Shown one piece after another: positions 1 through 64,000 of a stretch of DNA of 64,000 nucleotides. Position numbers and translations under genes: made by a program. Under the pieces are notes generated by a model. The model saw nothing but the letters and a program-made list of their open reading frames with translations, was not told the DNA's origin and made no database searches. Source of the stretch: a virus. Lineage: Duplodnaviria > Heunggongvirae > Uroviricota > Caudoviricetes. Every line of letters begins with the position of its first letter. Position 1 is the stretch's first letter. The stretch spans positions 22,201 through 86,200 of IMG/VR virus record IMGVR_UViG_3300037471_001733, one strand, 5' to 3'.

Positions 1-110
1 ACGCCGCCGGCAGGAACTGCCCACGACATGACAGGGAAAAGCACCTGCGCGGGGGCATCGCCGGCACCCTCAATGGATACAGGGCCGACAACAACGGCTT
101 GAAGGGTCAT
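1..110 (-). CDS. hypothetical virion-module protein, N-terminal fragment (continues beyond left edge)
   Basis: ATG at 110, 7 nt after upstream stop (TGAgcagccATG); open to position 1 (MTLQAVVVGPVSIEGAGD...). Confidence 0.3.
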   Translation of the reverse strand, partial: MTLQAVVVGPVSIEGAGDAPAQVLFPVMSWAVPAGG

Positions 111-116
111 GGCTGC

Positions 117-650
117 TCAGCTAATTGATGCGACCGTGCCGTCGCTGTTGTAGGTCCACGTCTGCAGCGTCACGCTGCCGCTCGTGACGGTGGAGACTTT
201 CTTTTTGCCGTTAACGGTGGTGTAGTTGACCGTGTAGGTCACGCCGTTGACGGTGTACGTCGCAACGGATTTGTCCGAGTTGTACGTATAGGTTGCGCCG
301 CTATTGATGATCCCCAGCAGCTTCAAATCGGCGGCATTGGTCGTCACCGAGAACCGCTTGGTGCCAGCTGAGAAATTGACCGGCAGCGTGGCGCTGCTAC
401 CGGACTGAGGCGATGTGCGCTCAAACGTATCGCCGCCGAGATACGTTCCCTCGCCGGTCTCCCACTGTCCGGTCGGCTGGTAGTTGGCATCCACGGCCTC
501 ATAGCGGTACGGGATGCGCGCGTTTACCGCAGCAACCGATTGCAGCGTGCGACGGCCCGGGAAAGGCGTCGTGGGGGACAGCGTGACGTTGCCAGTGCCG
601 GTACTTGTGCTCGTCTGAGCCACCGCGTCATGGAATTCCTTGATCGGCAT
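117..650 (-). CDS. hypothetical virion protein, possible fibre/receptor-binding protein (177 aa)
   Basis: Follows head-closure gene. N-terminal GTGNVTL...WETGEGTY segment recalls conserved fibre N-termini (memory only). C-terminal YTYNSD/WTYNSDG YD-like beta repeats. Confidence 0.45.
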   Translation of the reverse strand: MPIKEFHDAVAQTSTSTGTGNVTLSPTTPFPGRRTLQSVAAVNARIPYRYEAVDANYQPTGQWETGEGTYLGGDTFERTSPQSGSSATLPVNFSAGTKRFSVTTNAADLKLLGIINSGATYTYNSDKSVATYTVNGVTYTVNYTTVNGKKKVSTVTSGSVTLQTWTYNSDGTVASIS

Positions 651-654
651 GTGT

Positions 655-981
655 TCAGCTCTTCAGGTTCGTGTTCTCACAAGCCAGGTCGATGAACGCC
701 CTGTCGGAAGTCGGCATGACGGCGCGGATGTCGTAAGGCCTGCCGTCAATGAGCAATCGCATCCCGGCGTCAATACCGGTGCGATGTCGGATGCGCACGG
801 ACGCGCGCACCGTGGAGAGATCTGCGCCGCCCTTCACAGCCTCAAGGCCGTTGACGTGACGCACGTCAGCCCAAAGCCGCGCGATCTCGGTCCAATCGCC
901 GACGACCTCCTGGCCGAAGTCGTCCTTTCCGCTGGGACGCTGTTGCAACGTCACCCGGAAGTTGAAGGCGCCGGCACCCAT
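655..981 (-). CDS. head-closure / head-tail adaptor protein (SPP1 gp16 / HK97 gp7-like), 108 aa
   Basis: ATG 981 overlaps upstream stop (TAATG). FNFRVTLQQR...DDFGQ...VRIRHRTGI..GMRL.IDGRPYDI pattern typical of phage head-tail joining family; position after gp6-like gene. Confidence 0.75.
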   Translation of the reverse strand: MGAGAFNFRVTLQQRPSGKDDFGQEVVGDWTEIARLWADVRHVNGLEAVKGGADLSTVRASVRIRHRTGIDAGMRLLIDGRPYDIRAVMPTSDRAFIDLACENTNLKS

Positions 982-1550
982 TAGCCGTAGACCTTGAATG
1001 GTTCCAGCAGTCCGCACAGATACGGCAGCGCCGTCATCTGCTTGCCTGCAACAGCCTCACGGTTCGCATAGAAGGCGCCGACGTGCAGCAAGATCCACTG
1101 TCGAATGGACTGCGGCACATCTGCGGGGCTGGACCCGAAACCGGCGACGTAGCGCACGCGCACCGTGTTGATTTCGGCGCGCGTCGTCGGCCATGCCTTC
1201 TCGAAGGCTGGCACTAGGTATGCCGGCGACACGTCGTTGCTGTTGTCTAGAACGTAGTCCGCAGGGTCCAGCGTGGCTAGCACGCCGTCCTCATCCACGT
1301 ACTGCAGCGACTCGACGCCCAGCACCCTGGGCCACTCCAGGCGCAGCGCCTCGCCGAATGCGTCCGTCGTCATCTGCCACGTTGTGCTGATGAGCGTGCG
1401 CTGCATCTGGCCTTCGGCAAGTTGCCGAGCGGCGGTTATGAGGCCGCCTATCAGCAAGTCCTCTTCGTCGTGATCGACTCGAAGGTGCAGCTTTGCCTCT
1501 GCGACGCTCACCGGTTCGGTGGTCGCATCCACGAGCTTTACGGTTGACAT
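981..1550 (-). CDS. gp6-like head-tail connector protein
   Basis: N-terminus VSVAEAKLHLRVDHDEEDLLIGGLITAARQLAEG is the classic Phage_connect_1 signature. Confidence 0.8.
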   Translation of the reverse strand: MSTVKLVDATTEPVSVAEAKLHLRVDHDEEDLLIGGLITAARQLAEGQMQRTLISTTWQMTTDAFGEALRLEWPRVLGVESLQYVDEDGVLATLDPADYVLDNSNDVSPAYLVPAFEKAWPTTRAEINTVRVRYVAGFGSSPADVPQSIRQWILLHVGAFYANREAVAGKQMTALPYLCGLLEPFKVYG

Positions 1551-1553
1551 GCG

Positions 1554-3239
1554 CTACCTTCTTGGACGCTTCGTGTCGTTCAGACGTGGCGCGAAGCCGC
1601 TGCCGCTCGGAGCGCGGCGATATACCTGCGTCGTGTAGACATAAGCCGACAGTGCCGACTGCTGCGTCGCAGCACGCACTACCACTGCACTCAGAGGCGC
1701 CGAGGCAGAGGCTGCATTGACCACGACGGCCGTGACCGGAACGCTGGCGTTCTGAGCAACCTGCACGATCGTGCTCAGGTCTATCGACGTGCTCACGGGG
1801 TGGCTGGCGTCGATGTAGGCGCTCAGGCCAGAAACAGCCTCTGGCTGGCTCAGAACCCCGACACTGAGACCCGCGCTGCGGGTCATGGTGTCAAGCACCG
1901 CAGCACTGACATCAGCAGCCGCCGTGACGCTGACGGCCTCCATGACCATCAGCGACAAGCCGGCCTGCGTCGACTGTGCCGCCGCGATCACGACGTCAAG
2001 CGCCGTCTCCACCGCCTGCTCAACACTCAGTGCCGCACTCAGCGCGGCCTCGACGGCTTGGGTGACCGATACAGGAACTGACAGCTCTGCCTGGAGCAGC
2101 ATCGGCACGTTGATGCAGACATCCAGCGCTGCCGACGTGACCGGCTGATCAAGAACCGCTACCGAGACCTCGGCAAAAGCTTCAACGGGCGTTTCAATCG
2201 CCGCCGACATCTCCACCGTCAACTCGGGGATGGAGTGGATCTGCAGCGACAGATCGGCCGCTAGGGTGTTGCTGAAGAGCACACCGACGCTGAAGGGGAA
2301 ACTTACCTCCGCGTTGGACACCCGGCTGAAAACCGGCATGCCAACCTGCTCGTGCGCGTAAGTCGCCGCCCAGCCGATGTCGGCCGACCAGGCCAGCGGC
2401 AGCCCTTCGTCATAGAACGGGGTGCCAGGCGTCTGCGGCGGCACCGCACCGAGGCCGCCGAGTTCCAGCACTGCGAGACTGCGGAAGCCGGCGTCCTGTC
2501 GGATGTAGACGCTCAGCCCAGTGTTGGCTGAACGCGCCTCCAGCACTGCTGCGGACAACAGCACCTCTGCCGAGCGCGGCTCGTACACGCTGACCGACAG
2601 CGCTGCATCCAGCGAGGCGCTGCGCTGGTTGAACGCCGGCTGCACACCAAGGGGCTGGTATGCATAGATCGCCGACCAGCCGATGTCCGAGGCCCACGCT
2701 TGCGGAAGGCCCTCATCGTTGGCCGGAACCCGCGGCGTCTGCGGCGGCGCTGCTGAGATGCCGCCGGCTTCAAGTAGCGCCAGGCCGCGGAAACCGCTGG
2801 CCGTGGTGACGATCTGCGCGCTCAGTTCGGCGCTGTTCGTGCGCGCGGCCTGCACCGGCGCCGACAGCGGCGCCGACACAGAGCCGGCCTGCTGGACCGC
2901 TACGGACAGCGCCGCATCAGCCTTGGAGACCGGGACGCTGATTGCGCTAAGGCCGCCAGCCTCCAGCAACGCCAGGCCACGGAAACCGCCTTGCCGAATG
3001 TAGACGCTCAGCGGCGCGCTGAGGGTCACGCCCGTGCGCGGCGCGCTGATGCCGCCCAGCTCCAACAGCGCAACACTGCGCCAGCCGCCGTCCAGACGTA
3101 CCAGCGCGCTCAGCGGCGCGCTGGCCGTGGGCTTTGTGCTGACGGCTACCGAGAGCCCAGCCGAGGTGGTGCGCCCGGGGCCGAGCGCACTGACGCCACC
3201 CAGCTCTGGTAGCGCCAGCGAGCGAAAACCGCCCGCCAC
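1554..3239 (-). CDS. 561-aa Ala/Ser/Val/Leu-rich internally repetitive protein of unknown function (virion module)
   Basis: GTG start. Five copies of GGFR(S/G)LALLE(L/A)GG(I/L/V)SA, two ~100-aa tandem units (PPQTP..DEGLP.AW..DIGW), basic C-terminal tail RLNDTKRPRR. Confidence 0.6.
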   Translation of the reverse strand: MAGGFRSLALPELGGVSALGPGRTTSAGLSVAVSTKPTASAPLSALVRLDGGWRSVALLELGGISAPRTGVTLSAPLSVYIRQGGFRGLALLEAGGLSAISVPVSKADAALSVAVQQAGSVSAPLSAPVQAARTNSAELSAQIVTTASGFRGLALLEAGGISAAPPQTPRVPANDEGLPQAWASDIGWSAIYAYQPLGVQPAFNQRSASLDAALSVSVYEPRSAEVLLSAAVLEARSANTGLSVYIRQDAGFRSLAVLELGGLGAVPPQTPGTPFYDEGLPLAWSADIGWAATYAHEQVGMPVFSRVSNAEVSFPFSVGVLFSNTLAADLSLQIHSIPELTVEMSAAIETPVEAFAEVSVAVLDQPVTSAALDVCINVPMLLQAELSVPVSVTQAVEAALSAALSVEQAVETALDVVIAAAQSTQAGLSLMVMEAVSVTAAADVSAAVLDTMTRSAGLSVGVLSQPEAVSGLSAYIDASHPVSTSIDLSTIVQVAQNASVPVTAVVVNAASASAPLSAVVVRAATQQSALSAYVYTTQVYRRAPSGSGFAPRLNDTKRPRR

Positions 3240-3250
3240 AGTGGGCTACC

Positions 3251-3727
3251 TCAGGCGGCGCCGACGATGGGCACGGCCGCCGCGTCGGTGGTCAACGTCT
3301 GGGTGTACTGAGTCGTGGAGCCATCGGTCTTCTTGACCGTCAGCGTCGCGCCGGAAATGCTGAAGTCAGCGCGCAGGCCGGTGGTCTCAAGCCACTCGGT
3401 GCCTCCCACCAAGCTCTCGTACACGTTCGACGGAACGACCATGTAGTCATGCCACACGGGCAGCGCACCGGTTTCGTTCACTGCCACGCGCAAGCGGCCG
3501 AGAGTACCGGTGTCGGTGGCATTGATGGCCACGCTGTAGTAGCCGTTCTCCATGTGCGTTGCGGTAGTCGTTTCCGACTTTTGCGCGAAGGCTGCGGCGT
3601 TCTTGGACAGGCGGATCTTTGCTTGAGTCAGCGACAGAGCAGTCTCGGCCGTGAAACCATCGGTGCTGTCAACAAACGGACCGAGCACCAGCGTGGCGGC
3701 CGTGGATTGCTTGAGAAGAGTGCTCAT
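3251..3727 (-). CDS. hypothetical protein (158 aa), virion module
   Basis: ORF with ATGA overlap to upstream gene (3724/3727); protein-like composition; no motif recognised. Confidence 0.6.
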   Translation of the reverse strand: MSTLLKQSTAATLVLGPFVDSTDGFTAETALSLTQAKIRLSKNAAAFAQKSETTTATHMENGYYSVAINATDTGTLGRLRVAVNETGALPVWHDYMVVPSNVYESLVGGTEWLETTGLRADFSISGATLTVKKTDGSTTQYTQTLTTDAAAVPIVGAA

Positions 3728-4455
3728 TGCGCGGACCTCAGTCGGAATTGATGCATGGAACGAGGGGCCTGTGACTGGCTGCTGCCGGAGCCGAGAACTT
3801 CGATGGCGGCCAGCGTCCAGGTCTGTGAAGCGGGGGCCGTCATGCCAATCGCGTAGGTGCCAGTGGCGCCTGAATCGGCGTGGTAGCCGTGGTACACGCA
3901 GTACTCGTTGGCCAGTGTGTCGTTGTTCTGCGCAACGGCAGCAGTGCGCTGCGTGAACGTCCCGGCATTGCTGCGGTATGTCTGCGATGTCAACGCAGTG
4001 GCCGCACGGTCGCCGATGAACATCACCGCCGCCGAGTTGGCCCCGGTGGTCGTCAAGTTGACGGACGGAGCCGTGCCGGTACCGGAGCCAGAGACAACGG
4101 CACCGACGCCGCCAGCACTGCGGAACTGGTACGCCGTCGCGCCGAACACGATGCCATCGTCTCCTTCAGTGCCAGCGCCGCGCGAGACCGAGATCGTCAC
4201 GGACGCTGCCGTGGACGCAGTGGCGGTCCAGATGTAGAGCTCAGCGTGCGACGAGTCGACCGCGACGTCCGCGCGTTGCGTGTACGTGTTCGTCGCGCTG
4301 TCGCTAACGACTAGGCCGTCAATGTGCGATTTCAGGGTGCCAATGACGACGATCAGGTCGCCAACCTGCGTCGTGAGCGACATGGTCAGCGCGCTGCCGA
4401 AGGCCTGGGCCCATGTGCTCGTGTTTACGCTGGTGACAAAGGTTGGTGCTGCCAT
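3724..4455 (-). CDS. hypothetical protein (243 aa), Thr/Ser/Ala/Gly-rich beta-type, virion module
   Basis: ORF packed 3 nt after the beta-helix gene; no motif recognised. Confidence 0.6.
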   Translation of the reverse strand: MAAPTFVTSVNTSTWAQAFGSALTMSLTTQVGDLIVVIGTLKSHIDGLVVSDSATNTYTQRADVAVDSSHAELYIWTATASTAASVTISVSRGAGTEGDDGIVFGATAYQFRSAGGVGAVVSGSGTGTAPSVNLTTTGANSAAVMFIGDRAATALTSQTYRSNAGTFTQRTAAVAQNNDTLANEYCVYHGYHADSGATGTYAIGMTAPASQTWTLAAIEVLGSGSSQSQAPRSMHQFRLRSAQ

Positions 4456-4457
4456 GG

Positions 4458-5933
4458 TCAGGTTCTCTGGTAAGCGCCGCGGGTCCAGTTGCCAGCCACG
4501 CGCGGGACGCCATCCATGTCGATGTCGTACGGCGCCGCCAAGTCGATGCCGGCCGCAAAGCTGGCGGTGCTGGCGATGTGGTAATCGGCGCCGGCGTAGT
4601 TCTTGAAGATGGACGTCGGCACGCTGAAAATTGCGTTCGTTCCGGAGCCGCTGTAACTCGTGTTCGAAAACGCGTTATGCGACACCACTGAACCGCTTCC
4701 GGCCGTGATGGAGCCGCCGCTACCGATCCAGAGGTTGTTGCGCACGGTGTTGCCGCTGCCGTCCGGGAACTGGATGCCGGCGTTTCCTTCGAGGCCGCGG
4801 ATGAACGTGTTGTTGACGATCACGCAGCCAGTGCCGTTGCCGCCGTTGGTCGGGTTGCCCAGGAAGCCGATGGCGGCATCGCCGACATAGAACGTGTCGA
4901 AGACATTGCCGTACACGAAGATCGCGGGCTTGCGGCTCTGCGAGCGGTTGACGGCCACGGCGATGAGCGCGGTGCCGCCGAGCCCAGACTGGTAGCTGTT
5001 GCGCCAGACGTTGTGCCGAATGACGGTGTCGAACACCGAGAAATACACGTTGACGATTTCGCCGTGGTGCGTGCCGTTGCTCCACGCGTTCTCGCAGGCG
5101 TTGTATTCGATCACGCAGCCATCGGTCTGACGGATGAAGAAGACGTTGCTGCTGCGGTTTATGTAGTTGCGACTGAAGACGATTCCCGTACCCTGAATGT
5201 CGTTCGAGTCTGTATCGAACGTGTACGGCCGGTAGTTGCTGTCGGTCTGCGGGCCAATGCCGTAGCAGTAGCAGCGCGTGATGGTGACGTTGTTGACGGC
5301 TGTGCCGCCGAAGCGGATGTTCTGGCCGCGGGCGTTGCCGCCGGGGCCGGTGGTCGTTCCGTTGCCGCCGGACGTCGAGTGGTCGATGCGGATGCCGTAG
5401 CTGTCGCCGTCGAACCAGTTCAACTCGTTGCGCGTGCCGCCGTCAATGATCCAGTTGCTCGTGTTGATGGTGATCGGTTCGAGCTGGCTGGTGAAGTACG
5501 CCTGGCCGGTGCCGAAGGAATCTGACCAGCCCTGGTTGGTGCCGTGATCCGAGATAGTGGCCTTCTTGATCGTGATGTAGAGCGATCCGTTCGTGGCCGT
5601 GCTCAGCGTGCGCGTGGTGTAGGTACCAGACTTCAGGTAGTACGTGAATCCGCGCTGAAAATTGACTGTGCTCCAGGGCGCCACGTTGTTCCAGTCATCC
5701 CCGGATTGGTCACCAGAGGGCAGCGGACCAACGTACTTGGCATTCGTCGGCGCCTGCGCCTGCTGATCGATCTGCATTGACAGGCCGGCAGATAGAAGCC
5801 GCTGGTACCGCAATGCGAGGGAAAGCGGGCCCGACGCAATGGCGGACGCCGGCTGCGCAAACGACTCCGATGGTCGCTTGCGCTGCGGTCGCCCCATGCC
5901 GGCGCGCACTGCAATGGGCCTGCTGTACGCCAT
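4458..5933 (-). CDS. right-handed parallel beta-helix repeat protein (pectate-lyase/tailspike-like fold), 491 aa
   Basis: Repeated PbH1-like turns: NNVTITRCYCYGIG, GIVFSRNYINRSSNVFFIR, CVIEYNACEN, TVIRHNVWRNS, CVIVNNTFIRG, NTVRNNLWIGSGG, SVVSHNAFSN. Confidence 0.65.
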   Translation of the reverse strand: MAYSRPIAVRAGMGRPQRKRPSESFAQPASAIASGPLSLALRYQRLLSAGLSMQIDQQAQAPTNAKYVGPLPSGDQSGDDWNNVAPWSTVNFQRGFTYYLKSGTYTTRTLSTATNGSLYITIKKATISDHGTNQGWSDSFGTGQAYFTSQLEPITINTSNWIIDGGTRNELNWFDGDSYGIRIDHSTSGGNGTTTGPGGNARGQNIRFGGTAVNNVTITRCYCYGIGPQTDSNYRPYTFDTDSNDIQGTGIVFSRNYINRSSNVFFIRQTDGCVIEYNACENAWSNGTHHGEIVNVYFSVFDTVIRHNVWRNSYQSGLGGTALIAVAVNRSQSRKPAIFVYGNVFDTFYVGDAAIGFLGNPTNGGNGTGCVIVNNTFIRGLEGNAGIQFPDGSGNTVRNNLWIGSGGSITAGSGSVVSHNAFSNTSYSGSGTNAIFSVPTSIFKNYAGADYHIASTASFAAGIDLAAPYDIDMDGVPRVAGNWTRGAYQRT

Positions 5934-5936
5934 GAC

Positions 5937-6380
5937 TCAGCCGTCGATCTCTTCGATCGCCAGGTTGATCGTCACGTTGCCCGTGCCGCTGGCACTGCGG
6001 ATGCTGACCTGGCCGCTGACAGGCACCGGGAACTCCCAGCCGGGCGCGGCGACGTACTTGTCGATGCCGCCGTTGGCGTTGGGGCCCATGCGCCACAGGA
6101 TTGCGCCGTCCAGCGTCGGGGCTGCGGCCCAGGTCGTATAGACGCTGAAGGACGCCGCTGCGCTGGACGGGTTCAGCTTGCTGGGCGTGATCGCGCCGCC
6201 GGGCGTCGTGCCTCCGGAACTGCGCTGCACCAGGATTTCGTTGACGGCCGATGCCGTGTCCATCCCTTTGATGTCGATGACGGTGATGCGCAACGGCTTG
6301 GTGGAACTGGCGACGATGGTGAGCAGGTCGGCCGTCGTGCTGAGCGTGGTGCGGGCACGCGAAACTGAGAAGAGAGGCAT
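5937..6380 (-). CDS. hypothetical protein (147 aa), virion module
   Basis: ORF, tight spacing to neighbours; no motif recognised. Confidence 0.55.
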   Translation of the reverse strand: MPLFSVSRARTTLSTTADLLTIVASSTKPLRITVIDIKGMDTASAVNEILVQRSSGGTTPGGAITPSKLNPSSAAASFSVYTTWAAAPTLDGAILWRMGPNANGGIDKYVAAPGWEFPVPVSGQVSIRSASGTGNVTINLAIEEIDG

Positions 6381-6398
6381 TGCAGGTTCTCCAGAAGA

Positions 6399-6650
6399 TC
6401 AGGGCTGCAGGTCCTGGCGAGACACCACGACCGCCCCGCTTGCGCTATCCACGTAGACACGCACGCCGGCCAGTTCGACCACGACCCACTCGACGTTCGA
6501 CTGAGCCTCCGTCCCGACATCCCTGATGCCGCGGCGGCGGAAGATCGCGCCTTCGGTGTCATGGAGCGCGACACGGACGGAGCCGTTGGACGCTGCGCGC
6601 ATGCCGCTCTGTGCGTCTGCGTCGATTTCGAAGGGGATGGGCTGGGTCAT
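6399..6650 (-). CDS. hypothetical protein (83 aa), virion module
   Basis: ORF starting 14 nt downstream of terminator 6664-6690; no motif recognised. Confidence 0.5.
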   Translation of the reverse strand: MTQPIPFEIDADAQSGMRAASNGSVRVALHDTEGAIFRRRGIRDVGTEAQSNVEWVVVELAGVRVYVDSASGAVVVSRQDLQP

Positions 6651-6663
6651 GAGGTGTTGGCGC

Positions 6664-6690
6664 GAAAAAGCCGCCTCGTGGGCGGCTTGT
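6664..6690 (-). terminator. rho-independent terminator after the 162-aa gene
   Basis: AAGCCGCC(6668-6675)/GGCGGCTT(6681-6688) stem, 5-nt loop, T-run on minus strand (complement of aaaaa 6665-6669). Confidence 0.7.
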
Positions 6691-6727
6691 TAGGTGATCC
6701 GTATCTGAGAGCGCTATTAGTTGCGCC

Positions 6728-7216
6728 TCAGACTTCATCCCAGGAAAAGTAGACGCTGTCACCTTGCGCGAGGCCGCCCGTCGCAGTCGACTGCACTTCG
6801 CACATCAGGACCAAGTGGTCGCCCTTTTCGCCAGTGCTCGTGTACGGGCCGGCGCCAAGACTCAGCGCGGAGCCGGACGTGTAGCCAAAGAAGTTGTTGT
6901 AGCCGGTGGTAGCCGTGGCCTCGGCCGGCGTGGCGTAGGTGGTCACGGCCTTTGCCCACAGCAGAACACCGGTGCCCAGGCTGTTGGTGCCGTCGGAGTA
7001 CGCCTTGATGCCGGTGATCTGCGAGTACGTGCCGCCGGTCACCTCCAGGCGCAACCACTTCTCATACGAGAAATCGCTGCCGCTGGTCGGCTTGACCATC
7101 GGGTTGTTCAGATCGACGGCGCTGTTGTCCGCATTTTTGAACCGGATGCCACTGGCCGCGTCCGTCGCGGTTGCACCGGCCCCATTTTTTTGCACGATGC
7201 GAGTCGTTGCGGCCAT
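6728..7216 (-). CDS. hypothetical protein (162 aa), candidate abundant capsid-accessory protein
   Basis: Strong RBS (GAGGAGGccacATG), own terminators on both sides, directly downstream of capsid region; no motif recognised. Confidence 0.55.
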   Translation of the reverse strand: MAATTRIVQKNGAGATATDAASGIRFKNADNSAVDLNNPMVKPTSGSDFSYEKWLRLEVTGGTYSQITGIKAYSDGTNSLGTGVLLWAKAVTTYATPAEATATTGYNNFFGYTSGSALSLGAGPYTSTGEKGDHLVLMCEVQSTATGGLAQGDSVYFSWDEV

Positions 7217-7227
7217 GTGGCCTCCTC

Positions 7228-7256
7228 AAAAAGAAAAGCCGCCCGAAGGCGGCTTG
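7228..7256 (-). terminator. rho-independent terminator after the 145-aa gene
   Basis: AGCCGCC(7237-7243)/GGCGGCT(7248-7254) stem, cgaa loop, T-rich tail on minus strand. Confidence 0.7.
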
Positions 7257-7276
7257 ATGGTTGCAAGTGAAGCGGC

Positions 7277-7714
7277 TTAGGCCGGCGTGCTAGCCGGGTG
7301 GCCCTTGATCACGTTCACGGCGATGGGCGTGCCAGCGCCGTGGGTGCCGCTGAAATCAGCGGTGACCTTCAGGTAACGGCGTTCGCCGATGTAGGCCACC
7401 TTGGCGACGGTGGCCGCAGCGTGAGCAGCGGTCAGCGAGCGCACGATGCCGCCGGTGCCCACGCTGGAGTCAGCGTTGGTCAGAAGGCGCACGTCATCAC
7501 TGGTCACGGCGGTGTACGTGGTGTCGTCCTTCGAGTGAGTCAGCAGGAACTCGATCTTGTTGGACGTGGTGAACGTGATGCCGCCGACGCCGACACCGAT
7601 GGAGACAACGGCGCTGTCGAAGCCCTTGAGATCAATGGCAGAGGAGGTCGTGTCGCTGGACAGCGTGGCGTTGAGCGCCGGCACGATGGAGATGTTGTTA
7701 GCGAGGTCTCGCAT
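7277..7714 (-). CDS. hypothetical protein (145 aa), candidate capsid decoration/cement protein
   Basis: First gene after major capsid gene, flanked by terminators; beta-rich sequence (AIDLKGFDSAVVSIGVGVGGITF...); function inferred from position only. Confidence 0.5.
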   Translation of the reverse strand: MRDLANNISIVPALNATLSSDTTSSAIDLKGFDSAVVSIGVGVGGITFTTSNKIEFLLTHSKDDTTYTAVTSDDVRLLTNADSSVGTGGIVRSLTAAHAAATVAKVAYIGERRYLKVTADFSGTHGAGTPIAVNVIKGHPASTPA

Positions 7715-7736
7715 GACAATTCCTTTGGAAGCCTGG

Positions 7737-7770
7737 GTGAAGAAAGGCCTGTCAGTGCAGGCCTTTTTCA
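7737..7770 (-). terminator. bidirectional stem-loop terminator after major capsid gene
   Basis: AAAGGCCTG(7743-7751)/CAGGCCTTT(7758-7766), 6-nt loop, T-rich runs on both strands. Confidence 0.7.
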
Positions 7771-7785
7771 GTGGTCAGTCGTGGA

Positions 7786-9033
7786 TCAGGACGCGGAAAT
7801 TTTGAGCTTCTTCATCGCGTCGCTCTGACGCACGCCGCCACCGACGCGCTTGCGGGCGCGGTACACCACGAGGCCGTTGTCGGCTTCGGTGATGTAATCG
7901 GCCTGGAAGCCCAGGCCGATGCGATCAACGATGGTGTATGCGCGCTTGAAGTCACCCCACAGCACCGGGTAGGCGCTGGCCGCGATGTCCGGAAGGTCAG
8001 GGAACTCAACGTACGGAGCGCCCAAGATCGTGTTCGCCACGGCGTTGGCGAAGCCAGGGGTCCAGAGGTAGTTGCCTTGGCCGTCCTTAAGCTTGCGGAT
8101 GTCACGGATGGTCTTGCGGTTCAGCGCGAACATCGCGTTGGCAGCGTAGGCCGTCTTCAGCTCGAACTGCAGGTTGATCAGGCCGTCAGACGTGATCTTG
8201 GTAGCGTCGCCGCTGACCACCTCACCGATGCCAGAGGCCACCAGCAGGCCCTCCATTTGCTGAGCGGCGGAGCCAACGCCGTTGATGGACTCGGCGCCTT
8301 CCTTCACGGCCATCTGCTCGGCGACTTCCATGCGCAGCTCGCCAAGGAGGTCGTAGTCCGAATCCTCCAACATCTGTTGCGACACGCGGTTGCGCGCGAA
8401 CATTTCCGGGGCCGTGATCTCGCCCATCCCATACTTGGGATCGGTCGTGTCCGTACGGGTCTCGATTTCACCGACGCGCTTGGCGCTGCCGGTGCCGACA
8501 CGCTTGGGCCACTTGTACGAGTGGCCGCCGATAATGCGCACGGTGGCGAGTCGACGGATGGGCGACTGCTCCACGATGTCCTTGAGGATCGCGCGCTCCA
8601 GATCCGGCGGGGCAAGCAGGTAGCCGGCGGACTGGTCGTCGCCCTTCACCAGAGACGCCATGTGCGTCTTGATGACCTGCATGTCCTCCAGCGAGCGGGC
8701 CTCATGGCGGGTGCGCATCACGCGGTTGAACGCGGCTTGCAGCTTGGCGTTCTCGGCGGCGGAGTCGGCAGCGGTGGAGCCGGGGCGCTGCAGCATGGTC
8801 TGGACTTGATCCAGTTGCTCCTGCATGGCCTTCGCAGCATTCTGCTGGGCCAGCAGTTGCTGGTTCATGTTCTCGTAGCGATCCAGCGTATCGCTGATCG
8901 CCTCGACCTTGGCAGTCAGGTCGCCAACGGCCTTGCCGTCAGCCTTGGCCGAGATGAGCTTGTCGTTGTGCTCACGCAGTTGCGTGACGGCTTCCATTAC
9001 TTCCTGGATGCCATCATTGGTGATGTTGGGCAT
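7786..9033 (-). CDS. major capsid protein, HK97 family (with N-terminal delta/scaffold-like coiled coil)
   Basis: 415 aa. N-terminal coiled coil then GGYLLAPPDLERAILKDIVEQSPIRRLATV... typical HK97-fold MCP; position after ClpP-like protease. Confidence 0.9.
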   Translation of the reverse strand: MPNITNDGIQEVMEAVTQLREHNDKLISAKADGKAVGDLTAKVEAISDTLDRYENMNQQLLAQQNAAKAMQEQLDQVQTMLQRPGSTAADSAAENAKLQAAFNRVMRTRHEARSLEDMQVIKTHMASLVKGDDQSAGYLLAPPDLERAILKDIVEQSPIRRLATVRIIGGHSYKWPKRVGTGSAKRVGEIETRTDTTDPKYGMGEITAPEMFARNRVSQQMLEDSDYDLLGELRMEVAEQMAVKEGAESINGVGSAAQQMEGLLVASGIGEVVSGDATKITSDGLINLQFELKTAYAANAMFALNRKTIRDIRKLKDGQGNYLWTPGFANAVANTILGAPYVEFPDLPDIAASAYPVLWGDFKRAYTIVDRIGLGFQADYITEADNGLVVYRARKRVGGGVRQSDAMKKLKISAS

Positions 9034-9050
9034 TTGGATTCCTACAGACG

Positions 9051-9078
9051 TAAAAAAGCCCGCTCGGGGCGGGCTTCG
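9051..9078 (-). terminator. rho-independent terminator/attenuator between protease and capsid genes
   Basis: AAGCCCGC(9056-9063)/GCGGGCTT(9069-9076) stem, T6 run on minus strand. Confidence 0.65.
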
Positions 9079-9099
9079 TTGGGCTTGGGGACGGTTTGG

Positions 9100-10182
9100 C
9101 TACTTGCTGATGAGGCTCAGGATGTGGGCCTTCAGGTTCGCCAGCTCGGTTGCGCTTTGCTCGTCACGAGCAGGCGCGGCCGGAGCCGCAGGTGCGGCAG
9201 CGGCGGGTTCCCGAGACTCGTCGCGAGGCCCGGTGTGCAGCGCGGCCTTGGCCAGTGCGATGACGCACTTGGCCTCGGCCGCAGAAAGGCCAACCGCATC
9301 ACGCAGTTGGCGCTCAAGGATGCGGACCTCAGGCGTGCCGTCGTCGTCGCCGGCAGGCACGAGGTCTTGCGGGGTGTTCTTGAAGAAGGGCAGCATGGCC
9401 GAGCGCGCATGCGTCAGCGCGGCCTTCTTCTCCTTCTTCTTGGCCGGCACCATCGTGTCGGCGAATCCTTTGTCCACGGCGTCCTGGCCGCGGAACCACG
9501 TTTCGGCGTCAACCCACGAGGCGATTTCGGCGCGGTCGCCACCGGTGCGCGCGACGTAGATGTCGATGAGGCCGGCTTCCAGCGTGTCCAGCACGTCGGC
9601 TTCCTTGCGCAGGGCCTTGGCGTTGCCGGCGAGAATCGTCCACGGCGCGTGGATCATGAAGTTCGCGCCTTCAGCGATGCGGATCTCGTCGCCGGCCATC
9701 GCAATTACGGAAGCGATGCTGGCGGCAATGCCATCGACGTGCACGATGATCTTGGCCTTGTGCGTGGCCAGCGCGTTGTAGATGCTGACGCCGTCGAACA
9801 CGGACCCGCCTGGCGAGTTGATGTGTACGTGCAGCTCATCAGCATCCAGCGCGGCGAGTTCGCGCACTGTGTCCTCGGCATTAACGCCGCCGTCCCAGTA
9901 GCCGCCGATGTCGCCGTATACAAACAGCTTCGGCGCTTCGCCTTCGTCGGCGGCCAAGCGCAGGTGGCCAGGGCCCAGCGCGCGCGGCGCCAGATTCATT
10001 GCCCGCTCGGGCAGGCCGGCGAGATTGATGACGGGTTTGGTCATTGCGGCCGTCCCTTCCTCATTGCTTTCTTGTTCCTCGCCCAACTCGGAGAGGACTG
10101 CGGCCAGCGACACCTGAGCGTCGCGGATGCGAGATTCGTTGCGGGCGCTCAGCACGCGCCCGGCGTTCAGACGTTGGCCCAT
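9100..10182 (-). CDS. prohead maturation protease, ClpP/S14-like, with C-terminal scaffold-like extension
   Basis: VYGDIGGYWDGGVNAEDT...HINSPGGSVFDGVSIYNAL...VDGIAASIASVIAMAGD ClpP-fold signature; between portal and MCP. Confidence 0.85.
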   Translation of the reverse strand: MGQRLNAGRVLSARNESRIRDAQVSLAAVLSELGEEQESNEEGTAAMTKPVINLAGLPERAMNLAPRALGPGHLRLAADEGEAPKLFVYGDIGGYWDGGVNAEDTVRELAALDADELHVHINSPGGSVFDGVSIYNALATHKAKIIVHVDGIAASIASVIAMAGDEIRIAEGANFMIHAPWTILAGNAKALRKEADVLDTLEAGLIDIYVARTGGDRAEIASWVDAETWFRGQDAVDKGFADTMVPAKKKEKKAALTHARSAMLPFFKNTPQDLVPAGDDDGTPEVRILERQLRDAVGLSAAEAKCVIALAKAALHTGPRDESREPAAAAPAAPAAPARDEQSATELANLKAHILSLISK

Positions 10183-10185
10183 GGG

Positions 10186-11481
10186 CTACCCTTGGTTGCG
10201 CGCTGAAAGCGCTTGACTGGATGCCGCCAAGTCGTTGTTGTCTTGCTGTGCCGGGGCCGCGCCAGCGGGGTTGCTTGGCATGCCTAATTCCGGATCAGAG
10301 GCGTCGCCCATGTTCACGGGCGCGCGGTAGATTTCGCCGCCCTCGTACGGGTTCTGCTCCTCGTAGGCGCGGATCTCGTTCGCGTTGAGCGCGCCCATCT
10401 GCCAGAGGCGGAAGTAGTACTCGGCGCGGTCACGCGCGGCGCCGCGCATCAAGGCATTGGCGTTGAACTTCGCGTAGATACCGTCGTCCAGGTCACGCTC
10501 GCTAAGCAGGTTGCAGTCGATGCTCTGCTCGATGCGTTCGTACCAAGGCGCCAGGCAGTGCACCACGTGCGCCAGGAACATCTGCTCCGCGCTGGCGTAA
10601 GTGGCCGTCTTGTCGCTGTAGCCGACCATCAGTGGCGCGCACCTAAAAATTCTGCACACCTCTTCGATCTGGTGACGTCTCGTTTCGAGATGCTGGCTAT
10701 CAACGCCCGTCATCGACGTCGGCACAAACTTGGCGCCGCGGTCAAGAATCATCGGGCGGAATCTCGCTTCGCCTGTCATGTTCTTCTCGACCCAGTTGCG
10801 CAGAGCAAGGAACTGGTCCGGAAGCAGCTTGTCGTCCACGCTGTAGATGCCAGTGGACTGCGCGCCATTGGCATGCATCAGCGCATGCGCCTCTTCGGTC
10901 GCCATCGCAAGGCCTATGGCCTCGCGAGCCAACTGCAACGGCTTTAGGCCGTCATAGCCGTTCCAACTCAGCCCTTTGACGTGCCAGATCGCCTCAGCCG
11001 GGAAGTCCTGCGACTGCCCAGTGATCTCGCTGCTTACGCGGTACACCGGCCGGCGGAACTGGTCCACATCCACGCACACCTCGTGCGGGAGAAACGGGAT
11101 CAACTCGCGGATCTTGCCGTTGACGACGTTCTTGAACGCCACGAAACGACCGGCCAAGCACACATGCGCGGCCAGCATCTCGCGGAACTCGAAGGACGTC
11201 TGCCAAGGGTTCGGCCGGCGGTACAGCACGCGATACAGCGGGTGGTCCTTCGCCGGATCGCTGCCGCCGTCGTCACGCTCCTTGTAGAGCTTCAAGGGCA
11301 CCTGCGCGATGCCCTCGGCAATCACGCGCACGCACGCCAGGACCGTCGTCACCTGCAGCGCGGTTTCCACCGTGACGTTCTGACCCGAACGCGACGCAGG
11401 AAACCAGCCGCTCCAGAAAGGCTCAGTGAACGCCTGCGCCCGGCGCTGCCGCGGCGCCATCATCTTCGACAGGAAACTCAC
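10186..11481 (-). CDS. portal protein, HK97 family
   Basis: 431 aa; ETALQVTTVLACVRVIAEGIAQVPLKLY and overall pattern of HK97-type portals; between TerL and protease. Confidence 0.9.
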   Translation of the reverse strand: MSFLSKMMAPRQRRAQAFTEPFWSGWFPASRSGQNVTVETALQVTTVLACVRVIAEGIAQVPLKLYKERDDGGSDPAKDHPLYRVLYRRPNPWQTSFEFREMLAAHVCLAGRFVAFKNVVNGKIRELIPFLPHEVCVDVDQFRRPVYRVSSEITGQSQDFPAEAIWHVKGLSWNGYDGLKPLQLAREAIGLAMATEEAHALMHANGAQSTGIYSVDDKLLPDQFLALRNWVEKNMTGEARFRPMILDRGAKFVPTSMTGVDSQHLETRRHQIEEVCRIFRCAPLMVGYSDKTATYASAEQMFLAHVVHCLAPWYERIEQSIDCNLLSERDLDDGIYAKFNANALMRGAARDRAEYYFRLWQMGALNANEIRAYEEQNPYEGGEIYRAPVNMGDASDPELGMPSNPAGAAPAQQDNNDLAASSQALSARNQG

Positions 11482-11756
11482 TCGGCAGCCTTCCCGTCAC
11501 CGGCACGCGCGCGGATGCCCATCAGGCCCAGGCCCAGCGCCAGCAAGCCGCCGACGATGAAGCCAGCCGGCAGGGAGTACAGGCCGGTGCCATAGGCAAC
11601 AGCCCCGGCGCCGCCCAGCGCCAGCATGTCCGGCATCAGAAAGGCCAACAGTTCGCCGCCGGCCGCAATCAGGCCCAGCATGGCGCGGCCAAGGGTCAAC
11701 ATTCGGCGGGCCAGAAATGTCCTGGCACCGGCGATCTTCGTTCGCAGGTTTTTCAC
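11478..11756 (-). CDS. small membrane protein (92 aa)
   Basis: ATGA overlaps at both ends; Gly/Ala/Leu-rich with at least 2 predicted TM helices. Confidence 0.5.
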   Translation of the reverse strand: MKNLRTKIAGARTFLARRMLTLGRAMLGLIAAGGELLAFLMPDMLALGGAGAVAYGTGLYSLPAGFIVGGLLALGLGLMGIRARAGDGKAAE

Positions 11757-13513
11757 GGCGTCAGGACTTCCCAGAATGACTTTCCAGTGGACTCGGTGGT
11801 TCTGGACATCAAGCCCACGGCCATCACAGCCGCCACGATGAGGTCGATGCGGCCCGTGGCCTTTTCCTTGCTGAGCTTGCGGTTCTCGGCGTCATCCATC
11901 ACCGTCACCGCGTTGCTCGCACACCAGTTGAAAACTGGGTGGTCGTTGTGCGCCAACTCGTTGTTGAGCAGCATTCGCTCGAACTCTTCAACGGCTGGCG
12001 AAGCCTCTTTGTAACCTTGCCCGAACGCGACCATGGGCGGTAGGCTGATGCCTTCGTCGTCGGCAAGCGCCAGCAAGTCTTCGATGCGCCAGCGGTCGTA
12101 TGCGACGCCCTGGATCTCGAATGCCTCGGACAGCGCGGACAGCCGCTGCAGCACGTTGCGCTTGCTGATCGCGCGCCCCGGCGTGGTGTCCAAGTGCCCG
12201 GCAGCTTTCCACTGCACGTAGGGCACTCGATCGGTTTCGGCCTTCTTCTGCAGCCCCTCATCAGGCAGCCAGGCGAACGGCACTAGGTGCCACGGCTCGC
12301 CTTCCTCTTGCGGCTCAACCAGCAGCACCAGCCCCGTAAGGTCGGTGGTGGACGACAGGTCCAGCCCGGCCCAGGCTCGCCGGCCGCGCAGGTCTTGCCA
12401 GTTGAAGGTGCGAATCGCACTCTTCCAAACGTCGGCCGACAGCCACGGCGAATCGGCATCCGTCCACTGGCAGAAATTCAGCCGGCGGACGATCGCCTCC
12501 TTAGACGGCATGCCGCGCGCTTCGGTCACCTGCTCGCGCAGGTACTTCATGCCCGGCAGATCGGCGTCCTGCAGCGAAGGGTTGGCCTTCACCCAGCACG
12601 ACTCGTCCGAGAAAGGATCCTCGCCTTCATCTAGGGCGCACACGAAACTGAAGAACGCATCGTCCTCCAGCGTCCCCGCTGCGACCTTTGCGCCGTACTC
12701 GTGGTACGCCCAGCACGGCCCCCGTTTGTCGGAGCCGCTGTTGGTGATCATGAAGATCAGCGCCTGCCGCCGGCTCTTGGTGCCGGCGCGCATCATCTCC
12801 ACGACCGTGTTGGTCTTGTGCTCGTGCAGCTCGTCGATGAGCGCAATGTGCGGCCGCGGGCCGGACTGCCCATCGTCCGAGCTGATCGGGCGGAAGAAGC
12901 TGCCGGCCTGCAGGTAGGCCAGGTTCCACACCCGCTCGCCCGTGCCGCTCTTGGTCAGCCGCTTAGCGAGTTCCGGCGACTGGTCCACCATGGCCACCGC
13001 GTCGCGGAAGAGGATCATGGCCTGATCCTTCTTCGTCGCCGCAGCGTAGACCTCTGCGCGCGCCTCGCTGTCGGCGGTCAGGCCAAGAAGCCCAATGCCC
13101 GCCGAAAGGGGCGACTTCCCGGAGCCCTTGGCCGTCTCGACGTAGGCAACACGGAACCGCCGCCAGCCGTCAGAACCCTTCCAGCCGAACAGACTGCCGA
13201 TGACGAATTTCTGCCACGGCAGAAGCTCGAAGGGCTTTCCCTCAAAGTCGCCGCCGTTGAGCTTCAGGACGTTGCGGTAGTACCGCAGCGCCTTCAGGGC
13301 GGTCTCCAGGTCCCAATTCAGGCCGCGTGCCGGGCCTTTCTCCAGGTCGCGCAGGTGGCGCGCGCATGCCGCGCGCACATGCGGGCCGGCGATGCGTTTG
13401 CCGTCAACGACGGATTGGGCGTACTCGGTGACCGGATCGTCACCAGTCGGGACGTCAGCCGAAGAATTCCTGTAAGTGGTCTTCCTTTTGGTCGTCGTCG
13501 GCGTTTTGGACAT
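11753..13513 (-). CDS. terminase large subunit (Terminase_1 type)
   Basis: 586 aa; Walker-A-like VETAKGSGKS, LIDELHEH Walker-B-like, C-terminal nuclease region; follows TerS. Confidence 0.9.
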   Translation of the reverse strand: MSKTPTTTKRKTTYRNSSADVPTGDDPVTEYAQSVVDGKRIAGPHVRAACARHLRDLEKGPARGLNWDLETALKALRYYRNVLKLNGGDFEGKPFELLPWQKFVIGSLFGWKGSDGWRRFRVAYVETAKGSGKSPLSAGIGLLGLTADSEARAEVYAAATKKDQAMILFRDAVAMVDQSPELAKRLTKSGTGERVWNLAYLQAGSFFRPISSDDGQSGPRPHIALIDELHEHKTNTVVEMMRAGTKSRRQALIFMITNSGSDKRGPCWAYHEYGAKVAAGTLEDDAFFSFVCALDEGEDPFSDESCWVKANPSLQDADLPGMKYLREQVTEARGMPSKEAIVRRLNFCQWTDADSPWLSADVWKSAIRTFNWQDLRGRRAWAGLDLSSTTDLTGLVLLVEPQEEGEPWHLVPFAWLPDEGLQKKAETDRVPYVQWKAAGHLDTTPGRAISKRNVLQRLSALSEAFEIQGVAYDRWRIEDLLALADDEGISLPPMVAFGQGYKEASPAVEEFERMLLNNELAHNDHPVFNWCASNAVTVMDDAENRKLSKEKATGRIDLIVAAVMAVGLMSRTTESTGKSFWEVLTP

Positions 13514-13928
13514 GAACCTTGGACCTCGCGGCCGGCGTCAGCCCGAACTCGACCAGCCACGCCTTGAAGCGCCGGTCGGCATCGGCCAGCATGGCCACCG
13601 CCGGGTTCGCTTTGATGCTGCGGTCGCCCTGCGTGTTCGTTGTTTCGTAGGTAGGGCCGTCCTGGTTCACCAGTTCCTGATACCGCAGGATCTCGGCGTA
13701 CACGGCGCAGCCTCTCTCAAGGGCGTAGGCATCGGCCTCGGTTAGCACGCCCATCCGATCCAGCAGCACAGACATGCGGCCCCAGGCAACCTTGGCCTCG
13801 TCGGACAAGTGGCTGGGGCAACTAGGTATCTCGCGGCGTGGTTTGGGCTCGCTCTTGTTGAGCGCGCGCCTTCCCGGGTTGCCTGTAACTATTTTTAAGT
13901 GGCTCGGTTTTGGCCTGCGCCCCGCCAT
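13455..13928 (-). CDS. terminase small subunit, P27 family
   Basis: MAGRRPKPSHLKIVTGNPGRRALNKSEP...CPSHLSDEAKVAW matches P27-family TerS pattern. ATG 13928 chosen (AAGGA RBS, 4 nt after HNH stop); alternative ATG 13955. Confidence 0.8.
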   Translation of the reverse strand: MAGRRPKPSHLKIVTGNPGRRALNKSEPKPRREIPSCPSHLSDEAKVAWGRMSVLLDRMGVLTEADAYALERGCAVYAEILRYQELVNQDGPTYETTNTQGDRSIKANPAVAMLADADRRFKAWLVEFGLTPAARSKVHVQNADDDQKEDHLQEFFG

Positions 13929-13932
13929 ATCT

Positions 13933-14214
13933 CTATTCCTTGACTGGCCAGCCATCCACCCCGATCACCGGCCGAACTCGATGACCTAGATCTCGCGCCG
14001 TTTTGTCACGGTGACAGGGGGTACATAGCCCCTGAGCCTGGCCCGGGTCTTCGTGGAAGTCCTTGCCGCCGTTGACTAGCGCGACTTTGTGGTCCAACTG
14101 AGTTGCGGCAGCAAGTCGGCCATGGCGTGAGCACTCAGCACAAAGCGGGTTCAGCCGCAAGTAGTAGTCGCGGAACCGCTGCAGCGGGCGGCCACGCAAG
14201 CGATCAGTGGCCAT
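13933..14214 (-). CDS. HNH endonuclease (terminase-associated, HK97 gp74-like position)
   Basis: 93 aa; CAECSRHGR...LDHKVALVNGG...CTPCHRDKT HNH motif; immediately upstream of TerS. Confidence 0.85.
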   Translation of the reverse strand: MATDRLRGRPLQRFRDYYLRLNPLCAECSRHGRLAAATQLDHKVALVNGGKDFHEDPGQAQGLCTPCHRDKTARDLGHRVRPVIGVDGWPVKE

Positions 14215-14223
14215 GCGCGCCTC

Positions 14224-14263
14224 GGGAAAGAAAAGGCCCGCCTGCCGGAGAGCCGGGGCGAGC
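14224..14263 (-). terminator. rho-independent terminator downstream of the tRNA-like gene
   Basis: Extended imperfect hairpin centred on CCGG-AGAG-CCGG (14245-14256) followed on minus strand by CCTTTTCTTTCCC. Confidence 0.55.
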
Positions 14264-14272
14264 AGAAACCTG

Positions 14273-14359
14273 TGGCGCGGACGGCTGGGCTCGAACCAGC
14301 GACCTGCAGCGCTGGTCTTTGCGAACCCGCTGCTTCTCTACCGGCTGAGATACGCCCGC
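14273..14359 (-). tRNA. tRNA-like gene (87 nt) with non-canonical 28-nt anticodon arm; anticodon not assignable; possible pseudo-tRNA
   Basis: Hand fold: acceptor GCGGGCG/CGTCCGC + G + CCA, D arm TCTC-AGCCGGTA-GAGA, T arm GCTGG-TTCGAGC-CCAGC. The anticodon region GCAGCGGGTTCGCAAAGACCAGCGCTGC is 11 nt too long. Confidence 0.55.
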
Positions 14360-14363
14360 GTCG

Positions 14364-14394
14364 GAAACGAAAAAGCCCGCGCGAGGCGGGCTTT
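14364..14394 (-). terminator. rho-independent terminator after the zinc-ribbon/HNH gene
   Basis: AAGCCCGC(14373-14380)/GCGGGCTT(14386-14393), then TTTTTCGTTT on minus strand, ending 5 nt before the tRNA-like 5' end. Confidence 0.65.
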
Positions 14395-14552
14395 GAGAAA
14401 TCTGCAGAGACACCTATCCCACGGACCTGTCGGAATTGGGATAGATTCACCGGGAGGCCGTAAGCGTAGCCGGCGTGGGCCAATTGTACGGCTTGTTGTC
14501 TTGCACACGCAACAGGGGCTGTCAAGGGCTCGCGAGCGACGCCCACATATCT

Positions 14553-15449
14553 CTATAACCCCAACTGCAGTTGACCAAGAGACTTGCTTCCCTTGGACCG
14601 GTTGCACCCAAAGCACTCGCACTGCGTGTTGCTATAGCTGTGTGGACCTCCATCGCGCAGGCTGACAACGTGACCAAGCTCCGGTGCGCCCTCAATCCTC
14701 TTGCCCATCTTCGACCTCGGCGTCTTAATGCCGCAAATCTTGCAGCGCCAGCCGTCGCGCTCAAAGACAGACAGCTTGTCCACCTTCTCGTACTCGCAGC
14801 CGAACTTTCTGGCGCGACGCCGATGCGTGGTGCCGCTAGTGGCTCTGTAACGGTAGCTCAGCTGACAGGCTATCGAGCAGTACTTTTGGCGCAGGTCGCC
14901 ATAGTCCGGCGTGAACGCAACTTCGCAGAAGCCGCACTTGCGAGGCGACCGGTCGCGGCTACGCTCTTGCTTCTTCCGATTGTAAACCTTGCTCCTGCAT
15001 TTGCTGCTACAGAAGTTCGCATCCGGCATCTTGGCCATGAAGTCGCGCCCGCAGGACGGGCTGGCGCAGACCCTGGCATAGCGCAGCTTATTCTGGCCGC
15101 GCTCCTTTTTCTCCGGCGCTGGAACGCACTCATAGCAGAACTTGCGCGGCTTGCCGTTCTTAAATAGTGGCTTTGGGTGGCGGCAGCCGTTTTCATTCCG
15201 GGTCCTGCACTCGTCGGAGCAATGACTGCGGCGCAGCTTCGTCGGCTTGAAGGGCATTCCACAGTAGGCGCATAACCGCGGCGGTTTCGGAGGCACGGGC
15301 GGATTCTTCCGTGGTCGTCCAGCGCCAGGACGGCGGCCGCCAGAGTTTGGACGCGGGCCACCGCGCTTTGAACGCGACGCCTCGACCAGTGCGCATAGCG
15401 CGCCTTTGCAGCCGCCAACAGACAGCCGCCTATACTCGCCTTCAACCAT
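14553..15449 (-). CDS. multi-zinc-ribbon protein with C-terminal HNH endonuclease domain (298 aa)
   Basis: Four CxxC...(F/Y)CSxxC repeats, Lys/Arg-rich, then WRCKICG...ELGHVVSLRDGGPHSYSNTQCECFGCNRSKG HNH motif. Confidence 0.75.
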   Translation of the reverse strand: MVEGEYRRLSVGGCKGALCALVEASRSKRGGPRPNSGGRRPGAGRPRKNPPVPPKPPRLCAYCGMPFKPTKLRRSHCSDECRTRNENGCRHPKPLFKNGKPRKFCYECVPAPEKKERGQNKLRYARVCASPSCGRDFMAKMPDANFCSSKCRSKVYNRKKQERSRDRSPRKCGFCEVAFTPDYGDLRQKYCSIACQLSYRYRATSGTTHRRRARKFGCEYEKVDKLSVFERDGWRCKICGIKTPRSKMGKRIEGAPELGHVVSLRDGGPHSYSNTQCECFGCNRSKGSKSLGQLQLGL

Positions 15450-15649
15450 GCTGACTTCCTATACAAGTTGGTATGGCCAGAGACCCGGTCGTGTTGCAAG
15501 CGCGACTGGGTTTCGCCATTTTGGCCTAGAACCAACAAATCTGCTGGACAAAACCACAGTTCCCAGGGCGCCAAGAATTTCCTCTCAAAACGCGCCTCTG
15601 AACAGCAAGGTCAACCGATGGTTTACAAGCCGAGGGCTGGGAAGAACTG

Positions 15650-16200
15650 ATTGGGGTATTGGGGGGTGCGCCTCGACTCTCCCCACGCCCAGCCGCGCCA
15701 GCTGTCAGCGCACGAGCTGCCGCTCAGCACGAGCTGCGCCGCTCGATCCCTGCTGGTGCTGGTGCTGCGCGTTGTCACGAGGGGTGCGGCGCCGCCTGGC
15801 TGTCGAGTGCCTGCGGTTATGTGGCGAGGGTCTGCCGCTGCGCCAGTGCACCCGGGCCGCTGCGCGGCCGTGCTCCTGGTGGTGGCGTGCTGGAGCTCCG
15901 ACCGATCGGCGCAGGCAAGCGCCATGGTGCGAACGGTGCACGAGGGAATGCGGCGCAGTGCTGGTGCCTGCGGCTTAGTGGAGTGCTGCGGCTTTGTGGA
16001 GTGGCGCAACTAGTGGAGTGCGCCGTGCTGCAGGGCATGGCGCCATGGACAGGGGTGCAGCGCTGCTGCGCCGCTGGTGCTGTCTCACCCGTGCCGATCG
16101 GCTTCCGCTGCAGGGGCGCTGGTGCTGGAATGCAGGCACCAAAGCAAAAGGGCCGCACGAGGCGGCCCATGGCGTGGAGTGCTTTGGTCTAGGTGCTGGC
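15650..16200 (+). repeat. non-coding, strand-asymmetric GTGC(T/G)G-rich array (array L)
   Basis: About 20 GTGC vs about 5 GCAC by hand count; local tandem units (GCACGAGCTGC x2 at 15709-15745; T(A/T)GTGGAGTG x3 at 15976-16022); no credible ORF. Confidence 0.6.
16141..16169 (-). terminator. rho-independent terminator ending the leftward small-gene operon
   Basis: GGGCCGC(16150-16156)/GCGGCCC(16162-16168), then CTTTTGCTTT on minus strand, 20 nt after stop at 16189. Confidence 0.7.
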
Positions 16201-16440
16201 GGCTTTCCGCTCCCGTCCTATACGGATGGCATGGGCAAGCGCGGCCATCTCCCGACCGTTGTCGTAAGGGCCGCGCGCCACCGGCTTTTTGCTGATGCCT
16301 GCGGCTGGCAGCAGGCCAACGAAGCCGGCTTCGTCCACGAAGTCTAGATATGTCATGGCGCCGATGGTCTTGACTGCGATGACACAAGCAACGCTGCCGC
16401 CGCCGATGGTGGGGCGCATGAAAAGGTCCCCGGCTTGCAT
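16189..16440 (-). CDS. hypothetical protein (83 aa)
   Basis: ORF, last gene of leftward operon; no motif recognised. Confidence 0.5.
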   Translation of the reverse strand: MQAGDLFMRPTIGGGSVACVIAVKTIGAMTYLDFVDEAGFVGLLPAAGISKKPVARGPYDNGREMAALAHAIRIGRERKAAST

Positions 16441-16452
16441 GGCGTCCCCTCC

Positions 16453-16746
16453 TCAGTGGGCCAGCAGATGCCGCACGCTGGCGCCATCCGGTATCCGCAG
16501 CATTGCCGCCACTGCATCCACGTATTCCGGTGCAGGCCGGCGCAATTTGTACTGCTGGTCTCCATACGAGTTGGGAATGGTGCGCGATTCAATCAAGCCG
16601 CGTTCCCTAAGCGCGCGGAATGCCCGGGTGTCATCTTCTGGCGCCACCTCAGCAGCGGCGGCAATGTCATGCCATGAGGGGAGACGGATAGTCCCGTCTG
16701 CATTGGTACGGGAAGCGAGCAGGGCATACAGACGATTGAGGTTCAT
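16453..16746 (-). CDS. hypothetical protein (97 aa), possible winged-helix DNA-binding protein
   Basis: Internal ATG 16746 chosen (upstream part of ORF is Arg-rich junk overlapping previous gene); FRALRERGLIESR... wHTH-like segment. Confidence 0.45.
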   Translation of the reverse strand: MNLNRLYALLASRTNADGTIRLPSWHDIAAAAEVAPEDDTRAFRALRERGLIESRTIPNSYGDQQYKLRRPAPEYVDAVAAMLRIPDGASVRHLLAH

Positions 16747-16757
16747 GGCGCGGCCCC

Positions 16758-17132
16758 TCAGATGTCCCAGACGCCATCCACGGTCGCGCCGTGCGCCGCC
16801 TCGTGGGCGTGCGCCGCGATGGCCGCCACGAGGCGCCCGCCGGGCGTTGCTTCCAACGTATCGCCCTCGCTGCACTGGTACTGCAGGCACCGCGCCAGCG
16901 AATGGAACCATGCGGCGGTCTGATTTGGCATGGGGCGCGCCAGCAGTGCACGCAGGCCCTGCAGCGGCTGCCGATCCTCCGGGTAACGCCCCTCATAGCG
17001 GGTTGCGTGGGCGTAGTTGTTGGCTGCACGCAGCGAGATAGCCGCCTGCGCCGCATCGTCGGCGATGCCCTGGGAAACGGCCCATTGCGCCACGGTGGCC
17101 ACGTGCAGATCAGAGCAGATAAAGCAAGACAT
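16758..17132 (-). CDS. hypothetical protein (124 aa)
   Basis: ORF with GGAGATCACACCATG RBS context; no motif recognised. Confidence 0.55.
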   Translation of the reverse strand: MSCFICSDLHVATVAQWAVSQGIADDAAQAAISLRAANNYAHATRYEGRYPEDRQPLQGLRALLARPMPNQTAAWFHSLARCLQYQCSEGDTLEATPGGRLVAAIAAHAHEAAHGATVDGVWDI

Positions 17133-17182
17133 GGTGTGATCTCCTATTGCCGCTCATGCTGGCGGCGCAGCGGGTTGAAGGG

Positions 17183-17452
17183 TTAGTCCTCGCGCGGTGT
17201 CTCAATTTGATGCGGCAGGGGTCGCCCCATGCCGTCGGCGCAGTAAAGGGACGTAGAAGCACCGCACGGCAGGTATGCCGGCGCGTCAATTGGCCCGCCT
17301 GCCGTCACATCCATACATGCCCCGTACCGAAATTGCCGCCGGTCTTGATGCAGATGGATCAATTCGACCGTCTGCCGTTGGACTTGCCCGCCGGTCACAT
17401 TGTGGAAAGCGCCAGCAGCAGCGCGGCGGATGGTTTCTGATTGCATGGACAT
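17183..17452 (-). CDS. hypothetical protein (89 aa)
   Basis: Starts at conserved junction TGAGGAGCGAACCATG (17450-17465). Confidence 0.5.
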   Translation of the reverse strand: MSMQSETIRRAAAGAFHNVTGGQVQRQTVELIHLHQDRRQFRYGACMDVTAGGPIDAPAYLPCGASTSLYCADGMGRPLPHQIETPRED

Positions 17453-17462
17453 GGTTCGCTCC

Positions 17463-17681
17463 TCAGTTGAAGCCCTTGTCCGCCTCGATCTGGCGCAGGA
17501 TCTCGACTGCCTCAGCGATCGGCACGAAGTCAGACAGGGGGTCAACAATCGTTTTCTTGCCCACGGTCACCAGCACGACGCGAAACTTTCCGCGCGCCGC
17601 CTCAGTGCTGATTCCGGGCATGCCGGTGGCGGCGCGCGCGGCAAGGGTGGCGGCTCGCAATTGCTTGAGTTGCTCAAACAT
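17463..17681 (-). CDS. hypothetical protein (72 aa)
   Basis: Starts at conserved junction TGAGGAGCGAACCATG (17679-17694). Confidence 0.5.
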   Translation of the reverse strand: MFEQLKQLRAATLAARAATGMPGISTEAARGKFRVVLVTVGKKTIVDPLSDFVPIAEAVEILRQIEADKGFN

Positions 17682-17691
17682 GGTTCGCTCC

Positions 17692-17931
17692 TCAGATACC
17701 GAAAACTTGATTGATCGCAGCGCGGCGCAGTGCCTCGCAGTGCATCTGCGCCACGGGTTGATTGATCTCGTCCACCACGTCAAGTGCATCGTTAACGGCA
17801 TCCATGAGATGCGCCATGGCGATATCTTCCGGGTTTGCTTCTACGTGATTGCGCAACTGCAGGCGGGCGCTCAGCAGGTTTTCGACGATCACGTCGAATT
17901 GCTTGACATGCATGGTCACAGGGGTGGGCAT
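17692..17931 (-). CDS. hypothetical protein (79 aa)
   Basis: Starts at related junction TGAAAGGTCGAGCCATG; helical sequence. Confidence 0.5.
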   Translation of the reverse strand: MPTPVTMHVKQFDVIVENLLSARLQLRNHVEANPEDIAMAHLMDAVNDALDVVDEINQPVAQMHCEALRRAAINQVFGI

Positions 17932-17942
17932 GGCTCGACCTT

Positions 17943-18176
17943 TCAGCGCATGTTGATGTAACCCGGCATGCCGAGTGCGCGCGCCAGCACGTTTGCCGCG
18001 TGGCGGTCTGCAAGGTTGCATATCAGGTACTTGGCCTGCGCGACCGCTTCGAAGTGCGCGCTCTGCGCCTCTTCGTATTCCTGATGGGTTCGATTGCTGT
18101 CGCCGATCATGTGCACGTGGCCACCGATGGCGGGCCGCAATTCCTTGGCGATGCTGATGGCAGTTCGGATATTCAT
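17943..18176 (-). CDS. hypothetical protein (77 aa)
   Basis: Starts at conserved junction TGAGGAGCGAACCATG (18174-18189). Confidence 0.5.
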   Translation of the reverse strand: MNIRTAISIAKELRPAIGGHVHMIGDSNRTHQEYEEAQSAHFEAVAQAKYLICNLADRHAANVLARALGMPGYINMR

Positions 18177-18186
18177 GGTTCGCTCC

Positions 18187-18318
18187 TCAGTGCGCCGCAC
18201 GAATGGCGGCAATGTCTGCATGGATCAGCGCGCGGACTTGCAGGCGGCGCACGAGGGATTGATCGTTGCGCATGGGTAGCAGAACCCGCAGCGCATACAT
18301 AAGAGAGAAACGAGACAT
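18187..18318 (-). CDS. hypothetical small protein (43 aa), first gene of leftward operon
   Basis: Below ORF-track cutoff. ATG 18318, stop inside the conserved junction; MSRFSLMYALRVLLPMRNDQSLVRRLQVRALIHADIAAIRAAH. Confidence 0.4.
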   Translation of the reverse strand: MSRFSLMYALRVLLPMRNDQSLVRRLQVRALIHADIAAIRAAH

Positions 18319-18366
18319 CTCAACCCCTTGCCACTGATTACGCGCGGCGCCGTTTGGTATGTCTCT

Positions 18367-18395
18367 AATGTAGGCGATACGACTACATGATGCAA
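18367..18395 (-). promoter_or_regulatory. candidate sigma70-type promoter with embedded operator (copy A, leftward)
   Basis: Minus strand reads TTGCAT-catgtagtcgtatcgcc-TACATT (17-nt spacer); spacer carries TGTAG-N9-CTACA inverted repeat. Confidence 0.55.
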
Positions 18396-18419
18396 GCCCT
18401 TGCGCAAACTTTTTTCATG

Positions 18420-18660
18420 CGCCATGGCGGCGCGGCTGCACGTATATTGATAGTGCTGCGCCGCATAGGTGCGGCTTTGCTTTGCCTGCTCGCTTTTGCC
18501 TGCTGGTGCTGCAGCATGGGCACGAGTGCCTGCGCCATGGATGCGCCGCACTGGTCTGCGCGCCGTGCGCCGCCTCGTGCTGATCAGCTGCGCCGCCGGT
18601 CGAGCTGGTGCGCGACGTTGAGCGGCTGCCTCGTGCTGGCAATCGAGCGAGTGCGCGACC
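18420..18660 (+). repeat. non-coding GTGC(T/G)G-rich array (array R), related to array L
   Basis: About 9 GTGC on plus strand; shares exact words cctgctggtgctg (13 nt) and cgagtgcctgcg (12 nt) with 15.65-16.2 kb, same orientation. Confidence 0.55.
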
Positions 18661-18667
18661 TGGCGCA

Positions 18668-18764
18668 CCCCCTCTGATGGAAACACAGGCAACCCCCTGG
18701 AGTGGAAACACAGGCCAGGCGCACCCTCTCCACGGGAATTACGGAACCCCCTGAGATGGAAACA
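18668..18764 (+). repeat. four tandem iteron-like units CCCCCT-N4-TGGAAACA(CAGG)
   Basis: Copies at 18668-18685, 18693-18710, 18747-18764 plus degenerate 18723-18739 (CCCTCT-N4-GGGAATTA); 24-30 bp spacing; array ends 20 bp upstream of promoter copy B. Confidence 0.65.
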
Positions 18765-18784
18765 GGAATTCACAAATAAACTAC

Positions 18785-18813
18785 TTGCGTTCTGTAGTCG
18801 TTGCGCCTACATT
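18785..18813 (+). promoter_or_regulatory. candidate promoter with embedded operator (copy B, rightward)
   Basis: TTGCGT-tctgtagtcgttgcgcc-TACATT (17-nt spacer); nearly identical to copy A in inverted orientation. Confidence 0.55.
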
Positions 18814-18872
18814 GGACACATCGCAGCACTGCTGCAGCGGCGCCACCCGCGACGAGTGGCACTGGAGTTGAT

Positions 18873-19547
18873 ATGTTTGGAAAATACGGCAAGCGGATTA
18901 CCGATCCTGCGGAACTGCGCGAGTATCGTTTGAGCTATGTCCCGGCCGCGCTGCGCGACCAGTGCCAGCACGTGAAGTGCAAAACCGGCGATGCTGAGGC
19001 GTGGATCTGGAGCGACAAGGGCCGCGCCTACGCGGTGGGTTTCTCCGGTCGCGGCAAACACCCGTGGTCGCGCAATGGTGGCCAGGGAGCGGCCTACTAC
19101 TTCAAAACCCCGGAAGCGCGCCGCTCCTGGGTTGCGGAACTGTTTGCAGACGCCATGGCCGACGCAAAGCGCGCCGAGGAGCGCAAGGCGCAAAAGGCCG
19201 CAGCGCGTGCAAAGCCGCACGCCTTGCAGGTGGGAGATGTGTTGCGCTCCTCCTGGGGGTACGACCAAACCAATATCGACTATTACGAGGTCACGAAGCT
19301 TGTCGGCTCACAGATGGTCGAGGTTCGGCGCATTGCCTGCCAGTCTGAGGAAACCGCGCACATGCAAGGCGTGAGCGTTCCCGCCCCTGGCCACTACATC
19401 GGCGAGCCGAAGCGTTGCAAGGTCTCCGACTACGGCAACCGCGACTCGGTCAAGGTGTCCGAGGTGGCGCACGCCTACAAGATGACCCCGCGCATCGTCG
19501 GCGGCGTCAAGGTTTTCAACTCGTCTAGCTGGACGGCCTACGCCTGA
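18873..19547 (+). CDS. hypothetical protein (224 aa), type I associate with plasmid/ICE accessory regions (memory only)
   Basis: ATG 18873 with GGAG RBS; basic/Ala-rich linker then VGDVLRSSWGYDQTNIDYYEVTKLVG... beta domain. Confidence 0.55.
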   Translation: MFGKYGKRITDPAELREYRLSYVPAALRDQCQHVKCKTGDAEAWIWSDKGRAYAVGFSGRGKHPWSRNGGQGAAYYFKTPEARRSWVAELFADAMADAKRAEERKAQKAAARAKPHALQVGDVLRSSWGYDQTNIDYYEVTKLVGSQMVEVRRIACQSEETAHMQGVSVPAPGHYIGEPKRCKVSDYGNRDSVKVSEVAHAYKMTPRIVGGVKVFNSSSWTAYA

Positions 19548-19554
19548 TCAACCA

Positions 19555-19575
19555 GGGCCGCTCATGCGGCGGCCC
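19555..19575 (+). other. GC-rich stem-loop after the 224-aa gene (weak terminator/attenuator candidate)
   Basis: GGGCCGC(19555-19561)/GCGGCCC(19569-19575), no clear U-tract. Confidence 0.3.
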
Positions 19576-19605
19576 CCTTACGTGAATTTCACAGGAGCAC
19601 CGACC

Positions 19606-19908
19606 ATGGGCACCACGACCGGCCGACTCTTCCGCACGATCCGCAGCACGGGACGTGGAAGCGACTACTTCGGCACCTGCGACCAGTGCGGCAAGCACAT
19701 GAGCGAATGCCACGTGAGCCAAGTTCAGCGCGAATATCGGCGCGACGATGGCACCACGTACACCGGGCCCGTGACCGGCGGCGCCTATGGGCATCGTGAG
19801 TGCTTGGTCAAGCACTTCGGCGAACCCGTCCCAGCGGTGACGCGCGAATCCGTGCGAGTTTCGCCCTTTACTGATCCGGCGCGCTTCCCCAAAACGCTGC
19901 GCGCCTGA
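19606..19908 (+). CDS. hypothetical Cys/His-containing protein (100 aa)
   Basis: RBS cAGGAGcaccgaccATG; CDQCGKH...ECH...HREC possible zinc site. Confidence 0.5.
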   Translation: MGTTTGRLFRTIRSTGRGSDYFGTCDQCGKHMSECHVSQVQREYRRDDGTTYTGPVTGGAYGHRECLVKHFGEPVPAVTRESVRVSPFTDPARFPKTLRA

Positions 19909-19944
19909 CCCCTTCCGTAGATTGCACAGCAGGAGCACCACACC

Positions 19945-20340
19945 ATGGGAGCAGCAGCAGAACACCGGGGCAATGCCCTGATCCGCAGGCAGGCCGGCGC
20001 AGCGCATGCCGCGCGCCAAGCCATCGAGGACGCAGCGCGCGCCGCGCAGGTGGCCGAGGACTGCAACGAGTTTGCCCGCCAAGCGTGGGCGTATCTGCTC
20101 GACCCTTCCGGCCTGCGGCAACCCGCAGTGGAGCGCGCAAAGACTCGGCGCGGCTGGGCTAAGCGCCATGCGGAACTCAGTGCCGCGCATTGCGCATGGG
20201 TTGATGCGGACCATCGCAACGCCATGGCCTACCTTAGCGCCTGCATCCGCCGCGCGAAAGCCGCGCATGCGCTACTCACATTTGCGCTGGGCGGCTGGAC
20301 GATCCCGGATCACATTGAAGTGCCGCGCGCTGCGGCTTGA
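19945..20340 (+). CDS. hypothetical helical protein (131 aa)
   Basis: RBS cAGGAGcaccacaccATG; stop embedded in TGACCCCTTCC motif. Confidence 0.5.
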   Translation: MGAAAEHRGNALIRRQAGAAHAARQAIEDAARAAQVAEDCNEFARQAWAYLLDPSGLRQPAVERAKTRRGWAKRHAELSAAHCAWVDADHRNAMAYLSACIRRAKAAHALLTFALGGWTIPDHIEVPRAAA

Positions 20341-20349
20341 CCCCTTCCG

Positions 20350-20405
20350 GCGCACTCGCAAGGGTGCGCATTGCGATGCAGCCACGCGGAAGCATCGCAA
20401 TGCGC
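20350..20405 (+). promoter_or_regulatory. two mutually exclusive RNA hairpins (attenuator-like)
   Basis: GCGCAC(20350-55)/GTGCGC(20364-69) overlaps left arm of perfect 14-bp stem GCGCATTGCGATGC(20366-79)/GCATCGCAATGCGC(20392-405). Confidence 0.4.
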
Positions 20406-20453
20406 CAGCGCGCATAACGGCGCCGTCCCGGCTTGAGGCGGCAGGAGATTCAG

Positions 20454-22262
20454 ATGTCAGCACAAGACTTGATTGTTAGGATCAACGCAGCCGCCCAGGT
20501 GGCCCCGGAGCAACTGCCCAAAGGGGCGCAGCCGCGCGACCACATGATTGCCTTTGAGTACACCGACGCCCACGGCACGCGCGGCTGCATGCGCATCCTG
20601 AACACCCGGGCGCGGCTGCTGGCCTTCGCTGAGCAGGTGCGGAAGAACGCGGCAGCATTCGACGGCAAGCCGCGCAGCAAGCCCGCCGGGCCGCGCAAGA
20701 TTGCCGGCGCATCCCCGCTTTCCACGGCGCGCGCACTGCTCAAGGATGGCGCGCGGGTTGAAGCCCTCGCAGCGCTTGAGGCGCGCGGCGGGGAGGTGTT
20801 TTTCGGCGCCGCTGGCGTGCCTGTGCTGCATCAGGTTGCACAGCGCGTGGAGCACGAGGGCCGCCGCTGGGTTGTCACGCGCTGCGCCGTTGATGGTCTC
20901 ATCTACCTCATTCACGAGGCGTCCGGGCTGTCAGCAGGCGGCAAGGGCTTGCCTGAGATGCGCAGCATTGCGGATGCCCTGGCGCGGCTTGAGCTCGTGC
21001 ACCGGGACGAGGCGGAAAACGGCTACCGGCAGCGAATGATTGCTGCGATCGAGCAAGCGGCGGATTACGACCAGCAGGCGGCGCGCGCGGCTTTCGAGGC
21101 GTGCGATGGTCTCAAGAGCAAGGATGCCGCGCCGGTGGCTCAGGAAGCGTACCAGCAGGCGCGCGCGCTGTCGGCGGCGCAGGTGGCGCCCGATGTCGAG
21201 CCGGCAGTAGATGCAGACCCCTCCCCGGTGGAAAGCGAAGCCGAGGCGGCACCCCCTGTAGCGGAAACGCCTGCGGCAGCTGACACCCCTGCAGCGGAAA
21301 TCGAGTCCAGCGCGCCGGCGGTTGCGCCAGCATCCCCTCCGGCGGATTCACAGGCAGGCGCTGCACCCCCTGCGATGGAAAGCGCGCAGCCTGCGCCGCT
21401 TGCCACCGCGCCAGGCCGATCGGATGCGCTCATCGCGCGGGCCATCGCTTGGGTTGCCGTAGTCTGGGGAACCGCCAGCGTGCCGAGCGTTGCGGACTAC
21501 CGCGCCGGCCGGTGCGATGACACATTCCCGTGGGCGGGCGGCAGCCGCGCCGCCGGCTATCTGACATGGGCCGACCTCATTGGCGAGTGCATGGCCGCGC
21601 TGGAGCGCGACGACAGCGCCGACCAGGCGGCACGAGACGCCGCACTGCAACCACCGACCCCCATCCGTAGGAAAGGCCCGCGACAACATGAGCAGCACAC
21701 CCCATCCCGTGCAACCCGCAGTGCCAACCGGCCGCGAGTGGTGGACCCGCGGGCTGCTCGACTGGCACGCCGAGGCGCTGCACGCCGCCCAGGAGATCGC
21801 CGCGCTGCGCGAATCACTGGCTGCGGAGCGCGCAATGGTCCGCGAGCTGCAGGAGGCGCTCGCTGCCCGCCGGCAGGCCGCTTGACCCCTTCCCGGGGAA
21901 TCACGGCGCCACAAGCTTGCCGCCCCTGGCGCGACGCCAGCGAAACCCGAGACTGCACCCATAAAAACCTGGAGCACAGCATGACCTACACCGAAGCCAT
22001 CCAAGCCCTGCGCGACGCTATTGCGCAGGCCCCGAAGGGTGAAAAGCTGCAAGCCTTCCAAGCCAAGCGGGAGAAGATAATAGGGGCAATGCCCAAGGTG
22101 GAAATCTGTGGCGGCGAGCAGTGCATCCGCTATCCCAAGGGCTACCGCTTTGACTGCGGTCGCGAGGTCCACACGGACTGGATGTGGCAACCGTTTGCCA
22201 GCGAGGAAATCGCCATGCGGCCTGGCAACCTGCCGTACATCCTGCGCATGCCGGCTGCCTGA
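20454..22262 (+). CDS. long open frame; N-terminal ~400 codons look like a real two-domain protein with Pro/Ala/Glu repeat linker; 3' end probably composite
   Basis: AGGAG RBS before ATG 20454. No in-frame stop for 1.8 kb; frame turns Arg-rich (junk-like) from about 21660 to 21980, then is in frame with the 93-aa ORF. Confidence 0.4.
   Translation: MSAQDLIVRINAAAQVAPEQLPKGAQPRDHMIAFEYTDAHGTRGCMRILNTRARLLAFAEQVRKNAAAFDGKPRSKPAGPRKIAGASPLSTARALLKDGARVEALAALEARGGEVFFGAAGVPVLHQVAQRVEHEGRRWVVTRCAVDGLIYLIHEASGLSAGGKGLPEMRSIADALARLELVHRDEAENGYRQRMIAAIEQAADYDQQAARAAFEACDGLKSKDAAPVAQEAYQQARALSAAQVAPDVEPAVDADPSPVESEAEAAPPVAETPAAADTPAAEIESSAPAVAPASPPADSQAGAAPPAMESAQPAPLATAPGRSDALIARAIAWVAVVWGTASVPSVADYRAGRCDDTFPWAGGSRAAGYLTWADLIGECMAALERDDSADQAARDAALQPPTPIRRKGPRQHEQHTPSRATRSANRPRVVDPRAARLARRGAARRPGDRRAARITGCGARNGPRAAGGARCPPAGRLTPSRGITAPQACRPWRDASETRDCTHKNLEHSMTYTEAIQALRDAIAQAPKGEKLQAFQAKREKIIGAMPKVEICGGEQCIRYPKGYRFDCGREVHTDWMWQPFASEEIAMRPGNLPYILRMPAA
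21218..21382 (+). repeat. five copies of CCCC(C)T-N4-6-(T/C)GGA(A/T)(A/T) motif inside the linker-coding region
   Basis: Copies starting 21218, 21252, 21286, 21334 (degenerate), 21366; 32-48 bp spacing; encode PSPVESE/PPVAET/TPAAEIE/SPPADSQ/PPAMESA. Confidence 0.55.
21688..21885 (+). CDS. hypothetical coiled-coil protein (65 aa), nested in another frame of the long ORF
   Basis: AGGAAAGG RBS; protein-like sequence (REWWTRGLLDWHAEALHAAQEIAALRESLAAERAMVRELQEAL); stop in TGACCCCTTCC motif. Confidence 0.5.
   Translation: MSSTPHPVQPAVPTGREWWTRGLLDWHAEALHAAQEIAALRESLAAERAMVRELQEALAARRQAA
21981..22262 (+). CDS. hypothetical protein (93 aa)
   Basis: RBS ctGGAGcacagcATG; protein-like composition. 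Confidence 0.5.
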   Translation: MTYTEAIQALRDAIAQAPKGEKLQAFQAKREKIIGAMPKVEICGGEQCIRYPKGYRFDCGREVHTDWMWQPFASEEIAMRPGNLPYILRMPAA

Positions 22263-22404
22263 CGCATTGTCCGGTGGCGCAGCCTTTGGCGTTCAGCGCT
22301 ATTTGAACAAGGTGCGCGGTTTAGTTCAGGCGTACTTGAATAGCGCCCCCCCATGTAGTGAAAACAGGGCATCAACCCCATCCAGCGGATACAGGAGTCA
22401 AACC

Positions 22405-22695
22405 ATGGGAAGTATCAACCTCGGCCGCCACCACGTCGCCATCAGCGATCAATGGACGATCTACACCCCTGGCCTACCTGGCTGGCAGATGCTGGGCGTG
22501 ATCACCCGCAGCAAGGGTGGCGAGCAGATCACGAAGGCGCTGGCCCGCAGCCCGAAGGGCGAGCTCTGCGCGGTGCGTGGGCTGTCAGCCGAGCCGCTTG
22601 TCCAGCGAAAGGCTGAAGCGGCGCTGGCGGCTGCGATGCGCGAGGCCCATCCGGTGGAAACAGATGGCACCCATTCCGAGGGAAACAGGGCTTGA
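22405..22695 (+). CDS. hypothetical protein (96 aa)
   Basis: RBS acAGGAGtcaaaccATG. Confidence 0.5.
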   Translation: MGSINLGRHHVAISDQWTIYTPGLPGWQMLGVITRSKGGEQITKALARSPKGELCAVRGLSAEPLVQRKAEAALAAAMREAHPVETDGTHSEGNRA

Positions 22696-22719
22696 ATATG
22701 TAGGTTAAGCGCCTACACT
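22692..22719 (+). promoter_or_regulatory. candidate promoter with embedded operator (copy C), apparently leaderless for the 76-aa HTH gene
   Basis: TTGAAT-atgtaggttaagcgcc-TACACT (16-nt spacer), TGTAGG-N7-CCTACA palindrome in spacer; ATG 22726 lies 6 nt after the -10. Confidence 0.55.
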
Positions 22720-22725
22720 GGCATC

Positions 22726-22956
22726 ATGAGCACCTTACCGCCGCGCACGCCAGAGAACATCAAAGCCTTCCGCCAGCGTGCCGGCTGGACGCAGGAGAAG
22801 GCATGCGAGATGGCGTGCATCCACGACCGCCAAACCTGGCGTAAGTACGAAAACGGCACGCTCAAGATGAGCGAAGAGCGCTGGCGGCTGGCGCACTTTA
22901 TGGCCAACCTGCACCCCGACTTCGACGTTCGGCCGCGTACCAAGGCTGCGGCCTAG
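22726..22956 (+). CDS. XRE-family helix-turn-helix regulator (76 aa)
   Basis: IKAFRQRAGWTQEKACEMACIHDRQTWRKYENG...RWRLAHFMANLHPDF typical XRE/MqsA-like HTH pattern. Confidence 0.65.
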   Translation: MSTLPPRTPENIKAFRQRAGWTQEKACEMACIHDRQTWRKYENGTLKMSEERWRLAHFMANLHPDFDVRPRTKAAA

Positions 22957-22989
22957 CCTTCGCCCTCTGAGTACCGCCGGGAGGCGGCG

Positions 22990-23334
22990 TCAACCGTTTG
23001 GGTTCTGTGCCAGCCAAGCCCGGATCATCGCCTTGACCGCGGCGTGCAGGCCGTGTGGCGCGTAGACGCCACGCACTTCCTCGATACCTCTTTCCTTGAG
23101 CAGGGCCCTTCTTGCTCGATTCCTCTCTGTCGAGCTCTTCCCCGAAGGGGCTTTCGCGGTGGCGTTCATGAGCAGTTCCGTGCCATCGATTTTCTTCTCA
23201 GGCAAGGAGCAGGGGGCCAGTTCGCACTCTGCGGGAGCATTTGAGGGGGGCGGTTTGTTCTCGACCATTTGGCATTGACCCGTCGCGCGCGACGGTCCAT
23301 CATTCTTCGCTTTTCGACGATCAGAAGCCGCCAT
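22990..23334 (-). CDS. small basic DNA-binding-type regulator (start uncertain; 55-114 aa)
   Basis: C-terminus STERNRARRALLKERGIEEVRGVYAPHGLHAAVKAMIRAWL resembles small plasmid/phage basic-region regulators; alternative ATG at 23169. Confidence 0.45.
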   Translation of the reverse strand: MAASDRRKAKNDGPSRATGQCQMVENKPPPSNAPAECELAPCSLPEKKIDGTELLMNATAKAPSGKSSTERNRARRALLKERGIEEVRGVYAPHGLHAAVKAMIRAWLAQNPNG

Positions 23335-23568
23335 AAGTTGTGATGCGGCCGGAGTGCGCTAGTTGCAAGAACTATCAATTGGCATTCTCAAGGCGCAAGC
23401 GTGTCTTGCCAAGACTTTGTTGCACAGAGAGCGGCATGGATGCCGCTTTTGCGTTTGTGCAATCACCTCGAAAGGTTCCTGCCAGAGGATGCCGCCGATT
23501 GCCCACTATGGGGCAGGAACCAGTTCCACAATCGAAGCGCCACGCACTACGAAGAGTGGAGTTGCGCC

Positions 23569-24279
23569 ATGGACTGCGGCAAGAGAAGAACATGGGAGTG
23601 TGGCGTGACAACGAACTCTAAGAGGCTTTCTGGTAGACCATCTTTTAATTGGTCTATACCTGAGCCAGAAGAAGTTAAAGAAGTTAGATTGAAAGCCAAT
23701 TTGTCTCAGAGAGAAGCTTGTAATCTTTCTGGGATTAAAGAAGTAATGACTTGGAGTAATTGCGAAACTAGGAGAGCCGATGGCACTCCTAAGGCCCGCA
23801 TGGACCCAATTAGATGGGAATATTTCCTTCTAATAGTTGGACAACATTCCAAATTCGTTATTCTTCCGAGACTCGGGGTTGAACAGCCAAGAGAGGCGGC
23901 AGCTTTAACTAGGAAAGGTCCGTCTCTGCCTGGGGAGAACATTACTTTCGCAGTCGAGAGCCGAACTAGTGAAGACGAGTGGCGCTTGGTAGAAGGCGGA
24001 CAGTTCACAGCTCTGACTGCGGCATGTGTGGCCATAGACACGATGGTTGCCTGCAGGAACCTAAATGAACTAAGGGTGTCGCGTTACTCAGGTGGCGACT
24101 TCGTGATGGCAGTGCATGGGCCTGGTGTCTCTATGGACGAAGGCCCGAAGCGTTTTACCCATGCAAAGGCTGCGCCATCTCGAAGGACTGGGACTGACAG
24201 GAACGGAGCAGACCCAGGAGACCCAGATAATGATGGAAATGGAAGCAGAAATTCCAATGGTTTCGACCCTCAGGATTGA
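23569..24279 (+). CDS. low-GC HTH-fusion protein (236 aa): N-terminal XRE-type HTH, C-terminal ~130-aa unknown domain, acidic/Gly/Asn tail
   Basis: VKEVRLKANLSQREACNLSGIKEVMTWSNCE...PIRWEYFLLIVGQH HTH pattern; AT-rich codons (AGA, TTA, AAA) unlike rest of window. Confidence 0.6.
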   Translation: MDCGKRRTWECGVTTNSKRLSGRPSFNWSIPEPEEVKEVRLKANLSQREACNLSGIKEVMTWSNCETRRADGTPKARMDPIRWEYFLLIVGQHSKFVILPRLGVEQPREAAALTRKGPSLPGENITFAVESRTSEDEWRLVEGGQFTALTAACVAIDTMVACRNLNELRVSRYSGGDFVMAVHGPGVSMDEGPKRFTHAKAAPSRRTGTDRNGADPGDPDNDGNGSRNSNGFDPQD

Positions 24280-24306
24280 CATTCCCCGAAATAGGGAAGC
24301 CCAGGA

Positions 24307-25227
24307 TCAGCCACCTTGGGCATGCAGGAACCTTCGCATTTCTCGCTCCACCTCGCCGAGCATCTCGCTCATGCGGTCAAGCATGTGGCCCGCAAAGCGG
24401 CGCTGGACATCGGTCTCGCCAAGCGACTCACGAACCAGGCCGGTGCCTCGGCAGAAGCGGCACTTCATCTGCAGCGCAGAGCCGTAGGCACCCTGGGTAT
24501 CCTTCCCTCCTTTCTTGCCGACGCGCGGCTGCGATTGAAGTACCGATCCGACGCCGCAGCACGGACCACAACGGGGATTGAGCCAACTGCGCAGCACGCG
24601 GCCTGTGATCGCCGCCACAGCCTTGTCGGACAGGCTGCTTTGCTGGGCTGCCTTGGTGACCCGTCGATGCCATTCTTGATGCCGAGCTCGCAACTGCTCG
24701 TCGGTCTCGCCCTGCCGCCGTCTCGGTTCGGCCGGCAGCCGGAGTCCCTGCAGCGGGAACTTTGAGGCTTCGATGGTTGCCCAGCGGAACAGCGCGTCGC
24801 GCGCCGACTCCAGCGTCCTCAGCTTCGACAACATCAGCGCTTGCTCGGAGATCGCCTCGCGCTTAGCTTGGTCGCGCAGCGCTTCAAGGTCGGCGATCTT
24901 CTGCTCAAGCACCTCCTTGTCCTGCGCCGCCTGGCTCAGCATCAGCCGCGAAACCTCCTTCGCTGCCGACTTGATCGCCTCCTCCAGTTGGATCTGACGC
25001 CTCAAGGCCAGCGCGTGATCGCCTTTCACGCCGTCCCACTCGACGTGCAGTCTGAGCAGCAGTGGCGCAAGCGCACGCTCGGCATTGCCGCGATACCGGC
25101 TCTCGACGCAGCCGGCGGCGATGAGCAAGTCGACGTCCGTGATGCGTAGTCTGTTGACTTTCAAGCGCTTGGCAGTGATGGCCTGGCCGTACCGCTCTTC
25201 AATGGTGATAGGGGCGTCGGAAGTCAC
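24307..25227 (-). CDS. coiled-coil protein with two DnaJ-type CxxCxGxG zinc knuckles; possible Q-like antiterminator
   Basis: RCGPCCGVGS...KCRFCRGTG resembles lambda Q CRDCHGTG...CGRCKGVG (memory); last gene of the early operon. Confidence 0.35.
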   Translation of the reverse strand: MTSDAPITIEERYGQAITAKRLKVNRLRITDVDLLIAAGCVESRYRGNAERALAPLLLRLHVEWDGVKGDHALALRRQIQLEEAIKSAAKEVSRLMLSQAAQDKEVLEQKIADLEALRDQAKREAISEQALMLSKLRTLESARDALFRWATIEASKFPLQGLRLPAEPRRRQGETDEQLRARHQEWHRRVTKAAQQSSLSDKAVAAITGRVLRSWLNPRCGPCCGVGSVLQSQPRVGKKGGKDTQGAYGSALQMKCRFCRGTGLVRESLGETDVQRRFAGHMLDRMSEMLGEVEREMRRFLHAQGG

Positions 25228-25278
25228 AGCGAATCCTCTCGGTCCTGCTTCAAATTTCCAGATTGACGGAGACGCCGG

Positions 25279-25749
25279 TCACGGCTTTTTGGCGGATTGC
25301 ACGGCTTCTTGGTAGATGGACTCGTAGATGCCGCGCAGCCAGGTGGTCACGATGGTCTTGGCCAGGAGCAGCACGTCACCAATGACGTTGCTGGCCATGC
25401 TGATGGGCCACACGATCATCCAGTGCACGATACGGCCAGCTTGGCGCGCGGGAGACAGGTGGGCGTAGCTTTCCCGTCCGGGGTTGTTGTCCACAGCATC
25501 GCGCACGAAGCGGCGGTAGCGCCAGATGCTCCAAACCACGCCGATCAGCACATAGCCTATGGCCCCGTAGAGCACGTGTTGCGGCGGCACCTGGAAGAAC
25601 AGATAGGCCACGAAGCCGGCGATCACCGCGAAGAAAAGCGCAAAGCCGGTGGACTCCATGGCCTCGCAGAAGATGGCCACGAGGACCAGCGCAGAGAGGG
25701 CGATCCAGTTGAGCAGGTAGCCTGTGACCAGGCCCATCACAAATTCCAT
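25279..25749 (-). CDS. integral membrane protein (156 aa, about 4 TM)
   Basis: Hydrophobic helices LVTGYLLNWIALSALVLVAIF, FALFFAVIAGFVAYLFF, YGAIGYVLIGVVWSIW, IVHWMIVWPISMA. Confidence 0.6.
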   Translation of the reverse strand: MEFVMGLVTGYLLNWIALSALVLVAIFCEAMESTGFALFFAVIAGFVAYLFFQVPPQHVLYGAIGYVLIGVVWSIWRYRRFVRDAVDNNPGRESYAHLSPARQAGRIVHWMIVWPISMASNVIGDVLLLAKTIVTTWLRGIYESIYQEAVQSAKKP

Positions 25750-25805
25750 GTCGATTCCTTCCAGAGTTTTCGATCAGGGCATGGCCCTGCTGATATTCGG
25801 CACGA

Positions 25806-26099
25806 TCAGGCGTATTCGCTTCCGATTTGGCCCGGAGCGTCCGAGGCTGAACATTGATTTTTGTGATTGCTAGCCGAGGGACATCTAGCGAACCCGCAGT
25901 GTCCGCAAAGGTTCCTGCGCAGCACCGTGATGCCAGGCGGCAGCCACGAGATCGGTCCCGGGCCGGCAAGCCTAGCTTTGAGCCGCCGCGCCTCGTCGAC
26001 ATCGCATTGGCGGCACCAGCACGCCCCGAACTGCTTGCGCATGGGGCTGCCTCGGCCTGAATTCGGGCGCTTACCGCGGGGCATCAGCCCTCCCTGCAT
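25806..26099 (-). CDS. Cys-rich small protein (start uncertain)
   Basis: CWCRQCD...CGHCGFARC zinc-ribbon-like; alternative ATGs at 26084 and 26042. Confidence 0.4.
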   Translation of the reverse strand: MQGGLMPRGKRPNSGRGSPMRKQFGACWCRQCDVDEARRLKARLAGPGPISWLPPGITVLRRNLCGHCGFARCPSASNHKNQCSASDAPGQIGSEYA

Positions 26100-26421
26100 C
26101 GAGGCGCAGCAGGTGATGGGCGCCGCGCGGCTCGCTTGATCTGGGCACGTCGTCTTGCCGCTGGAGATGGCGCACGATGCGCTCGGCCCAGGGCTCCATC
26201 AGGATGACGACCGTGCCGTAGAGCGTCTCGCGCAGCGGCTCCCGCGTCTTGAGGTCGACAACAAATCTGCCGGCGCTGTCAGCGACATAGCGCACCAACT
26301 CACGCCGCTCCTCGTCGGCCGTCAACACGTAGCTGCGTTCTATGCCGTCAAGCAGCACCCTCACCTTTCCTGGGCAGCCGCCGATGTATGCAGGGTCCGT
26401 GGGGTCTAGGCTCAGTCGCAC
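26071..26421 (-). CDS. hypothetical protein (116 aa)
   Basis: ORF overlapping upstream gene by 10 nt; no motif recognised. Confidence 0.5.
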   Translation of the reverse strand: MRLSLDPTDPAYIGGCPGKVRVLLDGIERSYVLTADEERRELVRYVADSAGRFVVDLKTREPLRETLYGTVVILMEPWAERIVRHLQRQDDVPRSSEPRGAHHLLRLDAGRADAPR

Positions 26422-27008
26422 GCGTCACCCTCTCCGTCGCTGTCCAGATTGCGCTGCCACTTGGCCAGCCGTGCTTCGAGCTCCAGCGTTCCGGACAGGT
26501 TGCTCCAGCCTGGGTGTGACAGCTCCAACTCGGGCCCGCCCTCACCCACTAGGCGCCAGCCTCCCTCGTGAACGCCTCCTCGCTCCCAAAGTGCCACGCT
26601 GGTTATGTCGTCTCCGCCTGCGCCGTCGATGCCGACCTTGTACGGGTACGGCTCGCCCAGGTGATGCCGCTGAAACGCCTTCATGTGGCCCACCTCGCCG
26701 GGCGCACCGGTGATAGCGGCGATGTAGGCATCCACCAGCTCCTGCACTCGCAGCGGTTCGCCCACCTTCAGCGTGCCTGCTGGGACCGTGCCCAGCACCA
26801 TCGTGCATGGCCCATCGGGCACCGGCACCCACTTCTTGACCACCTCCACAGGCTCGCCGTTGACCCGTACCGAGAAGATGGTCCGCTTGGCCGGCGCGCG
26901 TTCGGGTTCTGACTCAGGCGCCAGCATCGGCGCCGGGGGCAGCGGGTGGCGCAGCACGGTGGCCCTGAGGGTGTGCTGCCACAGCAGGCGCTTGATGGTC
27001 TTGCTCAT
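26412..27008 (-). CDS. hypothetical protein (198 aa)
   Basis: ATGA overlap with upstream gene; no motif recognised. Confidence 0.55.
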   Translation of the reverse strand: MSKTIKRLLWQHTLRATVLRHPLPPAPMLAPESEPERAPAKRTIFSVRVNGEPVEVVKKWVPVPDGPCTMVLGTVPAGTLKVGEPLRVQELVDAYIAAITGAPGEVGHMKAFQRHHLGEPYPYKVGIDGAGGDDITSVALWERGGVHEGGWRLVGEGGPELELSHPGWSNLSGTLELEARLAKWQRNLDSDGEGDACD

Positions 27009-27271
27009 GCTGCGACACCTTTCTGGACAAAAGGCTTCTGAGCCTGGACTTCCTCCACGTAGAAGCGTCTGAATTCCGTCTCATCCGGGGAGAGATAGCG
27101 GACTCGGACCGTCGCCGCAGCGTCTTGCTTGGCGATGTTCTCCCGATAGCGGTCCCACTCTTTGGCGATGGCAATGTTTTCGAGGAACTGCTTGTCAAAG
27201 CTCCAACTGAGCACATCAAAGGTGCCCCAGTTCTCGCCCACCTCGCACAACAGGTAAATCGTTTCCATCAC
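27005..27271 (-). CDS. hypothetical protein (88 aa)
   Basis: ATGA overlap; acidic/aromatic globular-looking sequence. Confidence 0.55.
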   Translation of the reverse strand: MMETIYLLCEVGENWGTFDVLSWSFDKQFLENIAIAKEWDRYRENIAKQDAAATVRVRYLSPDETEFRRFYVEEVQAQKPFVQKGVAA

Positions 27272-27564
27272 CAGTTTCCTTCCTCGCTGCCTCGCGCGTC
27301 CGCCTGGATCACCTGCAGCGACTCCCTATTGCTGAGAATCAGTGTGCGGATACCCGGCGGCAGGTGCTCTGCGAGCCACTTCTTTGCGCCGTTGTGCATG
27401 TCGGCGGACAGGGTGGGCGTGTTGATGCGCAGCACAAGCACGTCACCAGGCTTCAGCGTGAGCTTTGCTGCCTCGGTGATGAGTGGGAACGTCGGCTCTG
27501 GCTCGATACGGCGCCGCTCCCACAAAACTTCCGGGTTCTGGTTCAGGGTGGCCGGCATGGTCAA
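27268..27564 (-). CDS. hypothetical protein (98 aa)
   Basis: ATGA overlap; no motif recognised. Confidence 0.55.
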   Translation of the reverse strand: MTMPATLNQNPEVLWERRRIEPEPTFPLITEAAKLTLKPGDVLVLRINTPTLSADMHNGAKKWLAEHLPPGIRTLILSNRESLQVIQADARGSEEGNW

Positions 27565-28172
27565 GCCTCCACAGGACGGCGCTGCAGGCTTGGCAAAGCC
27601 AGCGCGCCACGGTTGCGCTTGATGATCCAGTACGTCAGCAGCACACCACCCAGCACGGACGCCAGTACCAGGCCGATGGCCAGCAAAGCAAGCGCCGCCT
27701 TCGGGTCGTCAATATCGAGGTCCAAGTCCTTGAACAAGCTGCCGGCGCCATCGAGCGCGCCGCCCATGTTCTGGAATGCGTCGTATGTGTTCTTGAGGTT
27801 GGCGAACGTGTTCCAAGACGTGATGGCGAGATTGGTCAAGGACCGCTCGCGCCACAACTCAATCCACGAATGGATCATGATCACCCAACCGCTCATGAGC
27901 GCCGGGATGATGACGAGGACGTACCAAAGCCCCGACATCTGCTTTGCGTACTCCTTGGGCAGACAGCCGGCGGCTATTGCTATGCCGGACAGCATCAGCA
28001 TGAGTACGGCCGAGAAGCCCACTGCAGACTGCACTGCGCCGCTCCAGACAACGAGGCGCATCCAGCCGCCGAGGGCTTTTACCTCATCCCAGACTTTGCC
28101 GCAGACGCGAGCGTTCCAGTACGAGATGCCTATGGTCAGCAGGATCAGGCCGACAAGAAGAAGTGTGTTCAA
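27561..28172 (-). CDS. integral membrane protein (203 aa, about 5 TM)
   Basis: Multiple hydrophobic helices (LLLVGLILLTIGISYW, VGFSAVLMLMLSGIAIAAG, LWYVLVIIPALMSGWVIMI, ALALLAIGLVLASVLGGVLLTYWI). Confidence 0.6.
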   Translation of the reverse strand: MNTLLLVGLILLTIGISYWNARVCGKVWDEVKALGGWMRLVVWSGAVQSAVGFSAVLMLMLSGIAIAAGCLPKEYAKQMSGLWYVLVIIPALMSGWVIMIHSWIELWRERSLTNLAITSWNTFANLKNTYDAFQNMGGALDGAGSLFKDLDLDIDDPKAALALLAIGLVLASVLGGVLLTYWIIKRNRGALALPSLQRRPVEA

Positions 28173-28414
28173 GCAAAGACTCCGAAAGTGAGACGAGACA
28201 GAAGGGACGCTTTGGGGCGGGCCGGCGGCGTCACCGCTTCCTTGATGAGCCGCGCAATCTCTTCAGGTGACTCGCGCACATGCACATACTTGCCATGCGT
28301 CAGGTAGACGGCGGTCAATGTGCTAGAGCTGCGATGGACGTGCGTTATGTGCTCGGCGATGAGCCATTCATCTAGGCCGCAGTCACTGGTGAACTTTATG
28401 GGGTGCATGTTCAA
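28169..28414 (-). CDS. hypothetical protein (81 aa)
   Basis: ATGA overlap downstream; no motif recognised. Confidence 0.5.
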   Translation of the reverse strand: MNMHPIKFTSDCGLDEWLIAEHITHVHRSSSTLTAVYLTHGKYVHVRESPEEIARLIKEAVTPPARPKASLLSRLTFGVFA

Positions 28415-28461
28415 ACTCCTATTTGAGAAGGTCTACTCGGCCGGTGAGCACAAATTGCGCT

Positions 28462-28731
28462 TCATCCATACAGCTTCCTGATGGTTTCGTTGAGCACCGA
28501 CAGTTCGGTGGCCTTGTAGACGGCCCACATGCGCTTCTCCCCATGCCAGCCATTCCGACTACCTTGATGGCAGTCTTTGCACAGCGGCAGAACCAAAAAA
28601 TGTCGGCCTTGCTCGATGTGATGGGCGTCACTTGGGCCGGGATGACCGCACACGCCGCAGGACAACTCCTTCACGCGCGCGATGTGATCAGACTCAGAAG
28701 CCGTGATCGCCTTGGCGTTCTTGGTCCTCAC
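28462..28731 (-). CDS. HNH-type nuclease-like small protein (Ref/DUF968-like), 89 aa
   Basis: GTGA start-stop overlap at 28731; CGVCGHPGPSDAHHI...LPLCKDCHQGSRNGWH motif. Confidence 0.5.
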   Translation of the reverse strand: MRTKNAKAITASESDHIARVKELSCGVCGHPGPSDAHHIEQGRHFLVLPLCKDCHQGSRNGWHGEKRMWAVYKATELSVLNETIRKLYG

Positions 28732-29372
28732 CTCTGCTTTTCCTTCCACGCCATAAAGGGCTGCCGAAAGCGCTTGTTGAAGCACTCCCAAGCGGTGGAG
28801 TCGACGTCAAGGTGCGATCTAGATTCGACCCCGCAGATTTCACGCACCACCATGGCGGACAGTTCCGCCCGACTCTTGGAACCCGGTCCGGATTGGTCTA
28901 ACGCCCAGAGCCAAACGGTCTCCGTGGTTGGCTCGCGTTGGAGCCACTGCTGGAACTGCTCGTCGTTGCACCACTGCGCCGCGAGCGCTGCCTTGCTGCC
29001 GCCGCGGGCCTCCATGCGCTGCTTGGCTTCGCGCTCGCGCATCGGCATGGTCTTGAGCGCAGCCAAGGCCAGTGCTGCGCCAGGTGTGCCGAACTGCTTG
29101 AAAGCCGCTCGGGCGAAGCGCGGGTCGATGTCGACACTGAGCCTCAACGCGCCTTTGGCCATGGTCTGCACCGGGCCGCTTGCGCCTTCGATGGCCTCGG
29201 CTTCGTCCTTGCTGCGGAGTGCGATCAACGCCATGGGCGTGCCCCTACTGCCGAACAGATCGAAGGCCGCCTGTGCGAGCTCTGCCGCGATATTCACGGG
29301 CAGTCGCAGAGTTCCGTCGCCCATCGTGCGCCCTGCTCCGCTGGTGGCCTCGATGATCCCTTCTTCGCTCAC
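28728..29372 (-). CDS. hypothetical protein (214 aa) with internal duplication
   Basis: GTGA overlap at 29372; two ~45-aa repeats (LRLPVNIAAELAQAAFDLFGSRGTPMALIAL / LRLSVDIDPRFARAAFKQFGTPGAALALAAL). Confidence 0.55.
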   Translation of the reverse strand: MSEEGIIEATSGAGRTMGDGTLRLPVNIAAELAQAAFDLFGSRGTPMALIALRSKDEAEAIEGASGPVQTMAKGALRLSVDIDPRFARAAFKQFGTPGAALALAALKTMPMREREAKQRMEARGGSKAALAAQWCNDEQFQQWLQREPTTETVWLWALDQSGPGSKSRAELSAMVVREICGVESRSHLDVDSTAWECFNKRFRQPFMAWKEKQR

Positions 29373-29554
29373 AGCACCTCCCCGAATGCGCCAGCCAGCG
29401 CCCAGCCCAGGCCGGCGCCGGACGCCGCCGCAAAGTCGCGCGTCAGTTGGCTCCACGCGGACGGGTCCAACTGCCAAGCGGAGAACGCTGCCACGAGATA
29501 GCTGATGCCGGCGCCAATAGCGAACCCGGCTGTGGCCTTGATCGCGGTTTTCAT
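29369..29554 (-). CDS. small membrane protein (61 aa)
   Basis: Internal ATG 29554; MKTAIKATAGFAIGAGISYLVAAF... two hydrophobic segments. Confidence 0.5.
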   Translation of the reverse strand: MKTAIKATAGFAIGAGISYLVAAFSAWQLDPSAWSQLTRDFAAASGAGLGWALAGAFGEVL

Positions 29555-29796
29555 GCGGCACCCCTCGTCGCGCAGCTGCGCCCGGCATAGACCTGCTCCA
29601 GCGCGTCGTTGGGCTTGGCGTCGCGCCACTCGGTGCTCGTGCTGATCACGCGCGGCTCCCGGTCGGGCAGCAGCGAGACAAGGTCCATGCGCTCGCACAG
29701 CACTTCGACCTGGAGCACCACACGCCCGTACCAAGTGCGGCGCGGGCGGACGCGGCCGGTCAGCGAGCGGTGGTATATGGGAGGCAGCGCGGCCAT
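29551..29796 (-). CDS. hypothetical protein (81 aa)
   Basis: ATGA overlap downstream; no motif recognised. Confidence 0.45.
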   Translation of the reverse strand: MAALPPIYHRSLTGRVRPRRTWYGRVVLQVEVLCERMDLVSLLPDREPRVISTSTEWRDAKPNDALEQVYAGRSCATRGAA

Positions 29797-29798
29797 GG

Positions 29799-30161
29799 TC
29801 AGGCGCCCTCCTGCACGCCGTAGAAGGCTGCCAAGATCAGTCGATGGATGTAGGCGTCTGCTACCCCGATATCGACCTCCTCAACGCCACCATCCGCGTA
29901 CAACGTCCCGGGGATGAAGCCGGCCGCGATCAGTGGCTGGTAGAGGTCGTAGCACCAGTCGCTGTTGCCGAACGGGCGCTTGCCGCTGAACCCATCCTGC
30001 TCGTCCCACAGCGTCTGCAGCAACTTGCACAGGTAGTCGCGCACGCGCAAGTTTGCGCCCGCGTCAGAGTCGAAGCGCAGATCCAGCGCGGCCAACAGCC
30101 CCTTGTCGGCCTGCTGCTCCGGCATTGGCACGTACTGCACACCGTCGATCACAACCGTCAT
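29799..30161 (-). CDS. hypothetical protein (120 aa)
   Basis: ATGA overlap upstream; globular-looking sequence. Confidence 0.55.
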   Translation of the reverse strand: MTVVIDGVQYVPMPEQQADKGLLAALDLRFDSDAGANLRVRDYLCKLLQTLWDEQDGFSGKRPFGNSDWCYDLYQPLIAAGFIPGTLYADGGVEEVDIGVADAYIHRLILAAFYGVQEGA

Positions 30162-30361
30162 ACCTCCTCCACCTCATGCAGGAAAGACAGCGAATGGACA
30201 GCCACGTCCGCCACCCCGTACTGCTTCGCAATCTGCTGCTTCAGGTCGTCGAAGTGCTGCTGCGAGTCGATGCGCAGCCGGGCGACGAAGATGCCGTCCA
30301 GATCTATCGTGCGGCTGCGGCCCATGTCGGCCACGGCGTGGTAGTGATACGCATACGCCAT
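30158..30361 (-). CDS. hypothetical protein (67 aa)
   Basis: Internal ATG 30361 (TGATG junction with upstream stop). Confidence 0.45.
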   Translation of the reverse strand: MAYAYHYHAVADMGRSRTIDLDGIFVARLRIDSQQHFDDLKQQIAKQYGVADVAVHSLSFLHEVEEV

Positions 30362-30579
30362 CACTCGGCTCCCTTGTCGGCCTGCTTCGACTTGTCCAAG
30401 TAATCGGCCCACTGGATGAGTTGCAGGCCCAAGAATCTGGCGCATTCCGTGGTCATGAACACAGCGCTTTGGGATGTGCCGCCAGTACTCAGCAGCACCT
30501 TCTCGTCCTTGCCCTCGCAGACGCCAATGCCGACAGAGACGGCTCCCTTGTTTTGCGGCGGGTGGAAACCGTGGCTCAT
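30361..30579 (-). CDS. hypothetical protein (72 aa)
   Basis: ATGA overlap upstream; no motif recognised. Confidence 0.5.
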   Translation of the reverse strand: MSHGFHPPQNKGAVSVGIGVCEGKDEKVLLSTGGTSQSAVFMTTECARFLGLQLIQWADYLDKSKQADKGAE

Positions 30580-30761
30580 TCGTTAGCTCCTTTGTTGGCC
30601 TTCTGCGCCTCGTACTCCGCCCGCGTCACCGGCTCGGGCAGCCGCTTGCACACAGGCGCACCGCGCACGCGCTCGTGGGTGAGCTCGACGCCGTAGCGGA
30701 TGACCAGCTTGCCGCCGCAGTGACGGCAGACCTGGCCGTTGTTGTCGGGGCCGCTGCTCAC
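30576..30761 (-). CDS. zinc-ribbon protein (61 aa)
   Basis: CRHCGGKL...C motif; ATGA overlaps both sides. Confidence 0.5.
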   Translation of the reverse strand: MSSGPDNNGQVCRHCGGKLVIRYGVELTHERVRGAPVCKRLPEPVTRAEYEAQKANKGANE

Positions 30762-31447
30762 TGGTTGGGCCCTTTGATGCTTGCCGGTAGGCTGTAGAGC
30801 TGCAGTTCCTGCGCGTTCTCAACCATGAGATCCAGTGCGGCCGACTGCGCTGGCGTCGGGCCGGGCGCCTCACCGTTGAGGATTTGGTCGATGGCCTCGC
30901 CGTAGTACGAGCCCTTGTATGGCTGGTTATCGCGCTGGCGCTGCGGGTTGCGCCGCGGCGGCACTTGGCCGCTGCGCCTTTGAGACAGCGCCTCGCGCAA
31001 CTGCGTCGGCGTCATCATGCTGGCGCTGAGCACAGGTTTGTCGCCGCACCGGCTGCCGTCGCACTCCCCGCAGCACTCGCCATTTGCATCGGCCGCCTCC
31101 TTGGCCCTCCGCTCCTGCAGCGCCTTGAACGCAGCCTCGCCCGCAATGACATATGGCGTGAACACTCCGTACCCATGACGCTCTTCGGCTGGCGGCACCT
31201 GCGCGGTATGCAGCGGTCGCTGCACTGGGTTGGACGATGCCGGCCACTGGCGAGGCGGGACCATGCCTTGCGGCCTTGGGATCGGATGCGGCGGCACATG
31301 GCCGCGGTAGTCCATCAAGGCCATTGAGTCCTGCAGATCGAGCCACGCGCGAAGCGCCAGGACGATGGCCGCGAAGGCCAGAGCAACCACCGCGACAAGG
31401 ATGTACGGCGCGGCCGGCGATGTAGCGAAGTCGATGAACCAGCCCAT
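30758..31447 (-). CDS. N-terminally membrane-anchored protein (229 aa) with Pro-rich linker and CCGECDGSRCG cluster
   Basis: TM helix PYILVAVVALAFAAIVLAL; no family recognised. Confidence 0.55.
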   Translation of the reverse strand: MGWFIDFATSPAAPYILVAVVALAFAAIVLALRAWLDLQDSMALMDYRGHVPPHPIPRPQGMVPPRQWPASSNPVQRPLHTAQVPPAEERHGYGVFTPYVIAGEAAFKALQERRAKEAADANGECCGECDGSRCGDKPVLSASMMTPTQLREALSQRRSGQVPPRRNPQRQRDNQPYKGSYYGEAIDQILNGEAPGPTPAQSAALDLMVENAQELQLYSLPASIKGPNQ

Positions 31448-31456
31448 GGCGCACCC

Positions 31457-32305
31457 TTACCTGACGGACACCAGAGGCTGCGCGCCGTACGGGACCATGA
31501 TCGTGGTGTTGCCGTCCTTCGCGGCAATCGCGCGCTGGGCCTCGATCTCACGCATCTTCAGCACCTGCGGCGTGATGCTGGCAGCAAGGATCTCGTTGGC
31601 TTTGGCAGTGGCCTGCGCGCGCAATACATCAGCCTTGGCGATGCGCTCCACTACCTCCATCTGCCGTGCCGTCTCAGCCTTCTCCAGCGCCAGTTCCTTC
31701 TGCTTGGCCTCGATTTCCTTGTCCTTGGCTGCGGCGTTGCGGATGGCCTGCTCAATGGCAGGGTCCGTCACCATGTTGCGCACGTTGATGTTGGTGATGA
31801 CGAAGGCCTCCTTGTCGGTGTCGTCCAGCGCCTTTTGCAGTGCCTTCTGGATCGCTTGGCCGACCTCGTTGCGCTTGGTGTGCATCGTGGTGGCATCGAA
31901 GTCCGCAAACGCCTTGTAGATGGCTTCGCGCCCCTCGCGGCTCACGCGGTTGAATCCGACGACCGAATCTCCGTTGTCAAGCTTGCGGACATCGCCCTGG
32001 TACTTGATGAACAGGGCCGCGACCTTGGCCGGGTTGACGCGGAAGTAGATGTCGAGGTCCACGTCCTGCATGGAGAGGTTGTCCTTCGACTTCGGCGCCA
32101 TGTTGTCGAACGACACGGCGATTTCCTTGGTCGTGAACTCGTCCACCGTCTTGAACATCGTGAAGTACACGCCCTGAGGAAGTGTCTCGGGGCTGACCTT
32201 GCCGATGGTCCGCTCGACGCCCACGTTGCCGGTGTCGATCTGCGTGCAGGCGCCCAGCAGCATGACGATGCCCATCAGGGCCAGGGAGAACAGTCGCTTG
32301 ATCAC
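31457..32305 (-). CDS. SPFH/band-7 (prohibitin/HflC-like) lipoprotein, 282 aa
   Basis: GTG 32305 gives signal peptide IKRLFSLALMGIVMLLGAC (lipobox LGAC). IDTGNVGVERTIGKV...KDNLSMQDVDLDIYFRVNP SPFH core, C-terminal coiled coil. Confidence 0.75.
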   Translation of the reverse strand: MIKRLFSLALMGIVMLLGACTQIDTGNVGVERTIGKVSPETLPQGVYFTMFKTVDEFTTKEIAVSFDNMAPKSKDNLSMQDVDLDIYFRVNPAKVAALFIKYQGDVRKLDNGDSVVGFNRVSREGREAIYKAFADFDATTMHTKRNEVGQAIQKALQKALDDTDKEAFVITNINVRNMVTDPAIEQAIRNAAAKDKEIEAKQKELALEKAETARQMEVVERIAKADVLRAQATAKANEILAASITPQVLKMREIEAQRAIAAKDGNTTIMVPYGAQPLVSVR

Positions 32306-32316
32306 AGGTTCTTCTT

Positions 32317-32508
32317 TCAAAGCAGGTTGGTGGACGGGAGGTAATAGGCCGACGCAACGAGCGCCAGCAGGACGAGCACGAGCGCGCCGAGACGCAGACC
32401 GTGCCGGGTGACAAGGCGCGCGGCTTGGCTGCGCTCCTTGTGGTCGAAGAACTGCCAGGCGCCGTAGCCGAGCACCAGCAGCACGATGAGCAGGAGCAGG
32501 TGTTTCAC
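32317..32508 (-). CDS. small membrane protein (63 aa, 2 TM)
   Basis: MKHLLLLIVLLVLGYGAW...LGALVLVLLALVASAYY; ATGA overlap upstream. Confidence 0.55.
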   Translation of the reverse strand: MKHLLLLIVLLVLGYGAWQFFDHKERSQAARLVTRHGLRLGALVLVLLALVASAYYLPSTNLL

Positions 32509-32696
32509 TGGACCATCTCCGGTGCAAGGTGAAGGTTTGCGGTCAGTGCGGGCCGCATCTCGACCTCGTGTTCTGACTCAGTGGCGCATGCAGTGGCGCC
32601 GCCCACCGCGCGCAGCACGAGGCACGCGCCGACAGCGCCGCTGGCCACGCCGACAAGGGCGAACAGGCTGACAGCGAACAAGACGGGATGCTTCAT
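32505..32696 (-). CDS. small secreted/membrane protein (63 aa)
   Basis: Internal ATG 32696 (ATGA overlap); MKHPVLFAVSLFALVGVASGAVGACLVL. Confidence 0.5.
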   Translation of the reverse strand: MKHPVLFAVSLFALVGVASGAVGACLVLRAVGGATACATESEHEVEMRPALTANLHLAPEMVQ

Positions 32697-32899
32697 TGCT
32701 GCACCTGCACAAAGACCGAACAAACGGCCCGCAGTTGGTCCGAAACCACCCCCGCCGGATCTAGCTTTTCCTCCTGCCCAGCCGGCTGTTCCTTGGCTTG
32801 GACCCCCTTGCAAAACCTGTCACGCGCAGGCCGGCGGTCCAGTTGAATGAGGTCGCGGGGAAGGACGTAGAAGGGAGGGACGATTGGGAACTTCAACAT
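32693..32899 (-). CDS. hypothetical protein (68 aa)
   Basis: Internal ATG 32899 with AAGAGG RBS. Confidence 0.45.
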   Translation of the reverse strand: MLKFPIVPPFYVLPRDLIQLDRRPARDRFCKGVQAKEQPAGQEEKLDPAGVVSDQLRAVCSVFVQVQQ

Positions 32900-32931
32900 C
32901 GGGGGGCCTCTTGGGAACGAATCGGACGCAG

Positions 32932-33255
32932 TTACTTCAGTTTCGAAGCGCCGGACAGATGCCGGAACTTGGCCGCGATCAGCAGGCACTGCTGCTCAAC
33001 CCAGCCCATGAATCGCCACATGCGCGACGGCGCGAAAAGCTTTGCCTCTGGACCGCAAGGTCCGTCGGATGCACGCATCTCGCCCACCCGCATGGCCCAC
33101 GCATTGCCCTGCTGGTACTTGCTGCGCGACTTCAGATGGAAAGTGCCTGTGTACTGGTCCATGACATGGTCAAAGCCGTCCCAGTGCTCCTGGCAGTACG
33201 CGGCGCCATTGCGGCGACTGATGTGCAGGTGCTTGCAGCCGGTGCAGGGCTTCAT
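32932..33255 (-). CDS. hypothetical Cys/His/Trp-rich protein (107 aa)
   Basis: ORF; TGATG-type junction with upstream gene. Confidence 0.5.
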   Translation of the reverse strand: MKPCTGCKHLHISRRNGAAYCQEHWDGFDHVMDQYTGTFHLKSRSKYQQGNAWAMRVGEMRASDGPCGPEAKLFAPSRMWRFMGWVEQQCLLIAAKFRHLSGASKLK

Positions 33256-33728
33256 CAGACGTCCTCCTCAATCCAGCCGCCACCATCCTTCTTGGGGCGC
33301 GGGAAGATCACCTTGAACACAAGCGGATAGGCGTCAGCCGCAACACGCATCTTCACTTTCGCGTCGTCCTGATAGACAGCCTTGGCGCCCTTCACGTCGC
33401 GGAGCTCAAGCCTCCCATCGGCAGCCAACACCGCGAAGTCGGGCGTGAGGAATGTGTTGTCCGCGAGACGCAGCTTCACACCCTCAAAGCGGAACCACAG
33501 CACGCGGCCGGCGACGCGCTCAGCCTCAAGGTACTTGGCGTACTTGGCCTCAAGCGGGTTCATCTCGCCGGTCTTGAGCCTGCCAAGCGCGTACAGCCCG
33601 GCCTTTGTGCTGGCCGGCTTGGCTGGCGCTGGCGGCGCCTTAGCGGCCGGCGTCGACACGGGCTTGCCCTGCTTGGCCTTGTGCTCAGCCAACTGCTCCT
33701 CTGACCAGCGAAGCATCGTGCCCATCAC
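33255..33728 (-). CDS. PD-(D/E)XK-type nuclease-like protein (DUF1064-like), 157 aa
   Basis: MNPLEAKYAKYLEAERVAGRVLWFRFEGVKLRL..NTFLTPDFAVLAADGRLELRDVKG matches the DUF1064 pattern (EA.Y..L...G.I..f.l..YTPDF....G..EVKG). Confidence 0.6.
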   Translation of the reverse strand: MMGTMLRWSEEQLAEHKAKQGKPVSTPAAKAPPAPAKPASTKAGLYALGRLKTGEMNPLEAKYAKYLEAERVAGRVLWFRFEGVKLRLADNTFLTPDFAVLAADGRLELRDVKGAKAVYQDDAKVKMRVAADAYPLVFKVIFPRPKKDGGGWIEEDV

Positions 33729-33955
33729 GCACCGCCTTTCGGATCAGCGGCGAGACCACGCCAAGGGGCGTTCTGCCAGCCGCTGAGGGCCCGGCGGAAC
33801 TCGACGGCCTCGGCTTTGTCGGGCCCGGAGAAATTCCATTGGCGGCCGTCCCACCATCCCCAATACAAATCGCCCTCGATGTCGCGCTGGTACAGGCCAG
33901 GGCGCACCGGCTGGACGTCTGCCGAATACCACGGCGTGAGCTTCTGATTACTCAA
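33725..33955 (-). CDS. hypothetical Trp-rich protein (76 aa)
   Basis: ATGA overlaps; LYWGWWDGRQWNF. Confidence 0.5.
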   Translation of the reverse strand: MSNQKLTPWYSADVQPVRPGLYQRDIEGDLYWGWWDGRQWNFSGPDKAEAVEFRRALSGWQNAPWRGLAADPKGGA

Positions 33956-34149
33956 TCGCCCTCTCCTTCGCTTTCGTCGTCCGGTTCAAAACCAAGCGGC
34001 ATCACGCCCGCCTCAAGGCACATCACGACATCGCATTCGTCGCACCTGGCCGTGCCGTCAAACTCGTCGTTCGTATGCATCTCGATCAGCGTCAGAGGGC
34101 GACCGCATGACTTGCAGTTCGGCTCCATGTGCAGGGCTTCGGCGGTCAT
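33952..34149 (-). CDS. zinc-ribbon protein (65 aa)
   Basis: CKSCGRPL...CDECDVVMC; acidic tail. Confidence 0.5.
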   Translation of the reverse strand: MTAEALHMEPNCKSCGRPLTLIEMHTNDEFDGTARCDECDVVMCLEAGVMPLGFEPDDESEGEGD

Positions 34150-34373
34150 GCGTGACCGCCTTCCTTGTCGAGTTCCACGACCGCCGCGGCCACGTCATAG
34201 GCCCCGCCGTCCTGGTTCATTGCGCGCCGGCCGGTGGCCACATCAATCAGCGTCCAACCGCGCATGGTCGATGTGACCCGCAGCAGGCGCCCGTCGCGCA
34301 GCTTCACGCGCACGCCGTCTGCGATGTGGCCGCGCATCGGGTGGAATGCCGCGGACTCCACAAAGTCGCTCAT
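34146..34373 (-). CDS. hypothetical protein (75 aa)
   Basis: Internal ATG 34373 (ATGA overlap). Confidence 0.45.
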   Translation of the reverse strand: MSDFVESAAFHPMRGHIADGVRVKLRDGRLLRVTSTMRGWTLIDVATGRRAMNQDGGAYDVAAAVVELDKEGGHA

Positions 34374-34606
34374 GCCGGCGCCCTCCATTGCACCCAGGCA
34401 CCCCGGGCGTAGACCACCGAGTACGCCGTGGCCAACGGGATCAGGCCCCATGCCTCAACCTGCCATGCGAAAACCATCCAGAAGGGCTGGCCTGCCAAGC
34501 CGATCAGCGGCGCCCACTTCCGGCCGCGTGCGCTGTGCCCCATCGAGAGCCACATCGCCGTAAGGCCGAACAGAGCCAGTGCGGACTGGATCAGCGCACT
34601 GCTCAC
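34370..34606 (-). CDS. small membrane protein (78 aa)
   Basis: GTGA overlap at 34606; SALIQSALALFGLTAMWLSMG...GQPFWMVFAWQVEAWGLIPLATAYSVVY. Confidence 0.5.
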   Translation of the reverse strand: MSSALIQSALALFGLTAMWLSMGHSARGRKWAPLIGLAGQPFWMVFAWQVEAWGLIPLATAYSVVYARGAWVQWRAPA

Positions 34607-34815
34607 GTCGCCGACCTCGCCGCCTGCAGGGCAACCATCAGCGCGTCCAGTTCTTCCCACCGCGCCGACACCGCGAAGCGCAAGGCCAGATCCTTGCCGG
34701 TCGCGATGACGTTGGCGCCTTCGAGGTTGCTCCACTGCATCACCGACACCGTGAAGCCGTCGCGGCCCTCAAGGAATACCTCGGTGGTCGGGTTCTTGAG
34801 CGTCTCCAGCTTCAT
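34603..34815 (-). CDS. hypothetical protein (70 aa)
   Basis: ATGA overlap upstream. Confidence 0.5.
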   Translation of the reverse strand: MKLETLKNPTTEVFLEGRDGFTVSVMQWSNLEGANVIATGKDLALRFAVSARWEELDALMVALQAARSAT

Positions 34816-35015
34816 GCGGCGGTCCTCACAGGCTCAGGCGCCAGGTCAGCTTCCGGGATGAGCCCTTCGCAGACCGTGCCGCCGATCACCACGACCCACC
34901 AAAAGCGCTGGGCGCCGTCCAATAGGTCGATGAGCCGGCAGCGCTTGCCGGCGTTGCCGAGCTCGCTGCGCAGAATGATTGCGGTGTCGCCCGGTTTCAC
35001 GCCGTCACCTCGCAA
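34812..35015 (-). CDS. hypothetical protein (67 aa), paralog-like of next gene
   Basis: KPGDTAIILRSELGNAGKRC resembles KPNDIAIIVRTDPGMTALLGK of 34997-35323. Confidence 0.45.
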   Translation of the reverse strand: MRGDGVKPGDTAIILRSELGNAGKRCRLIDLLDGAQRFWWVVVIGGTVCEGLIPEADLAPEPVRTAA

Positions 35016-35323
35016 GGTTTGCTGGTGTCGCGCAGCACCTCGTCCTGGCCATCCGAGTCGCGCAGCGGGCGCAGCCAGTCATCTGGCACGGCGCCGATCT
35101 TCACTGTCCGCCCAGCCTCGTAGAGCTTGCCGTTCTGCTGAGCCGTCACCGGCAGCACGACCGGGATGTGTTCCTTGAGCCACCAGCAGGTCTTGCTGCG
35201 GTACTCCATGGTCCGGTCCACTTGGACGACCTTGCCGAGAAGCGCCGTCATGCCCGGGTCCGTCCGCACGATGATGGCAATGTCATTGGGCTTGCAGTTG
35301 AGCGCCACAGCTTCGCTCCTCAC
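34997..35323 (-). CDS. hypothetical protein (108 aa)
   Basis: GTG start in TGAGGAGCGAAGCTGTG context (GTGA overlap with 45-aa ORF). Confidence 0.5.
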   Translation of the reverse strand: MRSEAVALNCKPNDIAIIVRTDPGMTALLGKVVQVDRTMEYRSKTCWWLKEHIPVVLPVTAQQNGKLYEAGRTVKIGAVPDDWLRPLRDSDGQDEVLRDTSKPCEVTA

Positions 35324-35457
35324 GCACGCGCCAGCGCAGCCTTGCGCGCGTCAGCCCACTGTGTGGCGTCCCGGTGCATACCGAGACCCCAGCAGGTCAG
35401 CGACACCAATGCCCGCTCGATCAGGCCCCACAAGAAATCGAACAGCGGCCAGCGCAT
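35320..35457 (-). CDS. hypothetical small hydrophobic protein (45 aa)
   Basis: Below ORF-track cutoff; TGATG junction upstream and GTGA junction downstream; MRWPLFDFLWGLIERALVSLTCWGLG... Confidence 0.4.
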   Translation of the reverse strand: MRWPLFDFLWGLIERALVSLTCWGLGMHRDATQWADARKAALARA

Positions 35458-36125
35458 CACGCGCCTCTCGTGGCGTCGATGCCGTGGGGCGGCGGGGCGC
35501 CTACACCGTCGCGTATCGCCGCATCAACAGCCGCATCGAACGCTGCACCCTCTGGGACATGCTGGCCGGGCCAGTACGCCGCCTCCATCTCGTCCAGATC
35601 AGCATGGCGCAGCCAGCGATACCGGGCTGCATCCAGGGCATCCTGTTGCGCCGGCTGCGCGGCGCTCAGAAGCAGCGGCTGCAGGCTGGCGAACTGATCC
35701 TCGTCCAGCAGTGCCGCCAGGCGCGCGCCCAGCTTGCGCAGCGGCTCCGGACTACTGGCGATCATGTGCTGAACCACGCACTCCGCCTGCTCGATCACCT
35801 GCGGTGAAGGCTCGCCGTCGTCGTTGGGCTCGCTGCGCTTTGCGGGCTGCCACGCCTGCGCGCCTGCTTGATCCGGCGCGACGCACACCAGCACAACCCG
35901 GGCAGCGCCGCCGCAGTGCGCGGCTTGGGCCTCTGCCTCCTCGTGCGTCAGCAGGTGCTGGCCGTAGGTATCTGGGCCGTAGGCCACGACATAGCCGATG
36001 GGCTTGCCCCACAGGCTGCGCCGCGGCGGGGCCGCAGGCACAGGCGGCCTCTGGCTGGGGGCGTCAGGATTCACGTTGGAGAACTTGCGGTGGTCCATAG
36101 CTATTAATCCAGGTTCGGTACTCAT
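35457..36125 (-). CDS. hypothetical protein (222 aa)
   Basis: ORF; no motif recognised. Confidence 0.55.
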   Translation of the reverse strand: MSTEPGLIAMDHRKFSNVNPDAPSQRPPVPAAPPRRSLWGKPIGYVVAYGPDTYGQHLLTHEEAEAQAAHCGGAARVVLVCVAPDQAGAQAWQPAKRSEPNDDGEPSPQVIEQAECVVQHMIASSPEPLRKLGARLAALLDEDQFASLQPLLLSAAQPAQQDALDAARYRWLRHADLDEMEAAYWPGQHVPEGAAFDAAVDAAIRDGVGAPPPHGIDATRGA

Positions 36126-36194
36126 TGCGTCAGCCCAATCTCGGCACGCGGATAGCGCAAGTTGTGCTTCTTGGCCGCATGAATCTCAGGTTCA

Positions 36195-36299
36195 TCACAG
36201 CCCTCCCAGTACAGGCACGCCCAGCGTGACGAGCGTTATGGCCGCCAGCAGCGCAGAAGCGGCGACAACGGCCACGGCGTGGATTGCTGCGCGTGTCAT
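36195..36299 (-). CDS. hypothetical single-TM peptide (34 aa)
   Basis: ATGA overlap with upstream stop; MTRAAIHAVAVVAASALLAAITLVTLGVPVLGGL. Confidence 0.3.
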   Translation of the reverse strand: MTRAAIHAVAVVAASALLAAITLVTLGVPVLGGL

Positions 36300-36583
36300 T
36301 GATCGCTCCACGCAGCCGCCCGCAGATCGCGTATCGCAGCGTCCTTGGCTTTGTCCAGGCCGACGTAGCAGCGGTCGGTGGAGTCCACCACGTATAAGTC
36401 CGCATCGACGCCGGGCTCCCTCGCGTAGCCCTTGAAGCGCAGCGACAGCAGCACCAGCACCTCTCCGTCATCTGTGGCCACCAACGCATAGGAGCCAAAG
36501 CCGTAGTCGTGCCATGCGGCGTCATCTATGCGCGCCAGGCGCTCCTGCGTGGCGCAGGATTGATCCAGAACCGGGGTGTTCAA
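36296..36583 (-). CDS. hypothetical protein (95 aa)
   Basis: ATGA overlap upstream. Confidence 0.5.
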   Translation of the reverse strand: MNTPVLDQSCATQERLARIDDAAWHDYGFGSYALVATDDGEVLVLLSLRFKGYAREPGVDADLYVVDSTDRCYVGLDKAKDAAIRDLRAAAWSDQ

Positions 36584-37467
36584 GCAGGGACTCCTTCCGC
36601 TTCCGCCGCAGCCTTCGCGGCCTCGTTAGCAACCATCTCCGCGCACTCGCGCACGAGCTGCGCGGGGCTCTGCGACAAGACGGCTTCGGCAACAGAGCAG
36701 TACGTCTCCAGCGTCGCCACCACCAGATCCAGTTCGCTGTTGTCGTCGGGCTTGGTCAGGTCGCGCAGCCGGCGCAAAGTGGCGGCCACCATGCGGCCGA
36801 CGCCATGCATCTGCGCCTTGAGCACCGTCTTGCCACTCGCGTCCTTCACGCCATCCGGCTTCGGGCTCGCCGCAGTGACGACGTTCTTGTCCATGTAGAC
36901 CCGGCGCAGCACCTCCTGCTCTGCGCGCACCAGCACGCCGCGGGTGCAGTTCGGGTGCTCGCGCTGCGCGTCGTGCACGAGCAGTAGCCCGGCCACAGCT
37001 TCCAGGCCCAGGCGGTCCAGCGGGCACACACCGGGCTTGCCCAGCGGCGCCAGCGGATCAACCTGCTTGCCGGGCTTGGGCTTCGGGCAGAACCGCTTCA
37101 GTTCTTCGAGCACGCGCTGCGCGGTGACGACGGCGAATTCGTGTTCGGCGCCCAGCCCCCAGTTGCAGAGCACGACAGCGATGTTCGCGGCGCCAGCAAG
37201 GATCTGGGCATGGCGCACTTGGCCGTTGCCGGCAGCAATGGCAGACAGAGCACCGTGCTGGCGCAGCGACACCTCAACGAGCTTGCGCTGCTGCAGCGGC
37301 CAGTTCCCCATCTGCAGTCGGACGATGGGCTCGCGGCGCAGGCATCGGGCCCGCAGCGCCAGCGGCTGGCGCCACAGCACAGGCCGCGGCTTGGGCACGA
37401 GATGCAGTTGCGGAACAGGCCGGGCCTTCGGCTGCTCGGTGCGCTTGTTCATTGCGGCAGACCTCAT
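36580..37467 (-). CDS. hypothetical protein (295 aa)
   Basis: ATG 37467 chosen (ATGA overlap); alternative ATG 37452; no motif recognised. Confidence 0.55.
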   Translation of the reverse strand: MRSAAMNKRTEQPKARPVPQLHLVPKPRPVLWRQPLALRARCLRREPIVRLQMGNWPLQQRKLVEVSLRQHGALSAIAAGNGQVRHAQILAGAANIAVVLCNWGLGAEHEFAVVTAQRVLEELKRFCPKPKPGKQVDPLAPLGKPGVCPLDRLGLEAVAGLLLVHDAQREHPNCTRGVLVRAEQEVLRRVYMDKNVVTAASPKPDGVKDASGKTVLKAQMHGVGRMVAATLRRLRDLTKPDDNSELDLVVATLETYCSVAEAVLSQSPAQLVRECAEMVANEAAKAAAEAEGVPA

Positions 37468-37940
37468 TCCCCGCCCTCCACTCGGAACATCCAGCGCGAC
37501 GCATCGACACAGGCCATGTCGCCACACGTCCCATCCGACTGGCGCGCGCAGTTGCTGCACGACTTCTCATCCGCCGGCACATCCTCGGCGCGCATTTCCT
37601 GCCAGCGCTGCAGGGTGTCGATGGCCTCGGCTACGTCCTTGGCCTGATCCTTGGCGCCGCGTAGGCCAGCGCACAGCAGCTTCTTAATGCTGTGCTGCAG
37701 GCAAGGCGACGTGACGCCGAACAACTCCAAGACCCGGTACACATCGACCGTCTGGAGCTTCGAAACGTCCTTGAAGTAGTGCGGGTGCTTCCGCAGCGAG
37801 ATCGGCGCTCCTGCGGGCTCCTGAGCGGCCGCAGGGGTATCGGCGCGTGGCTCATGATCGTCGCACCACCAGATTTCAGGCCCGCGCATTTGGCAATTGG
37901 CCTTCTGGCACGTCGCGCAGTTGCGTTGCGTCGCGCTCAT
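37464..37940 (-). CDS. DUF3310-like protein (158 aa) with Cys clusters at both ends
   Basis: ATG 37940 (ATGA overlap); HPHYFKDVSKLQTVDVYRVLELFG...IKKLLCAGLRGAKDQAKDVAEAIDTLQRW matches DUF3310 pattern. Confidence 0.5.
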   Translation of the reverse strand: MSATQRNCATCQKANCQMRGPEIWWCDDHEPRADTPAAAQEPAGAPISLRKHPHYFKDVSKLQTVDVYRVLELFGVTSPCLQHSIKKLLCAGLRGAKDQAKDVAEAIDTLQRWQEMRAEDVPADEKSCSNCARQSDGTCGDMACVDASRWMFRVEGGE

Positions 37941-38482
37941 GCGGCGATACCTCCCCAGGAAAACACGGACGCGCCGTTCATGGCTTCTGCCCAGTTGTGC
38001 CCGCGGCAAATTTGCGTCACCGACGAATACGGCATGCCGGTCCGCTCAGCGATGCTCTTCAACGACATTCCGGCGCTCCTCAGTTCGCGCAGCTCTCGCG
38101 CCTTCTCCATGGAGTACCGCTTGGCTTTCGCGCGCACTCCTGCCGTCTTGGCAGCCCTTACGGCGGGAGTTCTGTACACACCGCGCTTCGCGTGCTCGGC
38201 GTTGCACTCGGCGCGCGTCGCCAGCTTCAGATGACACAGGCACCGCTGGTGGAAACAGCCCGGCATTACCAGAAAGCCATCAGGGATCGGTCCTTTGGTT
38301 TTCTGCCAGAGCCACCTGCGGACGTTCGTGCCACGCAAGCCCTGCACCGACGCTTGAGGGACCCCCATGCGCATTGATCCCTTCCAGAGGCGGCACTCAC
38401 CCTCTTCGACCGTGCGCGCGTCCAGCCACGCGCCAATCCACGCCTGAACGTGCGCGTCATGAGGTTTCTTTGGCTTGGTCAT
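37937..38482 (-). CDS. HNH_3-like (degenerate) endonuclease domain + C-terminal HTH, 181 aa
   Basis: ATG 38482 (ATGA overlap); CRLWKGS...GPIPDGFLVMPGCFHQRCLCHLKLATRAECN; C-terminal LRSAGMSLKSIAERTGMPYSSVTQICRG HTH. Confidence 0.55.
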   Translation of the reverse strand: MTKPKKPHDAHVQAWIGAWLDARTVEEGECRLWKGSMRMGVPQASVQGLRGTNVRRWLWQKTKGPIPDGFLVMPGCFHQRCLCHLKLATRAECNAEHAKRGVYRTPAVRAAKTAGVRAKAKRYSMEKARELRELRSAGMSLKSIAERTGMPYSSVTQICRGHNWAEAMNGASVFSWGGIAA

Positions 38483-38727
38483 GCCGCGACCACCGCGCGC
38501 ACCAGCGCCTTGAAATGCTTCACGTGCGCGTCGTGCTTGACCACCTTGGCGGCAGCAGTGCACTCCGGGCAGTGCAGGAGCACCCTGCGGTAGCGGCTGC
38601 AGCCTTCGATGCTGCTGAGCTGCTTGTGGCAGCCGTCGCAGCGCGCCGTGACAGCGTGACCGGGGCCGGCGGGCTTGTAGCGGACGTCCTGCGCGCCGCG
38701 CACGGACTCATAGCGGGTGGCGGTCAT
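38479..38727 (-). CDS. zinc-ribbon protein (82 aa)
   Basis: CDGCHK...CPEC. Confidence 0.5.
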   Translation of the reverse strand: MTATRYESVRGAQDVRYKPAGPGHAVTARCDGCHKQLSSIEGCSRYRRVLLHCPECTAAAKVVKHDAHVKHFKALVRAVVAA

Positions 38728-39125
38728 GCGGCACCCCCAGTCGCCTTGGCAATGACGGCTCGGGCGTTCGCCTCAGCCTTGGAAGCCGCCAGCATGGCGC
38801 GCTCGTGTGCAACACGTTCCCGGCCAGCGTCGCCGAAGTTCTCGTGCGCCACCGTGTACGCCATGGCGGCCTTCGCCTCGGCGTTGCGCGTCGTCAGCAC
38901 GTCTTGGAGCGCCGCCAGCAACTCAGGCGCGGCAGCGAACAAGTCCGGCCCGTAGCTGCCGAAGTAGCCGGAGAAGTTGACGTAGAAGTCATTCCACGAC
39001 TGGCTGCCATCGGTGTTGGAGAAGCTGCTGGCGTTCTCGATTCGGAACTGGTCGCGGGTCTCGCCCTCTGGCGCGCAGGAGGTGACACGCAATGGCCCTG
39101 GCGTGAGTTTTGGTTTTGCGGTCAT
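38724..39125 (-). CDS. Ead/Ea22-like C-terminal-domain protein (133 aa)
   Basis: ATG 39125 (ATGA overlap); APELLAALQDVL...ANARAVIAKATGGAA; paralogous ending to 46401-46769. Confidence 0.5.
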   Translation of the reverse strand: MTAKPKLTPGPLRVTSCAPEGETRDQFRIENASSFSNTDGSQSWNDFYVNFSGYFGSYGPDLFAAAPELLAALQDVLTTRNAEAKAAMAYTVAHENFGDAGRERVAHERAMLAASKAEANARAVIAKATGGAA

Positions 39126-39967
39126 GCAGAGGCTCCCTTGGCACCGGCCGCGCTCATGGCGGCGTCGATGGCCTCGCGCGAGAGTCCGTTGCCGGCAACG
39201 ATCCCCTCGCGCCGCAGCCCGGCCCAGTCGCCAACCCGACGGATCAGCCAGTCCAGGCGCGTGGCGTCGGGATGGGGCTGCACCAGCGGAGGTGCGAACT
39301 GCCGCTCCGCATAGAGGCGGATCACCTCGTTCTGCTGGTCGATCTCGTTGCGCAGGCGCTTGTTCTCGGCGATCACCTGAGCCAGCAGCCGCTGCTGGCA
39401 CTCCTCGACTCCGCTGCTGTCGCAGGTGTCGCAGTCATCGCACGGCTTGGCCGGCTCGGGCTGCGCCACCGAGGCGCCAGCCGGCTTCAGCAGCGCGTCA
39501 TCAAGCAGCACGAGGGCGTCGCCAATGGCCGGAACGTACTCCGCCGCAGGCACGACGAGCGTTTGCCGCGTGCGACGCAGAGCGACACGCAGCCGCTCAA
39601 GATCCGCCTCACGCTGATTCAGCGCAGCCCACAGCGCCCGCACCTCAGCGTTGTTGTGGTCCCGCTCGCAGTTGAGGCAGGCATCGCCAGGGATGCGCGT
39701 TTTCCAGCCGCAGACCTCGCATGCCTCCAGCGCCTGTTGGTCGTAGGTCTCAGCCTGCTGACCATCGTCAGCCGCACCGCGTGCCCGGATGGCAGCCTCA
39801 AGATCAACCGGCCCACCGTACATCGCCACCAGATCAATGCACGCCTCGCGCTCGGCTTCCGTCACCAGCGCAGCGAAGCGCTCCAGAACCGGCACGACAT
39901 CGGGACTAGGCTCCAGGCGCTCGGGATGAGCCTCGCGGGCCAGCTTCACAACCTCCTCGCGCGTCAT
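39122..39967 (-). CDS. Ead/Ea22-like coiled-coil protein (281 aa)
   Basis: N-terminus MTREEVVKLAREAHPE...LERFAALVTEAEREACIDLV typical of Ead/Ea22-like family (memory); Cys cluster CEVCGW..CLNC. Confidence 0.45.
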   Translation of the reverse strand: MTREEVVKLAREAHPERLEPSPDVVPVLERFAALVTEAEREACIDLVAMYGGPVDLEAAIRARGAADDGQQAETYDQQALEACEVCGWKTRIPGDACLNCERDHNNAEVRALWAALNQREADLERLRVALRRTRQTLVVPAAEYVPAIGDALVLLDDALLKPAGASVAQPEPAKPCDDCDTCDSSGVEECQQRLLAQVIAENKRLRNEIDQQNEVIRLYAERQFAPPLVQPHPDATRLDWLIRRVGDWAGLRREGIVAGNGLSREAIDAAMSAAGAKGASA

Positions 39968-40302
39968 GCCTTCGCTCCTTCGTCATCGCCACACATGCGC
40001 AGCCAGTCAGCCATGGCAATGAACCGCGGCCCCCAATCGTCAGCCGGCAGGTCAGGCTCATGCTCGTCGTCGTGCCAGTAGATCCAGCCGCCGATGGCCG
40101 CCGACAGTTCACGCAGCCGCTGCAGCGACTCCTCAGGCACCACGTCTTGGCCGTAGCTGCGATCCGGCGCGGTCTCCGTCGCCATGGCCCACAGCGAGAA
40201 CTCGTTGCCCATGATCCATCCAGCGCAATAGCAGTCCTCGCTGATGTCGCTCATCAGCTCGTAGAGCTCGTTCTGCTGAGGGGTCAGGTTTTGCTCGCTC
40301 AT
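39964..40302 (-). CDS. hypothetical acidic protein (112 aa)
   Basis: ATGA overlaps both sides. Confidence 0.5.
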   Translation of the reverse strand: MSEQNLTPQQNELYELMSDISEDCYCAGWIMGNEFSLWAMATETAPDRSYGQDVVPEESLQRLRELSAAIGGWIYWHDDEHEPDLPADDWGPRFIAMADWLRMCGDDEGAKA

Positions 40303-40820
40303 GCCTTGGCTCCTTCAGCGGGCTCGTCTTTTCGGCGTTGGTCAGCTTCGCCAGCCAAGTGCAGGCCATGAATCGCTAGCGCCTCACGAATCCTGGCGAT
40401 GGATGTGGGTCCAATGCCGCCGAACCGGCGCCGAGTCAGGTCCGCAGGAGTGAGCCTCGTCAGGGCGCCAATCGTTCGCACGCCATTGCGGTCCAAGGAG
40501 CCGGTCACCCTGGGCGTGAGGCCATCAAGCGCGGCGGGCGAGAAGGCCAGGAAGCCGACGTCATCAGGGTGCGGGCCCTGCTCGTGGCGCGGCTCGATGA
40601 GCGGCGGACGGGCCGGAGACGGCGCAGGAGCGGGCTCGGGCGCCGGCACAGGGATCGTGAAGCTCACCGGCTTCAGGCGCACCTTCAGCATCTCGTCGGC
40701 CACCATGTACGACACGATGGCAACCTGCTCCGGGCTGATGTCGCCGCCGTAGGCGCCCAGCAGGGACTGCATGGCACCCTCAGCGAGCTTGTCGCGCAGC
40801 TTGGTCAATTGCTTGCTCAT
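40299..40820 (-). CDS. protein with C-terminal RNA polymerase alpha-CTD-like helix-hairpin-helix domain (173 aa)
   Basis: LTPRVTGSLDRNGVRTIGALTRLTPADLTRRRFGGIGPTSIARIREALAIHGLHL parallels RpoA CTD (LSVRSANCLK..I.YIGDL....E.LL...N.G.KSL.EI...L...GL.L). Confidence 0.55.
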   Translation of the reverse strand: MSKQLTKLRDKLAEGAMQSLLGAYGGDISPEQVAIVSYMVADEMLKVRLKPVSFTIPVPAPEPAPAPSPARPPLIEPRHEQGPHPDDVGFLAFSPAALDGLTPRVTGSLDRNGVRTIGALTRLTPADLTRRRFGGIGPTSIARIREALAIHGLHLAGEADQRRKDEPAEGAKA

Positions 40821-41599
40821 GCTCCAGCCCTCCGCGCAGTCGGCCGGTAACTCTCCCAAGGAAACGGCACCCAGCGACACGTCTCGGCCAGTCGATCAAA
40901 GGTGCGCTCACCAACGAACTGCTTGAAGCCCGCCGAGTTCTGGTTCGTGAGCAGGATGGTCGGCTTGACATCGCGGTAACGGCCGTCCAGCACGTCGAAG
41001 ACGATGTTCTGCTCGCTATCGGTGCCGTACTGCACGCCAACCTCGTCGATGACCAGCAGGTCCAGGTCCGTCAGGTAGCGCAGCACCTGCGTCTCGCTCT
41101 TCTCGCTGTCGCGCCGCCACGTCTCGCGGATCATGCGGATCAGGTCCATGCAGGTCACGTAGCGCACATCCGGCGAAAGCAGCGACTGCAGGACAGCGCC
41201 AGCGAGGTGGCTTTTGCCGGTGCCCGGCTTGCCGGCCAAGATCAGCCCGGAGCCCTTGCGCGAGTGCTCGGCAAAGTTCTCCGCGAAATCGCGCGTCACC
41301 GTCAGCGCATGGCGCTTCTCGTCGGTGTCGGCCACGAAGTTGTCGAACGTGCGGCCGATGAAGCGCGTCGGGATCATGGCGCTGGCCAGCATCCGGCTAT
41401 GGCGCTCTTCAGCGTCGCGGCGCTTTTGCTCAGCCTCGGCCGCGCGGTCCTCCTTGGCCTTGGCCTCTTCGCAGGCAGGACAGCGCGACCAGATGCGGCC
41501 GAAGATGTTGCGGCTCGTGTAGTCCCCGTGCTCGAGGCAAGAGGCTGCGCGCTCTTCCACCTGGCGCCTCACGGTGTCAGACAAGCGATCCATCGTCAT
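40817..41599 (-). CDS. DnaC/IstB-like AAA+ helicase-loader (260 aa)
   Basis: GLILAGKPGTGKSHLAGAV Walker A, DLLVIDEVG Walker B; follows replication initiator. Confidence 0.8.
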   Translation of the reverse strand: MTMDRLSDTVRRQVEERAASCLEHGDYTSRNIFGRIWSRCPACEEAKAKEDRAAEAEQKRRDAEERHSRMLASAMIPTRFIGRTFDNFVADTDEKRHALTVTRDFAENFAEHSRKGSGLILAGKPGTGKSHLAGAVLQSLLSPDVRYVTCMDLIRMIRETWRRDSEKSETQVLRYLTDLDLLVIDEVGVQYGTDSEQNIVFDVLDGRYRDVKPTILLTNQNSAGFKQFVGERTFDRLAETCRWVPFPWESYRPTARRAGA

Positions 41600-42632
41600 C
41601 CACGCCTTCGCGGTAGTCCTTGGAGTCAAAACCAGCGTGCTTGCTGGCACCTTGGCTGCCGGCGACCGGCAGTTCGTCCATCCAGCGCCCCTGGTTCAAC
41701 CAAGTAGACGGATGCGGGATGTACTTGCCGCCATCGCGCGTCCAGTCAGTGGACTGCTTCTGCACCTTGATGGCATTCAGCATCGTGGCCAGCAGCTCAA
41801 CTCCAACTTGGCGCTTTTCAAAGGCGCGACGTGCCGCGTCAATGCCGACCTTCCTCGGGTATGCGCTCCAGAAATCCTCGAATCGACCGTCACCCCCAGG
41901 GGGGTTAGGGGGGTATTGGTTCCCTTGACGGTTAATTGACGGTTCTCCGTACCGTTTTTGGGACTGCTTCTCGGGAAAAACGGTACCGCTTCCACGGAAA
42001 AACGGTACTGCTTCACCATCCTCCGAAGCTGTACCGTTTTTGGCATAGCTTCCCAGACGTCGAGTCCGCTCCGCGATTGTTGCCGCGCGCAACTTGCTGG
42101 GAGTGCCTTCGTTCTTGCACAGCGGGTCCAAGTCGTACTGGCGGAACAGCCTCATTTCTGCCGCGCTGGCCTCCTCCGGCGTTTCAAACACCTCCAACAC
42201 CTCGCGCACCAGCAGGCGGCCGGCAGCGATCTGCTCGCGCGGCCACTTGCCGCTTCCACGATAGGCGTCTGCCTCGGGGTCTCCGCAAAAAGAGCGCTTA
42301 CCCAGGTAGAAATTGCCCGTCTCCGGGTCTGTCACTCGGTACGTGTAGTGCGTGGCTGACGCCGTAGGCAGGCCAAGCAGCCGATAGACCGGGATGGAGC
42401 CGGTCACACCAACGCGCTTGCCCGTGTCCATAAGCAGACCGGCGTCTTGCAAGTTCTTGATGTTCTTGATGAGAGTCTTGCGGTCGCAGCAGGTGTCCTG
42501 CTCCAGCCGCAGGATGCTCGGGTAACAGAACCCGAACTCGTCGGCGTAGTTGGCAAGGCAGACCATCAAGAACTTTTCGCTGGACTTCGGCATGTCCAGC
42601 TTGAAGGCGTAGGCGAGGGCTGGGATGCTCAC
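41577..42632 (-). CDS. replication initiator/replisome organiser (wHTH N-domain, DnaD-like C-domain) with embedded GIY-YIG-like module
   Basis: GTGA overlap at 42632. KFLMVCLANYADEFGFCYPSILRL wHTH; YTYRVTDPETGNFYLGKRS...YRGSGK...EEASAAEMRLFRQY GIY-YIG-like; FEDFWSAYPRKVG...PSTWLNQGRWMDE C-domain. Confidence 0.7.
   Translation of the reverse strand: MSIPALAYAFKLDMPKSSEKFLMVCLANYADEFGFCYPSILRLEQDTCCDRKTLIKNIKNLQDAGLLMDTGKRVGVTGSIPVYRLLGLPTASATHYTYRVTDPETGNFYLGKRSFCGDPEADAYRGSGKWPREQIAAGRLLVREVLEVFETPEEASAAEMRLFRQYDLDPLCKNEGTPSKLRAATIAERTRRLGSYAKNGTASEDGEAVPFFRGSGTVFPEKQSQKRYGEPSINRQGNQYPPNPPGGDGRFEDFWSAYPRKVGIDAARRAFEKRQVGVELLATMLNAIKVQKQSTDWTRDGGKYIPHPSTWLNQGRWMDELPVAGSQGASKHAGFDSKDYREGVDDDGSLV
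41926..42045. repeat. iteron cluster inside the replication gene (candidate origin of replication)
   Basis: AAAAACGGTAC at 41976-86 and 41998-42008; inverted GTACCGTTTTT at 41949-59 and 42031-41; TTGACGGTT x2 at 41926-45; G-tracts at 41899-41913. Confidence 0.6.
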
Positions 42633-42895
42633 AGCGGACCTCCCCGCACGTTCCATTGCCGCGCAGCCTCTACTGCAGCCTCCATGGCGTCTTCCAGCAC
42701 CACATCGGGCCCGTGCGACTCGCACTGCCAGCACTCGACCTTGGCGTTGAATGCCAGGTCGCCGTTGTTGTCCGTGGTCGGGCTGACCTCAGCGCATGCG
42801 TTGCCGTCGTTGCAGAACGGGCACGGCTTCAGGCCGGCGTTGATTTTTTCCAGCTCAGCGTTGAACCGTTTGCTGTTGAAACGGGGGTTGCTCAT
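42629..42895 (-). CDS. lar: Lar-family restriction-alleviation protein (88 aa)
   Basis: LKPCPFCNDGN...VECWQCESHGP...EAAVEAARQWNVRG matches Lar-family pattern (CPFCG...C..C...eAi.aWNrR). Confidence 0.65.
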   Translation of the reverse strand: MSNPRFNSKRFNAELEKINAGLKPCPFCNDGNACAEVSPTTDNNGDLAFNAKVECWQCESHGPDVVLEDAMEAAVEAARQWNVRGGPL

Positions 42896-43083
42896 GCGCG
42901 CCCCCTTTGCTCTACACTTCTCTCCACAGCTTCCTCTGCGTGATAGAGGTTGCGAAATGAGGCCTCGGCTGTTGGCGCAGTCGAGGCCTCGCCACTTGCA
43001 GCGCTGCTTTTGATGCAGCCGCCATCGGCACGGCGAGCGAAGTCGCCATGTCCGAGGTCAGCGTGAGCAGCGCGCAAAAACAT
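42892..43083 (-). CDS. hypothetical protein (63 aa)
   Basis: ATGA overlap downstream with lar; weak composition. Confidence 0.35.
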   Translation of the reverse strand: MFLRAAHADLGHGDFARRADGGCIKSSAASGEASTAPTAEASFRNLYHAEEAVERSVEQRGRA

Positions 43084-43092
43084 GGAATTCCT

Positions 43093-43368
43093 TCAGCCGG
43101 CGCGGCGCCATCCAAGCGCCACAGCCAACTCGCGGAAGAAGGACGGGCGCTCAGGCTTGGCGCGGGGCGTTTGGGGCTCTTGCGGGGCCTGGCGCTTGGC
43201 TTCGCGGGCCTTCCTCTCGGCGTCTTGCTCGGCCCACTGCTTGCGCAGGTACTCGGCCTGCCAGTTGGCAAAAGCAACGTGTGCCTGCGCCGCGCGGAAC
43301 TCTTCGAGACGCTCCGCGCGCTGCGCGAGCCGGGCCTTGTAGGCGGGGACGGGGCGGCTGGGCTTCAT
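43093..43368 (-). CDS. hypothetical basic coiled-coil protein (91 aa)
   Basis: ATGA overlap upstream with HNH stop. Confidence 0.5.
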   Translation of the reverse strand: MKPSRPVPAYKARLAQRAERLEEFRAAQAHVAFANWQAEYLRKQWAEQDAERKAREAKRQAPQEPQTPRAKPERPSFFRELAVALGWRRAG

Positions 43369-43970
43369 AGGAGGGGCTGACCAAAGTGACGGGCGAGGTA
43401 GTCATTCAGGGCCGCACTCCAGTAGTGCGCGTCCTTTACCTTGTCCTTTTCCTGCTCACACAACTCGCAGGGCACCGGCGGCGGCGCACCGTAGGCTTCA
43501 AACGGGTGCGGGAAGACTCCCGGGCCGCGCCGGAGATTGCAGGCACGGCAGACGGGCTGGACGAAGAGCAGATGGTTGTAGTCGCGGTGCTCGTAGTCCT
43601 GGGCCTGCTCACCACAGTCGACACACTTCAGGGTATGGACCCTCGGGAGCAGGCCCTTCCTCACCGCGCAGCTCACCGTGGCGTGGGCCCTGGTCAAGAT
43701 GGCTTGCTTGATGTTGAAGCGCAGGCTGCGGCACTTGTCACATCGCTGCGGTCGCAGCCAACCGCCCATGCCCTTCAGATAGCCGGGCGCAGCAACATCG
43801 GTCGACTGAAACGTTGCCAAGCAGTCTCTGCAGCACTGATGCTTGGGCTCGCTCGCGGCCACTCGCCTCTTCGGCGGCGGGCAGTTCCCGCAGAACTTGG
43901 CCGAGTAGTGCCGGTTGATGATCTTTCCGGAGCAGCGCGGACACAGGCGGTCGTTGGGGTCGAGCCTCAT
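43365..43970 (-). CDS. HNH endonuclease with N-terminal zinc ribbons (201 aa)
   Basis: CPRCSGK..C, C..C repeats; C-terminal CVDCGEQAQDYEHRDYNHLLFVQPVCRACNLRRG HNH motif. Confidence 0.75.
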   Translation of the reverse strand: MRLDPNDRLCPRCSGKIINRHYSAKFCGNCPPPKRRVAASEPKHQCCRDCLATFQSTDVAAPGYLKGMGGWLRPQRCDKCRSLRFNIKQAILTRAHATVSCAVRKGLLPRVHTLKCVDCGEQAQDYEHRDYNHLLFVQPVCRACNLRRGPGVFPHPFEAYGAPPPVPCELCEQEKDKVKDAHYWSAALNDYLARHFGQPLL

Positions 43971-44286
43971 GACTGCCCCCTTTTGGTGGTGTTACCGCAG
44001 TGTTCAAAGACCTGAACGCGGCCTTCTACGGGGTGTGCTTTGCAAGAAACTGTTGCGGTGCAGCACGGTGCTGCTGGAGCGAAATGCTCCGTGCTTCGGT
44101 TGGTGCGGTGCGAGGGGAAATGCGCCCTCTGGATGACAGGCCCGGCGATCTTCGACCATTCGGTCGAGTCGTTGCAGATTTGTACACTTAATGGTTTAAG
44201 GACATTGGCCCATGTACATGACGCGGTGTACCTTTGCCCCATGGAAACGCAGCAATTCGTGACGCGCATCACAGGGAGCGGGTTCA

Positions 44287-44652
44287 TTACACCGGCTCCG
44301 TTGCATCTGCGGGCACAGCAGATGCGCCTTGGCCATCAGTCCAAATCTCTTTCCCGTCGTCAGGATGCAAATGGAATCGCGTGACCTTGCCGCCGGTATT
44401 CCGCTCAATCAGTACAGACAATTTCGGGTTGCTGGGACTCAGCCCGTACATGACGTTGCGGAGGCGACCGAGGGAGACACCACAGCTGGCAGCGAACTCT
44501 TTCCTAGCTTTCGCGTTGGGCAAAGCTTTGACGAAGTCGTACAGCGGGGTGATGTACAGACTGCGGTCGCGTCCATTGACCTTCGTAGCGGTGTAGGTTC
44601 CGGTGCACATAACACCGAATCCTACACTGATGAATGCATACCTAGCAAACAC
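44287..44652 (-). CDS. Cro/YdaS-like HTH regulator (start uncertain: ATG 44652 or 44610)
   Basis: ARKEFAASCGVSLGRLRNVMYG...LSVLIERNTGGKVTRFHLHPDD matches YdaS/Cro-type pattern; first gene of the leftward early operon. Confidence 0.7.
   Translation of the reverse strand: MFARYAFISVGFGVMCTGTYTATKVNGRDRSLYITPLYDFVKALPNAKARKEFAASCGVSLGRLRNVMYGLSPSNPKLSVLIERNTGGKVTRFHLHPDDGKEIWTDGQGASAVPADATEPV
44593..44626. promoter_or_regulatory. 34-bp imperfect palindrome in the cro-like/cI-like divergent region (operator candidate)
   Basis: TGTAGGTTCCGGTG-cacataa-CACCGAATCCTACA; outer TGTAGG/CCTACA, inner CGGTG/CACCG; -10-like TACACT at 44623-28 (plus) and TAGGAT (minus). Confidence 0.55.
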
Positions 44653-44685
44653 CGTTCGTGGCCTGCCGCGCAGTCCACTACTGGT

Positions 44686-45180
44686 GTGAGTGACGACCGC
44701 TTAATCCGTATCAGCAATCTGCGCAGGGTGTGCGCCGAGCGCAGGCTCAAGACCGCCGATCTACACCGGCTCCTGCCCTATGCCCGCTACACCTACTGGC
44801 GTGACGTACTGGAGGGCGACAAGCCCTTTGGAGAGAAGGCAGCGCGCAAGGTAGAAGCCAAGCTCGGCCTGCCCGACCGGTGGCTGGACACGCCGCGGGA
44901 CCCTGTTGAGTTCCGCGAGGTGTTACCCAGCGTGCCCGACGACGACGAAGACGAGCACCCAGATGAAGGGGGCCATGAATCGCACTGGCGCCACATCGCG
45001 GAGCTGTTTGCCGATATCTGCACGGAGCAGGACATCAAGATGCTGCCGTCCACCTTCTTGCTGATCGTTGATGCCGGCGTCCAGCGCGTGAATGAAGCGG
45101 CCGACAAGCGCAAGGCTTCCGAGGTTTTCAGCAAGCTTCTTCGCGTACTACAGCACGGCAAAGACCAAAATAGGGGCTAA
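44686..45180 (+). CDS. CI-type repressor-like HTH protein without recognisable S24 peptidase domain (164 aa)
   Basis: GTG 44686. RISNLRRVCAERRLKTADLHRLL HTH and FGEKAARKVEAKLGLPDRWLD signature of phage CI/C2 N-domains; divergent from cro-like gene. Confidence 0.6.
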   Translation: MSDDRLIRISNLRRVCAERRLKTADLHRLLPYARYTYWRDVLEGDKPFGEKAARKVEAKLGLPDRWLDTPRDPVEFREVLPSVPDDDEDEHPDEGGHESHWRHIAELFADICTEQDIKMLPSTFLLIVDAGVQRVNEAADKRKASEVFSKLLRVLQHGKDQNRG

Positions 45181-45281
45181 TACCTCTTTTCGTAAAACCG
45201 CACCCCCGGGCTTTGCCTTGGCGTAACGAATTACGGAACCTGTAGTTCTTGCAGTAGTCTTCACCACTATGAACCGCACGG

Positions 45282-45596
45282 GTGTTGCGGTTTGGAGCAG
45301 TGGTGGGATCGGTCTGGAACGAAGAAAAGCACGGCAGCCGCCTTCTCGTGGCCGCTAACGAGGGACATGCCCCGGCGCCGACGGAACCCCCGTCGATCAC
45401 GGCGGGGCTGCTGCAGCAGAGATTGCGCAGCAACGCTCCAATCAAGGCCATGAGCAACGCCGCGGCTGATGCCCTGGTCGGGCTGCTCGCTGGCGACACC
45501 GACGCCGCTACGGTGCGCGCGTGGATCGCTGATCTTGACGCCATGGTGCGCAAGGAGATCGTCTTGCCCTCCCAGGGGCCCGTCGGGCTCGCCTAA
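45282..45596 (+). CDS. hypothetical protein (about 104 aa) in rex-like position downstream of the repressor
   Basis: GTG-start ORF between cI-like gene and terminator 45617-45643; start uncertain. Confidence 0.4.
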   Translation: MLRFGAVVGSVWNEEKHGSRLLVAANEGHAPAPTEPPSITAGLLQQRLRSNAPIKAMSNAAADALVGLLAGDTDAATVRAWIADLDAMVRKEIVLPSQGPVGLA

Positions 45597-45616
45597 CCAA
45601 CCCCTTTAAGCAAGCA

Positions 45617-45643
45617 AGAAGCCGCCTTCGGGCGGTTTTCTTG
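45617..45643 (+). terminator. rho-independent terminator ending the repressor transcription unit
   Basis: AAGCCGCC-ttcg-GGCGGTTT stem (45619-45638) followed by TTTTCTT. Confidence 0.75.
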
Positions 45644-45645
45644 GC

Positions 45646-45711
45646 ACACCGTACTGTGTATTTTATCAGTACGTATTTACTTAGGTAATCGAAAAGCACA
45701 CCGTTTTGTGT
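45646..45711. promoter_or_regulatory. operator-like palindromes upstream of the rightward early promoter
   Basis: ACACCGTACTGTGT (45646-59) and ACACCGTTTTGTGT (45698-45711, touching the -35); GTACTG-N10-CAGTAC (45651-72); lower-GC tract. Confidence 0.5.
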
Positions 45712-45740
45712 TGACCGTCGCCGGGCTGCGGTGTTGTAAT
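45711..45740 (+). promoter_or_regulatory. candidate early promoter (PL-equivalent)
   Basis: TTGACC (45711-16), 18-nt spacer, TGTAAT (45735-40). Confidence 0.5.
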
Positions 45741-45781
45741 GACTCCAACGCGCTACACCAAAAAGCGCAATGGAGACGGCA

Positions 45782-46111
45782 ATGAACACCAGTGGCAGCG
45801 GCTACTCCTTCCAGAGTTTTCTGGGGGCGATCCCGGTAACTGTCTTCTATTGGGTAGAAGACGGTTTCGTGACGCCGATGACCTGCGATGTCGGCGGGAA
45901 GGTTGCATCGCTGCTGGATGACGGAGACCACTTCTCTCCGGTGCAGCTTCGCGTTTGGCAGCGCGCCGCCGAAGCCGACTACAGCCGCCGCACTGGCGCC
46001 GACTTCGAGCCCGATCCCACCGACTTCTTCAGCGACCCCGCAGGATGCGCCACGCGCTCGCTGGCCAGCTACTTCGACCGCGTTGATGCGGCTGCTCGGT
46101 GGGGTGCGTGA
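45782..46111 (+). CDS. hypothetical protein (109 aa)
   Basis: GGAG RBS 8 nt before ATG 45782. Confidence 0.5.
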   Translation: MNTSGSGYSFQSFLGAIPVTVFYWVEDGFVTPMTCDVGGKVASLLDDGDHFSPVQLRVWQRAAEADYSRRTGADFEPDPTDFFSDPAGCATRSLASYFDRVDAAARWGA

Positions 46112-46404
46112 TGACCACCCTCTACGCCGAATTCTCTGCCTTCGCCGCAGAGTTCAAAGCCGCCCGCCCCGAGCGCTTCGGCCGCCGTTCTGAACGCGCT
46201 AAACGCTCTGAAGCACCGTTCCGTGGCGTTCCTGCGCGCCTGGACGTTGATGCTGCGCGCGCTGAGCTGAGGGAACTGGTTGCGCGTCACGACGCGCGCT
46301 ATGAGTACAGCGACGACTACTCCGTCTGGGCTCGCGGTCAGGCTGAAGCCCAGCGGATCGCGGATCTGCGGTCGGCGATCGCCAAGGCTGGGGCAGCGGC
46401 ATGA
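46111..46404 (+). CDS. hypothetical protein (97 aa)
   Basis: TGATG junction. Confidence 0.5.
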   Translation: MTTLYAEFSAFAAEFKAARPERFGRRSERAKRSEAPFRGVPARLDVDAARAELRELVARHDARYEYSDDYSVWARGQAEAQRIADLRSAIAKAGAAA

Positions 46405-46769
46405 ACGGCGCACATCTGACTAGCCAGCGGGCCATCAATGGGCCGTCGAAGCCGACAGCCGATGCTCCTGAAGGCGGCGACTACGCCATCGTTGTTGACG
46501 GACAGATCATCGCTGAGGTGTTCTACCGGTCATCGCCCACGCACACGCATGACGCGTGCGCCACTGCCCGCCTGTTCTCTGCCGCGCAGGACCTTCTGGA
46601 CGCCCTGCAAGACCTCCTGCGCGCCAACACCGAGGCGGCGAACTTCTCGATGAGCATGGTCACCGACCGCGAGGAGTTCGATGGCTTCCTGCGCGAGTGC
46701 GAGGCCAAGGTGGATGCGGCTGAGACGAAGGCTCGGGCTGCGATTGCAAAAGCGACTGGAGGCGTGTGA
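46401..46769 (+). CDS. Ead/Ea22-like C-terminal-domain protein (122 aa)
   Basis: AAQDLLDALQDLL...KARAAIAKATGGV; paralogous ending to 38724-39125. Confidence 0.5.
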   Translation: MNGAHLTSQRAINGPSKPTADAPEGGDYAIVVDGQIIAEVFYRSSPTHTHDACATARLFSAAQDLLDALQDLLRANTEAANFSMSMVTDREEFDGFLRECEAKVDAAETKARAAIAKATGGV

Positions 46770-47251
46770 TGCGCGGCGTGTTTGCCGACCTGCGTGACCG
46801 AGTGTTTGGCCGCCTGGTAGTTGTGGACATGCATGACAAGCTGCCCACCGGCCAAGTGCTGTGGCTGTGCCTGTGCGAGTGCGGTGAAACGAAGGCTGTT
46901 CAGAGCGGCCACTTGACAAGCGGCCGCATCAGTTCCTGCGGCTGCCTGAAGCGCGAGAGTCAGCCTGCGCACCTGTGGACCGCCGAGAACATCGCCAAGT
47001 CCAGTGCTGCCCGCCTGACCAAGCGCGCAGCACGCTTTGAGCAGGCCCGCCGCCGTGTATGGGGGCTTCTCACTCCTGTTGAGAGCATCGACCGCCAAGG
47101 TGAGGAGTTCTGGCGTTGCGCGTGTGTGTGTGGTGGAGAAAGAACTGCCTGGGCAGCCGACATACGCCGCGGCAAGACCATCTCTTGCGGCTGCAGTCGG
47201 CGTGGCTTGTCCTACGGCAAGGCTCATGACGGAGTCGCGACATGCGCGTGA
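46769..47251 (+). CDS. Cys-repeat protein (160 aa)
   Basis: Two repeats of W.C.C.CG....V....(L/I)..G...SCGC. Confidence 0.5.
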   Translation: MRGVFADLRDRVFGRLVVVDMHDKLPTGQVLWLCLCECGETKAVQSGHLTSGRISSCGCLKRESQPAHLWTAENIAKSSAARLTKRAARFEQARRRVWGLLTPVESIDRQGEEFWRCACVCGGERTAWAADIRRGKTISCGCSRRGLSYGKAHDGVATCA

Positions 47252-47649
47252 TGCTCATCGCCTGCTCGAAGGCCAAGCGCCCGCACGAAGCGGTTGCGGC
47301 CGAGCTCTACCAGGGCGACCTGTTCAAGAAGGCTCGCGCACTGGCCGAGAATCGCGGGGCCCGCTGGTTTGTGCTTTCGGCCAAGCATGGAGTGGTTTCG
47401 CCCGACCGCGTGCTGCACCCCTACGACGACACACTGGCGCATGCCACGCGGGACCGCCTCGCCGCCTGGAATGCGCTGGTGCTGTCTCAACTGGTCGAGG
47501 CCAAGCTGCTGGCTGAGCCGCTGGAGATCCTGGCTGGCCGCTGCTACCGCGGCTGGGCTTCATGCCTGGATGCGACTGTTCCGATGCGCGGTATGGGCAT
47601 CGGCAAGCAGAAGGCGTGGCTTGCCGAGCAACTGCGGAGGGCTGCGTGA
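47242..47649 (+). CDS. DUF6884-like protein (135 aa)
   Basis: VMLIACSKAKR...ELYQGDLFKKARALAE..GARWFVLSAKHGVVSPDRVLHPYDDTL matches DUF6884 pattern (memory). Confidence 0.5.
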   Translation: MRVMLIACSKAKRPHEAVAAELYQGDLFKKARALAENRGARWFVLSAKHGVVSPDRVLHPYDDTLAHATRDRLAAWNALVLSQLVEAKLLAEPLEILAGRCYRGWASCLDATVPMRGMGIGKQKAWLAEQLRRAA

Positions 47650-47822
47650 TGGCCCGCCGAGACGGTTTAGCACGCGGCTCCAAGTGGCTACTGCCCAGCG
47701 GCCGCGTGGCAACGGTGGATGTCCTGAAGGGCTACCACGTCACGCTGCGGTACGCGGACGACACGGACGAGTCTGTGGAACTGCTGCTGTCGTTCCTGAC
47801 GCAACACGGCATCGAAGTATGA
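47649..47822 (+). CDS. hypothetical protein (57 aa)
   Basis: TGATG junction. Confidence 0.45.
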   Translation: MARRDGLARGSKWLLPSGRVATVDVLKGYHVTLRYADDTDESVELLLSFLTQHGIEV

Positions 47823-48043
47823 GCAGCCTCACCGAAGCCACGCTGGCCGAAGGCGACTTCACTGCCCGCGAGCGCGCACTGTTGCAGGCGCTCCAGCCGT
47901 TCGCTTACTACGGAAGCCTCGACGGCACCGTGCATCACTTTGCCGCGCTGTTCCCTGTGCACGAGCGCGAGCGGATCAAGGAAGAGTTTGCGCGGGCAAC
48001 CCGCGTGTACCGGAAGGCGACTTCCGCCAAGGAGGAATCGTGA
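47819..48043 (+). CDS. hypothetical protein (74 aa)
   Basis: ATGA overlap. Confidence 0.45.
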   Translation: MSSLTEATLAEGDFTARERALLQALQPFAYYGSLDGTVHHFAALFPVHERERIKEEFARATRVYRKATSAKEES

Positions 48044-48456
48044 ATGCTGTCATCGAATCTTGGTTCCCATCGAGGGCGAAGAAGCCCGCGAAGCCACAGC
48101 AAACCCGCCTAGGCCGTCGCCGGATGCTAGACCTCAACACCATCGCGCCGGCTGCGGTCCCCGGCCCGTACATCAAGCGCGCTGGCGACCGCTGCCTGTA
48201 CGCCGAAGTCGGCGGTGAGATGGTGCTGCTGGGCATGGCGTTCCAAGGTCTGCACCCGACGATCACCCCGGCGATGAGCGAAGCGACTGCGCAGCAGTTC
48301 AAGGCGGCCCCGGACCTGTTTGCGGTGACGCTGGAGCTGGCGCGGCTGGCCGACCAGGCGCACGAGCTTGATGAGCAGGCGCTGCGCCAGCGCGTTGCTG
48401 CGCTGTTCGACCCGGCTGAGGTTGCGCTGGCCCGTGCGACTGGCCTGCTGGGGTGA
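48040..48456 (+). CDS. hypothetical protein (138 aa)
   Basis: GTGA overlap; APDLFAVTLELARLA Ead-like segment. Confidence 0.5.
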   Translation: MNAVIESWFPSRAKKPAKPQQTRLGRRRMLDLNTIAPAAVPGPYIKRAGDRCLYAEVGGEMVLLGMAFQGLHPTITPAMSEATAQQFKAAPDLFAVTLELARLADQAHELDEQALRQRVAALFDPAEVALARATGLLG

Positions 48457-48459
48457 GTC

Positions 48460-48675
48460 ATGAGCGCGCAACTCCACCAATCTGCGATCCGCATCCTGTT
48501 TGCGGCCCGACAAGCTGACCCGCTGCAGGTTGATGCGCTGATCGCTCGGCACGAGCGTGAGTGCGTCGCCGAGATGGCCGAAGAGGCAGCGGCTGGCCAA
48601 CTGACGTGCCCGCCGTGCACGAGAAATTGCAGCCAGGGCCTCACCTGTCCTGCCCGTCAACAGAAAAATGGTTAA
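48460..48675 (+). CDS. hypothetical protein (71 aa) with C-terminal Cys cluster
   Basis: ORF; CPPCTRNCSQGLTCP. Confidence 0.45.
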   Translation: MSAQLHQSAIRILFAARQADPLQVDALIARHERECVAEMAEEAAAGQLTCPPCTRNCSQGLTCPARQQKNG

Positions 48676-48685
48676 GGAGCCGACC

Positions 48686-48943
48686 ATGGACCAGAACAGC
48701 GCCATCCTTTATCGCCGCGCCCGCGAAGAAGACTTTGTGGACACGGAGCCGGCAGCGTTCGACGGCCACATCCCGCTGTCCGAGTGCAGCGAGGAAACGC
48801 AGTCCCTCTGGGCCGAGCACCAGATAGCGGCCTGCGCGCGCTGCCGGTATGGCTGCAACCCGCCGCTGCCGAGTTGTACTGGCGGCATCGGCATCAAGGA
48901 GATCTTGGGATTTCTGTTCTATCCCCTGGCGCGGAGGGCTTGA
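48686..48943 (+). CDS. hypothetical Cys-containing protein (85 aa)
   Basis: AAGGAG RBS 7 nt before ATG 48686. Confidence 0.5.
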   Translation: MDQNSAILYRRAREEDFVDTEPAAFDGHIPLSECSEETQSLWAEHQIAACARCRYGCNPPLPSCTGGIGIKEILGFLFYPLARRA

Positions 48944-48944
48944 A

Positions 48945-49103
48945 ATGCTGGATCACTACTTCCTGGCCGGCGACGGCCCCAAGGAACTGATCGACCGTGA
49001 GTTTGTGCGCACGCGCAACGACCGGGCACGGTCGCTGGTGTGGGACGTGCTCGCCTTTGTCGGCGGCATCGGCCTGTTCGTGCTGTCTTACCTCAGCCGC
49101 TGA
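48945..49103 (+). CDS. small C-terminally membrane-anchored protein (52 aa)
   Basis: LVWDVLAFVGGIGLFVLSYL TM helix. Confidence 0.4.
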   Translation: MLDHYFLAGDGPKELIDREFVRTRNDRARSLVWDVLAFVGGIGLFVLSYLSR

Positions 49104-49112
49104 AAGCAAACC

Positions 49113-49604
49113 ATGACCGAAAAACAAACAATCACCGAAGAGTCCGGTATCCACAATGAGTGGTACGAAGAGGCCAAGAAAGTCACGCTGGAAACTCTGC
49201 CGGCCTTCGTCACCAAGCTGTGCAACGACTACTCGCACGACTACGGGACCATCTGCCACGCCATGGCTGCCGCGATGACGGCGGCCATGAACGCAGTGGA
49301 CAGTTCGCCTACCGGTGGCATCACCGGATTCCAGGCCGGCTGCGTCATGTGGATGGTGCTGAAGCACGCATTCCACAAGGATGGGCCGATGTCTCTCGTG
49401 GACTGGACGAACCTGCTTTATCCGCAGTACGCCGATCGCTTCACCACGATTCCCAAGCAATCCTGGGAACGAGTTCGCGAGATAGCGCAGAAGAAACTCA
49501 GTGAAGACGACAAGCGTTACTGGTCGCTAGGCGTGCTGTCTCACATGCAGTCCATCGCTGAACACGGTATCCCGCCCTTCGGGCTGAAGGTTGCCGCCAA
49601 CTGA
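49113..49604 (+). CDS. hypothetical protein (163 aa)
   Basis: ORF; lower-GC codon choice at N-terminus; no motif recognised. Confidence 0.55.
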   Translation: MTEKQTITEESGIHNEWYEEAKKVTLETLPAFVTKLCNDYSHDYGTICHAMAAAMTAAMNAVDSSPTGGITGFQAGCVMWMVLKHAFHKDGPMSLVDWTNLLYPQYADRFTTIPKQSWERVREIAQKKLSEDDKRYWSLGVLSHMQSIAEHGIPPFGLKVAAN

Positions 49605-49658
49605 GCTACGGGCGCACCGGCTGCCCTGACGCCGGCATCCAACCTCTCGGAGACCGCC

Positions 49659-50366
49659 ATGACGTATCGTGCAGTTGACCCTTTGACCGGCAAGTCCATA
49701 GGCCTCGGCAACTACAAGCCGCGGCCTGAACTGGAGAAGCGCTTGGCCGAGCAGGTGCAGCGCAAGACCAGCGAAGGCACGTTCAAGACCGGCGCCGATG
49801 GGCGCACAACGTTCGTGCCCAAGTTCATTGAGGAGGCAGCTGCGCATGCGGTCACCGCCGCACCGTTGACGCAGTTCAAGCCGGGCGACCGCGCGCGAGT
49901 CATCGCCTCTGCTGCTGAGCTGCACGAGGCCGGCTTCAGCGCGGGCTTCTCCGCATTTCTTGCTGGGCGCGAAGTTGTGATTGAGGAAGAGGCCCGGTGC
50001 GGGTTTGGTCAGGCCCGTCACCTCGTGAGCTTTACCTACACAGATAGTTGGGGCGACTCGGCCAGCGTCAGGGCGGTGTTCCTGAGTCGCATCCATGAAG
50101 CCGAGGGCGACGACGAGCGAGAAGCCATGGGCCTGACCTCGGCTGAGGCTGGCGTGCTGTCGCCTAGCGAGGCCGCTCGGGAATTTGATCCGTTCGCGGA
50201 GCCGTTGGGCATTGGCGACTACGTGGAATGCGTACGCGAAGACAGCATGCTCTTTGGCTGTCGCGGAGAGGTTGACCAAATCGACGGCACATGGGTGCAC
50301 GTGCTTGGGCTTGGCGGGTGGGATGCCGACCATCGCCACTTCCTGAAGCTCATCGCCAAGGCCTGA
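49659..50366 (+). CDS. hypothetical protein (235 aa)
   Basis: ORF; no motif recognised. Confidence 0.55.
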   Translation: MTYRAVDPLTGKSIGLGNYKPRPELEKRLAEQVQRKTSEGTFKTGADGRTTFVPKFIEEAAAHAVTAAPLTQFKPGDRARVIASAAELHEAGFSAGFSAFLAGREVVIEEEARCGFGQARHLVSFTYTDSWGDSASVRAVFLSRIHEAEGDDEREAMGLTSAEAGVLSPSEAAREFDPFAEPLGIGDYVECVREDSMLFGCRGEVDQIDGTWVHVLGLGGWDADHRHFLKLIAKA

Positions 50367-50432
50367 CCATCTAACTGATCCATGCCCGGCGCGGGCTGCG
50401 CGCCAATTCCACAGAAGACGGAGACGGAAACC

Positions 50433-51374
50433 ATGACTACTGCACTCGCTCTCATGAGCAACCGCCTGGCGCAACGCTTCGGCATGGTCGAAGACGCCGA
50501 GTTGATTCCTGTGCTCAAGGCAACTGCGTTCAAAGGTCAGGTCAGTGACGCGCAGATGACGGCGCTGCTGATCGTTGCCGATCAATACGGCCTGAATCCG
50601 TGGACCAAGGAAATCTACGCTTTCCCAGACCCGCAGAACGGCATCGTGCCGGTGGTCAGCGTTGACGGCTGGAGCCGCATCATCAATGAGCACCCCGCCT
50701 TCGACGGCATTGAGTTCGAGTTGTCCGGCAAGGGCGATGACATGGAGATGCTGTGCCGCATCTTCCGCAAGGACCGCAGCCGCCCGATCGCAGTGACGGA
50801 GTACTTGACCGAGTGCAAGCGTGAAACGAAGCCTTGGAAGTCTCACCCGCGACGCATGCTGCGTCACAAGGCTGAGATCCAATGCGCCCGATTGGCCTTC
50901 GGCTTCGCTGGGCTCCACGACCACGACGAGGCGGAGCGCATTGTGGAAGCATCGTCTGGCGCACCGAAGAACATGGGGGCAGCCCAGGTGGTCGAGGCCG
51001 CCGCAGCTGCGGAAATGCCGCTCGGCCTGCTGGAGTCAGCCGAGAGCGCTGCGACCGAAGGGGTGGCCATCTATCAGGAATTCTGGAAGTCAACCGGCCC
51101 GGAAAACCGCAAGGCGCTGGCTGGCCACCATGCGCGGCTGAAGCAAGCAGCCATTGACGCCGACGCGGCGCGCACGGTGGAGATGCCCACGACCGGCGGC
51201 CAAGCCGAGCAGCCCACGCTGGACCTGGTGGCGCTGGAGCGGCGCATCGGCAGCTGCAACGACGCTCAGGTGTTGCTGCTCATTGCCGACGACGTGGCCA
51301 CGCTGCCCGAGGGTGAGGATCGCGCGCGGCTGGAGAAGTTGATCGCGGTGCGCGGCGAAGCGCTGGAGGGCTGA
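50433..51374 (+). CDS. bet: single-strand annealing protein, lambda Bet (Red-beta) homolog
   Basis: Long near-identical blocks to lambda Bet from memory: LLIVADQYGLNPWTKEIYAFPD.QNGIVPVV.VDGWSRIINE, HP.RMLRHKA.IQCARLAFGFAG..D.DEAERI. Confidence 0.9.
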   Translation: MTTALALMSNRLAQRFGMVEDAELIPVLKATAFKGQVSDAQMTALLIVADQYGLNPWTKEIYAFPDPQNGIVPVVSVDGWSRIINEHPAFDGIEFELSGKGDDMEMLCRIFRKDRSRPIAVTEYLTECKRETKPWKSHPRRMLRHKAEIQCARLAFGFAGLHDHDEAERIVEASSGAPKNMGAAQVVEAAAAAEMPLGLLESAESAATEGVAIYQEFWKSTGPENRKALAGHHARLKQAAIDADAARTVEMPTTGGQAEQPTLDLVALERRIGSCNDAQVLLLIADDVATLPEGEDRARLEKLIAVRGEALEG

Positions 51375-51377
51375 TCT

Positions 51378-52064
51378 ATGGCGCTAATCGTCCACACCGA
51401 CCCGCAGGGTAGTGAGGCGTGGCTCGCGGCACGCCGCGGCATCCCGACCGGCAGCCGTTTCAAGGATTGCCGTGACTACCTAAAGCCCACGGCAGCCGAG
51501 GTCAAGGCCGGCGCCACGCGCGGCAAGCCCTCCGCGAAGCTGCTGGGCTATGCGATGGATCTGGCGCGCGAGCGGGTCGGTGGCCATGTGCCTCCCGTGT
51601 TCCAGACCGCCGCGATGCGTACCGGCCATATCGAGGAGCCAAAAGCACGACTCGCCTACGAGGAAGAGACCGGCAACATCGTGATCGAAGCCGGCTTCAT
51701 CACGACGGAAGACCGGCGCTGGGGCGTGTCGGTGGACGGCCTCGTGAAGCCCAAGGGTGGAATCGAGGTGAAGACTATGGTGAGCAGCGCCACGCTGTTC
51801 AAGGCCGTGGTCGAAGGCGACATCAGTGAGTACATCGACCAGATCAACGGCGCGATCCTGCTGCTTGAACTGGACTGGCTCGACCTTGTGCTCTGGGCGC
51901 CCGACCTGGCGCACCTGGGGCGCGGGCTCACCATCCGCCGCATCTGGCGTGACGAAGCTGCGATCCGAGCACTGGAAGCGGACCTGCTGACCTTCGTGGC
52001 GCTGGTCAATGACTTCGAGGCCGCGCTGCGTGCGCCGGCAGTGGAAACCGAAGGAGCCTTCTGA
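51378..52064 (+). CDS. YqaJ-type (lambda-Exo-fold) recombination exonuclease
   Basis: QGSEAWLAARRGIPTGSRF N-terminus, ...SVDGL....GIEVKT PD-(D/E)XK core; directly downstream of bet as in lambda. Confidence 0.75.
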   Translation: MALIVHTDPQGSEAWLAARRGIPTGSRFKDCRDYLKPTAAEVKAGATRGKPSAKLLGYAMDLARERVGGHVPPVFQTAAMRTGHIEEPKARLAYEEETGNIVIEAGFITTEDRRWGVSVDGLVKPKGGIEVKTMVSSATLFKAVVEGDISEYIDQINGAILLLELDWLDLVLWAPDLAHLGRGLTIRRIWRDEAAIRALEADLLTFVALVNDFEAALRAPAVETEGAF

Positions 52065-52321
52065 TGGCAATCGACAAGTCCCTGCGCGGCGGCCAGTTCG
52101 AGACCGTCTACAGGAAGGACACGATTTCGCTCGAATGGGTGCAGCCGGGTCCAGACAGGAAGTCGCTAGTGCTCGCAACCGTCGATACGCAATTGTGCGA
52201 CGAAGATTTTGCGCTTGAGCAGGCGTTTGCGGAGTTTCAGCGGCACCTGATGTCTTCGTTCCTCAAGCACAGGCTGGGCTTTGTCTCGGTTAGGCCGGGA
52301 GACGGGCCGGACACGCACTAG
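52064..52321 (+). CDS. hypothetical protein (85 aa)
   Basis: TGATG junction with exonuclease gene. Confidence 0.5.
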   Translation: MAIDKSLRGGQFETVYRKDTISLEWVQPGPDRKSLVLATVDTQLCDEDFALEQAFAEFQRHLMSSFLKHRLGFVSVRPGDGPDTH

Positions 52322-52341
52322 ACACTTTTCGGGCGATCCCA

Positions 52342-52397
52342 GCGTGATGAGCTTTTTCCAATCTTCGTCTCCTCCCTAGCGGGCTTGCTCATCACGC
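52342..52397 (+). promoter_or_regulatory. perfect 11-bp inverted repeat with 34-nt pyrimidine-rich loop in the leader of the deazaguanine cassette
   Basis: GCGTGATGAGC (52342-52) / GCTCATCACGC (52387-97); loop contains TCTCCTCCC. Confidence 0.45.
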
Positions 52398-52484
52398 GCA
52401 GCTTCGGCTGCCGCCTTTCTTCTTTCTGCGGCGAACAACAGCACGACGGGGTCTGCTTCCTCCCTGTACTCCTCCTTACCCGTC

Positions 52485-53357
52485 GTGCGGCGGCGTGTGC
52501 TGCCAGCCGCTCTTTCTTTTGATGGCAACTGCGAAAACCCCGGGGCTACGAGCGCGGCCAGCAGAGCCGCGCCGCCAGCCCCACCAACCAACTACAGCGA
52601 GATTCACGTGATCCACTACCACGGACTGCCGATTACGCCGGACACGGCAGCAGAGCGTGCTATTGCTGGCGGCCATGCGTTTGTGTCATTCGCGCACCCT
52701 GAGCAATTGGGTCTCGCTGCGGCTGTGGCGCAATCATTCGCCATTGATAACGGCGCGTTCTCGGCTTGGCGGGCCGGCCGTCCGGTAACGGACTGGACGC
52801 CTTTCTACGAATGGGCTGCCGCAGCCAAGCGCATCCCTGGCTGCGACTTCGCCGTCATACCTGATGTCATTGACGGCACTGAGGCTGACAACGATGCGTT
52901 GCTTGCCGAGTGGCCGCTGCCCAACTGGTTCGGGGCGCCCGTGTGGCACATGAACGAGGGCCTGGATCGCCTGGAGCGCTTGGCCACCGTCTTCCCTCGC
53001 GTGTGCATCGGCAGTTCTGGCGAGTTCGCAATGGTGGGAACGCCGACGTGGTGGGGCCAGATCGCCCGCGCCATGCGTGTTGTGTGCGACGACGATGGGC
53101 GCCCGATGTGCAGGCTCCATGGCCTGCGCATGCTGGACCCGGAAGTGTTCAAGCATCTCCCGTTTTCCAGCGCAGACAGCACGAATATCGGCCGCAACAT
53201 TGGCATCGATCAAGCTTGGCGCGGCACCTATACGCCGCCGACGAAAGAGGCGCGGGCAGCTGTCATGCGCTCGCGCATTGAGGCTGAGAACGCGCCAGCA
53301 CGCTGGGCGTTTCGCATCCCCGAGTTCCATCCTGAAGACCAAGGGAGCCTGCTGTGA
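52485..53357 (+). CDS. dpdA: DpdA-like DNA-guanine transglycosylase candidate (TGT superfamily); start uncertain (GTG 52485 or GTG 52608)
   Basis: IDNGAFSAW resembles the TGT DSGGFQ loop; ATGA-type coupling into queC; assignment rests mainly on context with queC/E/D. Confidence 0.55.
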   Translation: MRRRVLPAALSFDGNCENPGATSAASRAAPPAPPTNYSEIHVIHYHGLPITPDTAAERAIAGGHAFVSFAHPEQLGLAAAVAQSFAIDNGAFSAWRAGRPVTDWTPFYEWAAAAKRIPGCDFAVIPDVIDGTEADNDALLAEWPLPNWFGAPVWHMNEGLDRLERLATVFPRVCIGSSGEFAMVGTPTWWGQIARAMRVVCDDDGRPMCRLHGLRMLDPEVFKHLPFSSADSTNIGRNIGIDQAWRGTYTPPTKEARAAVMRSRIEAENAPARWAFRIPEFHPEDQGSLL

Positions 53358-53890
53358 GCAAAGTTATCCTGTTGTCCGGCGGCCTGGATTCCGCCCTGTG
53401 CTTGGCTCGCTACGGCGCCGACTTGGCCATTGGCTTCAATTACGGACAGCCGCATGCGATTGAGTTGGCCCATGCCGAGCGCATTGCAAGGCAGCACGGC
53501 GTGCCTTTCGAGATCCATGCGCTGCCGACCATGCCGCGCGTCAACGACGTCGTCTTCGCCGGCCGCAATGCGGTGATGCTGACGGCAGCCGCAGCCATTG
53601 CTCAGGCGCGCGGCCACGACGCGGTGTTGATCGGCTGCAACTTCTCGGATGCCACCCGGTTTCCTGACTGCCGGCCGGAATTCATTCGCAACATCAGCAA
53701 GGCGCTTGAGTCGGCATATGGCGTAAGCGTCTGCGCGCCGCTGCTGTTGTCCACCAAGACGCAGATAGTGGCAGAGGCCAAGCAACGCGGCATCACGGAC
53801 ACCTGGACCTGTTACGCGCCCACAACTGATGGTCAGCAGTGCGGCCAGTGCTACTCCTGCCAGGGCATCGCCTCAGCGAGCGCGTCATGA
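53354..53890 (+). CDS. queC: 7-cyano-7-deazaguanine (preQ0) synthase QueC, compact form (178 aa)
   Basis: MSKVILLSGGLDSALC PP-loop, FAGRNAVMLTAAA, C-terminal C..(10)..CGQCYSC zinc motif. Confidence 0.8.
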   Translation: MSKVILLSGGLDSALCLARYGADLAIGFNYGQPHAIELAHAERIARQHGVPFEIHALPTMPRVNDVVFAGRNAVMLTAAAAIAQARGHDAVLIGCNFSDATRFPDCRPEFIRNISKALESAYGVSVCAPLLLSTKTQIVAEAKQRGITDTWTCYAPTTDGQQCGQCYSCQGIASASAS

Positions 53891-54507
53891 CCTATACCGT
53901 CAAGGAGATCTTCTACACGCTGCAGGGCGAGGGCTTGCACGCCGGGCGCCCAGCGGTGTTCTGCCGCTTCGCCGGGTGCAACCTGTGGAGCGGGCGTGAG
54001 CAGGACAGGAGCAAGGCGGCATGCCGTTTCTGCGACACCGAGTTCCGCGGCGGCACGAAGTACCGCACGCCCGAGGATTTGGCTGATGCCATTGAGCAGG
54101 CGTGGGCGCCGCAGGTGGTGGCCCGACGCATGGTGGTGCTCACCGGCGGCGAGCCGGCGCTGCAGGTGGATCAGGCGCTTGTGCACTTGCTGCAGGCCCG
54201 CGGGTTCTATGTCGCCATCGAGACGAACGGCACCAAGGAACTGCCGCAGGGTCTGGATTGGGTGTGCGTGAGCCCCAAGGGCGATGAGCCGCTGCGTGTG
54301 GTGCATGGCAACGAGCTGAAGCTGGTGTACCCGCAGATGCTGGCACTGCCGCAGCGGTTTGAGGAGTTGGCCTTCGACCACTTCCTTCTGCAGCCCATGG
54401 ACGGCCCGTTCCTTGAGGCCAACACCCAGGCTGCCATCGAGTTCTGCATGGGCAACCCAAAGTGGCGGCTCTCGGTGCAGACCCACAAGTACATCGGAGT
54501 GCGCTGA
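53887..54507 (+). CDS. queE: 7-carboxy-7-deazaguanine synthase QueE (radical SAM)
   Basis: ATGA overlap; EIFYTLQGEGLHAGRPAVFCRFAGCNLWSG...CRFCDT, VLTGGEP, IETNGT, LLQPMDG...W.LS.QTHK. Confidence 0.85.
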   Translation: MTYTVKEIFYTLQGEGLHAGRPAVFCRFAGCNLWSGREQDRSKAACRFCDTEFRGGTKYRTPEDLADAIEQAWAPQVVARRMVVLTGGEPALQVDQALVHLLQARGFYVAIETNGTKELPQGLDWVCVSPKGDEPLRVVHGNELKLVYPQMLALPQRFEELAFDHFLLQPMDGPFLEANTQAAIEFCMGNPKWRLSVQTHKYIGVR

Positions 54508-54509
54508 CC

Positions 54510-54965
54510 ATGCCCACCACCATCATGAAACGCCTGGAGTTCGACGCCGGGCACCGCATCCCCAACCACGCCAGCAAGTGCCGCAACCTGCACGGCCACA
54601 GGTACGCGCTGGAAATCACGCTGGTGGGCGAGCCCATCGACGCCCCCGGCACCAGCAGCCACGGGATGCTGGAGGACTTCAGCGACGTGAAGCGCTTGGC
54701 GATGGAGCACCTCGTGGAGCCCTGGGACCACGCTTTCCTGGTGTACGAGGGCGACACGCAGGTGCTGGCGCTGCTGGCCGCGCTGCCCGGCCACAAGACC
54801 GTGGTGCTGCCGCGCGTGCCCACGGCCGAGAACCTCGTGGCGCTGGCCTTTGAAACGCTGGCGCCGATCTACACCGACCGCTTCGGCAACGGGCTGCGCC
54901 TGGAGCGCGTGCGCCTGTGGGAAACGCCGACGTGCTGGGCGGACTTCAGTTCCACAACCAACTGA
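54510..54965 (+). CDS. queD: 6-carboxy-5,6,7,8-tetrahydropterin synthase QueD
   Basis: LEFDAGHRIPNHASKCRNLHGHRY...WDHAFL...ENL pattern of PTPS/QueD. Confidence 0.8.
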   Translation: MPTTIMKRLEFDAGHRIPNHASKCRNLHGHRYALEITLVGEPIDAPGTSSHGMLEDFSDVKRLAMEHLVEPWDHAFLVYEGDTQVLALLAALPGHKTVVLPRVPTAENLVALAFETLAPIYTDRFGNGLRLERVRLWETPTCWADFSSTTN

Positions 54966-54973
54966 CGAGCACC

Positions 54974-56038
54974 ATGTTCAAAAACTTGACCTTGTTGCGC
55001 ATCAGCAGCGACTGGCTGCCCGATGCCATCGCTGCCGAGGACCAGCTGGCGCGCGAGCCCTTCACCGCCTGCGGTGCGACACAACCCGCGAGTGCTGGCT
55101 GGGTGCCGCCGCGAGGTGTGCCGCATGCGCCGCTGCTGGAGGTCATCGGCGGCCATTGGATTCTGTCGTTGATGTCAGAGCGCCGGCTGCTGCCCGGATC
55201 TGTCATCAAGGACCGCGTTGCCGAGATGACTGCCGAGTTCGAGAAGGCCAACGGCTACAAGGTCGGCAAGCGCCAGCGCAAGGAACTGGTGGCGCAGGCC
55301 GAGCAGGAGTTGCTGCCGAAGGCATTCACGAAACGCTCGCTGACCAAGGTGTGGCTCGACCCCCGCGCCCGCCTCCTAGCGGTCGACACCGGCAGCGCCA
55401 GCGCGGCCGAGTCTGTGGTTTCGATGCTGGTCAAGAGCCTGGACGGCTTTGGTGTGCAGCCTGTGACGACTTGGCTGGCGCCGGCCGGCGCGATGGCGGC
55501 TTGGATCAGCGAAGGCTGCGCGCCAAGCGGCTTCAGCCTGGACCGCGAGTGCGAGCTCAAGTCCACGGACGAGATGAAGAGCGTCGTCCGCTACGCCCGC
55601 CACTCGCTGGACAACGATGACGTGCGCCGCCACATCGCATCCGGCAAGCGCCCGACGCGCCTGGCGCTGTCCTGGGGCGACCGCGTGGCGTTCACCTTGA
55701 CCGATGGGCTTGTGCTCAAGCGCATCGAGTTTCTTGACGTCGCCATGGAAGGCCGCTCCGAAGTGGACGCGGCAGAGGCCTTTGACGCTGATGCTGCTAT
55801 CGCCTGCGGCGAGCTCAGCCGCCTGATACCGGATCTGCTGGCGGCGCTTGGTAACGAGGCTGAGCAGTCGCGCATCCACGAGGAAGAATCCAGCCCCAAG
55901 GCTGCGCTACAGGACCCCGCAGTGCCGAATTTGGACCACATCAGTACATCAGCGCTCTACTTGGCAGCGCAGGTGGAGCAGCAGATGGCTCCGATACGCG
56001 CGGCCCTGTCCGAGACTGCAGGAGCCGCCAAGGCATGA
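54974..56038 (+). CDS. rdgC: recombination-associated protein RdgC homolog (354 aa)
   Basis: MFKNLTLLRISSDWLP...AREPFTACGATQPASAGWVPP...ERRLLPGSVIKD typical RdgC N-terminus. Confidence 0.75.
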   Translation: MFKNLTLLRISSDWLPDAIAAEDQLAREPFTACGATQPASAGWVPPRGVPHAPLLEVIGGHWILSLMSERRLLPGSVIKDRVAEMTAEFEKANGYKVGKRQRKELVAQAEQELLPKAFTKRSLTKVWLDPRARLLAVDTGSASAAESVVSMLVKSLDGFGVQPVTTWLAPAGAMAAWISEGCAPSGFSLDRECELKSTDEMKSVVRYARHSLDNDDVRRHIASGKRPTRLALSWGDRVAFTLTDGLVLKRIEFLDVAMEGRSEVDAAEAFDADAAIACGELSRLIPDLLAALGNEAEQSRIHEEESSPKAALQDPAVPNLDHISTSALYLAAQVEQQMAPIRAALSETAGAAKA

Positions 56039-56616
56039 GCCTGCACATCGTCCCGATCACGCTTGAGCAGGCCAAGAGGTTCGTGCGCCGGCACCACCGC
56101 CACAACAAGCCGCCCACGGGCTGGAAGTTCGGCGTGGGCCTGTGCCACAGCGCCGGGCCGCTAGTGGGAGTGGCGACCGCTGGGCGCCCGGTGTCGCGCG
56201 AGATCCAGGAGCGCGAGCCGCTGACGCTGGAGGTCAACCGCACGTGCACGGACGGCACGCGCAACGCCAACTCGATGCTCTACGGCGCGATCTGGCGCGC
56301 GGCCAAGGCCCTGGGCTACACGCGCGCCATCACCTACATCCAAGGCAACGAGACGGGCGCCTCGCTCAAGGCTGCGGGCTGGGTGAAGGTGCGCGACCTA
56401 GATGCGCGCGGCTCCTGGAAGGAGTCGAGCAAGAAGTTGGCGCACCTGCGCGACGACGAGGGCACGGGCGGCGTGGCGCGGCAGCTGTGGGAAATCCGCG
56501 CTGCGACCGCCGGCCCAGTGGTGCTGCCCGACCTGGGCGCCGACGACGATCTGACAGACGACACAGAAGACCCCACGGGCGACTTGTTCGCCGAAGCTGA
56601 AGGAGAGCCCGCATGA
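56035..56616 (+). CDS. XF1762-family / GNAT-fold-like protein (193 aa) with acidic tail
   Basis: ATGA overlap; ITLEQAKRFVRRHHRHNKPP.GWKFGVG...LVGVATAGRPVSR...LEVNRTC...NANSMLYGA..RAAKALGY...TY....E.GASLKAAGW. Confidence 0.55.
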   Translation: MSLHIVPITLEQAKRFVRRHHRHNKPPTGWKFGVGLCHSAGPLVGVATAGRPVSREIQEREPLTLEVNRTCTDGTRNANSMLYGAIWRAAKALGYTRAITYIQGNETGASLKAAGWVKVRDLDARGSWKESSKKLAHLRDDEGTGGVARQLWEIRAATAGPVVLPDLGADDDLTDDTEDPTGDLFAEAEGEPA

Positions 56617-56774
56617 CCATCGTCGCCCGCCAACCCATCCGCCAAGCCTTCAAGGCCGCCCTCAAGATCGACCCGCACAAGACGCTGGAGCAGTGCATCG
56701 AGGACGCCATCCAGACCGTCGCCAAGGAGCGACGCCTGCCGGCCGAGTTGGTGCGGCAGGCCATTGAGGACTGA
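56613..56774 (+). CDS. hypothetical small protein (53 aa)
   Basis: Below ORF-track cutoff; ATGA overlap; MTIVARQPIRQAFKAALKIDPHKTLEQCIEDAIQTVAKERRLPAELVRQAIED. Confidence 0.4.
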   Translation: MTIVARQPIRQAFKAALKIDPHKTLEQCIEDAIQTVAKERRLPAELVRQAIED

Positions 56775-56778
56775 CACC

Positions 56779-57249
56779 ATGAGCACGAATCCCATTGCCT
56801 CCATCACCGAGTGGATGGATGGAGCAGGCCACGGACCCGAGAGCCTGCCGCTGTACTTCGCTCTGACGCTGGAAGAAGGCGGGCAGGAGATGCTGGACCC
56901 GGTGTCGCTGCTGCACCCCAACGACAGGGTTGAGCCCACCGAAAGGCTTGGACTGATGCTGAAGAACCTGAGCCGAATGATCCGCAACGGCGATGTGCGC
57001 TTGGATGTGGCCAACCGCGCGGAGCTACTGGATGCAGCGCTGGACACCGCCTGGGTTGCCCTGTGCCTGGCGCGCACGCTCACCGGCGACAGGCTGGGAG
57101 AGGCTTGGGCGGAACTGCATCGCAGCAACGTGACGGACAAGCAGCAGGACGGCGTGTTCGTCAAGGACGCATCAGGCAAGGTCTGCAAGCCGAATGGCTA
57201 CAGAGGCCCGAACTTCGCGCAGTTCCTATTAGCGGCAAAGACTAGTTGA
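56779..57249 (+). CDS. all-alpha MazG/HisE-like nucleoside-triphosphate pyrophosphohydrolase (156 aa)
   Basis: LTLEEGGQEMLD, LLDAALDTAWVALCLA, AWAELHRSNVTDK...KDASGKVCKPNGYRGPNFAQFL match the phage MazG-like NTP-PPase pattern. Confidence 0.6.
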   Translation: MSTNPIASITEWMDGAGHGPESLPLYFALTLEEGGQEMLDPVSLLHPNDRVEPTERLGLMLKNLSRMIRNGDVRLDVANRAELLDAALDTAWVALCLARTLTGDRLGEAWAELHRSNVTDKQQDGVFVKDASGKVCKPNGYRGPNFAQFLLAAKTS

Positions 57250-57335
57250 TTTGTGTGACTATGCGTCGAGAAATGCCTTATCCACAGGCTTTTTAATACA
57301 CTCAGTCAGTGCCGCGTTGACCCAGGAGCCTGCCC

Positions 57336-57665
57336 TTGAACCAAGACGACAAGCCAATCCGAGAAGCCCGTGCGGCGCTTCTGGAACTGCGCGGCCTCGG
57401 CATCGAAAAGCCTGCGCGTGCACAGCAACTGTTCGCGCGCATCGGGCTGGCGCTGGATGCCGTTGCTGCGGACCAGCACATGAGCCTGTTCCTCGCCGCC
57501 TATGCCGTGCTTCAGCAGCGCCAGCACGGAGGCGTCACGCCGCACGGATGGGAGCAGTTGTGGAATGCGGCTGACGCGCTGCTGGGGCACTACGGGATCA
57601 CCGGACCGGCAGACGTGGATGCGCTGCAGGAGCAACTTGACGAACGAATGGAGCAGCCGGCTTGA
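57336..57665 (+). CDS. hypothetical protein (109 aa), TTG start
   Basis: AGGAG 7 nt upstream of TTG 57336; follows an AT-richer intergenic gap. Confidence 0.45.
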   Translation: MNQDDKPIREARAALLELRGLGIEKPARAQQLFARIGLALDAVAADQHMSLFLAAYAVLQQRQHGGVTPHGWEQLWNAADALLGHYGITGPADVDALQEQLDERMEQPA

Positions 57666-58108
57666 ACTACATGATCGACCAGCCCTCTTGGGCGGATGCG
57701 CCAGCGTGGGCCACGCATCTGCTGCGCCATGACACCAATTTTCCGCACGAGGTCTACGCCTGGGCATGCGATGGCGGTGACAGACGCCTTTATGCCGGCC
57801 CGGCTGGGCATGTCAATGCGCGACTGCAGCTTGTTGTTGGCGAGCACGACGACCTGTGGAAGATGATCGAAACGCGGCCGGCAGCGCCAGCCGCCGACAT
57901 AGGGCACTGCGGCCAGTGCCACTTCGCCGGCCCCGTGGAGATGAGGATGTGCCTATGCCGGCGCCACGCCCCAACAGGCGTGCGCAATCCGCCGCATGTA
58001 GTTGACATTCGGAGCGGCTGCCTGTCGTCGGCGGCGCCAGCGTTTCCGCTCATGGCCGCAGAGCGCGACTGGTGCGGCGACTTTCGGCGCCGGGAGGCTG
58101 GAGCATGA
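57662..58108 (+). CDS. hypothetical Cys/His-rich protein (148 aa)
   Basis: TTGA overlap (alternative ATG 57671); HCGQCHF...CLCRRH. Confidence 0.5.
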   Translation: MNYMIDQPSWADAPAWATHLLRHDTNFPHEVYAWACDGGDRRLYAGPAGHVNARLQLVVGEHDDLWKMIETRPAAPAADIGHCGQCHFAGPVEMRMCLCRRHAPTGVRNPPHVVDIRSGCLSSAAPAFPLMAAERDWCGDFRRREAGA

Positions 58109-58461
58109 GCAACGACACCTATCTGACCATCGTGTACCGCGGCATCCAGGCCGGCGACGAAGCCCGCGCACTGACCGAGCACCCGAAAGCCTCGGTGCTC
58201 GCATGGGGGCATCAACTGCTCAAGCGCGACATCCTGCAGGAGACGGTGGACTGCCAAGCCGCCGAGATCGCGTCGCTCAAAGCCGCGCTGGAGCACTCGC
58301 AGCGTGCCGGCGGAACGCAGCAGCAACCTGGCGATCAGATGGCAAGGCTGCGCGAACTGTCAGCACTGGATGATCGGATCAACGCGCTGCGCGACAAGCG
58401 CGACACGCTGCTGCGCTTGATTGCGGAAAGCCACGCGGGCACCACCGGGAGCGCGGCATGA
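58105..58461 (+). CDS. hypothetical coiled-coil protein (118 aa)
   Basis: ATGA overlap. Confidence 0.5.
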   Translation: MSNDTYLTIVYRGIQAGDEARALTEHPKASVLAWGHQLLKRDILQETVDCQAAEIASLKAALEHSQRAGGTQQQPGDQMARLRELSALDDRINALRDKRDTLLRLIAESHAGTTGSAA

Positions 58462-59000
58462 GAAACGAGAACGCTAATCCCGCGCCGGCCATCCAAGTCG
58501 CCGAAATCGTGGAGATACTGCCCACACGCATCTGGATCGAGTCCGATTTTTTGGGCGGGCGCCATGTCGTGCTGCAGCACCAGGACTGCGAGCAGTTCAC
58601 CTACGCGAGCTTTGGCTACGACTGGCGCTACACCAGCAACGCCGGCACGTATGAAGCCGCGCGGCAGATTGCGCTGGCGCTCGGAGCGCAAGAACCGATT
58701 GAGGAGCGCACGCGCGGCCTGGAGCCGCCTGACTCGACGGCGATGCAGTACCTGGCGCTCACGGACGCCATGCACTACGAGGCCGGCCCGCAACTGCTGT
58801 CGCCGGAGGAATACGCCGCCGCGCTGTACGCCGATGCCGCACGCTACCGCTGGCTCATGGGCGACTGCGACGGCGACGCGCAGGACGACGTGATTCAGTG
58901 GCTCGCCAAGACGGTAGCCAGCAAGGGCTGCATTGATGCGCTCATCGACAACGCCAGGATGGACCCGGCCACAGGCGCCATTGAGGGAGCGCAGCCATGA
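58458..59000 (+). CDS. hypothetical protein (180 aa)
   Basis: ATGA overlap. Confidence 0.55.
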   Translation: MRNENANPAPAIQVAEIVEILPTRIWIESDFLGGRHVVLQHQDCEQFTYASFGYDWRYTSNAGTYEAARQIALALGAQEPIEERTRGLEPPDSTAMQYLALTDAMHYEAGPQLLSPEEYAAALYADAARYRWLMGDCDGDAQDDVIQWLAKTVASKGCIDALIDNARMDPATGAIEGAQP

Positions 59001-59668
59001 GCACCGTCACCATCAGCCGCGCCACGCTAGAGCGCTGGGAGGGTTTGCTGTTCGCTGCCCACCAAGGCATTGCGCACAAGTCGGTAGTGCGTGATGTGCG
59101 CGGCGAGATGCAGACCACGTTGGCGGACGCGGACACCATCGCACACAGCGAGTGGAAGTGCGGCAACGAGTTCCTGCCATACCACCCGCAGGCATCACAC
59201 GCACCGCCCGACTACAGGGATGGCTGGAATGCCTGCTTTAAGGCGGCAATGGCGCTGCGCCAGCCCATCCCCGAATCCATGCTCACCGGTCCAGCGCTTG
59301 GCGAGGCCATCGAGGCAGCGCGCGCCAAGAAAGGCGTCACCAAGAAGGCCATGGCCGACCACTTCGGCGTTGAGCCGCCGTCGATTCAGGGCTGGGTCAA
59401 CTGCGGCACCATCAGCAAGGAAAAGCTGCCGAAGCTTTGGGCGTACTTCAGCGACGTGGTCGGCCCGGAGCATTGGGGGCTTAGCGCCTACGCGGCGCCG
59501 GTCTCGCGATTCAGCGACGCGGATGTCAAGCAAATCATGGCGCTGGTCCACGACGCCAAGAACGCCTCCGTGATGATTGGCAAGGGCTGCGACTACGCCG
59601 CCTGGTATCGCAAGGCAGAGAAAGCTACCGATGAAATTGAGGCGCTGCTGCGCGCTGCTGGAGGTTGA
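58997..59668 (+). CDS. HTH (XRE/Cro-type) domain protein (223 aa)
   Basis: GVTKKAMADHFGVEPPSIQGWVNCGTISKEKLPKLWAYF central HTH. Confidence 0.55.
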   Translation: MSTVTISRATLERWEGLLFAAHQGIAHKSVVRDVRGEMQTTLADADTIAHSEWKCGNEFLPYHPQASHAPPDYRDGWNACFKAAMALRQPIPESMLTGPALGEAIEAARAKKGVTKKAMADHFGVEPPSIQGWVNCGTISKEKLPKLWAYFSDVVGPEHWGLSAYAAPVSRFSDADVKQIMALVHDAKNASVMIGKGCDYAAWYRKAEKATDEIEALLRAAGG

Positions 59669-59669
59669 C

Positions 59670-59780
59670 ATGGACGAGACCCTGCACACCGGCCTGACGC
59701 TCGCTGCCCTCATCGGAGCCATCCTGTTTCTGGCGTGGGCCTGGACCCGCGAGGACCGGCGCGACGAGCGCGGGGACTGA
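59670..59780 (+). CDS. single-TM peptide (36 aa)
   Basis: MDETLHTGLTLAALIGAILFLAWAWTREDRRDERGD. Confidence 0.4.
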   Translation: MDETLHTGLTLAALIGAILFLAWAWTREDRRDERGD

Positions 59781-59782
59781 CG

Positions 59783-60076
59783 ATGCCCGATGCCCTGCTT
59801 TTCCTCGCAGACGTGCTCCTGCTGGCGCTGGTGATCGTCGGCATGTGCCTACTGCACAGCCAGCAGAAGAACCGCGAGAAGGTCGATGCTGCCGTGCGCG
59901 AACTCAACACAGCCGTGCAACGGGTGTTGGACGCGCGCGACAAGATCATTGAACTCGGCTACGAGCAGGACCGCAAGGCCGCCGAGCTGCGCCAGTACCT
60001 CAACGGCTTCGCGGGCTGGCTGTCGCTGCAGCGGGCCATTCACGATGCGGCCGAAGCCGCCACCAAGAAGGACTGA
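59783..60076 (+). CDS. N-terminally membrane-anchored coiled-coil protein (97 aa)
   Basis: ALLFLADVLLLALVIVGMCLL TM helix. Confidence 0.5.
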   Translation: MPDALLFLADVLLLALVIVGMCLLHSQQKNREKVDAAVRELNTAVQRVLDARDKIIELGYEQDRKAAELRQYLNGFAGWLSLQRAIHDAAEAATKKD

Positions 60077-60078
60077 GC

Positions 60079-60519
60079 ATGGCCGTATCCGCGATTCAAC
60101 CGAAGCGCCCCAAAACCTCTGGCTGGGTTCCGGTGCCAGCATGGCAACAGCAGAAGCGGCACATTGAGCTGGTGTGCGACTTCCCTTCTGAGGCGTGGCT
60201 GCACCGCAGCAGCGGCATCTACGTGATCAGTTCTGTGGAAGTGGCTCACGACCCAGGGCAGCCCGACCTTGGGCCGGAATACCACCTGAGTATGAGCCGC
60301 AATGGTGGGCGCTGCACCAGCGGCGATGCGCTGTGGGTGCTGTCCTGCTTCGACGTGTCCGACGCGAAGGAAGACAACCATGTGCCCAACGGCATCGCCA
60401 GGAATTGGTGGCGCCCGGTGGCCGACAACCTCAGCGGCTACGAGTGCCCGTGCCAGGATGAAGAGCCGGCGATGCGAGAGGACAAGGGCGACTATGTTTG
60501 GCGCGGAGTGACGCGGTGA
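60079..60519 (+). CDS. hypothetical protein (146 aa)
   Basis: ORF; no motif recognised. Confidence 0.55.
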   Translation: MAVSAIQPKRPKTSGWVPVPAWQQQKRHIELVCDFPSEAWLHRSSGIYVISSVEVAHDPGQPDLGPEYHLSMSRNGGRCTSGDALWVLSCFDVSDAKEDNHVPNGIARNWWRPVADNLSGYECPCQDEEPAMREDKGDYVWRGVTR

Positions 60520-60758
60520 GCCTGTTCACCGTTCTGACGCCCGCTGAGGCTGAGTTGATGCAGACCGAAATCCGCCTGCTGCGCGAAACCGTGAAAGGCC
60601 TATCCACCGTGCTCAACATCGCCCGCACGCATAAATGCGGCAGCGTGGGCGACTACATCCCGACAAATGCAGGCAGCCAAGTACGGTGTGCAGATGCGCT
60701 GGCCATGGCGCATACAGCGCTGCTACTTGGGACCAGGAAACCGCTGGAGAAAAACTGA
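60516..60758 (+). CDS. hypothetical protein (80 aa)
   Basis: GTGA overlap. Confidence 0.45.
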   Translation: MSLFTVLTPAEAELMQTEIRLLRETVKGLSTVLNIARTHKCGSVGDYIPTNAGSQVRCADALAMAHTALLLGTRKPLEKN

Positions 60759-61036
60759 TGACCACCACCCAGACACCCGAGATGCTGGACGAGCTGCTGC
60801 GCGTCACGACCCCGGCGCAACCTCGGATCGACTACGACACGCTGCGTGCGCGGTACGAGTGGCTGTGCAGCAACCTGGGCAAGCTCTACAGGGTTGAAGC
60901 CCTTCGACGCGCTGGTGCCGCAGACGGCGACCCCGTGGACGCCACGAGATTCGAGTTCAGGAAGTGGGATGGCTGCGTGTTTGACCCGGCCAGCGTGGAT
61001 GCATTGGTGGCGAAGGCTATGAAGGGGGAAGGCTGA
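60758..61036 (+). CDS. hypothetical protein (92 aa)
   Basis: TGATG junction. Confidence 0.5.
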   Translation: MTTTQTPEMLDELLRVTTPAQPRIDYDTLRARYEWLCSNLGKLYRVEALRRAGAADGDPVDATRFEFRKWDGCVFDPASVDALVAKAMKGEG

Positions 61037-61227
61037 TGGCGAGCCCATACGCCAGATGCACCTGCCCCCTGGGAAGCACCTGCTCCTGTGGTGCCCTGAC
61101 CTACGGCGACCTACAGAACCACGAGGTCAAGATGCTGCGCGAGGCCGTGACGAAGCTGCGCAATAAGGCAAAGGCCGCGGCGCCGGCAGACACGCAGGCG
61201 GCGCTGGGGCTGGAGGGCAAGCCTTGA
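61036..61227 (+). CDS. hypothetical Cys-containing protein (63 aa)
   Basis: TGATG junction; CTCPLGSTCSCG. Confidence 0.45.
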   Translation: MASPYARCTCPLGSTCSCGALTYGDLQNHEVKMLREAVTKLRNKAKAAAPADTQAALGLEGKP

Positions 61228-61424
61228 ACAGCCGCAGCACCCGCTGGCACGCTCGCGTCGGCATGGCATGGCTTGCCGCCTCATTCCTCTGCGACTTCGG
61301 CCGCTTGGCCGTTGACAGGCTCAGCACTGTGGACAGCGTGCTCTTTGGCGCGCAATTGGTCTGCATCGCGGTATCGGCCGCTCATGCCGTCGCGTCGATC
61401 GCTACATGGAGGTCGCAACCTTGA
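61224..61424 (+). CDS. small membrane protein (66 aa), TTG start
   Basis: TTGA overlap; two hydrophobic segments. Confidence 0.4.
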   Translation: MNSRSTRWHARVGMAWLAASFLCDFGRLAVDRLSTVDSVLFGAQLVCIAVSAAHAVASIATWRSQP

Positions 61425-61738
61425 AGCTGCGTCAACTCAAGCGGAAGCACGTCGGGCGCCTGCGCCTGCGCATCGTCATGGCGCGCATGGCCGCGCTGAG
61501 GATCGAGTGGGACCGCGCCTTAGACGACATGGCCGGCGCGATGGCAAAGGCCATCCTTGGCTATGGCGAGGCGATCAAGCAGCGCCTGCTACTGGTCTTC
61601 AACAAGACCGGCGATCTCGTGGCCCACAGCGATACCGCTTGCCAACCGGACACGCCGATGACCATGGGCCTGATCCCCGCCAACACGCAAATCAAAGGCC
61701 ACATCGCCAGTGCGCCGCTGGAAATGCATGACCGATAG
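61406..61738 (+). CDS. hypothetical protein (about 105-110 aa; start ATG 61406 or TTG 61421)
   Basis: TTGA overlap option at 61421. Confidence 0.45.
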   Translation: MEVATLKLRQLKRKHVGRLRLRIVMARMAALRIEWDRALDDMAGAMAKAILGYGEAIKQRLLLVFNKTGDLVAHSDTACQPDTPMTMGLIPANTQIKGHIASAPLEMHDR

Positions 61739-62237
61739 CAACTTCCCCGACACCCCTACCCTGCGCGACGAGTTCGCTCTGCACGCCCCCATTGATTTCA
61801 ACGCGGCGCTGCGCCTATGGGGCGATGCGGACGCTGACTTGGTCAACGACGCGAACCGGGTCACGTTCATGATGCTCTGGGCGATGCACCGGTACGACTA
61901 CGCCGACGCCATGCTGGCTCAGCGCGACGAGCCACAGCGTGAGCCCGGGCAGCCGTTGCCATCCGGTGAGGACCGGCGCCTGGACCGCAAGCTGGTGACG
62001 CTCGACTTCTGGGACTACCGCGTCACGAAGCCTCTGGCCACCGCCGGCATCGAGACCCTGCGACAGCTGCTGGCGCTGGACATCTACCAGCTCGACGCCA
62101 TCAAGGGCATCGGGCCGGACGGGCTGCGCGACATCATCGACCGGCTCAACCGCGAGGGGCTGCGCCTGGCGCCAAAGGCAGCGCCAGCATTCGTGGACGA
62201 TGCGCCTGGGATCGGCGAAGAGACGATTGGGGGCTGA
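61728..62237 (+). CDS. protein with C-terminal RNA polymerase alpha-CTD-like helix-hairpin-helix domain (169 aa)
   Basis: YRVTKPLATAGIETLRQLLALDIYQLDAIKGIGPDGLRDIIDRLNREGLRL parallels the RpoA CTD pattern. Confidence 0.55.
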   Translation: MTDSNFPDTPTLRDEFALHAPIDFNAALRLWGDADADLVNDANRVTFMMLWAMHRYDYADAMLAQRDEPQREPGQPLPSGEDRRLDRKLVTLDFWDYRVTKPLATAGIETLRQLLALDIYQLDAIKGIGPDGLRDIIDRLNREGLRLAPKAAPAFVDDAPGIGEETIGG

Positions 62238-62239
62238 TC

Positions 62240-62425
62240 ATGTTCTGGAATGCACTTCTGCTAGTAGTGTTCTGCGTCGCGCTGCCGATTTTCGCTGGCA
62301 TGCTGAGAGAGGGAGCATCCCCGAAAGAGCTTGGCCAATTCGTGACCTCGCAATGGGGCATGACCATCTTCTTCCCGATTGGGATGGTCCTGTTCGTGAT
62401 TTGGCTGCTTGAGTACAGGCCTTGA
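62240..62425 (+). CDS. small membrane protein (61 aa, 2 TM)
   Basis: FWNALLLVVFCVALPIFAGML...MTIFFPIGMVLFVIWLL. Confidence 0.5.
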   Translation: MFWNALLLVVFCVALPIFAGMLREGASPKELGQFVTSQWGMTIFFPIGMVLFVIWLLEYRP

Positions 62426-62555
62426 GTGCACCGACCACCGGCTGGCCGCCGCCCGCGCTGGCGCAGGACGACTGCTTTGAGCTTTTCCGGTGGTTCGCGT
62501 CCAAGCCTGACGCGCGGCGGCTGGTGCGCGAGCACTGCGCGCGCATCGCTGCGAA

Positions 62556-62957
62556 TCAGGGGCGCGCCTTGCGCTCAATGTCCTCAGCCGTTTCCGGCCG
62601 GCGCGCGATCCAGCCCTGCGGCTCGTCGTGCTCGCTGACAGTGGGTTTCGCGGGCAGGGATTCGCCCGGGGCGGTTGGGGCCGGCATCCAGTGCGTGACG
62701 TTGAACATTTCATAGCCGCAGCTCATCCACTGGCCGTCGATGTAGAGGCCCAGCAGCTTGCGCGTCGGGTTGCGCAGGTCGGGCGAATAGAAGATCACGT
62801 CCTCGCGGTCCACCGGCAGCCGCTCGCTGACCGGAATCCAAGGTTCCGGCTGCGTCTGCGGGGCGGCGGCCAGCACGCTTTCCGCCCAATCCAGCAGCTT
62901 CAGTTCGTCCGCGTAGAACAGTTCGACGGACAGCTTCGGAAGCGTCGGTGTAGTCAT
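62556..62957 (-). CDS. DUF551-domain protein (133 aa)
   Basis: WIPVSERLPVDREDVIFY...GLYIDGQWMS....FNVTHWMPAP is the DUF551 pattern. Confidence 0.65.
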   Translation of the reverse strand: MTTPTLPKLSVELFYADELKLLDWAESVLAAAPQTQPEPWIPVSERLPVDREDVIFYSPDLRNPTRKLLGLYIDGQWMSCGYEMFNVTHWMPAPTAPGESLPAKPTVSEHDEPQGWIARRPETAEDIERKARP

Positions 62958-62986
62958 TGGTACTCCAGAAAATCAGATTCGTGGGC

Positions 62987-63484
62987 TTATCTGATGGTTA
63001 TTTCCGCGCTTTTCAGCATGGCGCGCAGTTCTTCAACCTCGATCCGGCAGGTTTGCTCCGGCGGTCGGCCTTGCCCGGTTTCTCTGAAGTGAATGGCGCT
63101 CTCCATAGCGGTGAGGCACCGTTGAGCAAGGTCGTGCCAGCCTTGCGGCTCCGGCTGCGCCTGCGGGGCGGCGGCCAGGATTGCGATGGCGGCCTCCACC
63201 CGGTCGTCGGGGTACTGGGTGGTGTCACGCAGCTTGGCCTCCGCTTCCAGCGCACGGCGCTTCCAGTCCAGCAAATCCTCCCGGGCGCCTTCGTAGGCGT
63301 CGCGGAAGTCGTTGGGCTGCGCCTGCGGGGCGGCGTCCTCCAGTTCCCGTAGCGCCGAAATCATCGCGGCGCGGGCCTCGTTGGTGGCGGCGTCGGACCA
63401 CGCGCCGGCATTGCCTGCCCGCCACTTGGCTTCAGCGTAGGTGTCCAGCAGGGCAATCAGCTTGTTGGTGGTGGGTCGGTTCAT
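62987..63484 (-). CDS. hypothetical coiled-coil protein (165 aa), Ead/Ea22-like organisation
   Basis: Contains AAPQAQP linkers shared with the DUF551 gene; RBS context GGATTACGAACCATG. Confidence 0.5.
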   Translation of the reverse strand: MNRPTTNKLIALLDTYAEAKWRAGNAGAWSDAATNEARAAMISALRELEDAAPQAQPNDFRDAYEGAREDLLDWKRRALEAEAKLRDTTQYPDDRVEAAIAILAAAPQAQPEPQGWHDLAQRCLTAMESAIHFRETGQGRPPEQTCRIEVEELRAMLKSAEITIR

Positions 63485-63559
63485 GGTTCGTAATCCAGAT
63501 AATTTGACGTAGGGCTAGGGTAGTTAAGGACCTCTTATCTCAAATAAGAAAAATCGTGT

Positions 63560-64000
63560 TCAAGTCGGGAAGGCGGTGTGCTCCACGCCATCCAGCAGGC
63601 GGCCGGCGGCCTTCTTGCCAACGTGGATTGCCGTGTCGCCGTCAGGCAGCGAGCGGCAGCGCACGGTCGGCCCGTAGACCTGGGCCAGCCGCTGCACTTC
63701 GCTCGCATCGCTGCCAGCACCCAGCCATTCTCCCCACTGCTTGAACAGGAACGGCACGCCGGCAGCTGCGCATTGGTCGCGCAGATCTCGGGCCCACTGC
63801 AGGTGCATCGGCCGCGCCTTCGGGCCGCTCTCGCCGCCGACGATGACCCAGCTGATGAGCGACAGCATCGCGGCGCTGGCACCGCTCTCCCCCCAGGGGC
63901 GCACTGTCCGCCGCAGGTCTACCGGTCCCAGCAGAGGCTCCATGGACAGGAACCGCACGCGCGCTGGCGTGGCCAGCAGCTTCGGCGCGTCGCGGTCGGC
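63560..64000 (-). CDS. phage Gp37/Gp68 family protein (DUF5131), C-terminal part; N-terminus beyond right edge
   Basis: VRFLSMEPLLGPVDL...WVIVGGESGPKARPMHLQWARDLRDQCAAAGVPFLFKQWGEW matches the DUF5131 signature; frame open to 64000. Confidence 0.7.
   Translation of the reverse strand, partial: ADRDAPKLLATPARVRFLSMEPLLGPVDLRRTVRPWGESGASAAMLSLISWVIVGGESGPKARPMHLQWARDLRDQCAAAGVPFLFKQWGEWLGAGSDASEVQRLAQVYGPTVRCRSLPDGDTAIHVGKKAAGRLLDGVEHTAFPT

What the first reader, a model, noticed from the sequence alone, without database searches (positions are those of the whole stretch)
1554..7714. About 6.2 kb of eight non-canonical genes inserted between the major capsid gene and the head-tail connector gene
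In HK97-type head modules the gp6-like connector gene usually follows the capsid gene directly. Here eight ORFs intervene, of 145, 162, 83, 147, 491, 243, 158 and 561 aa, and none matches a head-assembly family I recognise.

The set includes a parallel beta-helix (depolymerase/tailspike-fold) protein and a large repeat protein. The first two genes are individually insulated by terminators, which suggests abundant capsid-surface proteins.

The block may encode an elaborate capsid decoration or head-fibre system, or a tail/adsorption apparatus relocated into the head module.
Basis: partly seen in the sequence, partly recalled or inferred. Interest (0 to 1): 0.65.

Follow-up and report, generated by a model that had tools for sequence, protein, structure and literature searches.

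The report
Accessory fibre/depolymerase genes beside phage connector
A tailed phage carries about 5.7 kb of extra genes between its capsid and head-tail connector genes that most likely build sugar-binding and sugar-cutting fibres, probably at the neck; most are protein families with no match in Pfam, PHROGs or the PDB, and one has a highly conserved anchor-like domain found in viruses from many phyla.

Summary
Eight same-strand ORFs of 145, 162, 83, 147, 491, 243, 158 and 561 aa lie between the HK97-type capsid gene and the gp6-like adaptor gene. None hits Pfam or NCBIfam. Hairpin terminators follow the capsid gene and the first two ORFs.

The block is not one unit.
- **b145** is a conserved post-capsid gene (phrog_5707). 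It directly follows the capsid gene in 57 related contigs. Its only PDB hits are two capsid cement/decoration proteins.
- **The true insert is b162 to b561.** It travels with the adaptor, neck and tail genes when the portal and capsid genes are swapped, so it is probably not capsid-bound.
- **Its core is a mobile cassette**, b147–b491–b243–b158.
  - b491 belongs to a beta-helix family whose bacterial members sit in exopolysaccharide loci. In the phage, a repeat-bearing N-terminus replaces the signal peptide.
  - b243 folds like actinophage minor tail proteins.
  - b158 starts with a roughly 110-aa domain with no Pfam, PHROG or PDB match. It heads 133–650 aa proteins across many phyla, often next to adaptor genes.
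- **b561** is a near-orphan 14-residue-repeat protein.

Best reading: accessory, probably neck-anchored, polysaccharide-binding and -degrading fibres. This is a new variant of a known kind. The anchoring site is inferred, not shown.

The parts
7786..9033 (-). Major capsid protein (415 aa), the upstream boundary of the region
   Evidence: tblastn finds capsid proteins of 503 phage records. The source names it an HK97-family major capsid protein.
7745..7764 (-). Hairpin followed by UUCUUC just after the capsid gene stop; terminator-like
   Evidence: Read. Folds at -16.3 kcal/mol, z -4.4, 0 of 200 shuffles as good. The consensus scan did not call it.
7277..7714 (-). b145: conserved post-capsid gene, probable capsid cement/decoration protein
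   Evidence: Hits phrog_5707 at E 1e-13. A homologue directly follows the capsid gene in 57 viral contigs. A profile of 46 homologues hits only two PDB chains, the cementing protein 3j4u_H (E 0.017) and the capsid decoration protein 8cjz_B (E 0.028).
7236..7255 (-). Intrinsic-terminator-like hairpin plus U-run after b145
   Evidence: Called by the scan. Folds at -15.2 kcal/mol, z -4.3.
6728..7216 (-). b162: unknown protein flanked by terminators; first gene of the true insert
   Evidence: No Pfam, PHROG, NCBIfam or phage-record match. It is 75-94% identical in L147, L151 and L293, which have different capsid genes. In L091 the gene in this position is a PF23140 Gp80 (GP4 fibre I) / phrog_20658 protein.
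6668..6688 (-). Hairpin plus UUUUU after b162; terminator-like
   Evidence: Read. Folds at -14.2 kcal/mol, z -2.7, 3 of 200 shuffles as good.
6399..6650 (-). b83: small unknown protein
   Evidence: No family match. It is 46-77% identical in L147, L151 and L293.
5937..6380 (-). b147: conserved opening frame protein of the mobile cassette
   Evidence: Homologues of 34-93% identity occur in 18 viral contigs. In each case variable cargo follows, then a b158-like or L091-168-like gene. No Pfam, PHROG or PDB sequence match.
4458..5933 (-). b491: putative polysaccharide depolymerase of a right-handed beta-helix family, with a phage-specific N-terminal region of about 65 aa. The start may instead be the second ATG, 12 codons downstream.
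   Evidence: 58 homologues found. 8 of 46 aligned members hit PF13229 Beta_helix, best E 3e-9. Homologues of 41-44% identity lie in bacterial polysaccharide-biosynthesis loci. Bacterial members have signal peptides; phage members carry a different N-terminus with b561-like motifs.
3724..4455 (-). b243: beta-sandwich protein with the fold of phage minor tail proteins; probable carbohydrate or receptor binder
3251..3727 (-). b158: closing frame protein. Residues 1 to about 112 (window 3392-3727) form a widely conserved N-terminal domain with no Pfam, PHROG or PDB sequence match.
   Evidence: It is 56-72% identical in P22-like, SU10-adaptor-type and other contigs. 42 loci were found in genomes of many phyla. 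The domain is always at the extreme N-terminus of proteins of 133-650 aa. Median pairwise identity is 54% over 53 unique copies. No Pfam, PHROG or PDB sequence match.
1554..3239 (-). b561: near-orphan repeat protein with 14-residue A.LSV.V repeats, five GFRSLALLE(L/A)GG motifs, two modules of about 45 aa, and a basic C-terminus
   Evidence: Repeat layout. Only 2 homologues in the indexed search and 6 hits in the exhaustive search. Distant relatives share the motifs, and one lies directly after a b158 homologue. The L091 protein in the same position shares a repeated LALLGG motif and the C-terminal Y.RAP.GSGF motif. AlphaFold2 failed at pLDDT 30.
981..1550 (-). Head-tail adaptor (Ad1, gp6-like), the downstream boundary
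   Evidence: PF05135 at E 1.8e-7 and phrog_442 at E 5.8e-27. Only a 3-nt gap separates it from b561.
655..1017 (-). Head closure protein (Hc1); the real start is probably at 981, giving 108 aa
   Evidence: PF05521 at E 2.6e-23 and phrog_25. Called as 108 aa on L003.
117..650 (-). c177: first gene of a second non-canonical block that runs off the window start
   Evidence: On L003, L147 and L151 it is followed by c122, c182 and c814 (SWM_repeat, Big_13), then gp10-like and gp17-like genes. Residues 32-108 resemble the N-terminus of the protein that follows the b158 homologue in L144.

Best explanation
The region has two layers.

**Layer 1.** b145 is this lineage's ordinary capsid cement or decoration protein.

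**Layer 2.** b162 to b561 is an accessory adhesion module expressed with the structural genes. Its core is a horizontally mobile cassette. Two conserved frame proteins, b147 and b158, bracket exchangeable cargo. Here the cargo is a beta-helix polysaccharide depolymerase (b491) and a minor-tail-protein-like beta-sandwich binder (b243). A long beta-rich repeat protein (b561) follows.

**Proposed mechanism (inferred, not shown).**
- The roughly 110-aa N-terminal domain of b158 is an anchoring module, as in other phage fibres.
- b491 has swapped its bacterial signal peptide for an N-terminal segment carrying the same motifs as b561. It therefore probably co-assembles with b561 into a fibre.
- The assembly probably sits at the head-tail junction around the adaptor. 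This would resemble the fibre collars of podophages DEV and GP4, or the neck passage structure of lactococcal siphophages.
- There it would bind and cut the host's exopolysaccharide, giving reversible first contact and clearing the way for the tail-tip spike.

**Status of the steps.**
- Shown: gene content, family membership, synteny, mobility, and the loss of the signal peptide.
- Inferred: incorporation into the virion, location at the neck, enzymatic activity, and the b491-b561 interaction.
For: **Part of the late structural operon.** All genes are on the structural strand with the phage's own codon usage. From b147 to the adaptor gene, gaps or overlaps are 11 nt or less, and 2-4 nt at all junctions but one.

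**Linked to the connector, not the capsid.** L147/L150, L151 and L293 keep b162 and following genes at 70-95% identity, plus the adaptor, neck and tail genes where the contig reaches them. Their portal is 29-49% identical and their capsid protein <=28% identical or undetectable.

**Depolymerase.** The b491 family includes PF13229 Beta_helix members. Homologues of 41-44% identity sit among glycosyltransferase, acyltransferase and Bac_transf genes in bacterial polysaccharide loci. In L152 the gene in the same cassette slot is a pectate-lyase-like beta-helix protein.

**Assembly rather than secretion.** Every bacterial homologue has a signal peptide. The phage versions instead carry an N-terminus with b561-type motifs, and this resemblance between the depolymerase N-terminus and its partner protein recurs independently in L091.

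**b243.** The confident model matches phage minor tail proteins and a carbohydrate-binding protein. Nine upstream neighbours of b158-type genes are Laminin_G_3 lectin-like proteins.

**b158 N-domain.** It is always at the extreme N-terminus of proteins of 133-650 aa, the usual layout of fibre anchor domains.

**Placement next to adaptor genes.** SU10_adaptor is the most frequent Pfam family among downstream neighbours (4 members). L191 has the order capsid (Phage_capsid_4), three small genes, b158-type protein, SU10-type adaptor; L172 shows the same order with its capsid gene assigned by clustering with the Pfam-confirmed L191 and L183 capsid proteins.

**Precedents.** N-terminal beta-barrel or Ig-like collars around the adaptor are described for DEV gp53 and GP4 (PMC11445570). 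In L091 the gene after b145 is a homologue of GP4 fibre I. Lactococcal neck passage structures carry carbohydrate-binding or beta-helix domains and are proposed to form a collar at the tail-capsid connector; the TP901-1 collar is proposed to be attached to the portal (PMC6669499).

**The tail tip is already equipped.** In the Azohydromonas lata prophage the tape measure gene is followed by a 302-aa protein, a 616-aa phrog_4636 tail-spike protein, two small ORFs (160 and 94 aa) and then an endolysin.
Against: - No virion proteomics or imaging exists. No homologue of b147, b158, b162 or b561 has been characterised, and only one of 50,697 deposited phage records has a b158-type gene.
- b491 itself does not reach any Pfam threshold. 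Its profile has no PDB sequence match. No catalytic residues were identified.
- The b158 profile shows no sequence similarity to any PDB chain, nor specifically to the DEV gp53 N-terminal barrel. Its fold could not be predicted here, so the collar analogy is untested.
- b158-type genes also occur at the end of late operons, in the tail-fibre position (L146, L208), and between portal and scaffold genes (L144). Position next to an adaptor gene is common but not universal.
- The tail tip of the relative is minimal, so some block products could instead assemble there.
- The 54% median identity of the b158 domain across phages with unrelated adaptors is hard to explain by binding to the adaptor.
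Confidence: 0.55

Rival explanations
1. Capsid decoration or head-fibre system. The whole block encodes proteins that bind the capsid shell, such as cement proteins, hexon or penton fibres, or head spikes, as in phi29 gp8.5, T4 Hoc or the head spikes of the Rhodobacter gene transfer agent.
For: - The block lies directly after the capsid gene.
- b145 matches capsid cement/decoration proteins.
- Terminators after the capsid gene, b145 and b162 suggest abundant products.
- In L091 the gene after b145 also hits phrog_20658, annotated as head decoration.
- In L152 and L144 the cassette lies among head genes.
Against: - b162 to b561 remain 70-95% identical in contigs where portal, protease, capsid protein and the post-capsid gene have been exchanged for distant or undetectable versions. 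Specific capsid binding would not be expected to survive that exchange.
- No block protein hits a known decoration or head-fibre family.
- The b243 fold and the b158 contexts point to fibre or tail-type proteins.
Confidence: 0.2
2. Tail-tip adsorption apparatus encoded out of place. The proteins assemble on the distal tail as side fibres or tailspikes, even though their genes lie in the head-neck region.
For: - b243 has the fold of actinophage minor tail proteins.
- b158-type genes lie in the terminal tail-fibre position in L146 and in Microcystis phage Mvi-Yong1342-1.
- The tail-tip module of the close relative is small, with only a 302-aa and a 616-aa protein plus two small unannotated ORFs (160 and 94 aa) after the tape measure gene.
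Against: - That tail tip already has a phrog_4636 tail-spike protein.
- In at least two unrelated lineages the b158-type gene lies between the capsid and adaptor genes.
- The contigs where it sits in the tail-fibre position look like podophages, in which fibres attach at the adaptor anyway.
Confidence: 0.15
3. Cargo that is not part of the virion. The genes would be morons giving free enzymes or lysogenic-conversion functions, for example an exopolysaccharide-modifying enzyme released at lysis or expressed from the prophage.
For: - The closest annotated contexts of b491 homologues are bacterial exopolysaccharide loci.
- Terminator-flanked single genes such as b162 resemble morons.
- No virion evidence exists.
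Against: - The signal peptide of the bacterial homologues is absent and replaced by a motif shared with b561.
- Genes from b147 to the adaptor are tightly packed in the late operon, and no sigma-70-like promoter was found.
- Codon usage equals that of the structural genes.
- b243 matches virion proteins.
- The cassette always lies in structural regions of phage contigs.
Confidence: 0.1

Closest known systems
Neck passage structure (collar and whiskers) of lactococcal 936 and P335 siphophages (PMC6669499)
   Same: An accessory fibre set in a siphophage, proposed to form a collar at the tail-capsid connector. [quoted passage not shown] Its distal modules are carbohydrate-binding domains or beta-helix pectin/alginate-lyase-like domains. 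It would work the same way: extra polysaccharide contacts with high avidity.
   Different: The lactococcal structure is one 500-900 aa protein with a BppU-like N-terminal domain and a coiled coil. Here there are several separate genes and none hits BppU_N. The hosts are Gram-positive, whereas the one relative with a named host genome here is in Azohydromonas lata. No homology was detected.
Adaptor-encircling fibre collars of podophages: DEV gp53 N-terminal beta-barrel and the GP4 tail-fibre adaptor with fibres I-III (PMC11445570; Pfam PF23140)
   Same: A beta domain of about 90 aa, either at the extreme N-terminus of a fibre or as a small separate protein, forms a ring round the head-tail adaptor and carries enzyme-bearing fibres. 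The b158 domain is likewise at the N-terminus and encoded next to adaptor genes. The relative L091 encodes a homologue of GP4 fibre I in the block.
   Different: No sequence similarity between b158 and DEV gp53 or any PDB chain, and the fold could not be tested. The window phage is a siphophage by gene content: a Phage_tail_3 tube protein and a 1383-aa tape measure protein in the relative. Its own b162 does not hit PF23140.
Capsid cement/decoration proteins 3j4u_H and 8cjz_B. From my own knowledge, 3j4u is Bordetella phage BPP-1.
   Same: b145 is about 140 aa and encoded right after an HK97-type capsid gene. These two chains are the only PDB matches of its family profile.
   Different: The E-values are marginal (0.017 and 0.028) and cover only part of the protein. 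No structure was predicted for b145. This comparison applies to b145 only, not to the rest of the block.
Phage tailspike depolymerases and bacterial tailspike-like glycanases encoded in exopolysaccharide loci. From my own knowledge, Pantoea stewartii WceF is an example of the latter.
   Same: The b491 family is right-handed beta-helix. Its bacterial members are secreted proteins encoded inside polysaccharide-biosynthesis loci. That is the relationship known between phage depolymerases and host glycan-trimming enzymes.
   Different: b491 itself is below every Pfam threshold and has no PDB sequence match. Activity and substrate are unknown. Its N-terminal anchor is a repeat motif shared with b561 rather than a known tailspike head-binding domain.
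Actinobacteriophage minor tail proteins (BFVD models)
   Same: The b243 model aligns over its full length with probability 1.0 and query-normalised TM-scores of 0.57-0.75.

Membership tests
phrog_5707 (conserved post-capsid protein, function unknown) | Profile match over the full length | tested here: met
   b145 matches at E 1e-13 over residues 1-144. The post-capsid 140-aa protein of L151 matches at E 2e-31.
Capsid cement/decoration proteins (3j4u_H and 8cjz_B type) | Sequence or fold similarity to a solved decoration protein, and binding to the capsid surface | tested here: inconclusive
   These are the only two PDB hits of the b145 family profile, but the E-values are marginal at 0.017 and 0.028. 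The position directly after the capsid gene holds in 57 contigs. Capsid binding cannot be tested with these tools.
Right-handed parallel beta-helix proteins (Pfam PF13229 Beta_helix), including polysaccharide depolymerases and tailspikes | Match to the Beta_helix profile | tested here: inconclusive
   b491 alone matches no family at E<=0.1. 8 of 46 aligned homologues match PF13229, best E 3e-9. Membership therefore rests on homology to matching members.
Right-handed parallel beta-helix proteins (Pfam PF13229 Beta_helix), including polysaccharide depolymerases and tailspikes | Glycan-cleaving activity on the host surface polysaccharide | not testable with these tools
   Only context is available: homologues lie in bacterial exopolysaccharide loci.
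Lactococcal neck passage structure | BppU-like N-terminal beta-sandwich followed by a trimeric coiled coil and a distal carbohydrate-binding or beta-helix domain, in one protein | tested here: not met
   No block protein hits BppU_N or any Pfam family. The functions are spread over several genes. The resemblance is functional only.
GP4 fibre I (Pfam PF23140 Gp80) | Match to the PF23140 profile | tested here: not met
   Window b162 has no hit. The L091 protein in the same position matches at E 1.4e-22.
Adaptor-encircling collar domains (DEV gp53 N-terminal barrel, GP4 tail-fibre adaptor) | Beta-barrel or Ig-like fold of about 90 aa at the fibre N-terminus that forms a ring round the dodecameric adaptor | tested here: inconclusive
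   The N-terminal position and adaptor-adjacent genes fit. No sequence similarity was found.
Phage minor tail protein beta-sandwich (BFVD cluster of actinophage minor tail proteins) | Structural match over the whole domain | tested here: met
   The b243 model (pLDDT 82.9) gives Foldseek probability 1.0 and E 4e-7 to 1e-4 against 50 or more BFVD entries. No solved structure matches.
Head-tail adaptor Ad1 (gp6-like), the boundary gene | PF05135 or PHROG adaptor match, with a head-closure gene next to it | tested here: met
   PF05135 at E 1.8e-7 and phrog_442 at E 5.8e-27, followed by a PF05521 head completion protein.

The most novel reading that the evidence does not exclude
The roughly 110-residue N-terminal domain of b158 would be a previously undescribed, near-universal plug that mounts exchangeable fibres, lectins and depolymerases on the head-tail junction of otherwise unrelated tailed viruses. 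These include HK97-type siphophages, P22-like and SU10-adaptor-type phages, and viruses binned with CPR bacteria and archaea.

On this reading, the window shows a podophage-style, adaptor-anchored fibre apparatus grafted onto the neck of a siphophage. b561 would be a new kind of 14-residue-repeat fibre shaft to which the depolymerase docks through a matching N-terminal motif.
Probability: 0.25. Interest if true: 0.75.

Novelty: new variant of a known kind. Interest (0 to 1): 0.55.

Why it matters
Accessory fibres that bind or cut capsule and exopolysaccharide help decide which hosts a phage can reach. They are also the parts most often borrowed for engineering host range and for enzyme discovery.

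This locus shows a modular way of carrying such functions. Conserved frame proteins bracket exchangeable cargo, and the whole unit moves between very different phages. Nearly all of its parts fall outside current family libraries and are almost absent from cultured phages.

The conserved b158 domain gives a simple sequence marker for finding such cassettes, and new depolymerases, in metagenomes. The prophage in the cultured strain Azohydromonas lata NBRC 102462 offers a direct experimental handle.

If the neck location is confirmed, it would extend adaptor-anchored fibre collars, so far described in podophages, to siphophages of Gram-negative hosts.

Tried and rejected
1. **b561 structure.** AlphaFold2 with a 7-sequence alignment gave pLDDT 30, which is unusable.
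2. **b158 structure.** The second job went to b243, so the key fold test for b158 could not be run.
3. **b561 and the Pizza6 propeller.** Residues 46-121 of b561 hit the designed Pizza6 beta-propeller at E 1e-7. I treat this as a repeat or composition effect between two repetitive beta-rich sequences. The motif spacing in b561 (48, 33, 64 and 102 residues) does not fit regular blades.
4. **PDB profile searches.** Profiles of b491, b158, b147 and b243 gave nothing meaningful. The single b162 hit, to a chitooligosaccharide oxidase at E 0.018, is taken as chance.
5. **Extended adaptor as docking site.** I tested whether adaptor proteins are longer only in phages that carry the block. They are not: adaptor length is about 190 aa in nearly all relatives (33 of 39 are 181-200 aa), with or without the block.
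6. **Paralogy within the block.** BLASTP found no similarity among the eight proteins.
7. **Cultured relatives.** Megablast of the first 14.3 kb of the window and tblastn of b491, b147 and b162 against 50,697 phage records found nothing. b145 matched only three uncultured records, and b158 matched one Microcystis phage record.
8. **DEV gp53 comparison.** hhalign of the b158 profile against the DEV gp53 N-terminus found no similarity.
9. **Walking along the source contig.** Look-ups of P0061 and c177 did not reach the 120-kb source contig. The tail module was read from relatives instead.
10. **afdb50 library.** It was unavailable for fold search.

Full report
**1.

The morphogenesis operon runs on the minus strand. 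In order it encodes:
- HNH endonuclease (13933-14214)
- small terminase (13455-13955) and large terminase (11753-13513)
- a 92-aa hydrophobic ORF
- portal (10186-11481)
- ClpP-type protease/scaffold (9100-10182)
- major capsid protein (7786-9033)
- a gp6-like head-tail adaptor (981-1550; PF05135, phrog_442)
- a head-closure protein (PF05521)

The eight ORFs are b145, b162, b83, b147, b491, b243, b158 and b561. Their third-position GC is 0.78-0.88, the same as the terminase, portal and capsid genes. None matches Pfam at E<=0.1 or NCBIfam. Only b145 matches a PHROG, the function-unknown phrog_5707.

Stable hairpins with U-rich tails follow the capsid gene, b145 and b162, at -16.3, -15.2 and -14.2 kcal/mol. 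From b147 through b561 to the adaptor gene, gaps or overlaps are 11 nt or less, and 2-4 nt at all junctions but one.

**2. How unusual the insert is**

In 31 related loci with both genes detectable, the distance from capsid-gene end to adaptor-gene start is:
- 430-2871 nt in 30 loci (median 1069)
- 7154 nt in L091, the closest relative in that set
- 6235 nt in the window

So the insert is a real outlier. The adaptor gene never follows the capsid gene directly in this lineage, though.

**3. b145 is a standard gene of the lineage**

A b145 homologue lies immediately after the capsid gene in 57 viral contigs. In five of them the adaptor gene follows within 66-100 nt.

A profile of 46 homologues has only two hits in the whole PDB. 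Both are capsid cement/decoration proteins of 130-140 aa: 3j4u_H at E 0.017 and 8cjz_B at E 0.028. The E-values are marginal but the two hits agree.

I take b145 as the capsid cement or decoration protein. The true insert is b162 to b561, about 5.7 kb.

**4. The insert travels with the connector and tail, not with the capsid**

| Contig | b162-b561 | Downstream genes | Terminase large subunit | Portal | Capsid protein |
|---|---|---|---|---|---|
| L147/L150 | 70-95% | adaptor 67%, second block, gp10/gp17-like genes | 88% | 30% | undetectable by tblastn; a different phrog_10 member followed by a phrog_28483 protein |
| L151 (= L166, a prophage in Azohydromonas lata NBRC 102462) | b162, b83, b147 and b158 at 72-88%; b491 27% over a partial match, only the C-terminal end of b243 detected, b561 31-42% | adaptor 72% | 23% | 49% | 28% |
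| L293 | same pattern for b162, b83 and b147 | not covered | 64% | 29% | 23% |

A set of proteins that bound specific capsid surfaces would not be expected to survive such head swaps.

**5. A mobile cassette with conserved frame and variable cargo**

- **L091** (capsid protein 68% identical) has a block of the same size, but most of its genes differ. It keeps a b491-like gene (38%) and b243 (81%). After b145 it carries a homologue of podophage GP4 fibre I (PF23140, E 1.4e-22; also phrog_20658, head decoration).
- **L152, L153 and L154** show b147-like, then 2.4-3 kb of cargo, then b158-like. In L152 the cargo is a pectate-lyase-like beta-helix protein plus a 232-aa protein, and the cassette follows a lambda-type portal and a 985-aa protein.
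- **L144**, a P22-like contig, has the order portal, phrog_3758 protein, b243-like, b158-like (67%), a 436-aa protein whose N-terminus resembles c177, a 382-aa protein, a 303-aa protein (probably the scaffold by position), coat.
- **L146** has b158-like (68%) directly followed by a distant b561 relative, then a phrog_684 virion protein and a 662-aa protein that, from reading its sequence, looks like a beta-helix tailspike; it was not scanned against any family library.
- **Six further contigs** with a b147 homologue carry, in b158's slot, a homologue of the L091 168-aa protein.

**6. The individual proteins**

*b491.* It has 58 homologues. Of the 46 aligned, 8 hit PF13229 Beta_helix, best E 3e-9. 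Homologues of 41-44% identity lie among glycosyltransferases, asparagine synthases, acyltransferases and a Bac_transf gene in bacterial polysaccharide loci.

All bacterial members begin with a signal peptide followed by AN.YVRAGA. The phage members replace this with about 65 residues: RPIAVRAGMG...SGPLSLAL...SAGLSMQI. These resemble the motif and repeats of b561. In L091 the depolymerase N-terminus likewise resembles the repeats of that phage's own b561-position protein.

*b243.* The AlphaFold2 model is confident (pLDDT 82.9, pTM 0.82) and all beta.
- It matches BFVD models of actinophage minor tail proteins and a CenC-like carbohydrate-binding protein at probability 1.0.

*b158.* Residues 1 to about 112 form a domain with no Pfam, PHROG or PDB sequence match.
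- It was found in 19 viral contigs and 42 genome loci. These include MAGs of Chloroflexota, Gemmatimonadota, Planctomycetota, Nitrospiraceae, Actinomycetota, CPR groups, and bins labelled Altiarchaeales and Methanosarcinales.
- It is always at the extreme N-terminus of proteins of 133-650 aa.
- Median pairwise identity is 54% over 53 unique copies, and 34 of 112 positions are at least 80% conserved.
- Only one of 50,697 deposited phage records has it.

*b561.* It is a near-orphan, with 2 hits in the indexed search and 6 in the exhaustive search. It is built from 14-residue A.LSV.V repeats, five GFRSLALLE(L/A)GG motifs, two modules of about 45 residues, and a basic C-terminus.
- Distant relatives add an N-terminal beta-sandwich or LamG-like domain.
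- The L091 protein in the same position shares a repeated LALLGG motif and the C-terminal Y.RAP.GSGF motif.
- Its structure prediction failed.

**7. Where the products probably go**

Among neighbours of b158-type genes:
- Upstream, the commonest Pfam families are Laminin_G_3 (9 members) and Phage_capsid_4 (3 members).
- Downstream, the commonest is SU10_adaptor (4 members).

In L191 the order is capsid (Phage_capsid_4), three small genes, b158-type protein, SU10-type adaptor. L172 shows the same order. Its adaptor is a Pfam SU10_adaptor hit; its capsid gene is assigned through BLASTP clustering with the L191 and L183 capsid proteins, which do hit Phage_capsid_4. The placement between capsid and adaptor genes therefore recurs in a lineage unrelated to the window's.

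Published precedent exists for N-terminal beta domains that ring the adaptor and carry fibres. In DEV, 15 copies of the gp53 N-terminal barrel encircle the dodecameric adaptor. GP4 has a 93-aa Ig-like tail-fibre adaptor carrying fibres I-III (PMC11445570). Lactococcal neck passage structures carry carbohydrate-binding or beta-helix modules and are proposed to form a collar at the tail-capsid connector; the TP901-1 collar is proposed to be attached to the portal (PMC6669499).

The tail of the close relative has its own tip. After the tape measure protein (1383 aa) come a 302-aa protein, a 616-aa phrog_4636 tail-spike protein, two small ORFs and then an endolysin. The block is therefore additional to the tail tip.

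I infer accessory fibres anchored at the neck. The location is not shown, for three reasons:
- b158 has no sequence similarity to the DEV barrel.
- Its fold could not be tested.
- b158-type genes also occur in terminal tail-fibre positions (L146, L208).

**8. Verdict**

The block is a composite of:
- an ordinary cement-protein gene
- two unknown genes, b162 (terminator-flanked on both sides) and b83
- a mobile adhesin and depolymerase cassette
- an orphan repeat protein

It works like known accessory fibre systems: neck passage structures, podophage adaptor collars, and depolymerase tailspikes. It is not a member of any of them by the features tested. I rate it a new variant of a known kind. 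The b158 N-terminal domain and the b561 repeat architecture are the parts most worth following up.

Noticed in passing
window 117-650 (minus strand), continuing on L003 2491-5856, L147 13100-17021 and L151 14222-18126: A second non-canonical block lies between the head-closure gene and the gp10-like and gp17-like tail-completion genes. It holds c177, c122, c182 (whose N-terminus MSGGIFRL resembles the MAGGFRSL start of b561) and an 814-aa protein. That protein has SWM_repeat and Big_13 Ig-like repeats; from reading the sequence, its N-terminal part looks like a glycoside hydrolase, which was not tested.
   Followed up: partly
window 3392-3727 (b158 residues 1-112); loci L143-L208: This domain of about 110 aa has no Pfam, PHROG or PDB sequence match, yet shows 54% median pairwise identity across copies from MAGs of more than ten phyla, including bins labelled archaeal. 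It is almost absent from cultured phages (1 of 50,697 records). The archaeal assignments rest on metagenomic binning and were not verified.
   Followed up: partly
L091 13836-14342; L296-L299, L302, L304: A 168-aa protein occupies b158's slot in L091. In five other viral contigs that carry a b147 homologue it is 57-65% identical over its full length, and a sixth (L304) matches 64% over its first 55 residues. This suggests two alternative closing proteins for the same cassette.
   Followed up: no
L147/L150, L151/L166 and L293 compared with window 7277-11481: The whole head-shell module (portal, protease, capsid protein and post-capsid gene) has been exchanged between close relatives. The large terminase (64-88% identical, except in L151) and everything from b162 onwards are retained.
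   Followed up: partly
window 11478-11756 (minus strand): A 92-aa strongly hydrophobic, glycine- and alanine-rich ORF lies between the large terminase and portal genes. Pseudomonas phage VW-6S has a small hypothetical gene in the same position.
   Followed up: no
window 5724-5933 (b491 residues 1-70) and L091 about 11500-11800: In each phage the depolymerase N-terminus resembles the repeats of that phage's own b561-type protein. This suggests co-evolving docking segments.
   Followed up: partly
L209 15687-20657 (prophage in Azohydromonas lata): The tail-tip module is very small. After the tape measure gene come only a 302-aa phrog_6278 protein, a 616-aa tail-spike-like protein and two small ORFs, then an endolysin.
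   Followed up: partly
window 14553-15449 (minus strand): A 298-aa cysteine-rich protein with repeated C..C motifs and an HNH-like C-terminus lies just upstream of the HNH and small terminase genes. It was read from the translation only.
   Followed up: no

What the first reader, a model, noticed from the sequence alone, without database searches (positions are those of the whole stretch)
1554..3239. 561-aa low-complexity protein built from GGFRSLALLELGG-type repeats
Five copies of GGFR(S/G)LALLE(L/A)GG(I/L/V)SA are interspersed with (L/V)S(A/V)x(V/I) beta-strand-like repeats. There are two ~100-aa tandem units (...PPQTP..DEGLP.AW..DIGW.A.YA...), a long Ala/Val/Ser/Leu-rich C-terminal half, and a short basic tail (RLNDTKRPRR).

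I do not recognise this repeat from any characterised phage protein family. Given its location just before the connector gene, it could be an internal/ejection protein, a fibre or a scaffold.
Basis: seen in the sequence. Interest (0 to 1): 0.55.

Follow-up and report, generated by a model that had tools for sequence, protein, structure and literature searches.

The report
Repeat-built stalk protein of phage appendage
This is a real, conserved phage gene for a repeat-built, beta-strand-rich protein from a family nobody has characterised. It travels with a small cassette of sugar-targeting appendage genes that moves between unrelated phages, so it is most likely the stalk or adaptor of a host-binding fibre.

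Summary
ORF 1554-3239 (-) encodes 561 aa with five GGFRSLALLELGG-type motifs, two ~100-aa tandem units and a basic tail.

It is a genuine gene. dN/dS is 0.21-0.34, the three closest homologues show no indels, and synteny is conserved.

It has no Pfam, PHROG, NCBIfam, PADLOC or PDB relative, and only about 30 distant relatives among 1.8 billion representative proteins. Two AlphaFold runs failed (pLDDT 34 and 41).

Context carries the argument. The motif plus an aromatic module (P..YD.G.P..W..D.GW...YA....G.P...R) defines a rare family. This family always lies 2-6 kb downstream of a highly conserved 147-aa protein. The genes in between are variable, and in two lineages include SASA acetylesterases. 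This cassette sits at different places in the structural regions of siphovirus-like and podovirus-like contigs.

Best reading (confidence about 0.5): the protein is the stalk or adaptor of a portable glycan-targeting appendage. The scaffold and high-GC-artefact readings are rejected. An internal/ejection protein or an assembly factor is not excluded. Its position in the virion is unknown.

The parts
1554..3239 (-). Whole gene: 561-aa repeat protein, GTG start, TAG stop at 1554-1556.
   Evidence: GC3 is 0.78 against GC2 0.54. dN/dS is 0.21-0.34 against homologues.
3249..3252 (-). GAGG Shine-Dalgarno for the GTG start. It overlaps the stop codon of the upstream 158-aa gene.
   Evidence: The same arrangement occurs in L002.
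3195..3230 (-). GG-flanked motif 1, GFRSLALPELGG, at the extreme N-terminus (aa 4-15).
3051..3086 (-). GG-flanked motif 2, GWRSVALLELGG (aa 52-63).
   Evidence: This stretch is invariant in the three closest homologues.
2952..2987 (-). GG-flanked motif 3, GFRGLALLEAGG (aa 85-96).
2760..2795 (-). GG-flanked motif 4, GFRGLALLEAGG (aa 149-160). It opens tandem unit 1.
2454..2489 (-). GG-flanked motif 5, GFRSLAVLELGG (aa 251-262). It opens tandem unit 2 and is the copy conserved in all distant relatives.
2616..2750 (-). Aromatic/proline module copy 1 (aa 164-208): PPQTPRVPANDEGLPQAWASDIGWSAIYAYQPLGVQPAFNQRS.
2310..2444 (-). Aromatic/proline module copy 2 (aa 266-310): PPQTPGTPFYDEGLPLAWSADIGWAATYAHEQVGMPVFSRVS. 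This is the family-defining module.
   Evidence: It is invariant at G, P, D, G and G across 12 sequences.
2499..2804 (-). Tandem unit 1 (aa 146-247): motif, then module, then three 14-aa units.
   Evidence: z = 18 against unit 2.
2193..2498 (-). Tandem unit 2 (aa 248-349).
1611..2294 (-). Shaft: 16 contiguous 14-residue (two of 16-residue) beta-strand units, aa 316-543, ending in LSAYVY. This is the fastest-evolving part of the protein.
1557..1619 (-). Conserved basic C-terminal tail RRAPSGSGFAPRLNDTKRPRR (net charge +6, against -20 for the rest of the protein).
   Evidence: The tail is identical in the otherwise 39-44 % identical L007 orthologue.
1557..1563 (-). AAGAAGG, from the last codons CCA AGA AGG. 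It doubles as the Shine-Dalgarno for the adaptor gene, whose ATG is at 1550.
3251..3727 (-). 158-aa partner gene. It is adjacent to the motif protein in the window clade, L007, L008, L012 and L015.
3724..4455 (-). 243-aa variable cassette gene. No family hit.
4458..5933 (-). 491-aa variable cassette gene, in the position where other lineages carry SASA esterase or lyase-like genes. It looks beta-helix-like by eye only; there is no Pfam hit.
5937..6380 (-). 147-aa conserved cassette gene, 59-93 % identical across siphovirus-like and podovirus-like contigs.
6728..7216 (-). 162-aa gene, the first gene of the mosaic block in the window clade.
7236..7255 (-). Terminator-like hairpin after the capsid and 145-aa genes. 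It marks the left edge of the mosaic block.
981..1550 (-). Head-tail adaptor (Ad1), translationally coupled to the target.

Best explanation
The gene encodes a late, virion-associated, elongated beta-repeat protein. It most likely acts as the stalk or adaptor of an accessory, polysaccharide-targeting appendage.

**Shown**
- It is a real protein under purifying selection.
- It consists of an N-terminal half with five Gly-flanked amphipathic 12-mers and two Pro/Trp/Tyr-rich modules. This is followed by a shaft of 16 consecutive 14-residue units, each carrying a seven-residue strand with alternating hydrophobic residues, and then by an invariant basic tail.
- The 12-mer plus aromatic module is the only part shared by all relatives. 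These include 108-143-aa mini-proteins made of little else.
- In every assessable locus the family lies 2-6 kb downstream of a conserved 147-aa protein. The genes in between are variable. They are SASA acetylesterases in two lineages and include a LamG-domain protein in a third.
- The cassette occupies different sites within the structural regions of unrelated phage genomes.

**Inferred**
- The N-terminal 12-mers and aromatic modules are extended docking elements that fold only on a partner. The partner would be the co-inherited 147-aa or 158-aa proteins, the enzyme subunits, or a socket on the virion.
- The 14-residue repeats form a rigid beta-stalk, either a beta-solenoid or a trimeric beta-spiral/helix, that spaces the enzyme or lectin subunits away from the particle.
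- The basic tail is a second attachment point.

Whether the appendage sits on the head, the neck or the tail is not determined.
For: **Real gene**
- dN/dS is 0.21-0.34. The three closest homologues are each 561 aa with no indel. Synteny is conserved.

**Beta-repeat shaft**
- Lag-14 z = 7.8.
- The unit consensus A-x-L-S-(A/V)-x-(V/I) alternates hydrophobic positions.
- The low-confidence AF2 model places one 6-7-residue strand per unit.

**The same repeat elsewhere**
- The same 14-residue repeat, LSAY(I/V)Y cap and often a basic tail follow an N-terminal globular domain in metagenomic proteins P0006, P0009-P0018 and P0033.
- That domain scores as LamG in P0009, the one of these proteins with a Pfam hit.
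- A Microcystis phage protein with a P0006-like N-terminal domain is one of the last large genes of the block that ends just before the integrase.

**Family core**
- Motif plus module. It stands alone in L009 (143 aa) and P0036 (108 aa).
- The first motif sits at residues 3-18 in most members.

**Cassette co-occurrence**
-.

**Neighbours that act on glycans or are fibres**
- SASA esterases in L009 and L023, above the Pfam cut-off, and a weak lyase-like hit in L012.
- A LamG protein in L015.
- 'Tail fiber' PHROG hits next to the family member in L012 and L025.
- An FN3-repeat protein follows the L008 homologue, seen by eye in its sequence only.

**Variable insertion sites, always inside structural regions**
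-.

**The related siphovirus has only a minimal tail tip**
- A 302-aa protein and a 616-aa 'tail spike' lie between the tape measure and the endolysin. The extra adhesin-like genes are therefore the ones in this cassette.

**Evolution pattern**
- The shaft evolves fastest and both ends are conserved.

**Not a defence system**
- No PADLOC hit.
Against: - There is no direct evidence that the protein is in the virion: no proteomics, and no cultured phage carries it.
- No structure could be predicted (pLDDT 33.7 and 40.7). The stalk geometry, oligomeric state and docking role are therefore inference.
- The window's own 491-aa and 243-aa neighbours have no detectable enzyme or lectin domain.
- Guilt by association could equally point to an assembly factor.
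- The module is duplicated and the motif is present five times in the window protein, but the number of partners is unknown.
- The C-terminal conservation is partly confounded by the embedded ribosome-binding site of the adaptor gene.
Confidence: 0.5

Rival explanations
1. The protein is a non-virion assembly factor (chaperone or template) for the cassette's fibre or enzyme subunits. It would resemble tail-fibre assembly proteins, which are encoded just downstream of the fibre they fold.
For: - The family member is usually among the last genes of the cassette, after the enzyme-like and LamG-like genes.
- The mini forms are only 108-143 aa, a typical size for a chaperone.
- The motif/module region does not fold alone in AF2.
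Against: - A 230-residue periodic beta-repeat shaft that evolves quickly while keeping its exact length is not expected of a chaperone.
- The same repeat in the other metagenomic proteins is part of the fibre-like protein itself.
- The mini forms are Pro/Gly-rich and non-globular.
Confidence: 0.13
2. The protein is an internal (pilot or ejection) head protein, packaged with the DNA. The basic tail binds DNA and the amphipathic 12-mers act during envelope penetration.
For: - The gene lies in the head-neck region, between the capsid and adaptor genes.
- The body is acidic and the tail strongly basic.
- Relatives in L012 and L015 lie near giant polyvalent proteins (LPD38, LPD1/ART-PolyVal), which are often packaged.
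Against: - The window clade is siphoviral, with its own tape measure, so no separate ejection proteins are needed.
- The sequence has no transmembrane-length hydrophobic stretch. The motif core is only 9 residues.
- The co-inherited genes are glycan esterases and lectin-like proteins, which act outside the cell.
- The position in the genome varies widely.
Confidence: 0.12
3. The protein is a precursor cut by the prohead protease at the repeated L-x-E|xGG sites (as at T4-type L/I-x-E sites), releasing several peptides or a mature shaft.
For: - Glu is present at the same motif position in 26 of 29 instances, and Gly-Gly follows two residues later in all 29.
- A ClpP-type prohead protease is encoded upstream.
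Against: - The L007 orthologue has Gly or Ala instead of Glu in all three of its motifs (LALPGLGG, LLLALGG). The mini forms use PLPSLGLL(D/G)GLG.
- The capsid protein's expected maturation region, by my own reading of its sequence and HK97-type sites recalled from memory, shows no such motif (sequence).
- The L-x-E rule comes from T4-type proteases, recalled from memory, not from ClpP-type ones.
Confidence: 0.05
4. The ORF is a non-coding high-GC artefact and the repeats are compositional noise.
For: The window is 63-66 % GC, and many long shadow ORFs overlap the region on the other strand.
Against: - dN/dS is 0.21-0.34 in this frame.
- Homologues at 58-74 % identity have no indels or stops.
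- GC3 is 0.78 against GC2 0.54.
- There is a Shine-Dalgarno and tight coupling to both neighbouring genes.
- Synteny is conserved in more than 10 contigs.
Confidence: 0.01

Closest known systems
Uncharacterised metagenomic proteins built as an N-terminal globular domain followed by 14-residue repeats
   Same: - They carry the same 14-residue unit (x-A-S-L-S-A-A-V/I-Q/R-x-A-x-x-A), aligned in register over 130-220 residues, with E-values from 1e-10 to 1e-4 against 1.8 billion proteins.
- They have the same LSAY(I/V)Y terminal unit and often a basic C-terminal tail.
   Different: - They have an N-terminal globular domain (LamG in P0009) in place of the GG-motif and aromatic-module half.
Triple beta-spiral fibre shafts (adenovirus fibre, reovirus sigma1). 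Recalled from the literature, not tested by structure.
   Same: Short (15-residue) sequence repeats with alternating hydrophobic residues in a strand and Gly/Pro-rich turns. They build a thin, rigid stalk that carries a distal binding domain.
   Different: - The period here is 14, not 15.
- The spacing of the second hydrophobic pair differs.
- There is no sequence similarity to any PDB chain.
- Trimerisation is untested, and the AF2 monomer model is uninformative.
Branched adaptor-plus-enzyme tailspike systems (for example N4-like phage G7C gp66 with the SGNH esterase gp63.1; CBA120 and K1-5 adaptors). From memory.
   Same: A non-enzymatic fibre or adaptor protein is encoded next to interchangeable glycan-active subunits. 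SASA/SGNH-type esterases neighbour the family in L009 and L023. The N-terminal parts are conserved and the rest is mosaic.
   Different: - No sequence relationship was detected.
- Docking here would rely on reiterated Gly-flanked 12-mers, which are not described for those systems.
- The cassette is not tied to a podovirus tail. In the window it sits between the capsid and adaptor genes of a siphovirus.
Head fibres and decoration proteins (phi29 gp8.5, P68/Andhra head fibres, 7-7-1 head fibres, RcGTA head spikes)
   Same: The gene is placed just after the major capsid protein, and the architecture is fibrous (papers listed).
   Different: - There is no sequence similarity to any solved chain.
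- Relatives of this family are found away from capsid genes.
- The block is 90-95 % identical next to an unrelated capsid gene. This argues against a capsid-lattice-specific binder, or at least does not support one.

Membership tests
Any curated phage fibre, tailspike or structural family (Pfam, PHROGs, NCBIfam) | A significant profile-HMM match. | tested here: not met
   Zero families at E <= 0.1 (Pfam, PHROGs) or E <= 0.05 (NCBIfam) for the target, and none at E <= 0.01 (Pfam, PHROGs) for its L003 and L007 orthologues.
Tape measure protein | Encoded between the tail assembly chaperone and the distal tail genes, with a PHROG or Pfam TMP match. | tested here: not met
   In related contigs the TMP is a separate 1383-aa gene downstream of the tail tube and chaperone genes. 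The target has no TMP match.
Scaffolding protein | Encoded between the portal/protease and capsid genes, helical, and needed when the capsid protein lacks a delta domain. | tested here: not met
   The gene lies about 4.5 kb downstream of the capsid gene and beyond a terminator-like hairpin. The capsid protein has 138 residues before PF05065 begins. The target's pattern is an alternating beta-strand.
Triple beta-spiral fibre shaft | A 15-residue repeat with hydrophobic positions c, e, g, k, m and a Gly/Pro turn. | tested here: inconclusive
   The period is 14. The hydrophobic positions are -2, 1, 3, 5 and, weakly, 11. Pro or Gly is frequent just before the strand.
Triple beta-spiral fibre shaft | Homotrimeric assembly. 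| not testable with these tools
   Only monomer AF2 was available, and its models were low-confidence.
Single-chain beta-solenoid or beta-helix | A confident model or a fold match to beta-helices. | tested here: inconclusive
   The Foldseek top hits are all beta-helices, but with E >= 1.1 and from a model of pLDDT 34.
Podovirus internal/ejection proteins | Encoded with tail or core genes of a short-tailed phage, with a match to known core-protein families. | tested here: not met
   The window clade has a siphovirus tail module. There is no family match.
Head fibre or decoration proteins with solved structures | Sequence similarity to a solved head-fibre or decoration chain. | tested here: not met
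   A profile search of all PDB sequences gave no hit at E <= 1.
Substrates of prohead proteases (T4-type L/I-x-E sites) | An invariant acidic P1 residue at every repeated site, and cleavage products. | tested here: inconclusive
   Glu is present in 26 of 29 motifs but is replaced in all three L007 motifs and in the mini forms. Cleavage itself cannot be tested here.
New 'GG-motif plus aromatic module' family (defined here) | At least one (G/A)G(F/Y)RSLxx(L/M)ExGG or PLPSLGLLxGxG element, followed by P..(Y/F)D.G.P..W..D.G(W/Y/F)...YA....G.P...R. | tested here: met
   Alignments A2 and A3. The module profile scores E = 1e-16 to 2e-12 in the new loci L023-L025. The target has five motifs and two modules.
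New 'GG-motif plus aromatic module' family (defined here) | Encoded 2-6 kb downstream of a 147-aa-family gene. | tested here: met
   This holds in every assessable locus carrying a 147-aa homologue of at least 59 % identity: the window, L002-L009, L012, L015 and L023-L025. It does not hold for the 40-43 % identical homologues L028-L031.
Anti-phage defence systems | A PADLOC model match for any cassette protein. | tested here: not met
   Zero hits for nine cassette and neighbouring proteins.

The most novel reading that the evidence does not exclude
The reiterated Gly-flanked 12-mers (GGFRSLALLELGG or PLPSLGLLGGLG) are a previously undescribed kind of docking peptide. They would make this protein a multivalent hub. 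Together with the conserved 147-aa and 158-aa proteins, it would form a self-contained, plug-and-play appendage. Such an appendage could be moved between siphovirus and podovirus particles regardless of capsid or tail type, carrying interchangeable glycan esterases or lyases on a new 14-residue beta-repeat stalk.
Probability: 0.22. Interest if true: 0.72.

Novelty: new variant of a known kind. Interest (0 to 1): 0.5.

Why it matters
If the reading is right, three things follow.

- **A new building block of phage host-recognition machinery.** It would consist of a stalk fold based on a 14-residue beta repeat plus a short reiterated docking peptide. It is packaged in a cassette that evidently crosses between unrelated virion types. 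In L003 the cassette is 90-95 % identical while the capsid gene is unrelated. The 147-aa protein is 59-69 % identical in podovirus-like contigs.
- **Relevance to host-range work.** Such portable modules are what host-range engineering and the study of host-range evolution look for.
- **Annotation of dark matter.** Seven consecutive genes in this window, and their relatives in more than 10 contigs, have no match in the four HMM libraries or the PDB. Only one, the 158-aa gene, has any GenBank-phage relative, an unannotated Microcystis phage protein.

A culturable lysogen, Azohydromonas lata NBRC 102462, makes the question directly testable.

If the reading is wrong, the protein is still a rare, strongly constrained repeat protein of unknown fold.

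Tried and rejected
1. **Direct homology.** Pfam, PHROGs, NCBIfam, PADLOC, PDB sequence profiles, tblastn and megablast against 50,697 GenBank phages all gave nothing for the target.
2. **Word-indexed protein search.** It returned only 2-3 relatives even with alignments, because the candidate list is swamped or the query is short. The exhaustive HMMER search was the productive one.
3. **AlphaFold2.** The full length with 3 sequences gave pLDDT 33.7. The motif-plus-module unit with 8 sequences gave pLDDT 40.7 and no secondary structure. Foldseek on the poor model gave no hit below E = 1.
4. **Rosetta-stone idea.** I asked whether the neighbouring 243-aa protein equals the N-terminal domain of the globular-domain-plus-repeat proteins P0004, P0006, P0011 and P0012. 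BLASTP gave E >= 0.26, so the idea is rejected.
5. **Protease-site idea (L-x-E|xGG).** It is weakened because the L007 orthologue and the mini forms lack the Glu.
6. **Scaffold and tape-measure readings.** Both are rejected on position and pattern.
7. **Recent DNA duplication.** TRF finds nothing relevant and the codons have diverged.
9. **Partner families in the PDB and GenBank phages.**
   - The 147-aa family has no PDB relative.
   - The 158-aa family was not searched against the PDB.
   - The 147-aa protein has no GenBank-phage relative.
   - The 158-aa protein has one, an unannotated protein of a Microcystis phage.
10. **Does the C-terminal half co-vary with the adaptor gene?** Not consistently. 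In L002 the adaptor is 89 % identical but the shaft only 27-57 %.
Full report
**1. The observation**

The ORF 1554..3239 on the minus strand (GTG start, 561 aa) is present as described. Its translation contains five copies of G[FW]R[SG][LV]A[LV][LP]E[LA]GG[ILV][SG]A, at residues 4, 52, 85, 149 and 251. A six-frame regex scan finds this motif, and the DEGLPxAWxxDIGWxxxYA module, only in this gene within the 64-kb window.

The two ~100-aa units (aa 146-247 and 248-349) align with a score 18 SD above shuffles. The composition is A 98, S 69, V 66 and L 60 out of 561. The protein ends in RRAPSGSGFAPRLNDTKRPRR. The body has net charge -20 and the tail +6.

- There are 25 units, 16 of them contiguous from aa 316 to 543.
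- Identity autocorrelation has z = 7.8, 4.9 and 4.0 at lags 14, 28 and 42.
- The unit consensus is A-x-L-S-(A/V)-x-(V/I), that is, four alternating small or hydrophobic positions.
- The pattern phi-[SDT]-phi-x-phi occurs 30 times, against 4.1 +/- 1.9 in shuffles.

The repeats are not recent DNA duplications. TRF reports only two trivial 12-mers. Identical residues in different motif copies share the same codon only about half the time.

**2. It is a real gene**

- GC by codon position is 0.69, 0.54 and 0.78.
- A GAGG lies 9 nt upstream of the GTG start.
- The stop codon is 3 nt from the ATG of the adaptor gene, and the final codons CCA AGA AGG form that gene's Shine-Dalgarno.
- Two metagenomic homologues are 74 % and 58-61 % identical. 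Both are 561 aa once the truncated call of P0002 is extended to its GTG, and neither has a single indel.
- dN/dS is 0.21, 0.33 and 0.34 for the three pairs.

The high-GC-artefact refuter is therefore excluded.

**3. No known family**

Pfam, PHROGs, NCBIfam and PADLOC give no hit. Profile searches of all PDB sequences give none. tblastn and megablast against 50,697 GenBank phages give none.

An exhaustive HMMER search of 1.84 billion representative proteins gives 33 hits at E <= 1e-3, and only P0002 is close. AlphaFold2 failed twice (pLDDT 33.7 and 40.7). Foldseek on the poor model gave nothing below E = 1, although all the top non-significant hits were beta-helices. The low-confidence model does place one 6-7-residue strand in each 14-residue unit.

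**4. What the distant relatives show**

They fall into two groups.

*Group (a)* shares the Gly-flanked motif and the aromatic module.
- From 29 instances the motif is (G/A)G(F/Y)RSL(A/L)(L/W)(L/M)E(L/A/G)GG(A/I)(G/S)A.
- After the last copy comes P..(Y/F)D.G.P..W..D.G(W/Y/F)...YA....G.P...R (alignment A2).
- A variant motif, PAPLPSLGLL(D/G)GLG, replaces it in some members.
- Members range from 108-143-aa mini-proteins that contain little else (P0036, L009) to 300-860-aa proteins with other repeats.
- In most members the first motif lies at residues 3-18.

*Group (b)* shares only the 14-residue repeat, which follows an N-terminal globular domain. That domain scores as LamG in P0009, the one member with a Pfam hit. 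These proteins end in LSAY(I/V)Y, often with a basic tail.

The window protein is therefore a fusion of a family-defining N-terminal docking-like half with a shaft type that is also used elsewhere.

**5. Genomic context**

In the window the minus-strand order is:
- TerS, TerL, portal, ClpP-type protease and capsid protein;
- a 145-aa gene;
- a terminator-like hairpin at 7236-7255;
- genes of 162, 83, 147, 491, 243 and 158 aa;
- the target;
- adaptor Ad1, head-closure Hc1 and a 177-aa gene.

Related IMG/VR contigs continue with four more genes. One of these is an 815-aa protein with SWM_repeat and Big_13 domains. After them come Tc1, the tail terminator, the tail tube, the chaperone and the tape measure. 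The clade is therefore siphoviral.

In the L007 phage the tail tip after the tape measure consists only of a 302-aa protein and a 616-aa 'tail spike', followed by the endolysin.

The block is mosaic:
- In L003-L006 the genes from 162 aa to 158 aa are mostly 90-95 % identical to the window (the 83-aa gene is 77 %). The capsid gene is undetectable and the portal is only 30 % identical.
- Within the target, identity to L003 is 80-100 % up to about aa 300 and 30-55 % across the shaft.

**6. A portable cassette**

The 147-aa protein is 59-93 % identical in contigs of quite different types. In every assessable locus a motif/module protein lies 2-6 kb downstream. The positions are:

| Locus | Cassette position |
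|---|---|
| Window clade | between the capsid and Ad1 genes |
| L023 | between portal and capsid |
| L009 | just upstream of TerL and portal |
| L012 | after SU10-type adaptor genes |
| L025 | between a tape-measure-like gene and a 1188-aa tail fibre gene |

The 158-aa family accompanies the motif protein in the window clade, L007, L008, L012 and L015.

The variable genes in between include:
- SASA carbohydrate acetylesterases in L009 and L023, both above the Pfam cut-off;
- a weak lyase-like hit in L012;
- a LamG protein in L015.

Only two of 185,579 species genomes carry the 147-aa gene: Azohydromonas lata NBRC 102462 and A. aeria. No GenBank phage carries it.

**7. Interpretation**

The evidence best fits a late structural protein that forms the stalk or adaptor of an accessory, glycan-targeting appendage.
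- The N-terminal motifs and modules would be extended docking elements. They are conserved, they sit at the extreme N-terminus in most relatives, and they do not fold alone.
- The 14-residue units would form a beta-stalk.
- The invariant basic tail would be a second contact.

Confidence is about 0.5. The step from context to virion location, and the docking role itself, are inferences. Whether the appendage sits on the head, the neck or the tail is open. The variable insertion sites, and the coexistence with an unrelated capsid gene, argue that the cassette brings its own attachment logic.

**8. Rivals**

- Assembly chaperone, 0.13. It explains the end-of-cassette position and the small mini forms. 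It does not explain a length-constrained, fast-evolving shaft.
- Internal/ejection protein, 0.12. It explains the basic tail and the head-region position. It does not fit a siphovirus with its own tape measure, or the extracellular-enzyme partners.
- Protease-processed precursor, 0.05. The Glu is not conserved in L007 or in the mini forms.
- Artefact, 0.01.

**9. Novelty and score**

The fibre-like nature is ordinary for phages. The motif/module core, the 14-residue repeat and the roaming cassette have no characterised counterpart in any library searched. I rate it a new variant of a known kind, with interest 0.5. The most novel reading still open is a multivalent docking hub of a plug-and-play appendage, with probability about 0.22 and interest 0.72 if true.

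Noticed in passing
window 7236-7255 (-): A strong terminator-like hairpin (8 bp stem, 6 GC pairs, T-run) lies right after the 145-aa gene that follows the capsid gene. It coincides with the left edge of the block that is 90-95 % identical in L003-L006, where the capsid gene is unrelated.
   Followed up: partly
window 117-650 (-); L003 11871-15792: Relatives carry a second insertion between the head-closure (Hc1) and tail-completion (Tc1) genes. It has four genes of 180, 123, 181 and 815 aa; the 815-aa protein has SWM_repeat and Big_13 domains. The window's 177-aa gene is the first member, and the rest lies off the window's left end.
   Followed up: partly
window 5937-6380 (-): A 147-aa protein with 59 invariant columns across six lineages ends in an invariant EE.DG. 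It is 59-69 % identical between siphovirus-like and podovirus-like contigs, yet has no Pfam, PHROG, PDB or GenBank-phage relative.
   Followed up: partly
L009 1656-2489; L023 10441-11271; L012 4922-8920: In other lineages the gene directly downstream of the 147-aa gene is a SASA (sialate O-acetylesterase-type) carbohydrate esterase, or a weakly PcRGLX lyase-like protein. The window's 491-aa gene in the same slot has no detectable domain.
   Followed up: partly
window 1557-1563 (-): The target's last two Arg residues use the rare codons AGA AGG. With the preceding A-rich bases they form the Shine-Dalgarno for the adaptor gene 6 nt downstream, so the two genes are translationally coupled.
   Followed up: yes
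L002 4017-4154: The database gene call for homologue P0002 (515 aa) is truncated. The ORF extends 46 codons upstream to a GTG with a GAGG Shine-Dalgarno, giving 561 aa like the window protein.
   Followed up: yes
L033, L034 (Azohydromonas lata NBRC 102462; A. aeria CFCC 13393): These are the only two species-representative genomes, out of 185,579, that carry the cassette's 147-aa gene. Both are Azohydromonas, which points to that genus or a related one as the likely host and gives a culturable lysogen.
   Followed up: no
window 20433-22262 (+): A 609-aa ORF lies in the most GC-rich stretch of the window (GC 0.69, AT skew +0.13). It has a long acidic Pro/Ala-rich linker, an atypical codon-position GC pattern and no Pfam hit. 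It may be two genes or a frame problem.
   Followed up: no
window 7786-9033 (-): The major capsid protein has about 138 residues before the HK97-type domain. By eye, from the sequence alone, this stretch looks like a delta or scaffolding domain with coiled-coil character. The prohead protease upstream is ClpP-type.
   Followed up: partly
L011 9001-9624 (Microcystis phage Mvi-Yong1342-1); L032 8920-10797 (Microcystis phage Mae-JY28): These are the only GenBank-phage relatives of cassette-associated proteins. One is a 207-aa homologue of the 158-aa protein, lying after an 849-aa protein. The other is a 625-aa protein with a P0006-like N-terminal domain followed by Gly/Ser/Ala repeats. Both lie at the end of a run of same-strand genes and both are unannotated.
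   Followed up: partly
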